A stretch of 23,411 nucleotides of DNA from contig JBHLSH010000062.1 in the NCBI GenBank assembly GCA_048881705.1, positions 1-23,411 of the forward strand, in the 5' to 3' direction. Below are positions 1 through 23,411 of the stretch, piece after piece; positions within the stretch are counted from its first letter, which is position 1, and the number at the start of each line of letters is the position of its first letter. Below the pieces are notes generated by a model. The model was given only the letters and a program-made list of their open reading frames with translations, did no database searches and was not told the DNA's origin. Position numbers and translations under genes: made by a program. The stretch comes from Candidatus Heimdallarchaeota archaeon (lineage in GTDB: Archaea > Asgardarchaeota > Heimdallarchaeia > Hodarchaeales > Hodarchaeaceae).

Positions 1-69
1 GTATAGAGCTGTTCCACTTCAGGTTGTGACAAGACGTAAAGCGCCGTGAGCCCCAAGATGGTTCCAAAG
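1..69 (-). repeat. Orphan copy 0 of the 3' end of the 193-aa zinc-ribbon membrane gene (cut by the window edge)
   Basis: Reverse complement translates FGTILGLTALYVLSQPEVEQLY versus FGTIFGIAALYLLSQPEVEQLYTQK* in 9563-10144. DNA aligns to about 9573-9641. Confidence 0.95.
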
Positions 70-297
70 CTAGTGTTGGATCCCTCCGTTAGATGACCAT
101 ACCAAAGCTTAAATACTAGAATATTCTATCAGCTGGTATTTGCTCATCCAGGGGTGAGCCATTTTGACCTTTTCCTCGAGGAAGACAAAGCTCCTAGTTT
201 TTTTATCAATCCTGGTGATCAGTTCAGTTTCCCTGGGAAATATTGCCAGTTTATCAAATAGAATAGACTGCAATCCCAACAATGGTTCGTATTTAAC

Positions 298-1071
298 ATG
301 AGTATTGAATTGGGCCTGTATTACACGTTTTTACTAATAATGGCGATGATTGCAGTAGCAGTTTTCTTTAGTCTATTCTTTATACCCGCTGGATATGGCC
401 AATTAATCAGTAAACGATGGGGAACAGTTACAATTAATAACAGGTCCGGTTGGTTAATTATGGAACTCCCTGTTGTGCTTTTTATGTCACTATTTTGGCT
501 GGTTTCGGAGCGAACCCTTGAACTAACTCCCTTCGTCTTTTTCATTTTGTTTAATATTCATTATTGTCAAAGGACGTTTATTTTTCCATTATTGATCCGA
601 GGAGAAAGTCAAATGCCTTGGTCCATTATCATTCTTGGAATGGTCTTCAATTCTGTAAACGCCTTTATGCAGGGAATTTGGATCTTCTTTTTATCTCCTC
701 CTACTCTCTATACTCCACAATGGCTCTTAACGCCTCAATTTATAATTGGTACAACAATCTTTATGATTGGTTTCTTTATCAATATCCATTCAGATCATAC
801 TATCAGAAATTTACGTGAACCTGGAGATACTACCTTCCACATTCCCAATGGAGGTCTATTTAAGTATGTTACATCTGCAAACTACTTTGGAGAGTTCACG
901 GAATGGGTTGGGTGGATGATTTTGACCTTATCATGGCCAGGGTTTGTATTTGCATTATGGACATTTGCAAATTTAGGCCCAAGAGCCCACAGCCTGAGAA
1001 ATTGGTATCGAAAAACGTTTGGTGAGGAATTTCCGATGAATCGAAAACGCATGATTCCATTCATCTATTAA
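298..1071 (+). CDS. Steroid 5-alpha-reductase (SRD5A/DET2-like, 3-oxo-5-alpha-steroid 4-dehydrogenase family) membrane reductase
   Basis: Multi-TM protein with family motifs WLIMELP, HYCQRTFIFP, HSDHTIRNLR, GGLFKYVTSANYFGEFTEW and C-terminal ANLGPRA...WY...RKRMIPFIY. Confidence 0.9.
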   Translation: MSIELGLYYTFLLIMAMIAVAVFFSLFFIPAGYGQLISKRWGTVTINNRSGWLIMELPVVLFMSLFWLVSERTLELTPFVFFILFNIHYCQRTFIFPLLIRGESQMPWSIIILGMVFNSVNAFMQGIWIFFLSPPTLYTPQWLLTPQFIIGTTIFMIGFFINIHSDHTIRNLREPGDTTFHIPNGGLFKYVTSANYFGEFTEWVGWMILTLSWPGFVFALWTFANLGPRAHSLRNWYRKTFGEEFPMNRKRMIPFIY

Positions 1072-1077
1072 ATAACC

Positions 1078-1239
1078 AACGTTAAATGACTTCGATGTGG
1101 TACTCACTCTACCATGAGAAGGAAAAAAGGAAACAAAGCCCCTTCCCCGCCTCAAAAAGAGAAAAGATGCTGGAGGTTATTTCTGGGTATAGAGCTGTTC
1201 CACTTCAGGTTGTGCCAAGACGTAAAGTGCCGCGACCCC
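1078..1239 (-). repeat. Orphan copy 1 (type A) of the gene 3' end plus ~100 bp of downstream sequence
   Basis: Contains ggaggttatttctgggtatagagctgttccacttcagg (stop codon at 1177-1179) and aaagccccttccccgcctcaaaaagagaaaagatg. Near-identical to 3137-3285 starting from AACGTT. Confidence 0.95.
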
Positions 1240-1316
1240 TAGAGAATGACTCCTTTTTCGTTCCCCAAATAGCTATTGCTTTCAACAAATAAGGTTTACT
1301 CTAGGGAAAAGCTCTC

Positions 1317-1784
1317 TTACCAATGAGAATGCTCTGGGGGTCTTAATTCTGGGAAGTTTGTGTCTCTAGCACGTATAAAGGAACGAAAATGTGAGGGTAT
1401 AACCCGAATCACAGCCCATGTCTTCCTTCTAGCCAAGAACTGTTCTTCTTCAAGCCAATAGTATTTCTTGATTCTCATTGCCTTTACTTTTTCGATGGTT
1501 TCTTCGTCCTCAATGTTTTCAGCATCTCCTCTTATCATCACATATTGGTTCTTCCAATCATCCTTATAGATATGATGAACCAAGAGAGCCACATCTGGCT
1601 TCCTTTGGATGTTCCGGATCGTCAAGATGTTGGGTCTCGTCAAAATGTATATTACTCCCTCTTCTTCATGATACATGAAGTAAAATCCAGCAATATAGGG
1701 TTTACCATTTGCCCCAACAGTAGATATGATCAGTGCGTCCTCGTCATGTAGAAATTTCTTGCTTAGTTCGTCTATTTCCACCAT
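1317..1784 (-). CDS. Pyridoxamine 5'-phosphate oxidase-like flavin-binding split-barrel protein
   Basis: LIISTVGANGKPY, IYILTRPN, RNIQRKPDVALLV and YVMIRGDAE match the PNPOx-like family pattern. Confidence 0.8.
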   Translation of the reverse strand: MVEIDELSKKFLHDEDALIISTVGANGKPYIAGFYFMYHEEEGVIYILTRPNILTIRNIQRKPDVALLVHHIYKDDWKNQYVMIRGDAENIEDEETIEKVKAMRIKKYYWLEEEQFLARRKTWAVIRVIPSHFRSFIRARDTNFPELRPPEHSHW

Positions 1785-2223
1785 TGTAGTTATTTCCTCC
1801 TTTATTTTCTTTCTTGTATTTTTGCAATCATCGATAGTTAATAGTTTTCCAATTTCATTTATGGATTCTTTTAGTAAATCTACTCAAGCAAAAACCCAGA
1901 ACGGAGTAGATCTAGGAAGATCAACATTATCCAAAACTGAACGGGATCCGAATATGGAAACCTAATTAGATTGAATTATGATAGGTTATTGAATTGATCA
2001 ATGCTCGAGATGTAGTTTAAAATTTGCTCTCACAGATAAAAAAATTGGTAAAAAAGTGATATTCTAACCTCTCAAGCAAAAACAAATATATATTACAGAT
2101 ATTATATCATTTTCTTATCTGTTCATTACTTTAAATTGGAAAGGTTATGATTACATTTAGAAATGCATAAAATAAACCCGATTGGGCATAATCTAAAAAT
2201 TCAAAGTCCTAGGAGTCGATTTC

Positions 2224-2895
2224 ATGTTTAAAAATACTCGAATCCCGTACTTATATCGTTTATTTTTATTGTTAGCTTCACTTACCACGTTTACTGTTCT
2301 AGAATTACTTGTTTTTATCGAATTTCAGAATGAATTTACGGATATTATTCAAAGATATCGTACTTGGTCGTATCAATCAAATTTACTTGTTTTAATTTGG
2401 CTCGCACTTGCTATTTACTATAATACGAATGAAAATAAAAAGGATATTTTATTCGGACCATTGAAAGGTGCTATTACTTCATATATCACCGTTACGGTTG
2501 TCCTTTGGCATTTTGTTATTTCTCCGACTGCACCTCCCGCAGAAGGAATTGTAATACTTACAAATATTATGATTCATTATTTCCTGCCAATTGCTTTTAT
2601 TGTTGATTTTCTTCTATTTGACGTTCCCTCCTATGAATGGAAATCTATTCCGTCTTGGTTTATCTTTCCTTTGGTATGGACTGGTTTTGTCATGTTGACA
2701 GGTCTTACGGGATTCTTTAGAAACTATTTGGGATTACCGAATTATGTTTATCCATTCCTTAGTATTAATCGATATGGTGTAATCTCAGTAGGAACTTTCC
2801 TGTTATTCATATATATCGGTCTTTTATTGATAGCAGTAGCTTATGTTGGAATTTCTAAGATAAAAAATCGTTCCAAAGTTCTGCAAGCAAATTAA
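2224..2895 (+). CDS. Pr6Pr-like (FAR-17a/AIG1-related) integral membrane protein
   Basis: About 6 TM segments with YQSNLLV, GAITSYITVT, HYFLPIAFIVDFLLF, FPLVW and YVYPFL motifs. Confidence 0.7.
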   Translation: MFKNTRIPYLYRLFLLLASLTTFTVLELLVFIEFQNEFTDIIQRYRTWSYQSNLLVLIWLALAIYYNTNENKKDILFGPLKGAITSYITVTVVLWHFVISPTAPPAEGIVILTNIMIHYFLPIAFIVDFLLFDVPSYEWKSIPSWFIFPLVWTGFVMLTGLTGFFRNYLGLPNYVYPFLSINRYGVISVGTFLLFIYIGLLLIAVAYVGISKIKNRSKVLQAN

Positions 2896-3136
2896 ATATT
2901 CAAGGATCATGGAATCAAAAGATTGTAGAGATTAATAAAGGAGAAAAAACGAGGAGCTGTAATTGGGGAAAATCGGAAAAAGATATCATTTCTTCAAAAA
3001 AGGCACCTGATGGCTTGCAAAGCTGAGTCAATCCAGGCAAAAATACTCTCTCCTCCCCCCGTCAGGATTTGCATTGCGATTAATCAGGGATATTTCACAT
3101 CGTAGTTACGGTTGTACTACATTTAACGTAATATCA

Positions 3137-3285
3137 AACGTTAAACGACTTCGATGTGGTATTCACTCTATCATAAATAGAAAAAAGGAAACAAAGCTCC
3201 CTCCCCGCCTCAAAAAGAGAAAAGATGCTGGAGGTTATTTCTGGGTATAGAGCTGTTCCACTTCAGGCTGTGACAAGATGTAGAG
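3137..3285 (-). repeat. Orphan copy 2 (type A)
   Basis: Reverse complement encodes LYILSQPEVEQLYTQK* (stop codon at 3235-3237). The downstream tract matches copy 1 up to AACGTT at 3137-3142. Confidence 0.95.
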
Positions 3286-3358
3286 GTCTATGGGAGATTA
3301 TCCGTGTGAAATACAACCTTTTTATATTCTGTGTTTGTATATGCATATGTGATTCAGA

Positions 3359-3586
3359 ATGGGTAGTAAAACCATTAGCTTGGATGAAGAAGCCTATAAG
3401 AGACTAAAACGAGAAAAAAACGCTAATGAATCTTTTTCTGATGTGGTAAAGCGACTAACCCGTCCTGTCCAGCATAAATCACTGTTAGCTTTTGCAGGGA
3501 TCTGGGATTTTTCGCCACAAGAGGAAAAAACCCTTAAAACTGTTCTTAAAGAGCTAGGAGTCCAAATCAATGCTTTGTTTGGATAG
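3359..3586 (+). CDS. vapB: Archaeal VapB-type antitoxin
   Basis: MGSKTISLDEEAYKRLKREK..ESFSDVVKRL is the typical archaeal VapB N-terminus. Overlaps the downstream PIN gene. Confidence 0.85.
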   Translation: MGSKTISLDEEAYKRLKREKNANESFSDVVKRLTRPVQHKSLLAFAGIWDFSPQEEKTLKTVLKELGVQINALFG

Positions 3587-3968
3587 CGATTTTATGATTG
3601 CTCTCCTTCGGGGCGATAAGGAAGCTATCACCAAAGCTGAACAACTAGAGGAAGAGTCCCGGGAAATTGTTTCAACTGCCATTAATGCGTTAGAACTATT
3701 TGTGGGAATTGTCGCTGTTGATGGAATATCAGGAACACGAGTCAAGAAAACTCGTGACTTTCTCAATAATCTAACAATACTACACTTAGATGCGAGCTCT
3801 GCTGAACGCTCAGCTTACATCCTTAATTCCTTAGAAAAACTTGGAAAATCCATTGGCTTAAAAGATTCTCTAATCGCTGGCATCGTATTAGAACATAAAG
3901 CTGACATCTTGACTCGTAATACTAAGTATTTTGAGAGGGTGTCTGGATTAAAAGTTGAGCAATGGTAG
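3570..3968 (+). CDS. vapC: PIN-domain toxin VapC
   Basis: CLDSDFMIALLRG, STAINALEL, DSLIAGIVLE and ILTRNTKYFERV provide the PIN acidic residues. 132 aa, paired with the antitoxin. Confidence 0.9.
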   Translation: MLCLDSDFMIALLRGDKEAITKAEQLEEESREIVSTAINALELFVGIVAVDGISGTRVKKTRDFLNNLTILHLDASSAERSAYILNSLEKLGKSIGLKDSLIAGIVLEHKADILTRNTKYFERVSGLKVEQW

Positions 3969-3990
3969 GTATGGTTCAACTTCATCTTTA

Positions 3991-4071
3991 GGAAAAATAG
4001 GGCGGAGTCTGGGTGTTACTTCGCGTAGAGCTGTTCGACTTCAGGTTGAGACAAGACACAGAACGCCGCGA
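3991..4071 (-). repeat. Orphan copy 3 (type B variant)
   Basis: Reverse complement encodes AAFCVLSQPEVEQLYAK* (stop codon at 4016-4018). Post-stop ggagtctgggtg is shared with copy 5. Confidence 0.9.
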
Positions 4072-4092
4072 AGTTGGTTTCTCTTTGCTGAA

Positions 4093-5571
4093 TTACAAGG
4101 ATTTTAGAACTTGGTCAAGTACATCATCAAAATTACTGTAATCCCATTCAACATACTTATCTGGTTGCACACGAACTTCTTCATTAGCACTACCTGAATA
4201 GTCAATTCCCATTGCTGGTGTAAAGCGAATTACTAGTTTAGAATTAGGTAGGACATAAAAAATGGGTGAATCACTTATTCCGTCTCCACCTGTTGGTGTT
4301 CCATAGATTTTAGCAAATTTCGTTTCTTTACAGAACAGGGCAAAGGCATCTGTTGCCGAAAAGGTGATTCCATCCACAAGTAAAATTATTTTTCCAGAAA
4401 AATCAATTTCTTGGGAAGGGTCTACCGTTTGAGTGTATTTATATACCGTAAAATCTTGTTCTGTTATTTCTGTGGGGAGATTGTCAAATTGTTCTTTAGA
4501 AACAATAGAATTGATGTTCGATTGTGATAGTTTTCTAAATAGATTAACATACTTACCGGAACGATATGCGAGATACATCTTGCTAACCATTTTTTCTCTT
4601 CCAAGTGGAGAAATAACATTCTTCATCCAACAATTGAAACTCCCACCTTCATTCCTTCTCACATCTATAATTATACAATCATATTTTTCTACATGGTTAT
4701 AAAATTCCATTAATTGAGCGTGATCTTCATCAATATGCTCATCCATGAAATCTTTTATTCTAATGTAACCAATTCTTTTTTCAGGCAAAATTTCCGTTTT
4801 AAAACGGGTTTCTATCATTTTATATGGATTATCATATGTATATTCATATCCTGAATCGAATATTACTCTTTTCTCCTCTCCAGTAGATTTCTTGATAGTG
4901 AAATTAGCTTTTTGGCCAAAATGTATTGGTGTAATTCTCCAGAGAAAAATTTTTTTTCTATTAAAGTCCCAATCAAGAAGGCCTGTCTCGTAACACTCTG
5001 AAACAGCTTCATCAATTGGTTTACCATTAACAGCAGTTACACTGGTAGTTCCTTCACCATAAGTTTCCTTCCAAGAACCATATCCATCAAAAATCTTATA
5101 TTCACCTCTATCATAGAAAATTAGAACTTCAAAATTCATTCCATACCGTTTCTTAATTATTTGATCTAATGCTGATCTCCAATAGTTCATTGCTTCTTGA
5201 ACTTCAGGAATAAAAATAGCATTGAATGGAGGAGTTTTTTGAGCCCAATGATCTTGTTTGAAGAAGGAATCAAACATACTTGGACGAACAATCACTGTAT
5301 GGGCATTTTGTAACGCAGTAACAGCATCCCAAAATGTTTCTAGAATATGATATATGTTTTTTGCATTTTTTATTCGTGCAAAGTATTTTTTTTTAAAATC
5401 TAACCAGTTATACCCCGTAAATCTTTCTTTTAACCATAAATAACAAAAATTTTCCTTTATCATTTTATAGAAATGATTGAAATCGTCAATCCAATTATCT
5501 ATCGTCATATCCTTTGGATGAATTGGTTTAATTACAATTTCTGGATATTTCTGCATCGTTACATGCCCCAT
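4093..5571 (-). CDS. S41-family (tail-specific/C-terminal processing type) peptidase
   Basis: IGYIRIKDF, IIIDVRRNEGG, ILLVDGITFSATDAF (catalytic Ser) and YGTPTGG motifs. Confidence 0.88.
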   Translation of the reverse strand: MGHVTMQKYPEIVIKPIHPKDMTIDNWIDDFNHFYKMIKENFCYLWLKERFTGYNWLDFKKKYFARIKNAKNIYHILETFWDAVTALQNAHTVIVRPSMFDSFFKQDHWAQKTPPFNAIFIPEVQEAMNYWRSALDQIIKKRYGMNFEVLIFYDRGEYKIFDGYGSWKETYGEGTTSVTAVNGKPIDEAVSECYETGLLDWDFNRKKIFLWRITPIHFGQKANFTIKKSTGEEKRVIFDSGYEYTYDNPYKMIETRFKTEILPEKRIGYIRIKDFMDEHIDEDHAQLMEFYNHVEKYDCIIIDVRRNEGGSFNCWMKNVISPLGREKMVSKMYLAYRSGKYVNLFRKLSQSNINSIVSKEQFDNLPTEITEQDFTVYKYTQTVDPSQEIDFSGKIILLVDGITFSATDAFALFCKETKFAKIYGTPTGGDGISDSPIFYVLPNSKLVIRFTPAMGIDYSGSANEEVRVQPDKYVEWDYSNFDDVLDQVLKSL

Positions 5572-5788
5572 CCTAGTTTTAGAGGAATTAAATTGTCCTT
5601 ACATACGTTGTCCAAAACCTAACTTTTTACTTTATAGAGAGATAGAAAATTGAGTCCTATTTGAAATGAATGGAGGTTAGCTTCTCACCTGATTTCTCAG
5701 GTATATACCCCAGTATATAATTTTCTTGATCTAACCTTGGTTAAATGATATCATATATAGGATTATGTATAGCTTCCTTGAGGTATCC

Positions 5789-5973
5789 AACGTTATACGA
5801 CACCTCAGTACCATATCAGTAAAGAATAGGCAAAAAAGAAAAGACTCCTTCCCCACCTCAAAAAGAGAAAAGATGTTGGAGGTTATTTCCAGGTATAGAG
5901 TGGGTCTACTCCAGGTTGTGATAAGACGTAAAAGGGTAGGATTCCAAAGGGAATATTGAACAGATTGAAGGGG
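5789..5973 (-). repeat. Orphan copy 4 (type A, diverged, with internal deletion)
   Basis: Reverse complement encodes FNLFNIPFG-ILPFYVLSQPGVDPLYTWK* (stop codon at 5883-5885). Downstream ctccttccccacctcaaaaagagaaaagatgttggagg is present, with AACGTTATACGAC at the left edge. Confidence 0.9.
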
Positions 5974-6016
5974 TAGTATTTTTAACACCTACGGGTACTA
6001 ATTCTATTGATCCTTT

Positions 6017-6262
6017 ATGCCCACAATGAGTACGAAAATCCCTGAAAACCTGAAAAAACGGATTGAAAAACTTTCCCACATAAATTGGAGTGAAATCATG
6101 AGAACCGCACTTCTTGAACGAGTCGAGGAGGAAGAAAAAAGAATTATGGATCGCGATACCAAATTAATTGATCAAACCATTCAAAAAATGGATCGATTGC
6201 GGAGAAAAGCAAGGGGAAATACCACAGAGGAGTTGAGAGCATGGCGCGAGATCAGACATTAG
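6017..6262 (+). CDS. Putative ribbon-helix-helix/CopG-type antitoxin
   Basis: 81 aa, MSTKIPENLKKRIEKL..INWSEIMRTALLERV pattern. Overlaps the downstream PIN gene. Confidence 0.75.
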   Translation: MPTMSTKIPENLKKRIEKLSHINWSEIMRTALLERVEEEEKRIMDRDTKLIDQTIQKMDRLRRKARGNTTEELRAWREIRH

Positions 6263-6663
6263 TTATCGACGCATCTGTTGCCCTAAAATGGTTTGTTGAC
6301 GAAATTCATACAGAGAAAGCACTCAAACTCAGAGAATTTCTTAGAAAGGACGCGACCCCTGTTGTTCCCGCCCTATTTTTTTATGAAATTGCTAACGTCC
6401 TTCGTTATAAACCAGAATTCGGTAGTAATGACGTGATGAACATAATTAAAACCCTTTTAAACTTTCAATTTAAAATTGAACTCCTTGATGAGAAATTAAC
6501 AGACCTTACAGCTAAATTAGCCTATCAATTTGGAATAACAATCTATGATGCGAGCTACATTGCCATTGGCCAGTTATATCAAGTCCATTTCATTACCGCA
6601 GACGAGAAATTGGTTTCCCAAATTCAAAACGAACAAGTAATTCTCCTTGAAAATTGGAAATAA
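6241..6663 (+). CDS. vapC: PIN-domain toxin (VapC-like)
   Basis: VIDASVALKWF, FFYEIANVL, TIYDASYIAIG and FITADEKL motifs. Confidence 0.9.
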   Translation: MARDQTLVIDASVALKWFVDEIHTEKALKLREFLRKDATPVVPALFFYEIANVLRYKPEFGSNDVMNIIKTLLNFQFKIELLDEKLTDLTAKLAYQFGITIYDASYIAIGQLYQVHFITADEKLVSQIQNEQVILLENWK

Positions 6664-6810
6664 TTAAGTGTCCACTTCATGTGAACCCAGTTTCCTGACA
6701 GATCTTGAGAGTGACTCTGTGATATATATCTAATAGACGGAAACAACCAATTCCGAGTTCATTCTTTTTCATGACCTGCTCAACAAGCCTCTCCGCGCAT
6801 CCCAAGAAGA

Positions 6811-6939
6811 AAGAGAAAAAGGAAAAAGCTCCATCCCCCGCGAAAAAAGGTTGGAGTCTGGGTGTTACGTCGTGTAGAGGTGTTCGACTTTAGGTTGTGA
6901 CAAGATGTAAGACGTTGTGATCCCAAAGAAGGTTTCAAA
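6811..6939 (-). repeat. Orphan copy 5 (type B variant)
   Basis: Reverse complement encodes FETFFGITTSYILSQPKVEHLYTT* (stop codon at 6865-6867). Retains the aaagctccatcccccg motif at 6825-6840. Confidence 0.9.
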
Positions 6940-6943
6940 ATTC

Positions 6944-7924
6944 TTAGAAATCTTGTAGATTGAACGCGATATCTCCACTCGTAGATGTCACCGTGAAATC
7001 ATATTTCGTCTCAGAAAGATCGTAACTTGATGAAGTATATGTTGTTAGATTATTAGGTAGCTGGATTAATCCCGATTCAGTGATTGCTGCAATATTTATT
7101 CCAAAAACTGGATTCAGATATAAATCAACATATACCATTTGTGCATAGCTGTTTATATTAAACTGCAGAGTACTAGGATTATTATTCAAGTTTTCCCATT
7201 GCACTAGATCTATTGTCGTTCGGAAGGAACGCCAGTCAGGTCGCAGCTGGATTTCCCATATTGTTAGATTTGAAGTATACCTATTCTCAAATAATTCGAA
7301 TCGTACCGCCGTCAAATCCGAATGAAGGACGAGTGTATCGGATACGTTGAACGTAACGTTAGTAAAGGATGCGGTATGCCCTGTCTCACTCCATCCATAA
7401 TTCAAATTCAGATGAGATATGGTTAAATCCTGTAACTTAACATTATAACCTTCAACGCAACCATCCAATATATCTAACGAGAAACTAATGTTTTCTTGAA
7501 TATAAAATCGTACATCGTTCCACCCAGGCGCTGGATCCACAGCTGCAAAACCCGAATCGTCAAATACCACCGCTATAGTCTCATTATCAACTTCAGAATA
7601 CAATAAAATTTCAGAGTACAGGAAGGCTTTGACGTGTGAAAGATTGGCCCCTTGCCTCCGAAAAGCGTCGACCTCGATCGATAGTACGTAATTAGCATCC
7701 TTTGGGGCCATAGATATGCTCGCATTTCCATAACTATGATCAATAGATAGTTTCACATTAGAATAGTTAGCAGGAATCGTATCTGTAACTGTAGCAAGGA
7801 ATGTTATTGGCCTTGTCCCTATAGATAAAATTAGATACATAAACAGGATATTCGTACCAATTAAAATTGAAACGACCACTGCCAATAAGATAAAGAATGT
7901 TAGTATTTCCCTTTTTGAGATCAA
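6944..7924 (-). CDS. Membrane-anchored beta-strand-rich surface protein (possibly DUF4097/adhesin-like)
   Basis: N-terminal TM helix, many N-x-S/T sequons, beta-rich body ending in TVTSTSGDI. Family assignment is tentative. Confidence 0.6.
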   Translation of the reverse strand: MISKREILTFFILLAVVVSILIGTNILFMYLILSIGTRPITFLATVTDTIPANYSNVKLSIDHSYGNASISMAPKDANYVLSIEVDAFRRQGANLSHVKAFLYSEILLYSEVDNETIAVVFDDSGFAAVDPAPGWNDVRFYIQENISFSLDILDGCVEGYNVKLQDLTISHLNLNYGWSETGHTASFTNVTFNVSDTLVLHSDLTAVRFELFENRYTSNLTIWEIQLRPDWRSFRTTIDLVQWENLNNNPSTLQFNINSYAQMVYVDLYLNPVFGINIAAITESGLIQLPNNLTTYTSSSYDLSETKYDFTVTSTSGDIAFNLQDF

Positions 7925-7938
7925 TATCCTACTCTCTT

Positions 7939-9267
7939 TTAGGATTTATTTCGTCTTTTTCTTTCGATTAAGCAGACGATTAATGCAACAAAACCAATTA
8001 GGCCTGAATACAACGTTATATTTGACGTAATTGGGGTGTCCATCACGTCTGTTCCTACAGACGACATGTCTGAAGAACTAGTACCAAAAGAACCAGTCGT
8101 TACTAACAGCATATCTGAAGAGCCAGAACCAAAAGAATACGTACTTCCTGCGAGGATGTAATCTTCGTCACCTGTTTGAATCACCTTGGAAGCAGCATCA
8201 TAGCCGAATCCCCCAAACGTCTGGTTCCATTCCGTGCTACCATTTTCATCAATTTTTACCAACCACATATCACCTTGCCCCATACCAAATGACCAGGTTC
8301 GTCCTGCTAGCGCATATCCTTGATCATGGGTCTTGATCATTGAATAACCATTATCCTTCGCTTCTCCCCCATAAGTTTGGTTCCATTGTACCAGGCCTTT
8401 TTCATCGATTCTTATCATCCATAGGTCTGCTGAACCAAGCCCAAATGAGTACGTACTCCCAGCAAGCGTATATCCGCCATCATGAGTTTGTACAACAGCT
8501 ACTGCTTCTTCGGGCCCTATTCCTCCATACGTATGGCTCCACTCAATGCCTCCTGTTTCATTGGTTTTTACTAGCCACATATCACTCTGCCCTGCCCCGA
8601 CTGACATAGTTTTTCCAACGAGTGCATACCCTCCGTCTTTCGTTGATACGAGAGAATAACCGTGGTCTAACATAGTCCCCCCAAAGGTCTGATTCCATTC
8701 CACGATTCCCGTTTCATCGGTCTTTATTAGCCACATATCATCATCCCCTTCGCCGTACGATCCGGTATATCCTACCAATGCAAAACCCCCATCTGGTGCC
8801 TGAACCACTGAGCGAGCAATATCCAATTTTGGACCTCCATATGTATGGTCCCATACGATCTCGCCGTTATCATTAACTCGTACCAACCACCCATCTGCAT
8901 TTCCCTCTATACCTGACTCTGTATATCCCGCCAAAACATATCCCCCATCAGCCATTTGGATGACGCTAGAACCTACCTCGTTATATTTTCCGCCGTAGGT
9001 GTGGTTCCATTCCGCGGTTCCATTCTCATCGGTTTTTACTAGCCAAAGATCCATCTTTCCTTCCCCGAAGGATTCAGTTGAACCAACAAGTAGATACCCC
9101 CCGTCCAAGGTCTGGATAACTGAATATGCGTAATCGAATGTAGTTCCGCCATAGGTCCGATTACTCCATTCACTTCCCGTCCTCAAGGATGAAAGCTTAT
9201 CCGCCTGAGGATCATATCTGGAAATAGTTTGTAATTGGATGTTTTGAAGACTGAGAATGAGTAACAA
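7939..9267 (-). CDS. Secreted seven-repeat beta-propeller surface protein with C-terminal TM anchor
   Basis: Seven ~52-aa repeats WN.TYGG...SV.QT.DGGY.LAG.T.S.G.G..D.WL.K.D..G, a Ser/Thr linker, a TM helix and the basic tail RKRRNKS. No in-frame ATG before an upstream stop, so the start is uncertain. Confidence 0.85.
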   Translation of the reverse strand: MLLILSLQNIQLQTISRYDPQADKLSSLRTGSEWSNRTYGGTTFDYAYSVIQTLDGGYLLVGSTESFGEGKMDLWLVKTDENGTAEWNHTYGGKYNEVGSSVIQMADGGYVLAGYTESGIEGNADGWLVRVNDNGEIVWDHTYGGPKLDIARSVVQAPDGGFALVGYTGSYGEGDDDMWLIKTDETGIVEWNQTFGGTMLDHGYSLVSTKDGGYALVGKTMSVGAGQSDMWLVKTNETGGIEWSHTYGGIGPEEAVAVVQTHDGGYTLAGSTYSFGLGSADLWMIRIDEKGLVQWNQTYGGEAKDNGYSMIKTHDQGYALAGRTWSFGMGQGDMWLVKIDENGSTEWNQTFGGFGYDAASKVIQTGDEDYILAGSTYSFGSGSSDMLLVTTGSFGTSSSDMSSVGTDVMDTPITSNITLYSGLIGFVALIVCLIERKRRNKS

Positions 9268-9510
9268 CGATAATATGAGGAATAATCTCAGCGTTGACCC
9301 CTCTTTACAGAAATCCGACCCACATTATACTTGAGTCTTGCTTATAACTGCTATGGCTTTGAGCTGATCTGCTTTTTCCTTGCTTTTAGATGGTTCTCGA
9401 TACATGCAGCTAAGTAATTTTCATTATCCTCAAGTGTATGACTGATATATCCTGAATCTTCTAAGACAAAACCTACGAATTGCTTCTTTCAATTCAGAAT
9501 ATCTTCAAGA

Positions 9511-9641
9511 AAAAAGTGATAAAGCTCCTTCCCCGTCTTAAAAAGAGAAAAGATGTTGGAGGTTATTTCTGGGTATAGAGCTGTTCCACTTCAGGCTGTG
9601 ACAAGAGGTAGAGCGCCGCAATCCCAAAGATGGTTCCAAAG
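9511..9641 (-). repeat. Native copy of the repeated unit (3' end and downstream tract of the intact gene)
   Basis: aaagctccttccccg...aaaagagaaaagatgttggaggttatttctgggtatagagctgttccacttcagg overlaps the stop of 9563-10144. Confidence 0.95.
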
Positions 9642-10144
9642 GGTAAGTTGATCAAATTCAGGGCTCCAATTACCATAGTTCCAATTCGCCCCGAATTCTC
9701 ATATTTCATGAGGCGCTTCCCACTGATAATACTGGCGAAGGCATATACCAAACACACCAAGGCTACTCCAAAGAGTATCACCGCGAGGAACGGAGCTATC
9801 TTCATCAGAATTACCTGCGTTTCCGGCTCCTCAATGAGCCCAGACCGCAGGAGCACATTAAATAACGGTGCCAATGCCAATAGCGCCATCCCAATCAAAA
9901 GCGCGAATACCCCAAAAACGATCTCAACGACCCCAAGAATTTGTATGTATCCTCTGTAGGTCTCTTGACGCGAGGGTTTCGGAACGTAAACATTCCCTGG
10001 CTTCCGTACCGCTAATTCCGTCCCACAGGCCTGACAAAAGAAATCCTCAGCGCCTACACTCGATCCACACTTCGTACAATATTTCGAAGCGGCTTGAAAC
10101 TCAATTTTTTTCTCGGTTGCTTTTGTACTATACATCCTCTTCAC
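9563..10144 (-). CDS. Zinc-ribbon membrane protein; anchor gene of the cassette array
   Basis: CTKCG...FCQACG double CxxC followed by 3-4 TM helices and the conserved tail NLPFGTIFGIAALYLLSQPEVEQLYTQK. Confidence 0.85.
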   Translation of the reverse strand: MKRMYSTKATEKKIEFQAASKYCTKCGSSVGAEDFFCQACGTELAVRKPGNVYVPKPSRQETYRGYIQILGVVEIVFGVFALLIGMALLALAPLFNVLLRSGLIEEPETQVILMKIAPFLAVILFGVALVCLVYAFASIISGKRLMKYENSGRIGTMVIGALNLINLPFGTIFGIAALYLLSQPEVEQLYTQK

Positions 10145-10150
10145 TTACTC

Positions 10151-10765
10151 TCATCGAATATTTCGGGTGTCATTCTTGTGGCGAGAACCAAACACAACAA
10201 CTAATCCTGGAATAATGAAACAGCACATTACAATTACCATCAGGATAATTTTCCATGGAAACGCTGAAAAGCTCCAATTTCCAAAGTTACTACCGAATTC
10301 TGACCCCATGTGACCCATCTCGCCACCAAAGCGTCCAAAGAATTCGCCCAGGCCTCTGCCAAGTTCACCAAACACTGTTCCCATGTGCCCTCCAAATTCT
10401 CCGAAGCCTCCAAAGAAAGCAGGGGCAAATATCGCTAGTAACGCCATTATCGCGATCATAAAGAATACAAATCCGACCAACGACCCAACAAACGAACCCG
10501 AATGGCACGACTCCCGTGTCCGATATACACGGTACGGCCGTACCCGACGAACTTCATGTGCTGGTACAAACTCTACCCGTTGAGCGACCGGCTCTTTCTG
10601 GGGTCCTGGCATCCGTATTGGCGCCTCCTCGTCTTCACTTGGGGTTCCCCAGGTCTGAACAGGCTTAACTTCGTTTTCTATGGGCCGTAACCTCTGGCCA
10701 CAATTCGGGCAGAATAATGAATCATCTTCGTTTTGGGCTCCACACTGCGTACAATATCTCATCAT
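10151..10765 (-). CDS. Zinc-ribbon membrane protein with Gly/Phe-rich loop
   Basis: YCTQCGAQN.....FCPNCG, two TM helices around FGGFGEFGG...FGRFGG. Stop lies 6 bp before the start of the next gene. Confidence 0.85.
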   Translation of the reverse strand: MMRYCTQCGAQNEDDSLFCPNCGQRLRPIENEVKPVQTWGTPSEDEEAPIRMPGPQKEPVAQRVEFVPAHEVRRVRPYRVYRTRESCHSGSFVGSLVGFVFFMIAIMALLAIFAPAFFGGFGEFGGHMGTVFGELGRGLGEFFGRFGGEMGHMGSEFGSNFGNWSFSAFPWKIILMVIVMCCFIIPGLVVVFGSRHKNDTRNIR

Positions 10766-10790
10766 TTTTCCACCTTTCGCCTTATTCGCA

Positions 10791-11036
10791 TCAATTTCGT
10801 CCCGCTACTCTGTAGTAGTGACGTCTCATATCATACATGTCTGGCACACGTACAATCAGATCCGCATTCAATAACTGTCGGAGGGCCTGACGCACCGTCC
10901 GCGAGGAATATCGCGTCCGCGCCTCTATGTCTCCAACATACATTTTCTCCGTAGTTTCCAACGTAGCAAACACTCTTTGGACACTCGGTGACATTACTCC
11001 CACCAACCGCTTTCCAAATCGAATACTACTTGACAT
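10791..11036 (-). CDS. Small archaeal winged-HTH (MarR/ArsR-like) regulator
   Basis: SPSVQRVFATL...YSSRTVRQALRQL...IVRVPDMYDMRRHYY resembles stand-alone archaeal wHTH proteins. First gene of a three-gene operon. Confidence 0.75.
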   Translation of the reverse strand: MSSSIRFGKRLVGVMSPSVQRVFATLETTEKMYVGDIEARTRYSSRTVRQALRQLLNADLIVRVPDMYDMRRHYYRVAGRN

Positions 11037-11064
11037 TTCGTCTTTTCACCTTACGAAACTCTTC

Positions 11065-11152
11065 ATCTAGATACATATCTAGTTCAATTAGGTTTCGCAT
11101 CTAGATCTATAAAAAGCTAACTATGCGGGCATCTAGTTATATCGCCATCTAG
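11065..11152 (-). promoter_or_regulatory. Promoter/operator region with five ATCTAG boxes and a TATA-like element
   Basis: ATCTAG at 11065, 11077, 11099, 11131 and 11147. Minus-strand TTTATA at about 11113-11108 and a GGTGA SD-like motif just upstream of the wHTH start. Confidence 0.55.
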
Positions 11153-11442
11153 CTAACCTTCAAAAATGGAGGAGATTGATTTATTTTGGTTTTATTACCC
11201 TCTGTGTCCAATCGATGGTGCACCACATCTATTGGGAACTCATTAGTTTTAAGTAGGGAAGCTTGACCGTTGATAACCAGTTGTTCACCATTTCTGAAGG
11301 CTTCAGGAGGGAGGAATATCATTTGGATACTCCTCGCTAGGTACCTGGAAATCTCACGTATTTGTTCACAAAAAGGGGGAGCAGAATCTCTCGATAAGGA
11401 ACTCAAATGAACTGGATGACAATTCGGAAATTGAAATCGTGA

Positions 11443-11670
11443 TCTTTGGTAGCTTATTAGGTTTGGTCGTCCATCTGCAGTGATGAGTGAACCCAAGTCT
11501 ACTCCTGTGCAATTTCCGCTGGCCATTTTCAAAGCAGTGGAACACATGCTTCGGGGGATGAACTACGATCAGCAGTACGAGGTGGATAAAGCCAAAAGAC
11601 ATTATCACACCACGTCAAAGATCTTATTAGACGTCATAAAATGTGTTTCGAAGTACCGTATTGGAAGCTT
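11443..11670 (+). pseudogene. Truncated, frameshifted duplicate of the 5' UTR and MIT-like region of the Vps4-like gene (direct repeat of about 15604-15832)
   Basis: Shared tctttggtagcttattagg leader and 55 collinear codons from ATG 11483. A 1-bp deletion follows, then EVPYWKL versus DVPYEKL in the shifted frame. Confidence 0.93.
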
Positions 11671-11883
11671 CAAGGTAGTACAGTAACCATTATTCCACCC
11701 GTAAGCATTATGGGATCCCCGCTACATGAAAACGTCCATGTCATTGTAAAGTCAAGGGCGTTGTCAAAGACTATTAATGTAGACTCCTTTTCTTTCTTGG
11801 TGGATTGCCCCTTGTCATTGTCTTTTAGGCGAGAATACTACCAATGCGTTCTTCCCAATTTGGATGGAATAAACTAAGTACTG

Positions 11884-12564
11884 CTAAAGTAGAAGGGAGG
11901 GAACTAAATAGCTCATTATTTTCTTTTCCGCCCTTCTAAGATGTTCTTCATAGGTTCTACGATGGATGTTCATCTCTTTAGCCAGGTTTTCTAAGAAAAC
12001 ACTCCGTGGTAACTCATAATATCCCTTTCTATAAGCAAGCTTAAGTGCCTCTCGTTGTTTTGAAGTTAAATCATTTTTCAGAACATCTAGGGGAAGATAA
12101 AATGGATACGGTTCAGTAACGCTCTTCAGAGGTGCGAGTTTTAGTACATCCACTTTTGCACTAGGATCTTCCCTACGAATATCTTCGAGGATTAATCCTG
12201 CCTCCTCCGGTGTAACAATAAGATTGCTGATTTCTCGTCCTGCAAAATACTTCACTGGTGGAAGTTCAAGACAATTATATTTGTTGAAAATTTTATCTAA
12301 ACGAAGCACATCATAATAACAAAGGTCAACCACGAGTTGTACATGACCTTGATCAGGGAAAATAGCAATAACATTTCCTAGGGCCTCTTTCACATCTGTG
12401 ATTGCTGCTTCGAGATCTTTCTTACCTCCTTTTAATTCAATAATATCATGTTCAGCATTACACCAGCGTTGGATTTCAATTCTTGGATGATTTTGTGAAA
12501 AAGCCGAGAATTTACAATTGTGTTGAATTTCAAGTATGAAGGTGTATAACATTGAGCTCTCCAA
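11884..12564 (-). CDS. Archaeal regulator with C-terminal bacterio-opsin-activator-type HTH (HTH_10)
   Basis: LTSKQREALKLAYRKGYYELPR...LAKEMNIHRRTYEEHLRRAEKKI. Confidence 0.9.
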   Translation of the reverse strand: MESSMLYTFILEIQHNCKFSAFSQNHPRIEIQRWCNAEHDIIELKGGKKDLEAAITDVKEALGNVIAIFPDQGHVQLVVDLCYYDVLRLDKIFNKYNCLELPPVKYFAGREISNLIVTPEEAGLILEDIRREDPSAKVDVLKLAPLKSVTEPYPFYLPLDVLKNDLTSKQREALKLAYRKGYYELPRSVFLENLAKEMNIHRRTYEEHLRRAEKKIMSYLVPSLLL

Positions 12565-12678
12565 AGAAAAAAAGTGCCTCCTCTATATAACTTTACCGAC
12601 GTATGACTATCCGCATAATTATTTATCCCGTCATATGGAGGGTATGATTTATTATATCTCGAAGCACGGTATTTAATC

Positions 12679-13710
12679 ATGCAAAATCAAGAAAATAGTT
12701 CACATTCAATTATATCCTCCCCAAGTATCTTCAATTTCAATGCATGGTCATCTCATCGCAGTGCACAGCTTGTGCTATTTCTCGCAAATATTATTTGGGG
12801 AATCACTCCCCTATTTATTGAAATATCATTAGGTTATTTCACACCCCTTCAAACAACAACTCTCAGGTTTGGAGTCGCGGTATTGGTATTTTCTGTCATC
12901 ATAGCTCTGATGAAGGGGCGAAGCGGGTTTTCCATGCTATCAGGAAAAACAGTAATCACATTAGGATGGTTAGATGCGTTAGCGTATATAACAGTCACCG
13001 TTGGACAGGATATTACCACACCAGGCCTGGCTTTATTGGTTTCGTCATTTTATATATTCTTTGTCCCATTTCTTGCTTGGAAGATTGAAGGAACTGAATT
13101 AAGCGGGAGGGTAATAGTGATTGGAATTGTTGGGCTGGGAGGGATTTTTTTGATCAGTTTTAATGGAGATTGGACAAGTTTTTCCAATTCATCTATAATC
13201 GGGATAATTATCTTGATGCTGGCTGCTTTCATGTGGGGTTTTTACACCGTCATAACGGGAAAATTTCTGAATAAAGCAAAATCAGAACGTGAAGAAATTG
13301 ATCTCATGAGTCTTACATATGCGAGTCTCTTTCACACTTTTCTGGCACTGTTAATTCTGTCAATGATGACTGGTGATGTATCTTTTCATTTTCATCTCGA
13401 ATTACTACCTTATATCTTATTCTTGGGGATTTTCCCAACTATTATTGCCTTAGGTTCATGGAACTGGGCTATGGCTAGGTTAGGTTCAATTAATACCTCT
13501 TTTTTGCAATTATTTCAAATCATTATTCCGTTTATTTTAGAACTCATCTTTTTACAACAATTCTATTCAATATGGACATATACTGGGATTTTTCTGGTAT
13601 TTCTATCTATCATTTGGATAGACAAAGGAAAAAACTATGGCATGGAAAAAAAACAGCAGATAGAAATAAAAATGGGGGAAATCTATCGAGTGAAGGAGAA
13701 GATGATATGA
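12679..13710 (+). CDS. EamA/DMT-family transporter
   Basis: About 10 TM helices, ANIIWG, TTLRFGVA and duplicated EamA pattern. Divergent from the HTH_10 regulator. Confidence 0.88.
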   Translation: MQNQENSSHSIISSPSIFNFNAWSSHRSAQLVLFLANIIWGITPLFIEISLGYFTPLQTTTLRFGVAVLVFSVIIALMKGRSGFSMLSGKTVITLGWLDALAYITVTVGQDITTPGLALLVSSFYIFFVPFLAWKIEGTELSGRVIVIGIVGLGGIFLISFNGDWTSFSNSSIIGIIILMLAAFMWGFYTVITGKFLNKAKSEREEIDLMSLTYASLFHTFLALLILSMMTGDVSFHFHLELLPYILFLGIFPTIIALGSWNWAMARLGSINTSFLQLFQIIIPFILELIFLQQFYSIWTYTGIFLVFLSIIWIDKGKNYGMEKKQQIEIKMGEIYRVKEKMI

Positions 13711-14795
13711 ATATATTTTTATCAATTGTAATCGTATTAGGATTGTTACTGACGCTTTTTCTTGGATTACTGCTGTATAGGGTGTTTTTGAGATATTCGA
13801 CCAAAATAGACTCACCAAATGGTATAAGTTCATTAGAAGAACTTACGCTAGGCGGTATGAAACAATGGATCTTTATCAGAGGTATAGATCAAAACAATCC
13901 AGTTTTACTCTTTTTACATGGCGGTCCAGGAGCTCCTTTACTAGGAATATCCAGCTCCCGTAAAAAAGATAACGAACTGATTAAACATTTTACCGTAGTG
14001 CATTGGGATCAACGAGGGGCTGGTAAATCGTATTATCAGGATATTCCTGCTCATTCAATAACCTATGACCGCTTTGTCGAGGACTGCAATGAATTAATTG
14101 ATTATTTGCTTAATAGGTTTCACACCCCAAAACTGTTTATCGTCGCACATTCAGGGGGGACTGTTATAGGCATGAAAGCCGTGCACAGATATCCGGAAAA
14201 AGTATATGCCTATGTTGGAGTAGCGCAATCTATCGATGGGTATGAGGAACAAAAAGTCGCTTACGATTTCGTCCTTGAACAAGCTGAAAAAACTGGTGAT
14301 CTAAGGAGATATAATGAAGTCAAGGCCATAGGCTCTCCCCCTTATGACTCGCCAAGCAAGTACTTAAAACTCGCAAGGCATATTGGGCGTTACGGAGGCT
14401 TTATAGCTGATTCAGGTATTAAACAATATCTTACAATGGGAATCTTAATGACCGACTTCATCACTTCACCCGAATATTCATTATCAGAAGGAGTTCAAAC
14501 GTTCCTAAATAAAGGATTTACTTTTACTATGAAGGCGATCTGGGAGGAATACAAAAACATCAGTCTGACAAAAGAAATTCAATCAATTAAAGTCCCCACA
14601 TACTTTTTTGAAGGCAAATATGATATGACGACGCCCACTGTTCTTGTTGAGAGATTCTATGACAATTTAAATGCTGAAAAGGGAAAATATCTCATAATTT
14701 TTGAAAAGTCCGGTCATCTTCCCATGATTGAAGAAAAAGAACGATACGAGGAATTATTGATAAATACTGTATTGAAAAAGACGCACCATGTATGA
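13707..14795 (+). CDS. Alpha/beta hydrolase (prolyl iminopeptidase-like) with N-terminal TM anchor
   Basis: FLHGGPG, HWDQRGAGKS, AHSGG nucleophile elbow and SGH. Start placed at the ATGA overlap with the EamA stop, after an AAGGAG SD. Confidence 0.88.
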   Translation: MNIFLSIVIVLGLLLTLFLGLLLYRVFLRYSTKIDSPNGISSLEELTLGGMKQWIFIRGIDQNNPVLLFLHGGPGAPLLGISSSRKKDNELIKHFTVVHWDQRGAGKSYYQDIPAHSITYDRFVEDCNELIDYLLNRFHTPKLFIVAHSGGTVIGMKAVHRYPEKVYAYVGVAQSIDGYEEQKVAYDFVLEQAEKTGDLRRYNEVKAIGSPPYDSPSKYLKLARHIGRYGGFIADSGIKQYLTMGILMTDFITSPEYSLSEGVQTFLNKGFTFTMKAIWEEYKNISLTKEIQSIKVPTYFFEGKYDMTTPTVLVERFYDNLNAEKGKYLIIFEKSGHLPMIEEKERYEELLINTVLKKTHHV

Positions 14796-14924
14796 TCAAC
14801 GATTTGCCAAATGAACGGAACCGATACTTCAGTATTTTTCATGGAGTAAAAACTTAAAAGGTGGAACGACTCGGAAATGACTTAAATCCACTTACCAATC
14901 ACGGATTTTGCGATGAGGTCTTCT

Positions 14925-15386
14925 ATGAAATTCCTTGTGGCCTATTATTCGAGAACCGGAAATACTAAAACCCTTGGAATCGTCATCGGGAAAGCCCTTT
15001 CAGCGGATATCGATGAGATCATTGACAAGAAAAAACGCGTTGGAATAGTCAACTGGATACGAGCTGGACGCGATGCCCAAGGCAAAAAGCTAACGGAGAT
15101 TCAATTCGAAAAGAATCCGCAGGACTATGATTTGATCGTAATAGGATCTCCTATCTGGGGTGGTAATCTAACACCAGCTGTTCGGACCTATCTGACCATG
15201 CACAATTTGAAAGGGAAGAAAATTGGGTTTTTCATTTACTCAGCTATCGACAGATATGCTAAGGTCTTTCATCAACTCAAGGAAATGACTCCAGAATCAG
15301 AACACGCTGGCATTTTTACCGCATCACGATTCAGAAGAGGTGGCTACGAACCCGAACTTAATGCATTTATTGAAAAGCTCAAATGA
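14925..15386 (+). CDS. Flavodoxin-like protein
   Basis: LVAYYSRTGNT FMN loop and LIVIGSPIWGG. GAGGT SD precedes ATG 14925 (alternative start 14913). Confidence 0.88.
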   Translation: MKFLVAYYSRTGNTKTLGIVIGKALSADIDEIIDKKKRVGIVNWIRAGRDAQGKKLTEIQFEKNPQDYDLIVIGSPIWGGNLTPAVRTYLTMHNLKGKKIGFFIYSAIDRYAKVFHQLKEMTPESEHAGIFTASRFRRGGYEPELNAFIEKLK

Positions 15387-15389
15387 TGT

Positions 15390-15505
15390 GGTCTTGGGTT
15401 GTATTTAAGTCGAAATGTCATCGAGAAACATGGCGGAAGGCTGACTGCCTCTAGTGAAGGCGAAAACCAAAGGGCCACATTTACGTTTACTCTCCCGCGT
15501 GAAGA
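15390..15505 (+). pseudogene. C-terminal remnant of a histidine kinase HATPase_c domain
   Basis: GLGLYLSRNVIEKHGGRLTASSEGENQRATFTFTLP (G2 box to domain end). No upstream kinase; begins 3 bp after the flavodoxin stop. Confidence 0.75.
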
Positions 15506-15643
15506 ATTAGAGGAGAATTACCTACACTCACGTTCTACCTCCTCCAGTGGAATAAGGTTCTTTTCTCCGAAAACTTTTCTTTGACTCAGAATTTGTAAAT
15601 TATTCTTTGGTAGCTTATTAGGTTGGCTTGCCCACATTCAGTG

Positions 15644-16975
15644 ATGAGTGAACCCAAGTCTGCTCCTGTGCAATTTCCCGTGGCTATCTTCAAGGCAGTG
15701 GAGCACATGCTGCGGGGGATGAACTACGATCAGCAGCACGAGGTGGATAAAGCCAAACGGCACTATCGTGCCACTTCAAAGATCCTATTAGACGTCATAA
15801 ACCGTGTTTCCGATGTGCCTTATGAAAAGCTGTGGTTAACCCAAGCACAGATCTGTAACAATCGAGTCAAACAATTAATGTTCGGAGATAGAAACAAGTC
15901 TGCACAAGCTATGTCTCGGAGGCCATCTTCGAATAATCTAGCCACGAAGGCAGAGTCAAAGCACCAAAGGGGCCCTCAATCACAGGATGAAGACAAAGAA
16001 TTAGAGGAACGAATTGACGCGTGTCTGCTGAGTCCACGCGCCAAGTTAACATGGGATGATCTCATTGGACTAGACAAAATAGTGGAATTAGTCAAGGAGG
16101 TCGTTGTCTTGCCATTAAAGCATCCTAAGGTGCTCCAGAAACGGCCAGGAGCCCTCCGGACAGTGCTGACGTTTGGGCCACCTGGGTGTGGGAAAACACT
16201 GCTTGTTATGATCTTGACGGCACAAGTGAACATTAACGTCTATGCCGTATCCGCGGCGAGTCTGCTTTCGAAATGGTTCGGAGAGAGTCAGAAGATGATA
16301 AAGAAACTTTACACGACTGCTTGGAAGAATGCGCCTTCGATTGTCTTCATAGATGAGTTTGATGGGATGTTCGGGACAACGGGAGGCAATAGCGAGATGT
16401 CAAGTACGGTGGTTCAGATTCAAAAGGAATTATTGCAGTATATGGATGGTGCCTATACCCCAGAAATCAATCAGACCGTAACAATTGCAGCAACTAATAA
16501 TCCATGGGCATTGGATTCGGCCCAAGTGCGACGATTTGAACGGGTCTTGTATGTACCGCCTCCAAATCTGGAAGCAATCCAACATCTCTTAGCATGGGGG
16601 TTCCTAGAAGTTCCGAATAGCCTTAGGTCGCATGATCGCTATCAGCTCGGACTTCTGCTCAGAGGGTATACGCCCAGTGAAATAATCAATATCTGCAAGA
16701 CGGCCAAGGTACGGGCCTTCAAAGCAGGAATCCAGAACAATAAAATGCAATCCGTAAGTCGAGAGGATGTGTTGGCCAGTCTGGAGACGTTACAACCCAT
16801 GTTGAAACAACGAGGAAAAGCGGGAGTAGGAACCATTGAGTTTCGGAAGTGGAATCGCAAATGGGGGCGACCGCCCATTGAGTATCCAGTGGAACCATGG
16901 GAAGAACCTGCCTACCATCCTTCACAGGATCCCGATTTACAAAAGGAAAACTTGGTGAAATACTCCAAGTGGTGA
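15644..16975 (+). CDS. vps4: Vps4/CdvC-like AAA+ ATPase with N-terminal MIT-like domain
   Basis: Helical N-domain, LTWDDLIGL, Walker A GPPGCGKT, pore loop SKWFGES, Walker B IVFIDE, ATNNPW, RRFE Arg finger and a terminal FRKWNRKWG helix. Orthology to true Vps4 is unproven. Confidence 0.8.
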   Translation: MSEPKSAPVQFPVAIFKAVEHMLRGMNYDQQHEVDKAKRHYRATSKILLDVINRVSDVPYEKLWLTQAQICNNRVKQLMFGDRNKSAQAMSRRPSSNNLATKAESKHQRGPQSQDEDKELEERIDACLLSPRAKLTWDDLIGLDKIVELVKEVVVLPLKHPKVLQKRPGALRTVLTFGPPGCGKTLLVMILTAQVNINVYAVSAASLLSKWFGESQKMIKKLYTTAWKNAPSIVFIDEFDGMFGTTGGNSEMSSTVVQIQKELLQYMDGAYTPEINQTVTIAATNNPWALDSAQVRRFERVLYVPPPNLEAIQHLLAWGFLEVPNSLRSHDRYQLGLLLRGYTPSEIINICKTAKVRAFKAGIQNNKMQSVSREDVLASLETLQPMLKQRGKAGVGTIEFRKWNRKWGRPPIEYPVEPWEEPAYHPSQDPDLQKENLVKYSKW

Positions 16976-17054
16976 GAGAGGGTATGAGCAGTAGACGAGG
17001 AATCTAGCGGGAACGGGGGTCTCTCCAGATGCACAGCACATGAGGTGGAGAGGA

Positions 17055-20000
17055 ATGGCAGAGACAGAAAAACAAAGGGAGGCCGACACAACAGAGAAAG
17101 ACACCACTAGTACGAATGGTACGGATGAAAGTGGCGAAGGGGAGTTACCGGAGGAAGAGACACCCTCTATTATACCAGAAGAAGAGGAAAAATACGAAGC
17201 CGCTGTTACAGCGGATGAAATCGAGTTTCAGTCAACAGAGACCGTGGAATTAGACAGTTCTCTTCTGAACGACAATGACCATGATAGCACCCTCGGAGGG
17301 AATCATGTCACACTTGACAGTGAGGCCATGGATGAGGTTGAATCTTCTTCTCCTGAATCTCTAGGTAGAGACTTGGATTTGACTTCGACGGGAAGAGACG
17401 TATCATCAACCCCTATGACCGATTCTGATCTACGAGAGCTTACCACTGAGCCACTTATATTAGACGAACGTGAATCACTTCTTGAGGATGAAACAGACAA
17501 GAATGAGCTATCGCAGAAGGTCGAGAAACTCACAGTTGAAATCACTGAGATTGACAAGATAGAAGTTTATCGAGATATCCTGGCCATTGAGTATCTAGAC
17601 TTGGAAGAAGTTGCGGAGGGAAAAAAATCCTTGTCAGATATTCCCGAGGAGAAGTATTCTAATCAACCTTCAACGACTCTTTTAGAACCTCCGTCTGAAG
17701 TCCCTGTTGAAGCAAAAGAAGTAAGTGCCGATTCACAGGAAATGGTGACGATCCAGTTCCTAGGGCCACCCCTAGAGGGGGAGGTAAAGGCGGAAAGGGA
17801 GCAGTGGAACGAGCTTGAACGGCAGGAACTGGATATCATTGAACACACACCAGATGTGACTGAACCCATCTATGAACATACTGTTGATCAAGAACTTAGT
17901 GATCTAGAACTGGCACGGTTGCAACAAGCACTCGAAAAGCAGGGTCAGGAATGGAAAAAAAGTCAAGAAGAAATCGAGGCCCAACAGGGAGGGAAGGAAG
18001 AAGAGGCTGAAAAACAGGAGAATATTGACTTTCTGAATTCATCGCAGCTTAGAGAGAACGGTGAAGTTGCTTTATTCCACGAGGTTCAGGTGGGTAACGA
18101 GTCATTTGAACTAGGTCAAGCCGCAATTAGTCCACAGCATTTACTGGAAAGTTCCCAATGGAAAGGTGACATTACTCAAAAACAAGTCGAAGATCTATCG
18201 TTTCAGTTTACCGAAAAAGATCTCCTAATGACGGAGATGGCAAGTGATATTTCTCTCTATGCCCAGAATGTTAACCCATCAGAGGAAATTACCAGTGAAA
18301 ACATCAATGGAGATCTACTAGAACAAGTCACCCTCACAACACAGGATGTGGAGGCGAGATCATTAGATGAAGACACAGAATACCGATTAATAGACCATGA
18401 GAATCTATTCGGGGAGTTAGAGGAGCCTATTCAAGGAACGTCTCAATCACTTGAGCAGCATCTATTTGAAGAAACACTCCCAAAGGTTCAATTTTTTGAT
18501 AGTACTACAGATCTGGGTTCAGAATCCTATGAAGAGGATCTGGAGCTGGTTACGCAAGCCCCACAACTACCTGAACCACCTTCGTACGATTTCTTAGGAG
18601 AATTAGAAGAACAGGAAGAGTTTGACCGGGAACTACGTCATAAATACCGGGGCAGTCTACGTTCTCATCTAATACATTCTTTAGGGGGAGCCCGCTTTCG
18701 TAAACAAACCGCTTTGACATATGGGAGGGGAGAATCGGAGGATGACTCTTCTAGGCCATTACATGCCCAAAAGATGGAGACCTCCGAATTAAGGAGCGGT
18801 CAAGAAGAAAAAGATAAAGAATCCGACTTGAAACAAGAATTCAAGTTTAATTCAATGGAGACCAGGTTAGATGGGCAAGTCTTATCGAGAGAGGAATCAG
18901 ACAAACAAGCCACCTTACTTTACAATGATTTAATCGATGTACCACATAATTTGCGCGTTTGGAGCCATCTAGCACATCATGAAGAGTATCTTCGCTTTGC
19001 AGGGGCAGGTGTACTTTTTGACGCTCTTCCACCCACCCAAGAAGAACGACTCATAATTTTTGAAACGCTATTCAATGGACTATGGGAAAAAGCGAAGGAA
19101 AAGTTAATCTCATATGTTCGAGTTCGGAACCTTCCCGTAGATCCTCAAATTTTTGATATCATCTTTACCTCCTTAACAGAAAACATGCTGTGGAATGTGA
19201 TAGATCCGGAATGGACCCAGGCATTTTTTATCAGTAGATCAGCCTGGAATCAACAAGATAGGGAGGAACACTTGAATCTGAGCGGAAAAACGGTCATTAG
19301 TTTCTCGTCAAGTGATCATTCCATGTCAACATTAATAGGAGCTAAAACGCATTCCGCTTCGTTTCAATTACTAGAACCTAAAATCAATCCTTCTCAATTC
19401 AGAAACGTCTCAAATTGGATTATTGGATTTGAAAACTATATTAAAGGAATGCAACCAGACAGAGGATTAAAACAAGTCCCTATTCCCGTTTCTCAGCGAT
19501 TTCCGCGTTCAAAATCTTCACAGGCCGGAGTGGCACCTAATCCTACACATTGGAGTTATGCAGAAAAAGGATTGTGGCGGCATCTAGCATCTCATCTTCC
19601 TATCCTAGAACGGAGAAGAACGTATGTTTATTTAAATCGAATTATGAAAACCAAACAGCAAGAAGAAACTCTTATATCCGCGATTATTGATCAGTCTTGG
19701 TCTTCAGCTAAGGGTTTGATCCATCAGTTTGCCAAGGCTGCACACGTTAACATTGACAAGGAAATAATAGGTTACATCGTAGATGAACTAAGTAGTCACA
19801 TTAAGATAAGATTTGATGAGAGTTCTGAAGGAATTTATACCATTACTTCACAAACAACTGGTGGATCGAAACTTGAAACCAAAGTCATTTTTAAATTGGA
19901 TCAACAATTGCAACAGGTACTCCCAAGGATCCACACTAAATCCTCACTCATCCCCGTACAAGAACCTGTTCTTCAGGAATGGGCACTTGGAAATATCGAC

Positions 20001-20915
20001 TATTGGTTCCAAGAATTGGCAAACTTGCAGGATCCAAAAAACCTAGAAATTTATCAAAAACAAATATTGGTTTATCCTTTATCGAATGAAAGGAAAGAAC
20101 TAGAAATAAGGATTGGGAGTTCCAAGTTTCGTTCGGAGAATTTATACGAATTATTTGATGAGGCGCTCGCAGGTGAGTATGAGTGGACTAATATTGAAAT
20201 TCCTCGGGATATAAAGCTCAGGATAGATTTCTTTAATTTTTCCTCTGGTGCGAGAATTGCAGGCCATACAAAGGTAACGGTTGATTCACGAGTTCTTGCT
20301 TCATTAATCCCAAAACCAACTGAAAAGCAAATTGAAAGAATGGTATTGCATAAGGGAGTCATGGATTGCATAATTACCTCGATCAATAGAGATGTAGAGA
20401 ATAGTTTTCAGTATGTATCAAGTCAGGTAAGATTTCCAGACATTGCAAAATTACCGAAAAATGAGGATTTGGATATAGACAAATTTGGTGAACCAGATTC
20501 TGCAAATTTCAGGAAACCAGATATAATTACGATAAACATACGAGAGGACGATGGAAAAACGAAGATAGTAATTTCCATCATTGATGTGAAAAGAGCACGG
20601 TCAGAATTCGGACATAGTATAGTTAAAAACTCCAAATATTCTGAAAGAGGACGAGGATGGGGACAACCCTTGCGCGATTCACTTGGAGTAATACATAAAA
20701 TCAAGTCCATCTTCCCAGAGGTTCCTGATGATGATATTGAAGTTTCCTGCATGGTACTAACGGCAAAATCAGAACAAGATGCCCATACTTTGATGGTAGA
20801 AGGGGATATACTATTTTCCCAACAACCCGTATCAAGGATATTTCCATATATTGGTCGAGTGTGTGACTCAAATGACCAGGTCTTCCGACTAATCCGTCGA
20901 ATAAGAAAAGAGTAA
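17055..20915 (+). CDS. Large acidic multidomain protein with two internal repeats and a C-terminal PD-(D/E)XK-like nuclease domain
   Basis: Glu/Asp-rich N-terminal ~530 aa, repeats 205 codons apart, C-terminal KPDII...IIDVK motif. Start at 17055 or 17040. Confidence 0.8.
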   Translation: MAETEKQREADTTEKDTTSTNGTDESGEGELPEEETPSIIPEEEEKYEAAVTADEIEFQSTETVELDSSLLNDNDHDSTLGGNHVTLDSEAMDEVESSSPESLGRDLDLTSTGRDVSSTPMTDSDLRELTTEPLILDERESLLEDETDKNELSQKVEKLTVEITEIDKIEVYRDILAIEYLDLEEVAEGKKSLSDIPEEKYSNQPSTTLLEPPSEVPVEAKEVSADSQEMVTIQFLGPPLEGEVKAEREQWNELERQELDIIEHTPDVTEPIYEHTVDQELSDLELARLQQALEKQGQEWKKSQEEIEAQQGGKEEEAEKQENIDFLNSSQLRENGEVALFHEVQVGNESFELGQAAISPQHLLESSQWKGDITQKQVEDLSFQFTEKDLLMTEMASDISLYAQNVNPSEEITSENINGDLLEQVTLTTQDVEARSLDEDTEYRLIDHENLFGELEEPIQGTSQSLEQHLFEETLPKVQFFDSTTDLGSESYEEDLELVTQAPQLPEPPSYDFLGELEEQEEFDRELRHKYRGSLRSHLIHSLGGARFRKQTALTYGRGESEDDSSRPLHAQKMETSELRSGQEEKDKESDLKQEFKFNSMETRLDGQVLSREESDKQATLLYNDLIDVPHNLRVWSHLAHHEEYLRFAGAGVLFDALPPTQEERLIIFETLFNGLWEKAKEKLISYVRVRNLPVDPQIFDIIFTSLTENMLWNVIDPEWTQAFFISRSAWNQQDREEHLNLSGKTVISFSSSDHSMSTLIGAKTHSASFQLLEPKINPSQFRNVSNWIIGFENYIKGMQPDRGLKQVPIPVSQRFPRSKSSQAGVAPNPTHWSYAEKGLWRHLASHLPILERRRTYVYLNRIMKTKQQEETLISAIIDQSWSSAKGLIHQFAKAAHVNIDKEIIGYIVDELSSHIKIRFDESSEGIYTITSQTTGGSKLETKVIFKLDQQLQQVLPRIHTKSSLIPVQEPVLQEWALGNIDYWFQELANLQDPKNLEIYQKQILVYPLSNERKELEIRIGSSKFRSENLYELFDEALAGEYEWTNIEIPRDIKLRIDFFNFSSGARIAGHTKVTVDSRVLASLIPKPTEKQIERMVLHKGVMDCIITSINRDVENSFQYVSSQVRFPDIAKLPKNEDLDIDKFGEPDSANFRKPDIITINIREDDGKTKIVISIIDVKRARSEFGHSIVKNSKYSERGRGWGQPLRDSLGVIHKIKSIFPEVPDDDIEVSCMVLTAKSEQDAHTLMVEGDILFSQQPVSRIFPYIGRVCDSNDQVFRLIRRIRKE

Positions 20916-20936
20916 AAACCAAATTTCCTCCGTTGA

Positions 20937-21626
20937 TTATTCATCCCAAAAACCTGGCGCAAAATAAAGAGAACAAGGATTTGAATCTTCTATTTCATTG
21001 TAGAGTTCGGGAGGAGGGAAAATGCTCCCCTGAGAATAAAAATATAACACAAATCCGTTCAGAAGTGTATGTTCAGTATTCTTTTGCAACAGGTCACTAA
21101 GTTTAATCCAAAAGTCATCAGGTGGTATCCCCCAGTACTGTATAAAGGGATTGAAAATCAAAGGCTCAAACACGAAGAACAAGAAACTATTGTCGAGTAA
21201 TGCGTTTCCTGGTAATCTGGGAAAGCCAAACCCTACCCAAGATATTTGTAAGACAAGCCAAACATATCGTAATTCGACCTCATCTTCAGAAGAAAGGTAC
21301 GATGTGGATGCTTTAAAATAGTCTGGACATAGAACTGGATTACACAAAAAACCAGGGGAACGGGTTACGGTGAAGTCAAATTCCTCTTTAGTCAATTTAT
21401 ATTTGACATCTGGGTGTATGAAAACGCGTTCCCTGCCATCACGTGGGACATTGATCTTGTAATCAAGCCATTCTTGGGGGGTATAAGTCAGCCATTTCTT
21501 GTCTCGGTCTGTCGGACGAAATTCGACGTGATCGGTTTGGTACTCAACCATATGTTGCGGGGGCCAGTCAGGAAACCGTTTCAGACACAGTTGGGAGAGT
21601 TTGTCATCAAATGGCACAATCATCAC
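20937..21626 (-). CDS. Hypothetical protein, candidate immunity/partner protein 1
   Basis: 229-aa ORF convergent on the nuclease gene, collinear paralog of 22669-23367, with its own TATA-like element (about 21668-21679). Function is inferred. Confidence 0.8.
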   Translation of the reverse strand: MMIVPFDDKLSQLCLKRFPDWPPQHMVEYQTDHVEFRPTDRDKKWLTYTPQEWLDYKINVPRDGRERVFIHPDVKYKLTKEEFDFTVTRSPGFLCNPVLCPDYFKASTSYLSSEDEVELRYVWLVLQISWVGFGFPRLPGNALLDNSFLFFVFEPLIFNPFIQYWGIPPDDFWIKLSDLLQKNTEHTLLNGFVLYFYSQGSIFPPPELYNEIEDSNPCSLYFAPGFWDE

Positions 21627-21842
21627 AAGGAAATAGTCTTGACAATATATCTCTTAACTCCCTTAAATACTTATAAAATAATCAAATTTCTCTCGATACT
21701 AGCTGTATCATATCTCGTATAACTACATAAAATTTCCAGGTATATAAGAGGGTTTAGAAATAAAGGGATGGACAAAAAACATCATAGCTAATAACTCTGA
21801 TGCGATACTCTCCTAGAGTCTCTGTTGTGAGCATCTGACAGG

Positions 21843-22652
21843 TTGAATAGGATTGGATATCGAACTTTTAATTCTGAGGATGTTATCAATTTGAAAGATA
21901 TGGAGGTAGGTAAACGCTCCCACAAGACCGAAGGAATACCCCTTACCAATGTTGAGCTTCGCTTACATCTTTTTAATTTTGGATCTGGAGAGAGGATAGC
22001 AGGGCATGCTCATATTTTGCTTGACCTTACAAACATAAATGCGATGACAAGATGGCATAGAGAGGAGGATATCGTAAAATTGATTACACAAGACCCCATT
22101 ATGGATTATATTATGGCTAATGTTGGGATTATAGATAAGAGTTTTCTATGGGTAAGTAAAGAAGTGGTTTTTACTGATTTGGACAAGCTACCTAAAAATC
22201 AAGATTTGGATAATGATCAGTATGGTATCCCTGAATATGCAGTACACAGGATAGCAGATATTCTTTGCGTTAGCGTTAAAGAATTGGGGGATCGGACCAA
22301 AATTGGAATTTTCGTCATTGATGTTAAAACGTCCCGTTCACGCTTTAGCCATGATATAATAACTTCTCCATTATCCTCAGGTAGAGGAAGAGGTTGGGGA
22401 CAACCCCTACGGAATTCACTTGGTGCCATCCACGTAGTTAAATCCATGTTTCCCCAACTTTCAGATGATGACATCGAGGTCTCATGTATAGTCATCACAG
22501 CAAAATTTAGTAATCATAGATCCATACTAACAGTAGATGGAGATATTGTTGTCTCTAGTGAACCTGTATCCCGAGTATTACCCTATGCGGGAAGACTATG
22601 CTATTCCAATGCTCAAATCTTTCGTTTAATCCGTAGAATCAAAGACCAGTAA
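21843..22652 (+). CDS. Orphan paralog of the C-terminal nuclease region of the 1291-aa protein
   Basis: Aligns from RIG to the end (FNF.SG.RIAGH, LPKN.DLD.D, D...IDVK, RGRGWGQPLR.SLG). Only a TTG start, with an in-frame stop at 21828-21830. Confidence 0.8.
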   Translation: MNRIGYRTFNSEDVINLKDMEVGKRSHKTEGIPLTNVELRLHLFNFGSGERIAGHAHILLDLTNINAMTRWHREEDIVKLITQDPIMDYIMANVGIIDKSFLWVSKEVVFTDLDKLPKNQDLDNDQYGIPEYAVHRIADILCVSVKELGDRTKIGIFVIDVKTSRSRFSHDIITSPLSSGRGRGWGQPLRNSLGAIHVVKSMFPQLSDDDIEVSCIVITAKFSNHRSILTVDGDIVVSSEPVSRVLPYAGRLCYSNAQIFRLIRRIKDQ

Positions 22653-22668
22653 CCGAAACATCGATATA

Positions 22669-23367
22669 TCAGGTTTCCACGTAATTCCAAAAAGCTTTGG
22701 GGAGATATAATGATTCAGGTTCTGGATCCATTATCTCTTCATAGAGGATCGGAGGTGGAAATATTCTTCCTTGTGAGGAGAAAAACAGATCAAATCCTCG
22801 ATGAAGCGTGTGATGATTTTCCCCTTCCATAATTTCGCTAAGTTTGATCCAAAAATCATCTGGAGGGGTTCCCCAATAGGTTATAAAGGGTTTAAAGATC
22901 AAGGGTTCAAACATGAACAATAGAAAGTCATCCTGAAGTAGAGCATTAATGGGTAACTTGGGAAAACCATATTGGACCCAAAGCATTTGTAATCCAAGCC
23001 AAACAAACCGATAGCTTACCTCATAGTCCGAAGTTAAATAAGAAGTCGCCCTTTTAAAATAATTGGGACATAAAACGGGATTGCATAATGTATTCAATGA
23101 GGAATCTTCTACAAACTCAAGTTCTTGCTTGGTTAGCTTATATTCGACCTCAGGATGCGTGTACACCCGTTGTCGACCATCATTTGGGATACTGAGCTTA
23201 TAATCCAACCATTCCTGTGGTGTGTAGGTCAACCATTCCCTCTCATCATCATCGGGGTGAAATACAATCGGATCGGTTTGGTGTTCAACCACGGGTGGCG
23301 GGGGCCAATCTGGATACAGTTTTAGACATAGTCGAGAAAGCTTGTCATCAAATGGCATAGCGATCAC
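22669..23367 (-). CDS. Hypothetical protein, candidate immunity/partner protein 2
   Basis: 232-aa paralog of 20937-21626 (WLTYTPQEWLDYK, LCNPVLCP.YFK, FEPLIF.PFI.YWG.PPDDFWIKLS), in the same convergent arrangement. Confidence 0.8.
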   Translation of the reverse strand: MIAMPFDDKLSRLCLKLYPDWPPPPVVEHQTDPIVFHPDDDEREWLTYTPQEWLDYKLSIPNDGRQRVYTHPEVEYKLTKQELEFVEDSSLNTLCNPVLCPNYFKRATSYLTSDYEVSYRFVWLGLQMLWVQYGFPKLPINALLQDDFLLFMFEPLIFKPFITYWGTPPDDFWIKLSEIMEGENHHTLHRGFDLFFSSQGRIFPPPILYEEIMDPEPESLYLPKAFWNYVET

Positions 23368-23411
23368 TGATAATTATGCTTCATTGAATTTGATATTCTA
23401 AGACTTATATA

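Follow-up and report, generated by a model that had tools for sequence, protein, structure and literature searches.

Tandem gene cassettes bounded by copies of one gene's 3' end in a Hodarchaeales archaeon

The window, the whole stretch of 23,411 nucleotides analysed here, is contig C62 of a metagenome-assembled genome (MAG) of a Hodarchaeales (Asgard) archaeon, G000. An array of cassettes lies downstream of a gene that we call the anchor (Table 1) and continues on a second contig, C99. The anchor encodes a 193-aa membrane protein with a zinc ribbon at the N-terminus and about 3-4 hydrophobic helices, ending in ...ALYLLSQPEVEQLYTQK at the stop codon; Pfam gave weak zinc-ribbon matches only. 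The two genes upstream, neither of them a recombinase gene, accompany the anchor as a pair (10151..11036), and this synteny of winged-helix (wHTH) and zinc-ribbon genes is kept by the orthologs in G003 and G008. Together with G000, these are the only genomes of the genus (3/22) with a full-length syntenic ortholog, which refutes the description of the anchor as a core gene in an earlier, sequence-only reading of this DNA. Fifteen other genomes of the genus contain a homolog that is 37-48% identical and lies in a different neighbourhood.

Table 1. Positions of the anchor gene, the gene-tail copies (c1 to c6), and the cassette cargo (M1 to M6) in the window
Feature	Position	Strand	Repeat member	Content	Basis
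Upstream gene	10791-11036	-		81-aa winged-helix regulator	
Upstream gene	10151-10765	-		204-aa zinc-ribbon membrane protein	
Anchor gene	9563..10144	-		193-aa protein	ORF and translation
Anchor's own tail	9510..9641	-	9573-9641	Repeated segment: last ~26 codons including core 9573-9607, stop 9563-9565, ~55-nt tract with G-rich box and T-runs	Repeat families, alignments
M6 cargo	6952..9509	-		442-aa protein (internal repeats of ~156 nt, 7939-9267); 326-aa protein (6944-7924)	
c6	6811..6951	-	6872-6940	From about residue 165; core 6872-6906; type B post-core (LYTT, in-frame stop retained) and tract	
M5 cargo	5967..6810	+		VapB-like antitoxin (6017-6262); PIN-domain VapC (6241-6663)	
c5	5784..5966	-	5893-5961	From about residue 163; decayed core 5893-5927; type A extended tract with terminator-like hairpin (5858-5828), terminating in exact attT half-site TATAACGTTGGATA (5784-5797)	
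M4 cargo	4072..5783	-		S41 peptidase, 492 aa (4093-5571)	
c4	3991..4071	-	4023-4091	From about residue 176; core 4023-4057; short type B post-core (LYAK, stop)	
M3 cargo	3286..3990	+		VapB (3359-3586); PIN-domain VapC (3570-3968)	
c3	3132..3285	-	3245-3313	16-codon fragment; core 3245-3279; type A extended tract, terminating at attT-like half-site (3132-3145)	
M2 cargo	1244..3131			PNPOx-like flavoprotein (1317-1784, -); Pr6Pr-family membrane protein, 223 aa (2224-2895, +)	
c2	1073..1243	-	1187-1255	20-codon fragment; core 1187-1221; type A extended tract adjoining the reductase stop, terminating at attT-like half-site (1073-1086)	
M1 cargo	78..1072	+		3-oxo-5-alpha-steroid 4-dehydrogenase-family reductase (298-1071)	
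c1	1..77	-	1-69	From about residue 166, and core; truncated by the contig start exactly where the core ends	

A repeat search recovered a direct repeat family of seven members in the window, six orphan copies and the anchor's own tail, in one orientation throughout. With tblastn the orphans correspond to residues 163-193 of the anchor protein, so the six co-oriented copies of its gene tail claimed earlier were borne out. The coding part of the orphans amounts to 16-31 codons, and longer repeat families take in the downstream tract as well, which in these copies carries terminator-like hairpins and T-runs on the anchor strand. All duplicated segments are short (48-240 nt), and the copies are only 60-90% identical. 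Within the 3.96-Mb assembly the repeat is confined to C62 and C99, with E-values of 1e-5 to 1e-36, and it is thus neither a chance match nor a scattered MITE; the co-orientation of all copies likewise rules out a dispersed repeat.

The orphans partition positions 1-9562 into six cassettes of 1.0, 1.9, 0.7, 1.7, 0.84, and 2.56 kb. As the sequence-only reading had it, these modules hold one or two complete genes each and their junctions are tight: 6 bp separate the reductase stop (1071) from the copy at 1078, 4 bp the stop of the 326-aa protein (6944) from its copy, and about 21 bp the S41 stop (4093) from its copy. Overall the cassettes are compact: their genes are complete and their junctions span 4-220 nt. 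The cargo genes sit on both strands, with 50-220 nt ahead of their starts. Pfam and NCBIfam scans of all cargo found no integration or transfer genes. The cargo is accessory, rarely present in the genus, and includes two VapBC pairs. Among the 22 genus genomes the M1 reductase occurs in only two, G000 and its sister species G001, and the sole S41 homolog, in G008, is 40% identical and lies at another locus. Neither M6 protein has a family match; homologs of the 442-aa protein adjoin tail copies in G012 and G019.

The array had been said to run off the left edge of the window, and C99 indeed terminates in the same 23-mer that opens it, so that c1 probably continues in the end of C99. A further tail copy lies at C99:7554-7604, bringing the array to at least eight orphan copies (six in the window, two on C99) and at least eight one- or two-gene blocks. 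In G001, C99-like and C62-like DNA is joined on a single contig. Metagenome repeats might have led the assembler to thread unrelated pieces, or strains, into a chimera, and some features are of the kind that such an artefact would leave: the MAG has 7.5% contamination, the window start and the C99 end both fall inside a tail copy, and Logan unitigs are interrupted at three near-identical copies, namely c2, c3, and that of the anchor, although only there. Against this, positions 3249-9586, comprising three copies and four cassettes, form one unitig in each of two runs, independently of the assembly, so that c4 to c6 and their cargo are contiguous. The comparable G001 array sits on one contig, where six tail copies were counted in addition to two remnants of tracts, and its junctions recur in unitigs of run X4, exact repeats are below 60 nt and hence below read length, and arrays are also present in G010, a closed single-contig genome. 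We therefore regard an artefact as very improbable.

Comparison with G001 (about 94% identical), with G012, and with a metagenome contig (L112) revealed the same cassettes with the same ends and different neighbours. In G000 and G001 alike, the M1 reductase cassette retains a type A extended tract and the tail fragment that belongs to it. Its neighbours are M2 and the C99 cargo in G000, and in G001 the anchor, to which it is adjacent, and a different cassette, the order of M1 and M2 being reversed. On the PNPOx side of M2 the fragment is kept, but the post-core is of type A in G000 and of type B in G001, where an extra short tail copy also separates the PNPOx-like and Pr6Pr-family genes. A contig end of G012 (C75) matches the c4 fragment and S41 3' flank with 1 mismatch in 82 nt and continues into a different post-core, and L112 carries the M3 VapBC pair, 81% identical, with its own short tail fragment and again a different post-core. 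In all four of these cassettes (4/4) the neighbour switch falls inside the core CCTGAAGT/N/GAACAGCTCTA, which places the crossover inside the coding core; the linkage is imperfect, one type B copy of G001 having the type A base at position N. The earlier proposal of a gene-capture site built of units of anchor fragment plus cargo thus stands, with the unit boundaries refined to post-core codons, stop, and tract, then cargo, then a fragment up to the core. By this linkage model the post-core part of the anchor's own tail would belong to cassette M6. Only three cargo genes are common to G000 and G001, among about eight cassettes each, and cassette content turns over quickly among species about 94-97% identical. 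Co-oriented clusters of these tail copies occur also in G001, G010, G012, G017, and G019, with one exception to co-orientation, on G019:C98.

Across 22 copies from 9 species, conservation is highest in the core. Its two-fold degenerate third positions (GAA, GAA, CAG) are conserved at 90% or more, compared with 40-50% at flanking third positions, a pattern that could alternatively reflect gene conversion against a gene under selection. By eye, its dyad is weak (CTTGTC ... GAACAG) and does not amount to a clear recombinase site, and there is no clear 11-6-11 dif-like dyad. A second site, attT, terminates some tracts and in relatives flanks integrase-bearing elements and one whole array. Its composite, which contains ATACGTAT-ATTG-ATACGTAT, folds better than shuffles (z = -2.44), and in the linkage analysis it is not where cassette neighbours switch. 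No recombinase gene, including PF00589 members, was found on C62 or C99. The MAG, 91% complete, encodes a single tyrosine recombinase, a conserved XerC/D-like protein on C16, besides two IS607-type serine recombinases. Relatives carry several integrases of ~290 aa, and on G008:C56 a 19-kb integrase-bearing element contains a tail copy and VapBC; the site of the attT-flanked integrase elements differs from the anchor-tail att site. No element combining an integrase with the anchor-tail att site was found in the 22 genus genomes, IMG/VR, or JGI contigs, a search in which MAGs rarely include extrachromosomal elements.

We tentatively propose, with somewhat less than even confidence, that the anchor 3' end is a landing pad at which integrase-less cassettes, resembling cis-mobilizable elements (CIMEs), have accreted in tandem through a recombinase acting in trans. 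On the anchor strand, each cassette begins with a replacement tail end, in which the final ~6 codons and an in-frame stop are followed by a terminator-like tract, closed in some cassettes by an attT half-site. Next comes the cargo, of one or two complete genes, and last an anchor-tail fragment of 16-33 codons that terminates at the conserved core (about CTTGTCACARCCTGAAGT-N-GAACAGCTCTA). Given this three-part anatomy, a circularised cassette would carry one complete, attP-like tail copy. Insertion would result from core recombination between such a circular intermediate and the intact gene, or any of the orphans, leaving the anchor gene whole and moving older cassettes outward, and recombination between two cores would release cassettes. 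The reaction would be conservative site-specific recombination by a tyrosine recombinase in trans, for which the single host XerC/D-like enzyme and the ~290-aa integrases from attT-flanked elements of relatives are candidates. Type B post-cores that retain the frame and the same stop position (LYAK or LYTT before the stop) are expected if each cassette once completed the anchor gene.

The same anatomy would also arise if exchange occurred by ordinary homologous recombination (RadA) with no dedicated enzyme, a serious rival that we consider less likely. Here, a circle with an anchor-tail piece and adjacent cargo, derived from a donor genome or from recombination between two direct copies, would enter by a single Campbell-type crossover, and the direct repeats would afterwards delete or re-insert cassettes. 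No integrase lies near any array, and the coding-side boundary is ragged, at 16 to about 80 codons, as random circle closure predicts. The type A and type B tracts resemble real gene tails of different donor lineages; copies sharing only the coding part would recombine there, and with the core as the longest identical stretch, clustering of crossovers in it is expected under RadA too. Moreover, other gene ends of G000 are likewise duplicated around cargo (in the window the 5' end of a Vps4-like gene, on C23 the tail of an SMC_N-like gene, and on C56 that of an Arf-like gene, with nested repeats present on C99), and for several unrelated gene ends either several absent integrases or a sequence-independent mechanism would be needed. 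Homologous recombination favours long homology, however, and since the duplicated segments are all short and none is long, an att site fits better; at their level of identity the copies would also be poor substrates. Conservation of synonymous sites in orphan cores is difficult to account for unless a particular sequence is required or gene conversion is frequent, and the sharp tract boundary at the attT half-site argues for one or more site-specific steps.

Alternatively, the anchor tail may have received complete integrase-bearing elements one after another, in the manner of a tRNA gene, each later reduced by deletion to one or two genes that are immobile today. Tandem integration and decay are well documented, in tycheposon islands (10.1101/2020.12.28.424599) and in CIME formation (PMC5704250), and the integrases of relatives, together with the 19-kb element of G008, would suit such a history. 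We nonetheless consider it improbable: in place of integrase fragments or pseudogene debris there are compact cassettes of complete genes, independent decay would not reproduce identical-ended small cassettes in different neighbourhoods across genomes, and deletion alone is insufficient for the reversed order of M1 and M2.

Asgard archaea have large genomes with many acquired genes, whose route of entry is poorly known. The locus offers a concrete, recurrent entry point for genes, with fast cassette turnover between near-identical species and with cassette units delimited to about 20 nt and no integrase nearby. Exchange driven by a host enzyme or by homology alone would represent a new capture principle, and if an unseen integrase family is responsible, the site could serve as bait for finding that family. 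A broader and doubtful reading is that Hodarchaeales capture genes lineage-wide without a dedicated integrase, cassettes with conserved gene ends (the membrane-protein tail at this locus and the ends of other protein genes elsewhere in the genome) docking via the single XerC/D-like enzyme or RadA; gene flow in these archaea, the closest to eukaryotes, would then have a general route not described until now. In practical terms, the tail repeats fragment assemblies and disperse accessory genes onto short contigs in Asgard MAGs.

Among known systems, the pdif modules of Acinetobacter plasmids and IMEX elements comprise one to three genes, often toxin-antitoxin genes, and are moved by a housekeeping tyrosine recombinase; Xer/dif-type modules have at each junction a 28-bp site in which a 6-bp spacer separates inverted arms of 11 bp each. 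Small modules without their own recombinase are common to these and to the present array, and the sole tyrosine recombinase of G000 is XerC/D-like, but the core has no clear dyad of this form and the attT composite, parts of which are palindromic, is not at the cassette crossovers. Orphan arrays of CDI/Rhs polymorphic toxins, whose modules bear alternative C-terminal toxin domains and immunity genes behind a conserved pre-toxin segment, do not match, in that the orphans here repeat the extreme C-terminus, stop, and terminator tract and the cargo consists of unrelated enzymes and VapBC pairs. The sequence-only reading had called the array integron-like. Integrons and CALINs, the latter requiring attC though not IntI, share with it tandem small cassettes with one recombination site each, toxin-antitoxin cassettes, rapid turnover, and possibly a recombinase in trans. 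Nevertheless, membership has to be rejected: the sites are gene-tail copies instead of attC hairpins (single-stranded folds of five tail copies gave z of -0.37 to +1.17 against shuffles), the sole PF00589 match in the genome is the XerC/D-like gene, there is no IntI or attI, and Rfam had no match in the window. Integron cassettes are mostly co-oriented, promoterless, and of a single ORF, and those described here occur in both orientations with room for their own promoters. Integrase-less attC clusters (CALINs) have been reported in Asgard MAGs (PMC9668308).

Literature searches found no description of this kind of array, but the claim that it belongs to no named system was too strong, as two close analogues exist. 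In Streptococcus thermophilus, ICESt1/ICESt3 and CIMEs accrete site-specifically at the 3' end of fda, a protein gene (PMC5704250). In both cases the units are flanked by direct repeats of the 3' end of the target gene, here with the intact gene at one end of the array, and lack integration and transfer genes, and arrivals enter an att site containing the gene end, so that units build up in tandem. The present array differs in that its units, of which there are at least eight, measure only 0.7-2.6 kb, contain one or two intact genes each, and show no remnants of ICE or IME genes; searches of the genome found no cognate ICE or integrase, the blocks of identity extend over 16-80 codons, and an Asgard archaeon is the host. 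The tycheposon islands of Prochlorococcus target tRNA or tmRNA genes and carry tyrosine recombinases, joined in the complete element by a replication module, and their remnants include integrase fragments (10.1101/2020.12.28.424599). No tRNA or tmRNA gene lies in the window or related loci, and the target here is a protein gene with neither an integrase nor a remnant of one, which argues against membership. Yet tycheposon islands, too, arise by repeated integration at one site that displaces older elements outward and scatters partial copies of the target gene, and they likewise carry adaptive accessory cargo and include integrase-free remnants.

A repeat search of the window recovered six orphan copies (c1 to c6) of the tail of the 193-aa anchor gene, all in the orientation of the anchor itself, and tblastn matched them to residues 163-193 of the anchor protein, confirming what the sequence-only reading had described; longer repeat families add the stop codon and the downstream tract. 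No tRNA or tmRNA was found in the window, and Rfam gave zero matches there. In the whole G000 assembly (3.96 Mb in 155 contigs, 91% complete, 7.5% contamination), the tail repeat is confined to C62, the contig that forms the window, and C99, which rules out a MITE. The only 23S rRNA gene found in this assembly (C9:70390-72465) is truncated by the end of its contig (model position 2078/2987).

The relatives surveyed are public records labelled Hodarchaeota or other Asgard names, which GTDB places in one genus. An anchor ortholog with wHTH and zinc-ribbon neighbors was detected only in G000, G003, and G008 among the 22 genomes, so the earlier designation of the anchor as a core gene does not hold. 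The sister species G001 probably has an ortholog too, judging from sequencing run X4, and fifteen further genomes carry a 37-48% identical homolog at other loci. Orphan copies were found in 9-10 of the 22 genomes and are thus more widespread than the anchor gene itself. Switching between alternative C termini of the anchor protein was ruled out, as the replaced part comprises only about 6 near-identical codons.

Anchor, tail copy, cassettes (M1 to M6, lying between the copies), attT composites, and other repeats, with their locations
Feature	Location	Strand	Remarks
Anchor, 193 aa	window 9563-10144	minus	N-terminal zinc ribbon, then hydrophobic helices; C-terminal end ...ALYLLSQPEVEQLYTQK*
Further tail copy	C99:7554-7604		tblastn
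M1			steroid-5-alpha-reductase-family enzyme
M2			PNPOx-like flavoprotein and Pr6Pr-family membrane protein
M3			VapBC
M4			S41 peptidase
M5			second VapBC
M6			326-aa and 442-aa proteins, neither with a family match
attT composite	L040:14455-14535		
attT composite	L041:9561-9613		
attT composite	L114:7736-7791		
attT composite	L063:10867-10924		
attT composite	L052:8842-8887, 11375-11438		
Vps4-like 5'-end repeat	window 11443-11669, 15604-15831		
SMC_N-like 444-aa gene	G000:C23:147-207, 5764-5825 (L128)		last ~18 codons repeated 5.5 kb downstream
Arf-like 244-aa gene	G000:C56:20268-20386, 24766-24884 (L129)		last ~40 codons repeated 4.4 kb downstream
Nested direct repeats	C99 (L019) 1052-1239 / 4827-5014; 1236-1315 / 7338-7417		distal to array
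1291-aa gene end and convergent 229-aa neighbor	window 20646-21626, 22383-23367		repeated; families D4, D6

C99 (10,495 nt), which also encodes an OYE flavoreductase and a 469-aa protein, ends in the same 23-mer with which the window starts and carries a further tail copy, bearing out the suggestion that the array continues past the left edge. In G001, a single contig unites C99-like DNA (ArsP, TPR, and 163-aa gene) with C62-like DNA (PNPOx, 223-aa gene, and reductase). Considering this arrangement, a C99-C62 join is very likely and would extend the array to at least eight orphan copies over ~12.6 kb. Neither contig contains a recombinase gene. One of the nested C99 repeats corresponds to the 163-aa gene's 3' end; jointly they enclose SnoaL, MFS, and HTH genes, which are absent from this place in G001.

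The assembly check rests on Logan contigs of four runs, in two of which (X3 and X4) uncovered window parts carry no information. Positions 3249-9586 of the window form a single unitig in two runs. The only unitig breaks are at c2, c3, and the anchor copy, near-identical sequences that unitigs of k = 31 cannot span, and a loose end at window position 40 is simply the C99 copy matching c1. The third sample, X4, contains a G001-like genome, in which the G001 junctions are reproduced and the anchor gene is intact at 94% identity. We regard it as extremely unlikely that the array is an assembly artifact.

The 442-aa cargo protein of M6 is internally repetitive, with a 156/312-nt period (window 7939-9267, repeat family D3), and has no family match; its homologs adjoin tail copies in G012 and G019. 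Other gene ends are also duplicated. A direct repeat (228 nt, 86% identical) of the leader and ~70 initial codons of a Vps4-like AAA ATPase gene surrounds 3.9 kb of cargo encoding an HTH_10 regulator, an EamA transporter, an alpha/beta hydrolase, and a flavodoxin; this cargo includes no integrase, and the repeat ends lack the tail core and the attT motif described below. Likewise without an integrase, the C23 repeat encloses DUF5615, NosD/beta-helix, and TPR genes and the C56 repeat TPR and ParA-like genes. The second version of the D4/D6 repeat is a 269-aa plus 232-aa module of ~71% identity, the layout of which resembles a polymorphic-toxin orphan module.

Comparison of the G000 array with that of G001 (contig C31) provides insight into the cassette unit. 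Shared blocks are 90-97% identical, whereas the arrays differ: about seven modules make up that of G001, along with six tail copies and two tract remnants, and its cargo overlaps that of G000 only in the reductase, PNPOx, and 223-aa genes. The reductase cassette adjoins the contig's anchor end in G001; in G000, five cassettes part it from the anchor and M2 lies on its other side. The fragment on the PNPOx side is the same in both species and is followed by post-core codons of type A in G000 and of type B in G001 (alignment A2). The type A extended tract keeps with the reductase in both genomes, at ~95% identity versus ~90% to c3 (A2), and the reductase's own fragment is identical through CCTGAAGT and divergent beyond (alignment A4). 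Two further cassettes are joined to other post-cores elsewhere, namely, the S41 fragment and its 3' flank, which at the end of G012:C75 differ at 1 of 82 nt, and the M3 VapBC cassette on metagenome contig L112 (81% identical). These linkages indicate a unit that consists of post-core codons, stop, and tract, followed by cargo and a fragment up to the core. The earlier proposal of an anchor fragment plus cargo stands with respect to discrete units and is refined in that the unit ends with the fragment up to the core, placing the crossover in the coding core.

All neighbor switches (4/4) fall inside CCTGAAGT / N / GAACAGCTCTA. The core is the best-conserved part of the tail (22 copies from 9 species), with third positions of GAA, GAA, and CAG at least 90% conserved, while adjacent 4-fold sites drop to 40-50%. 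Type B post-cores keep frame and stop (LYAK*, LYTT*), which agrees with cassettes having once completed the anchor gene, and the tracts contain terminator-like hairpins and T-runs.

Type A extended tracts stop sharply at (G/A)TGTCG-TATAACGTTGGATA. This motif is half of attT, a ~65-nt composite in relatives, in which two such motifs surround ATACGTAT-ATTG-ATACGTAT, and which was found in 11 of the 22 genomes of the genus. In G008:C56, attT forms 56-nt direct repeats bounding a 19-kb element with a 289-aa tyrosine integrase (C56:201270-202139), a tail copy, and VapBC. In G010, it occurs on both sides of one NosD-like gene beside a 290-aa integrase, a one-gene cassette with an integron-like layout, and in this closed genome it also encloses the entire 15-kb array of tail copies, near which no intact anchor lies. 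Because it bounds these three segments, attT is a genuine recombination site of an integrase family, able to carry cassettes or whole arrays. G000 has attT half-sites only and no attT-type integrase. A crossover at the half-site was ruled out, since the G000/G001 linkage would then need at least two extra events; the same linkage places the predicted cassette crossovers in the coding core, not in attT.

Searches of G000 for PF00589, PF00239, and PF16795 returned only an XerC/D-like gene (C16:37593-38849) and two IS607-type resolvases. The latter are serine recombinases of the resolvase type, one each on the short contigs C133 and C141, and both precede a large ORF (499 and 898 aa, respectively) in an IS607-like arrangement. 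No PF00589 integrase in the 22 genomes was linked to a tail att site. An integrase on G012:C27, 4.4 kb downstream of a 45% identical anchor homolog, was rejected, as no repeat of that homolog's tail is seen before the contig end. The core had zero matches in IMG/VR. Of 26 matches in JGI metagenomes, only 5 were true copies, all on short linear contigs showing no circle-type terminal overlap.

We tentatively favor a mechanism in which cassettes would be exchanged at the core by site-specific recombination, with the enzyme supplied in trans, because the switch window is fixed and conserved at the nucleotide level, the identity blocks are uniformly short (48-240 nt), and cassettes recur with identical ends. 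Homologous recombination is a serious alternative, albeit one we consider rather unlikely: copies that share only the coding part would force any crossover there, an integrase was not found, and other, unrelated gene ends in G000 are likewise duplicated around cargo. Decay of complete elements is still harder to credit, since it leaves both the clean, reusable small units and the reversed M1/M2 order unexplained.

The array is not an integron. This was ruled out by the lack of an attC-like fold, IntI, and attI and by cassettes occupying both strands; single-strand folds of the tail copies were no better than those of shuffled sequence, and the archaeal integrons reported in PMC9668308 possess true attC sites. 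The observation of the sequence-only reading was confirmed, but its interpretation is supported only in part, integron membership failing on attC-like folding, IntI, and attI. Arrays of this kind go unmentioned in papers on Asgard mobile elements (PMC8813620, PMC11529989). Among named systems, the array comes nearest to the site-specific accretion seen with CIMEs at the 3' end of a gene (PMC5704250) and to tycheposon islands, which contain partial tRNA repeats. In contrast to both, no cognate integrase was found for the array, and it further differs from them in its cassette-sized units, their number, the protein-coding gene serving as anchor, and the host.

Follow-up and report, generated by a model that had tools for sequence, protein, structure and literature searches.

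An array of one- or two-gene cassettes, each 0.7-2.6 kb in length, follows a single gene for a membrane protein in an Asgard archaeon (Candidatus Heimdallarchaeota archaeon, genome G000), and worn copies of the last 17-25 codons of this gene, referred to here as the anchor, are retained at the cassette boundaries. We consider the chances roughly even that the array represents a hotspot for the successive addition of cassettes at the 3′ end of a conserved gene for a membrane protein, built through homology-guided cassette exchange. The window analysed comprises 23,411 nucleotides of contig JBHLSH010000062.1 (C62) and contains six 3′-end copies of the Zn-ribbon membrane gene beyond the intact gene (Table 1). 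Matches of the anchor protein to Pfam Zn-ribbon families score under the gathering cut-off, and its intact orthologues in G008 and G003 show 59-62% identity with conserved upstream synteny.

Table 1. Features of the array, from the anchor gene outward; coordinates of minus-strand fragments include the stop codon.
Feature	Position	Strand	Description and basis
Anchor gene	9563-10144	-	193-aa Zn-ribbon plus multi-TM protein; ends LYTQK-stop at 9563 (...FGTIFGIAALYLLSQPEVEQLYTQK-stop); ORF
Native 3′ flank	9505-9562	-	type A spacer, G-rich/T-run terminator-like hairpin; alignments
Cassette a, cargo	6944-9267	-	two proteins, neither with a Pfam family
Cassette a, gene	7939-9267	-	442-aa repeat (beta-propeller-like) protein, C-terminal TM
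Cassette a, gene	6944-7924	-	326-aa membrane/secreted protein
f5	6865-6939	-	...LYTT-stop (FETFFGITTSYILSQPKVEHLYTT-stop); type B
Flank of f5	6808-6864	-	type B spacer, hairpin; alignments
Cassette b	6017-6663	+	VapBC-like antitoxin 6017-6262, PIN toxin 6241-6663; Pfam PIN
f4	5883-5975	-	...LYTWK-stop (NLFNIPFG....ILPFYVLSQPGVDPLYTWK-stop); type A tail
Flank of f4	5787-5882	-	type A spacer, hairpin, distal element iii2 ending ...GTCGTATAACGTTGG; alignments
Cassette c	4093-5571	-	S41-family peptidase, 492 aa; Pfam PF03572
f3	4016-4069	-	...LYAK-stop (AAFCVLSQPEVEQLYAK-stop); type B tail
Cassette d	3359-3968	+	second VapBC-like pair, antitoxin 3359-3586, PIN 3570-3968; Pfam PIN
f2	3235-3285	-	...LYTQK-stop (LYILSQPEVEQLYTQK-stop); type A
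Flank of f2	3130-3234	-	type A spacer, hairpin, distal element iii1 ending AACGTTTG; alignments
Cassette e, cargo	1317-2895	both	Pr6Pr-family membrane protein 2224-2895 (+), PNPOx-like flavoprotein 1317-1784 (-)
f1	1177-1239	-	...LYTQK-stop (GVAALYVLAQPEVEQLYTQK-stop); type A
Flank of f1	1071-1176	-	type A spacer, hairpin, iii1 ending AACGTTGG; alignments
Cassette f	298-1071	+	steroid 5-alpha-reductase-like membrane enzyme; Pfam PF02544
f0	1-68	-	FGTILGLTALYVLSQPEVEQLY...; sixth copy, interrupted by the contig start, very probably continuing on contig C99

A 20-mer search allowing up to three mismatches matched seven sites, with none expected. The first-pass annotation had numbered five fragments (f1 to f5); these are correctly placed, match the native gene tail far above chance, and follow one another from the gene outward in the order of tail types that it gave (B, A, B, A, A). 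Type A consists of YTQK or YTWK, the stop codon, and a CCTCC-type spacer (CCTCCARCATCTTTTCTC...), and is found behind the native gene, f4, f2, and f1; type B consists of YAK or YTT, the stop codon, and CACCCAGACTCC..., and is found behind f5 and f3. Judged from the contig ends, a continuation of the array on C99 is very probable; the final 23 nt of this contig are the initial 23 nt of C62, and it holds at least three further copies (10473-10495, about 9221-9259, and 7558-7591). The fragments were also considered as small expressed genes or in-frame cargo tails, which was rejected in view of their ragged 5′ ends, lack of start codons, and reading frames unlike those of upstream ORFs.

Homology of the native flank to the other copies ends past the T-run, where cassette a starts, and the distal motif of element iii2 also follows tails, whether intact or orphan, in G008, G017, and metagenome contigs. 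When folded as RNA, the spacer, hairpin, and iii elements gave z-scores of 0 to -1.4, no better than shuffles, and the structural claim is limited to a terminator-like G-rich stem with a T-run. No Rfam family or tRNA was found in the arrays, and no intact gene with a type B tail was found among 21 genus genomes, five loci on metagenome contigs, and 15 loci of the same genus on GTDB contigs. With respect to the cargo, cassette b is inverted relative to the anchor gene, and its VapBC homologues (73-83%) occur in four other genomes behind other repeats; contigs ~98% identical to cassette c were found in two other metagenomes, and cassette d has an 82% homologue in G010. The Pr6Pr and PNPOx genes of cassette e form two cassettes in the sister species G001, where a fragment still lies between them, and cassette f has a 94% identical counterpart in G001 that comes first behind the anchor there. 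Such arrays also interrupt short-read assemblies: many contigs of the genus terminate inside a fragment, and whole cassettes are missing from bins.

The left and right parts of the fragments have different relatives. When their nearest neighbours were tabulated apart (48-69 aligned nt shared), each fragment read as a recombination joint, whose left part goes with the gene-proximal cargo and whose right part (stop codon, A/B spacer, and hairpin) goes with the distal cargo, the latter being a rule based on two cassettes. Comparison with the G001 array displays this pattern directly. The steroid-reductase segment (C62 1239-1) matches G001 L023 17795-16557 at 94%, and a different left part precedes the G001 copy; the tail of the fragment behind PNPOx is A/iii1 in G000 and B/iii2 in G001. 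Likewise, the left part of f1 matches the G001 copy behind PNPOx, and its right part matches the G001 anchor flank (96%). The left parts of f0 and f3 are 88% identical to G001 16560 and 98% identical to a G012 copy, respectively, with differing tails in both cases, and the nearest neighbour of the right-hand part of f5 is a G001 B copy (87%). The proposal of two interleaved fragment lineages therefore needs correction, since a fragment is not one lineage unit and the A/B label belongs to the right part alone; the related proposal that fragments arrived with their cargo holds for each half, but with different cargo, and not for the fragment as a whole.

The junctions vary along at least 110 nt of the repeated block. 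Those of f1, f3, and f0 lie inside the coding core, and the one between the native gene and cassette a lies past the T-run of the hairpin; in G001, the junction of the epimerase cassette lies within a hairpin duplicate of 22 nt, and that of the truncated TPR gene lies in the A spacer. Three or four joints fall in or beside a conserved 23-mer, CCTGAAGTGGAACAGCTCTATAC, and three others in the hairpin, T-run, or spacer, the markers being too sparse for 10-bp placement.

The first-pass annotation had further proposed repeated transfer between lineages. As an identity yardstick between genomes, rpoB was used because the Vps4-like gene is absent at the DNA level from four of five relatives. The S41 cassette and the left part of f3 recur on G012 contigs, with cassette ends 98.8% and 93.8% identical against 76% for rpoB, which indicates inter-lineage transfer; the G012-type upstream junction (loose end at 5641) is also present in a sediment metagenome of the source study. 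Not all fragments are of the resident type, as the left part of f4 carries the allele NLFNIPFG of G019, G012, and G007 (resident, NLINLPFG). By contrast, G001 shares cassettes e and f at 90-94% identity, which is the genomic background (rpoB 93%), and at this level they look inherited and re-ordered rather than newly imported. Overall, the first-pass interpretation is partly supported, with one cassette transfer between lineages shown. In the parts that they cover, read contigs (Logan, four runs) contained no circle, excision or deletion joint, or empty site, only G000-type and G001-type arrangements, and the three joints in X4 reproduce the G001-type order.

In the proposed mechanism, a block of ~70-190 nt, comprising the last 17-25 codons, the stop codon, a short spacer, and the terminator-like hairpin, with a long form that adds a distal motif ending GTCGTWTAACGTTGG, forms the natural 3′ flank of the anchor gene and would serve as a portable homology arm. 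A cassette would correspond to the right part of a block, the cargo, and the left part of a block, and would enter or leave through recombination inside the block, either by single-crossover insertion of a looped-out circle or by double-crossover exchange between arrays of related lineages. The working gene end may come to be formed by any part of a block, and blocks that enter would originate from working alleles of related strains, which would explain why the copies differ mostly at synonymous sites. Types A and B, which differ by one extra CAG codon in A, linked synonymous markers, and the spacer, may be two allelic 3′-flank types of the G000/G001 clade.

We infer that joining occurs by general homologous recombination, with a circle intermediate and no dedicated enzyme. 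Shared blocks flank shared cassettes in G000, G001, and G012, as expected of such exchange, and no recombinase was found among the cargo of three arrays. Several observations nevertheless point the other way: several joints lie at the conserved 23-mer, which would also suit a site-specific core; the distal motif GTCGTWTAACGTTGG is kept genus-wide although the spacers have diverged, which homologous recombination alone leaves unexplained, and the motif could be a protein recognition site; the homology flanking one G001 cassette amounts to only 22 nt, a short stretch for RadA-type recombination; and neither a circle nor an empty site turned up in the read contigs.

The first two of these observations would fit tandem site-specific integration, in which an integrase targets a core in the gene 3′ end and its own gene lies elsewhere or has been lost or left unassembled, the cassettes being remnants or mobilised in trans, much as in tRNA/tmRNA islands. 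Direct repeats at a gene 3′ end and chimeric attL/attR-like joints are the expected product of such a process, and the genome is incomplete (90.9%), mobile elements often being left unbinned. We regard this explanation as unlikely, given that a Pfam search of the cargo of three arrays (G000, G001, and the complete G010) detected no recombinase. The sole PF00589 protein of the genome, on contig C16 away from the array, is XerA (archaeal XerA model NF040815, score 259.9 versus a cut-off of 220; below integron-integrase cut-offs), and no viral contig searched with the core pattern matched. The scatter of joints over more than 100 nt and the synonymous differences in the core between genomes also argue against integration. 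Furthermore, similar arrays occur on repeats that share no sequence with this one and would each need their own recombinase: smc 3′ copies (C23:4911-4974 and 147-207) and a duplicate of the 5′ end of a Vps4-like gene (11443-11669) in the window genome, 116-nt copies of the tail of another membrane gene on either side of a VapBC homologue in G013, and a four-copy array in G003:C41. The smc copies were found by direct search, having been missed by the filter of a genome-wide self-BLAST, whose matches are mostly repeat-domain proteins or tandem paralogues (C70, C44, C2, and C8, the last with five tandem genes of ~350 aa).

Local duplication, whereby each cargo insertion would copy the tail of the resident gene, as a target-site duplication of great length or a snapshot of the gene at that time, and the copies would decay in place, is already disfavoured and appears highly improbable. 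It would account naturally for one VapBC cargo family lying behind three unrelated repeat families, as the target would make the repeat, and codon counts from the window alone are compatible with it. By the NG86 method, the window fragments differ from the native gene by 29 synonymous and 29 non-synonymous changes (S = 80.5 and N = 255.5 sites; omega about 0.25); when differences common to several fragments are counted once, the numbers become 13 to 21 (ratio 0.51, p = 0.048 versus neutrality), a marginal signal that is indistinguishable from the 0.55 floor, the ratio expected were the fragments time-lapse copies of the resident gene. The initial impression that many differences are synonymous or conservative is true only in part; f4 and f5 also show radical changes (E>G, Q>P, Q>W, E>K, and L>S), and f4 has an in-frame 12-nt deletion. 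Across the genus, however, orphan fragments show 57 synonymous to 39 non-synonymous minimal events (pN/pS 0.22; p = 1e-13 versus neutrality and p = 4e-6 versus the 0.55 floor), and the three fragments of G010, a complete genome with no intact copy, have counts of 8:3, 8:1, and 7:1 (pN/pS 0.04-0.12, pS 0.23-0.36), which excludes neutral decay of local duplicates. Nor does divergence from the native gene increase monotonically with distance (f5 16/69, f4 17/57, f3 10/48, f2 1/42, f1 7/54, and f0 7/66). The left part of f3, which accompanies the S41 cargo into G012 (rpoB 76% identical), and that of f4, with another clade's allele signature, are also contrary to local copying. At the codon level, these data show that the divergence of most copies probably took place within functional genes of related lineages, before the copies were recombined in, in line with the first-pass rejection of local duplication.

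An integron-like system, in which the fragment, hairpin, and AACGTT would form an attC-like site at the cassette 3′ end with crossover between AAC and GTT by an unrecognised enzyme, is the least probable of the explanations: the cargo of four cassettes begins directly past ...AACGTTGG, and the short cassettes, which often run from promoter to stop, are rich in toxin-antitoxin pairs, but the AACGTT element is absent at three boundaries, the hairpin folds no better than shuffled sequence, the right part with hairpin and iii element is parted from the proximal cargo in all three informative cases, and there is no IntI, the only tyrosine recombinase scoring as XerA.

Returning to homology-guided exchange, a broader and more tentative proposal is that Hodarchaeales-type Asgard archaea gather and trade genes via recombinase-free arrays, in which a host gene end would act as a self-propagating inter-lineage homology arm, namely the Zn-ribbon membrane gene here and smc, the Vps4-like gene, and others elsewhere. 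If true, the closest prokaryotic relatives of eukaryotes would possess an integron-like means of gene capture that relies on general homologous recombination. Imported genes abound in the large genomes of Asgard archaea, yet to our knowledge few routes of gene entry into them have been documented. Array growth and re-ordering through copies of a host-gene tail, in the absence of any integrase carried by an element, would provide an entry route both simple and general, and one mechanism of Asgard genome plasticity would become testable from population metagenomes.

Additive islands at gene 3′ ends are represented by the Prochlorococcus tycheposons (bioRxiv 10.1101/2020.12.28.424599) and the Dehalococcoides ssrA islands (PMC3146451). 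Like tRNA/tmRNA islands, the present array shows insertions that followed one another at the 3′ end of a single conserved gene, a partial end copy left as a direct repeat by each insertion with the gene regenerated, and variability among close relatives; degenerate islands of this kind also lack an integrase. It differs in its smaller cassettes (0.7-2.6 kb, one or two genes), in joint positions that vary along the repeat, and in that the arrays of G000, G001, and G010 carry no element-borne recombinase or remnant of the tycheposon or ssrA type. The anchor here is protein-coding, which leaves a codon-level selection signature in the copies. For any such anchor, synonymous and non-synonymous counts on orphan fragments can separate arrival from working alleles from local duplication and decay, a reusable test that tRNA-anchored islands do not permit.

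The attC sites of integrons are imperfect palindromes with R''/L''...L'/R' boxes at the cassette 3′ end, and crossover takes place between G and TT. Integrons, including archaeal ones (PMC9668308), resemble the present array in that small, mostly promoter-poor or single-operon cassettes, rich in toxin-antitoxin genes and shuffled among relatives, lie beside a fixed site. However, no IntI-type tyrosine recombinase adjoins the array, its repeats are copies of the coding end of a host gene rather than attC-type sites, and crossover does not occur at a cassette-boundary motif.

Orphan CT/immunity modules of polymorphic toxin loci (CDI and Rhs) likewise form rows of gene-end fragments behind an intact gene, keep homology to it, and can recombine with it. 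Those fragments serve as functional alternatives to the 3′ end and carry variable toxin domains, whereas in the present array the fragment is conserved and the cargo is unrelated and variable. In Neisseria, minimal mobile elements (named in PMC1538595) swap their cassettes following DNA uptake, through homologous recombination in the conserved flanks on either side. They share with the proposed mechanism a cassette exchange that needs no dedicated recombinase. They replace one cassette between two different conserved genes, whereas the homology arm here is repeated within the array, so that cassettes would accumulate and re-order.

The 3′ end of a single protein-coding gene, here called the anchor, recurs in the window as an array of short same-strand copies with cargo between them. 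Six further occurrences of a 20-mer from the anchor tail lie within positions 1-6939, where none would be expected by chance. The window is an entire contig (C62) of an Asgard MAG (G000), and its first 23 nt are also the last 23 nt of contig C99 of that genome, which carries three more copies, so that the array very probably comprises at least nine fragments. The genes between the copies are unrelated cargo; one cargo protein of 442 aa (7939-9267) is built of ~52-aa units (156-nt period, five or more copies), with many weak DNA matches genus-wide and no Pfam family.

Anchor gene, copies of its 3′ end (f0-f5), cargo, and VapBC homologues in relatives' genomes
Feature	Position	Strand	Description
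Anchor (native) gene	9563-10144	minus	193 aa, N-terminal Zn-ribbon, several TM helices, C-terminus ...FGTIFGIAALYLLSQPEVEQLYTQK*
Fragment f5	6865-6939	minus	
Fragment f4	5883-5975	minus	
Fragment f3	4016-4069	minus	
Fragment f2	3235-3285	minus	
Fragment f1	1177-1239	minus	
Fragment f0	1-68	minus	cut by contig start
Cargo	between copies		two secreted or membrane proteins
Cargo	between copies		two VapBC pairs
Cargo	between copies		S41 peptidase
Cargo	between copies		Pr6Pr membrane protein and PNPOx-like protein
Cargo	between copies		steroid-5-alpha-reductase-like enzyme
Cargo	on C99		OYE-type oxidoreductase and 469-aa surface protein
Homologue of VapBC cassette b	L048 (G013:C456) 2548-2663 and 3390-3505		116-nt repeats, copies of the final ~35 codons of another membrane gene
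VapBC homologue	L045 (G003:C41) 1827-4688		four-copy array
VapBC homologue	L050 (G018:C181) 1596-3426		between repeats

The copies have two types of tail, in the outward order B, A, B, A, A, as the first-pass annotation had described. Type A, found behind the native gene, f4, f2, and f1, reads ...TAT ACC CAG/TGG AAA TAA followed by CCTCCARCATCTTTTCTCTTTTTGAGG; type B, found behind f5 and f3, is one codon shorter (TAC ACG/GCG AAG/ACG TAA) and continues with CACCCAGACTCC. Common to both, 3′ of the spacer, is a G-rich stem with a T-run (GGGGAAGGAGCTTTGTTTCCTTTTTT), and at four boundaries a 50-nt element ending in GTCGTWTAACGTTGG lies 3′ of the stem, with cargo beginning immediately after it. The intact orthologue of a relative (G008) has the same hairpin and AACGTTGG motif 3′ of the gene, and G017 and metagenome contigs likewise have this motif behind tails, indicating that the whole block is the natural 3′ flank of the gene. 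Types A and B were found in G000 and G001 only, further spacer types being present in other genomes, where most tails terminate in YTK*, YTR*, or YTKY*. The GTCGTWTAACGTTGG motif (window 1071-1090, 3130-3149, and 5787-5801; L026 about 4140-4160; L062, L065, and L074) is kept genus-wide at the distal edge of the anchor 3′ flank, though the stop-to-motif spacers have diverged, and could be a protein binding site.

Comparison with G001, a sister species whose rpoB is 93% identical to that of G000, clarifies what these fragments are. Its contig C31 carries the same kind of array, in which the Pr6Pr/PNPOx-like and steroid-reductase cassettes recur at 90-94% identity in a different order and with different neighbours, and an intact anchor gene (93% identity) is present in a G001-type strain on a contig of metagenome run X4. 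In both species the steroid-reductase cassette carries its upstream A spacer, hairpin, and distal element iii1; in G000 it follows the PNPOx fragment, and in G001 it comes immediately after the anchor. The fragment trailing PNPOx has a gene-proximal (left) part common to both genomes, followed by an A/iii1 tail in G000 versus a B/iii2 tail in G001; behind the steroid reductase, left parts are 88% identical and tails unlike. Left parts are thus shared while tails differ, implying that each fragment is a joint, the left part of which appears to go with the proximal cargo and the right part (stop codon and A/B spacer) with the distal cargo. The two interleaved lineages of fragments proposed earlier are therefore better described as cassette leading ends of two families. 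In one copy of G001, a B-like coding end is even joined to an A spacer.

Repeats of other genes show the same architecture. Downstream of the smc gene (G000:C23 5772-9422), its 3′ end is repeated twice (4911-4974 and 147-207; 85% and 90% identity across about 62-65 nt), and a Vps4-like AAA gene in the window has a 228-nt direct duplicate (11443-11669 and 15604-15831, 85.5% identical) spanning the leader and the first ~70 codons. The two copies of the Vps4-like 5′ end bracket cargo of 3.9 kb (HTH_10 regulator, EamA, hydrolase, and flavodoxin), and the upstream one keeps the reading frame for ~60 codons before it breaks; this 5′-end duplication mirrors the 3′ arrays. In other genomes, homologues of the VapBC cassettes seen here are likewise flanked by direct repeats of different sequences, the conserved unit stretching from its promoter box (GGTAATATTTTTAAGACC) as far as the stop codon. 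Since the same architecture occurs on unrelated anchors, no single sequence-specific enzyme accounts for all cases, whereas homology-guided recombination can, and we rate the chances that it joins the cassettes as roughly even. The positions of the joints vary: those of f1, f3, and f0 lie in the coding core, the one between the native gene and cassette a follows the T-run, that of the G001 epimerase cassette is within a hairpin duplicate of 22 nt, and that of the truncated TPR gene of G001 is inside the A spacer. No recombinase genes were found in the arrays of G000, G001, or the closed relative genome G010, the only tyrosine recombinase of G000, XerA, being located on another contig; neither tRNA nor Rfam families were detected in the arrays, and the core pattern had no match in viral contigs. 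A hidden integrase is rather unlikely, as each unrelated anchor would need its own, but it retains some weight because several joints fall at a conserved 23-mer and homologous recombination alone does not account for the distal AACGTTGG motif.

Local duplication of the resident gene followed by neutral decay is very unlikely on codon-level evidence. The six fragments differ from the native gene by 29 synonymous and 29 non-synonymous changes over 80.5 and 255.5 sites (pS 0.36, pN 0.11, omega about 0.25), mainly at third and first codon positions. Because fragments share several of these differences, each variant codon was also counted once; the window then yields 13 synonymous to 21 non-synonymous changes (ratio 0.51, p = 0.048). 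The earlier description of many of the differences as synonymous or conservative is hence marginal on the window alone, where f4 and f5 contain radical replacements and f4 an in-frame 12-nt deletion, but strong genus-wide, a minimal-event count over 17 orphans giving 57 synonymous to 39 non-synonymous changes (ratio 0.22). Fragments of the anchor 3′ end occur in at least 11 of 22 genomes and intact orthologues in only three, plus G001 via the metagenome contig; pN/pS is 0.04-0.34 for orphan-orphan and 0.07-0.17 for intact-intact pairs. If the orphans had been copied from a resident gene at successive times and had since decayed neutrally, this ratio could be no lower than about (omega+1)/2, roughly 0.55, a floor rejected by the genus data (p = 4e-6). 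The three fragments of G010, which lacks an intact copy, differ from one another with synonymous to non-synonymous counts of 8:3, 8:1, and 7:1 and with pS of 0.23-0.36. Together with the genus-wide ratio, these counts argue that the copies diverged as parts of working genes, as first proposed, and were probably orphaned recently. None of the outcomes named at first as refuting this reading was observed: dN/dS is not close to 1, divergence does not rise monotonically with distance from the gene, and some fragments are nearest to sequences other than the resident gene.

Repeated transfer between lineages, also proposed initially, is supported in part. Two contigs of G012 end in sequence from the S41 cassette: C75 matches its right end, with the left part of f3 included, at 98.8% identity across 82 nt, and C68 matches its left end at 93.8% across 112 nt, compared with 76% for rpoB of the two genomes. 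Beyond these ends, neither contig resembles any part of G000, and both have hairpins of the non-G000 type; a sediment run of the source study likewise contains the G012-type upstream junction, as a loose end at 5641. Judged from these sequence identities, the S41 cassette represents a recent transfer between lineages, whereas those that G000 has in common with G001 show only background identity and look inherited, then reshuffled. The S41 leader (5530-5808) is a mosaic of 80-110-nt modules matching G012 (5530-5641), G015 (5641-5724), and five genomes (5729-5808), which may be remnants of lost cassettes.

At the far array end, a 264-nt stretch of C99 (L001, 1052-1315) is copied in two pieces (4827-5014 and 7338-7417; 82% and 91% identical), and the stretch and its copies surround TPR, HTH, and MFS genes. 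Most of this interval is absent from G001, where a truncated TPR gene is joined to an A-spacer remnant. Numerous contigs of the genus terminate inside a fragment (in G001, G008, G012, G017, G019, and G021; L023, L030, L033, L036, and others), and cassette interiors are absent from bins, for example, the S41 gene in G012. Short-read assemblies break at such arrays, and the gene content of these genomes is under-counted.

No description of this architecture was found in the literature searched. An integron-like origin is very unlikely: unlike integrons, including archaeal ones (PMC9668308), the array has neither IntI nor attC and is thus not an integron. The integrated elements described in Atabeyarchaeia possess integrases, and their att site is 11 bp long (PMC11529989). 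Among known systems, the nearest are additive islands anchored at tRNA or tmRNA genes, namely tycheposons (10.1101/2020.12.28.424599) and the ssrA islands of Dehalococcoides (PMC3146451), which share partial-gene repeats and stacked insertions with the array described here, whereas the latter has no integrase and is anchored at a protein-coding gene.

Follow-up and report, generated by a model that had tools for sequence, protein, structure and literature searches.

A divergent Vps4-type ATPase and a giant acidic partner protein with variable C-terminal ends in Hodarchaeales-type Asgard archaea

Genes and features of the locus

The window, meaning the whole stretch of 23,411 nucleotides analysed here, carries on its forward strand a gene for a divergent Vps4-family ATPase (15644..16975) and, 64 nt further on, a giant partner gene (17040..20915) encoding 1291 amino acids. 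The ATPase ORF opens at TTG 15623, and ATG 15644 is the likely start because the database form of the protein (P0003) has 443 amino acids. The database form of the giant protein starts at ATG 17055 and has 1286 amino acids. No T-run was found in the 64-nt gap. These ORF coordinates and spacing agree with the original prediction, which placed a MIT-AAA gene directly upstream of, and co-oriented with, the 1291-aa gene.

The ATPase consists of a MIT-like three-helix N-domain (15692..15877), detected by Pfam MIT and by an N-domain profile (A4), a linker, and one AAA cassette with its core at 16163..16558. These are followed by a probable counterpart of the Vps4 C-terminal helix, FRKWNRKWG, and a subfamily-specific tail, PxIxYPxxxWE, which together span 16820..16972 in an alignment with Asgard Vps4. 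The giant protein starts with a polyacidic, Ser/Thr-rich N-region that is not conserved in sequence (17040..18524, residues 1-495). Next come a junction motif common to all partner proteins, hereafter the tag (18528..18644, residues ~497-535, ...LELVTQAPQLPEPPSYDFLGELEEQEE...), a middle region shared with type-A relatives (18837..20108, residues ~600-1023), and a C-terminal domain, CT-A, with a PD-(D/E)xK-like signature (20109..20912, residues 1024-1291). Tail to tail with CT-A lies a cognate gene on the reverse strand (20937..21626, 229 aa). A stand-alone, orphan copy of CT-A (21843..22652, forward strand, 269 aa) is likewise tail to tail with a second cognate gene (22669..23367, reverse strand, 232 aa). 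Accessory genes, for example PIN toxins, are numerous in the window.

As had been predicted, the window contains no ESCRT-III-like ORF: a genome scan with the Snf7 model gave two matches, both on contig C15. The two ESCRT-III genes of this genome, with a canonical Vps4, are thus on another contig than the window, and the ESCRT-III proteins are canonical, with Pro-rich and helical tails.

Family placement of the ATPase

The AAA model PF00004 matches residues 181-312 of the ATPase (P0001) at E 9e-31. Searched against the window ATPase alone, the Pfam MIT model did not reach E<=0.01; over the whole genome it matched 15692-15877 at E 0.03 (model positions 3-64 of 66), second after the canonical Vps4. 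The same model matches 18 of the 28 members of the ATPase subfamily (best E 7.6e-7), and the profile A4, built from six sequences, aligns over its full length with the solved MIT domains of CdvC, Vps4 and calpain-7 (E 1e-4 to 3e-2), which supports the MIT-like character proposed for the N-domain. With few or no exceptions, the 28 members share Walker A (GPPGCGK), the pore-loop KW, Walker B (DE), the sensor-1 N and the RRF arginines, and the catalytic and pore residues line up with those of Asgard Vps4, the paired arginines of RRF(E/D)R included. The segment FRKWNRKWG aligns with F/Y..W...FG of Vps4, and W410 is invariant; the tail PxIxYPxxxWE is absent from Vps4. Human VPS4B can be aligned with the C-terminal part of the ATPase up to chain residue 435. 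The Pfam model Vps4_C gave no match in the window ATPase at E<=0.01, nor does it appear among the 25 families, out of 42, with the most matches over the 28 members.

The family profile of the ATPase is collinear with yeast Vps4, MIT domain included (240.4 bits, profile 16-357 to chain 11-365). It scores 239.8 bits against human VPS4B, compared with 164.1 bits for the best single Cdc48-type domain. For the lid and C-terminal part, the best match among PDB chains is Vps4 (33.7 bits), followed by katanin (28.7) and spastin (16.3). The closest paralog in its own genome is Vps4 as well, with 206.8 bits versus at most 161.2 for 12 Cdc48 domains. Against the NCBIfam model cell_div_CdvC, the window ATPase reaches 167.3 bits, below the 650-bit cut-off. 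This cut-off is specific to TACK-type CdvC, since the canonical Vps4 of the genome, with 290.1 bits, also falls short of it. The ATPase further matches the PADLOC models IetA and TRIP13 (best E 1.1e-29) and the NCBIfam model IteA; these matches span the generic AAA core only, and their scores are below those of the CdvC and Cdc48 models.

In a tree of non-eukaryotic sequences, free of katanin, spastin and fidgetin from eukaryotes, the 28 subfamily members form a clade of their own (100/100) with a stem of 1.63 changes per column, and the Asgard Vps4 sequences (16 rows) are separated from it with support of 91/87. The two groups stand together against Cdc48 and PAN with a support of only 76/63, and the subfamily is not placed inside Asgard Vps4. 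The phylogeny that had been proposed as a check, against bona fide Vps4/CdvC, katanin and spastin, leaves the subfamily outside the Asgard Vps4 clade, joined to it at 76/63, and covers the archaeal part of that comparison. Sequence comparison supports the classification of the ATPase as a Vps4-type paralog and a fast-evolving offshoot. The predicted paralogy is borne out by the Vps4-best profile scores and by the canonical Vps4/ESCRT-III locus elsewhere in the genome.

According to the available portion of an ESCRT survey (PMC11188069), archaeal Vps4-type ATPases have ESCRT-type neighbours, save three outliers from Hodarchaeota. These three diverged Vps4-like paralogs fall outside the main Asgard clade, come from genomes that also have a regular Vps4, and are unlinked to ESCRT genes; the survey terms them a 'fast evolving, subfunctionalized subfamily'. 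They most likely belong to the ATPase subfamily described here. That portion of the survey names no partner gene, motif or function for them, and we found no description of the giant partner protein in the literature.

Conservation of the pair and the exchangeable ends of the partner

A large acidic protein with the tag is encoded directly downstream of the ATPase in all seven subfamily loci (six genomes, one genus), so that the gene pair is conserved, as the original prediction had asked. In the six loci with a called partner start, the spacing ranges from a 16-nt overlap to 64 nt; the called ORF of the G003 partner begins late and was left out of this range. Even the most divergent ATPase, P0065 (33% identity), has kept its downstream partner. 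The other neighbours of the seven loci all differ, and ORF and Pfam checks found no ESCRT-III among them. A tag HMM run over 400 Asgard genomes detected 10 loci (E 3e-11 to 3e-26); the 8 genomes that carry them belong to the same genus, 22 genomes of which were covered, the window's own counted. The 378 other Asgard genomes gave one weak match (E 0.0055), which we read as chance, and the tag is missing from all 82 control loci near other AAA genes. Genome G018 encodes three motif proteins and two ATPases. Two motif proteins, G018:C158 and G015:C257, have no adjoining ATPase. No relatives of the module were found on viral contigs. The ATPase and the giant protein look like a dedicated motor-and-substrate pair, and the module may well be a genus-restricted accessory element, patchily distributed in Hodarchaeales-type Asgard archaea.

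Sequence searches with the 1291-aa protein gave no match in Pfam, NCBIfam, PADLOC or PDB. Its first 500 residues have a D+E fraction of 0.22-0.31 per 100 aa and a summed net charge of -98, which makes it as acidic as was claimed. All full-length relatives have a polyacidic region of 340-805 aa with a net charge of -91 to -151; BLAST similarity in this region was found only among close kin, and this polyanionic part is probably disordered. The tag, of about 50 aa (sLELvSQxPxLPEPPPYDFxxELE), sits between the polyacidic region and the locus-specific C-terminal part, and is the sole region common to the 12 partner proteins. The protein contains both Pro-rich motifs singled out originally: PQLPEPP, at residue 508, falls within the conserved tag, whereas LLEPPSEVP, at residue 214, lies in the non-conserved acidic region. 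The middle region of the giant protein aligns with type-A relatives and is apparently duplicated internally, as residues 617-793 and 832-1000 of P0002 align to one and the same part of the G018:C21 protein.

At least six unrelated C-terminal types occur among the 12 partner proteins, with variable parts of 400-960 aa. The DNA of the G003 and G008 loci is 92% identical from the ATPase gene into the 5' part of the partner gene; identity then drops to 75%, and similarity stops about 48 codons past the tag. Genome G015 holds a 5'-truncated partner copy that starts at the tag. The type B end is followed by a WD40-like protein in two of two copies. Four other end types show no evident cognate neighbour: their next genes look housekeeping or unrelated (aconitase-X-like, named from a reading of its sequence, MoxR-VWA, NfeD and A24 peptidase). 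Pfam searches of eight large partner proteins and PADLOC searches of five recognised no toxin, secretion or defence family. Pfam, NCBIfam and PADLOC gave no pointer to secretion in partner proteins or neighbours, PADLOC matched no system at the module, and no signal peptide, transmembrane segment or export signal was seen. The C-terminal domain is not constant: at least five other ends exist besides the nuclease-like one, so the term nuclease partner fits only some members.

The CT-A signature in the window comprises D1161, D1182 and K1184 (nt 20511-20591). In the CT-A family, which has 10 representatives among 1.84 billion proteins, the D is found in 9/9 sequences covering the site, the K in 9/9 and (D/E)xK in 8/9, one sequence having no acidic residue there. 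Searched against Pfam, CT-A gave nothing at E<=0.01 (a weak match to Herpes_UL24, E 0.21, covers the motif region), and a PDB profile search returned chance matches only. An hhalign comparison with a six-sequence Hjc alignment gave P 0.0043 and a probability of 8% with the motifs in register, versus P 0.43-0.68 for three unrelated control alignments. Judged from its conserved D...(D/E)xK signature, CT-A is a probable PD-(D/E)xK-like nuclease, a motif-level assignment of the predicted nuclease; no significant match to a nuclease family was found in Pfam or PDB.

The orphan CT-A is 45-46% identical to residues 1024-1291 of P0002; the homology begins where its own ORF starts, and stop codons lie upstream of it. 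The product of the first cognate gene is 62% identical to that of the second and 41% to the G018:C21 copy. This protein of about 225 aa is encoded tail to tail with type A in three of three copies, and in the 400 genomes its family occurs only beside these three CT-A copies, plus one remnant of 29 aa. The product of the type-A cognate gene is probably an inhibitor or immunity protein. Immunity genes are typically co-directional with the toxin gene, and the type-A cognate gene is convergent with CT-A.

Possible roles of the module

We propose, at roughly even odds (a probability of about 0.5), that the ATPase is a Vps4-derived unfoldase dedicated to a family of polymorphic effectors. The observations behind this proposal are the domain make-up, the conservation of the pair, the tag, the cassette replacement and the co-occurrence of CT-A with its cognate gene. 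From them we infer MIT-tag binding and threading, as well as nuclease activity, toxicity, immunity and any export. The Vps4 offshoot, which keeps the MIT domain, a catalytically intact AAA cassette, a substrate-gripping pore loop and probably the C-terminal helix, would have been uncoupled from ESCRT-III, and the giant protein of the next gene downstream would be its one client. This client would be made up of the polyanionic N-region, the tag (LPEPPPYDF, then an acidic helix-like ELExxEE) and an exchangeable C-terminal region. The MIT domain would dock on the tag, in the way that the MIT domain of Vps4/CdvC binds MIM2 or the tandem strand-plus-helix MIMs of IST1, and the hexamer would then thread the adjoining chain, so that the C-terminal effector is unfolded, released, activated or handed over. 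The C-terminal parts would represent polymorphic effector cassettes exchanged immediately after the tag; the cassette in the window would be the PD-(D/E)xK-like domain with its strictly co-occurring cognate gene, and a spare domain-partner pair would lie downstream.

The proposed docking was compared with known MIT-binding motifs. The tag's Pro-rich element, followed by an acidic helix-like stretch, recalls MIM2 and the tandem MIMs of IST1, in which, according to an excerpt of PMC9477494, adjacent strand and helix MIMs bind one MIT domain. The MIM2 consensus is given as phi-P-x-phi-P-x-x-P-phi-P in the accessible part of PMC5840170, where the LLPELP of CdvB resembles the LPEPP half of the tag. 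The (L/I)-P-E-P-P of the tag fits the first five MIM2 positions, provided that Pro is allowed at phi2, whereas its (P/S)-Y-D-F does not fit the second half, x-x-P-phi-P. The tag fits only half of the consensus, and it is internal in the partner protein rather than at a C-terminal tail. The tag HMM found no ESCRT-III tail in its own genome at E<=0.01. The module resembles the Vps4/CdvC-ESCRT-III system in its ATPase, where a MIT domain, a linker, one AAA cassette bearing the KW pore loop and the RRF arginines, and a probable C-terminal helix come in the order seen in Vps4 of Asgard archaea, yeast and human. In contrast to that system, the client has no Snf7 match, and the ATPase has no Vps4_C match, an extra conserved C-terminal tail, a long-branched clade of its own and a CdvC score of 167 against 650 bits.

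Polymorphic toxin systems (CdiA-CT, Rhs), of which archaeal examples are mentioned in the available text of PMC6393860, commonly have PD-(D/E)xK domains as toxins, according to the same text. The module shares with them exchangeable ends behind a short conserved junction motif, neighbours that co-vary with the end in types A and B, and a spare end-plus-partner cassette downstream. It differs in that no trafficking or secretion domain or apparatus is recognised, the N-part is conserved in composition and not in sequence, the type-A cognate gene is convergent, and the variable parts, at 400-960 aa, are very large. Vps4 is the motor that recycles ESCRT-III, and its eukaryotic relatives gained clients such as tubulin; the offshoot described here comes from the archaeal group nearest to eukaryotes, and its genetically obvious client lies outside ESCRT. 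The tag is a conserved docking candidate of peptide size; therefore, MIT-motif recognition and client switching can be tested with a domain of about 90 aa and a peptide of about 40 aa. If the ends are toxins, the module would add a new kind of polymorphic effector system to the conflict biology of Asgard archaea, about which almost nothing is known, and would provide a first function for a set of large 'dark matter' proteins. We know of no polymorphic toxin system with a dedicated Vps4-like ATPase.

A role outside conflict is unlikely. The giant proteins would then be cytoplasmic scaffolds, adaptors or condensate formers recycled or disassembled by the Vps4 paralog, much as ESCRT-III is by Vps4 or tubulin by spastin and katanin, with C-terminal parts that bind cargo or partners. 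A Vps4-like ATPase with a polyacidic client fits this explanation, as do the four C-terminal types without an evident cognate neighbour and the lack of toxin, secretion or defence families in the partner proteins scanned with Pfam (8) or PADLOC (5). Spastin and katanin, which have the MIT plus AAA layout of the same AAA clade, engage acidic tubulin tails, and by analogy the long polyacidic segment of the client is one that a pore could grip. Vps4 outscores both in the lid comparison, and the client is not tubulin-like. The module is patchy and confined to one genus, with several copies in one genome (G018), its ends switch abruptly past the conserved junction, and an orphan domain-partner pair and strict domain/partner co-occurrence are found. 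Since these are traits of accessory conflict systems and not of core cell biology, the scaffold explanation is disfavoured.

Intracellular antiviral defence of the abortive-infection type, in which the ATPase senses infection or is triggered by it and frees the C-terminal effector, a nuclease in the window, from inhibition by the acidic region or a neighbour protein, is rather improbable. The matches to IetA, TRIP13 and IteA would suggest it, but they reflect the generic AAA core and are outscored by the CdvC and Cdc48 models, and the partner proteins match no PADLOC model. Defence systems commonly have variable effector ends, accessory genes abound in the window, and export signals were not detected; yet polymorphic toxin loci are the more typical setting for spare domain-partner cassettes and junction-anchored swapping. 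The absence of viral-contig relatives is neutral for this explanation.

A bolder extension of the effector proposal is a long shot: the Vps4 paralog would be a dedicated loader of polymorphic toxins, and LPEPPPYDF an archaeal 'late-domain/MIM-like' address by which cytoplasmic effectors that the ATPase has unfolded or primed enter vesicles or protrusions made by ESCRT and so reach competitors. If true, toxin export by an ESCRT-derived route would be seen here for the first time, and the tag would be a prokaryotic forerunner of PPxY-type cargo signals.

That the adjacency is meaningless, a redundant Vps4 copy with a retained MIT domain still serving the canonical ESCRT-III proteins and their Pro-rich and helical tails next to an unrelated giant gene, is very improbable given that the available part of PMC11188069 describes such Hodarchaeota paralogs as subfunctionalised and unlinked to ESCRT genes, that the ATPase sits on a long branch (1.63, 100/100) apart from Vps4, and that the motif protein is directly downstream in 7/7 loci while the other neighbours differ.

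The ATPase and its relation to Vps4

The ORF scan places the ATPase gene at 15623/15644–16975 on the plus strand; its start is most likely the ATG at 15644, since the database form of the protein (P0003) has 443 aa. Pfam AAA matched residues 181–312 (E 9e-31), and the best NCBIfam model was CdvC, with 167.3 bits over model positions 20–355 of 370, far below the model's cut-off of 650 bits. Among solved structures, yeast Vps4 aligned in one stretch (174.8 bits, query 78–382). Cdc48/VAT entries ranked above it because two domains were summed; their better single domain reached 132.4 bits. A search of 5.8 billion proteins returned about 30 distinct relatives at 31–51% identity (P0004–P0032, P0065 and P0069) before the list turned to Cdc48, and the source labels of these relatives are Promethearchaeota, Hodarchaeales or Thorarchaeota MAGs. 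Genome contigs scanned with the window ATPase (P0001) gave a 48-residue fragment, 98% identical, at a contig end of a Candidatus Thorarchaeota archaeon MAG, and one unrelated bacterial AAA. When metagenome contigs were scanned with the ATPase profile A3, the matches listed included 80 generic Vps4/AAA loci at 25–35% identity and no member of the subfamily. Viral contigs scanned with profiles A5 and A3 yielded no relatives.

In an alignment of 28 subfamily members, Walker A (GPPGCGK), pore loop 1 (KW.GE), the DE of Walker B, the sensor-1 N and R303/R304 in RRF were invariant or nearly so, and a C-terminal block, GVGTI.FR.WN...G.P.I.YP...WE, was kept. The subfamily profile gave one continuous alignment each with yeast Vps4 (240.4 bits, profile 16–357 to chain 11–365) and human VPS4B (239.8 bits, 10–356 to 6–361). 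From the ranges covered, both alignments take in the MIT domain. Against the same profile, the highest score of any one Cdc48-type domain was 164.1 bits. For the lid and C-terminal part, Vps4 was best (33.7 bits), followed by katanin (28.7), then CdvC, MEI-1, spastin and fidgetin-like 1. The subfamily is collinear with Asgard Vps4 from the MIT domain through the C-terminal F/Y..W...FG helix, after which it carries a tail of 25–45 aa that Vps4 lacks.

Pfam MIT had no match at E ≤ 0.01 in the window ATPase alone. A precomputed match was present in six of the approximately 30 relatives, and the model matched 18 of the 28 aligned members. Over the whole genome, Pfam MIT ranked the canonical Vps4 first (E 1.7e-8), followed by the window gene (15692–15877, E 0.03), whose MIT domain lies at residues ~8–95 when counted from TTG 15623. 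A six-sequence profile of the N-domain (A4) matched solved MIT domains along its whole length, namely those of CdvC (E 1.1e-4), Sulfolobus CdvC, yeast and human Vps4, and calpain-7; only short matches to designed TPR repeats ranked above these structures. Thus the N-domain is MIT-like, as had been supposed from the sequence of the window.

The window's own genome also has a canonical locus on contig C15, where Vps4 lies beside two Snf7-family genes. This Vps4 scored 290.1 bits to CdvC and carries Pfam MIT, AAA and Vps4_C according to its database record. Among named relatives, it is closest to proteins from MAGs labelled Thorarchaeota (94%) and Hodarchaeales/Hodarchaeota (about 81%). An HMM of the subfamily AAA core, run on this genome, had the canonical Vps4 as its best other domain (206.8 bits), against 70–161 bits for twelve Cdc48 domains and 116–128 bits for two PAN-like proteins. 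We inferred a maximum-likelihood phylogeny from 58 AAA domains (28 from the subfamily, 16 Asgard Vps4, and 12 Cdc48 D1/D2 and 2 PAN domains from the window's genome), in which long branches were flagged. The subfamily formed one clade with a support of 100/100 and a stem of 1.63 changes per column, and Asgard Vps4 formed a separate clade (91/87). In the best tree, the two lay together on one side of a branch with a support of only 76/63. The Vps4 paralogy in the original prediction is supported by architecture and scores, which are Vps4-type; the tree does not place the subfamily inside Asgard Vps4. Given the separate clade, the 76/63 branch, and a tree built without eukaryotic katanin, spastin, fidgetin or Vps4 sequences, we term the ATPase Vps4-derived, on architecture and scores, and refrain from assigning it to the orthologous Vps4 group.

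[quoted passage not shown] These are very probably the present ATPase subfamily; the passages of that paper on the three paralogs name no partner gene. No description of the partner protein or its motif was found in the literature within our scope, outside which lay the paper's supplement, which perhaps lists the three paralogs and their neighbourhoods. In one genome, both paralogs may lie on one contig, because a longest contig of 111,628 bases is recorded for the subfamily ATPase P0017 as well as for the canonical Vps4 P0162.

The gene pair and its conserved motif

The giant partner gene (17040–20915, plus strand, 1291 aa by ORF scan; ATG 17055 in database calls, P0123, 1286 aa) follows the ATPase gene after 64 nt, and no T-run was present in this gap. 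Logan contigs bridge the junction (13098–17645); they come from possible source samples and are not independent. We searched 400 Asgard genomes for the ATPase (E ≤ 1e-70, four candidates per genome scored) and found at least six ATPase loci in five genomes, all of the window's genus. A seventh locus, with the most divergent member (P0065), was reached via the motif search described below.

A large acidic ORF lay directly downstream on the same strand in all seven loci, so that the pairing proposed from the window alone is conserved; the seven loci come from six related genomes and are not independent, and about 20 further ATPase relatives stand outside the count. The partner has 1291 aa in the window, 1107 and 1009 aa in two loci of one genome (G018:C21 and G018:C266), 951 aa in G005:C208, 1500 aa in G001:C26, where it overlaps the ATPase gene by 16 nt, and 861 aa as called in G003:C36, where the ORF call begins late. 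Neighbours other than the partner vary between the loci. A meaningless adjacency of ATPase and giant gene is a very unlikely alternative reading.

In the remaining locus, G008:C46 (L026), the partner is split into ORFs at 5375–6001 (208 aa, 42% D+E) and 6188–9793 (1201 aa), which may reflect a frameshift, a misassembly or a genuine split. The G003 locus, 92% identical to it, is likewise without a clean full-length partner call.

All-against-all BLAST revealed that unrelated partners have only a short stretch in common, at about residues 497–548 of the window protein. This motif reads (s)LEL(v)SQxPxLPEPPPYDFxxELExxEE and was present in all 12 large partners examined, including three known only via their C-terminal domain (P0126, P0128 and P0129). 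The motif HMM detected 10 loci in 8 of the 400 Asgard genomes (E 3e-11 to 3e-26), all in the window's genus; one further weak match outside the genus (E 0.0055) is regarded as chance. None of 82 control loci round other AAA genes (the 80 generic Vps4/AAA loci among the metagenome matches listed and the two from the P0001 scan) had the motif, and a homologue search with the motif region alone returned only the protein itself. N-terminal to the motif, ten full-length proteins have 340–805 aa with a D+E fraction of 0.22–0.32 and a net charge of −91 to −151; C-terminal to it, the composition is ordinary. Two Pro-rich strings had been singled out in the original prediction: PQLPEPP proved to be the core of the motif, and LLEPPSEVP sits in the acidic region, which is not conserved.

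The ATPase lies directly upstream in 7 of the 10 motif loci. Of the others, G018:C158 encodes a full-length protein behind a different gene, G021:C34 is interrupted by a contig end, and G015:C257 (L125), at about 9388–10299, has a 5'-truncated frame that starts at the motif (IPEAPPFDFQAELD...) after stop codons and continues like the G003 end. This last frame, which has neither ATPase nor acidic region, resembles a C-terminal cassette that is either truncated or a spare. The motif was also considered as a WW ligand, a reading that found no support here: WW domains, as possible PPxY readers, were absent from the window's genome at E ≤ 0.1.

The remaining window genes are accessory: two PIN toxins, an S41 peptidase, zinc-ribbon proteins, an HTH_10 regulator, EamA, a hydrolase and a flavodoxin. 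As contig C62, the window belongs to an Asgard genome of 3.96 Mb in 155 contigs. A direct repeat of 207 nt (87% identity; 11443–11649 and 15604–15810) provides a second copy of the ATPase leader and first ~55 codons, 4.1 kb upstream of the ATPase gene. Between the copies lie the HTH_10, EamA, hydrolase and flavodoxin genes, as if this block had been inserted into or beside the 5' end of the ATPase gene. In run X3, a contig of a related strain links 15384 to the earlier position 11859 via 42 other nucleotides, which hints at a different arrangement of the block in that population.

Exchangeable C-terminal parts

Behind the motif, the partners fall into at least six unrelated groups. Type A ends occur in the window, G018:C21, P0126, P0128 and P0129, and type B ends in G005 and G018:C266; the ends of G008 and G018:C158 have 280 aa in common and then diverge, and G003, G021 and G001 each have an end found in no other partner. 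Between the orthologous loci G003 and G008, DNA identity is 92% over the 2182 nt that take in the ATPase gene and the partner's 5' part, and 75% over the following 711 nt; about 48 codons past the motif, all similarity ends. A break of this kind is the hallmark of cassettes replaced behind a conserved junction.

The type A end (CT-A, residues 1024–1291) recurs in the window as a separate 269-aa gene (21843–22652, plus strand) with 45–46% identity; homology begins at the start of this gene, and stop codons lie upstream. Every CT-A copy stands tail to tail with a gene of about 225 aa: in the window at 20937–21626 (229 aa) and 22669–23367 (232 aa), both on the minus strand and 62% identical to each other, and in G018:C21 at 4649–5311, 41–44% identical to the window copies. 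In the 400 genomes, this family was found in those three places only, with a 29-residue remnant in G002. Directly behind both type B ends, on the same strand, a WD40-like protein is encoded, and the two WD40-like proteins match each other at E 1e-40. The genes next to the remaining ends look unrelated: MoxR-VWA, NfeD, an A24 peptidase and a gene that, read from its sequence, is aconitase-X-like. In G001:C26 (L124), a MoxR-type AAA_3 ATPase and a DUF58/VWA protein follow the partner gene at 11826–14322. [quoted passage not shown]

CT-A is rare: in a search of 1.84 billion proteins, its profile picked out no more than 10 representatives, four at the C-terminus of large proteins and the others short stand-alone or partial, and among the 400 Asgard genomes only the window's own and G018 have it. 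The family keeps R.PD(I/F), (D/E)xK about 20 residues on, then G.G.GQ..RD and DIEVS; the D is present in 9/9 and (D/E)xK in 8/9 of the sequences covering the site, and in the window protein the signature residues are D1161, D1182 and K1184. Pfam matched nothing in CT-A at E ≤ 0.01, with Herpes_UL24 over the motif region at E 0.21. In the PDB, the giant protein sequence (P0002) had no match and the CT-A profile chance matches only. Aligned with the Holliday junction resolvase Hjc (hhalign), CT-A had its motifs in register (P 0.0043, probability 8%), against P 0.43–0.68 for three unrelated alignments. The conserved signature fits a PD-(D/E)xK nuclease, and CT-A is a likely candidate for one. The Pfam Hjc model itself was unmatched in 16/16 searched genomes of the window's genus, the window's own included, and matched in 6/10 genomes from elsewhere in its order and class.

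Candidate mechanism and alternative readings

The system comprises a catalytically intact Vps4-type motor with an MIT domain and a genetically fixed client, a conserved peptide-sized tag where a polyanionic region meets a swappable body, and putative cognate neighbours for two end types. The MIT domain would bind the tag. The MIM2 consensus is phi-P-x-phi-P-x-x-P-phi-P, with RELLPELPHPP as the CdvB motif (PMC5840170); LPEPP of the partner fits the first half of this consensus only. In IST1, a single MIT domain can accommodate an extended element together with the helix behind it (PMC9477494), and the tag has the same layout. After docking, the hexamer might thread the neighbouring chain and thereby unfold, release or pass on the C-terminal part.

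A polymorphic effector system best fits the system-level traits, because swapping is anchored at the junction, a spare cassette exists, ends and neighbours strictly co-occur, the spread is patchy and genus-level, and genomes carry several copies. Two less probable alternatives concern the role of the same components: a non-conflict role in scaffold recycling, and an intracellular antiviral module. No export signal or apparatus, for vesicles or other delivery, was found.

The tag HMM at E ≤ 0.01 does not detect the tail of one canonical ESCRT-III protein of the window's genome (contig C15, L003, 2701–3315; …FGLPSPDIRSQELQKELEKIKKS). By eye, this tail resembles the layout of the tag, with a Pro-rich element and then an EL..ELE helix.
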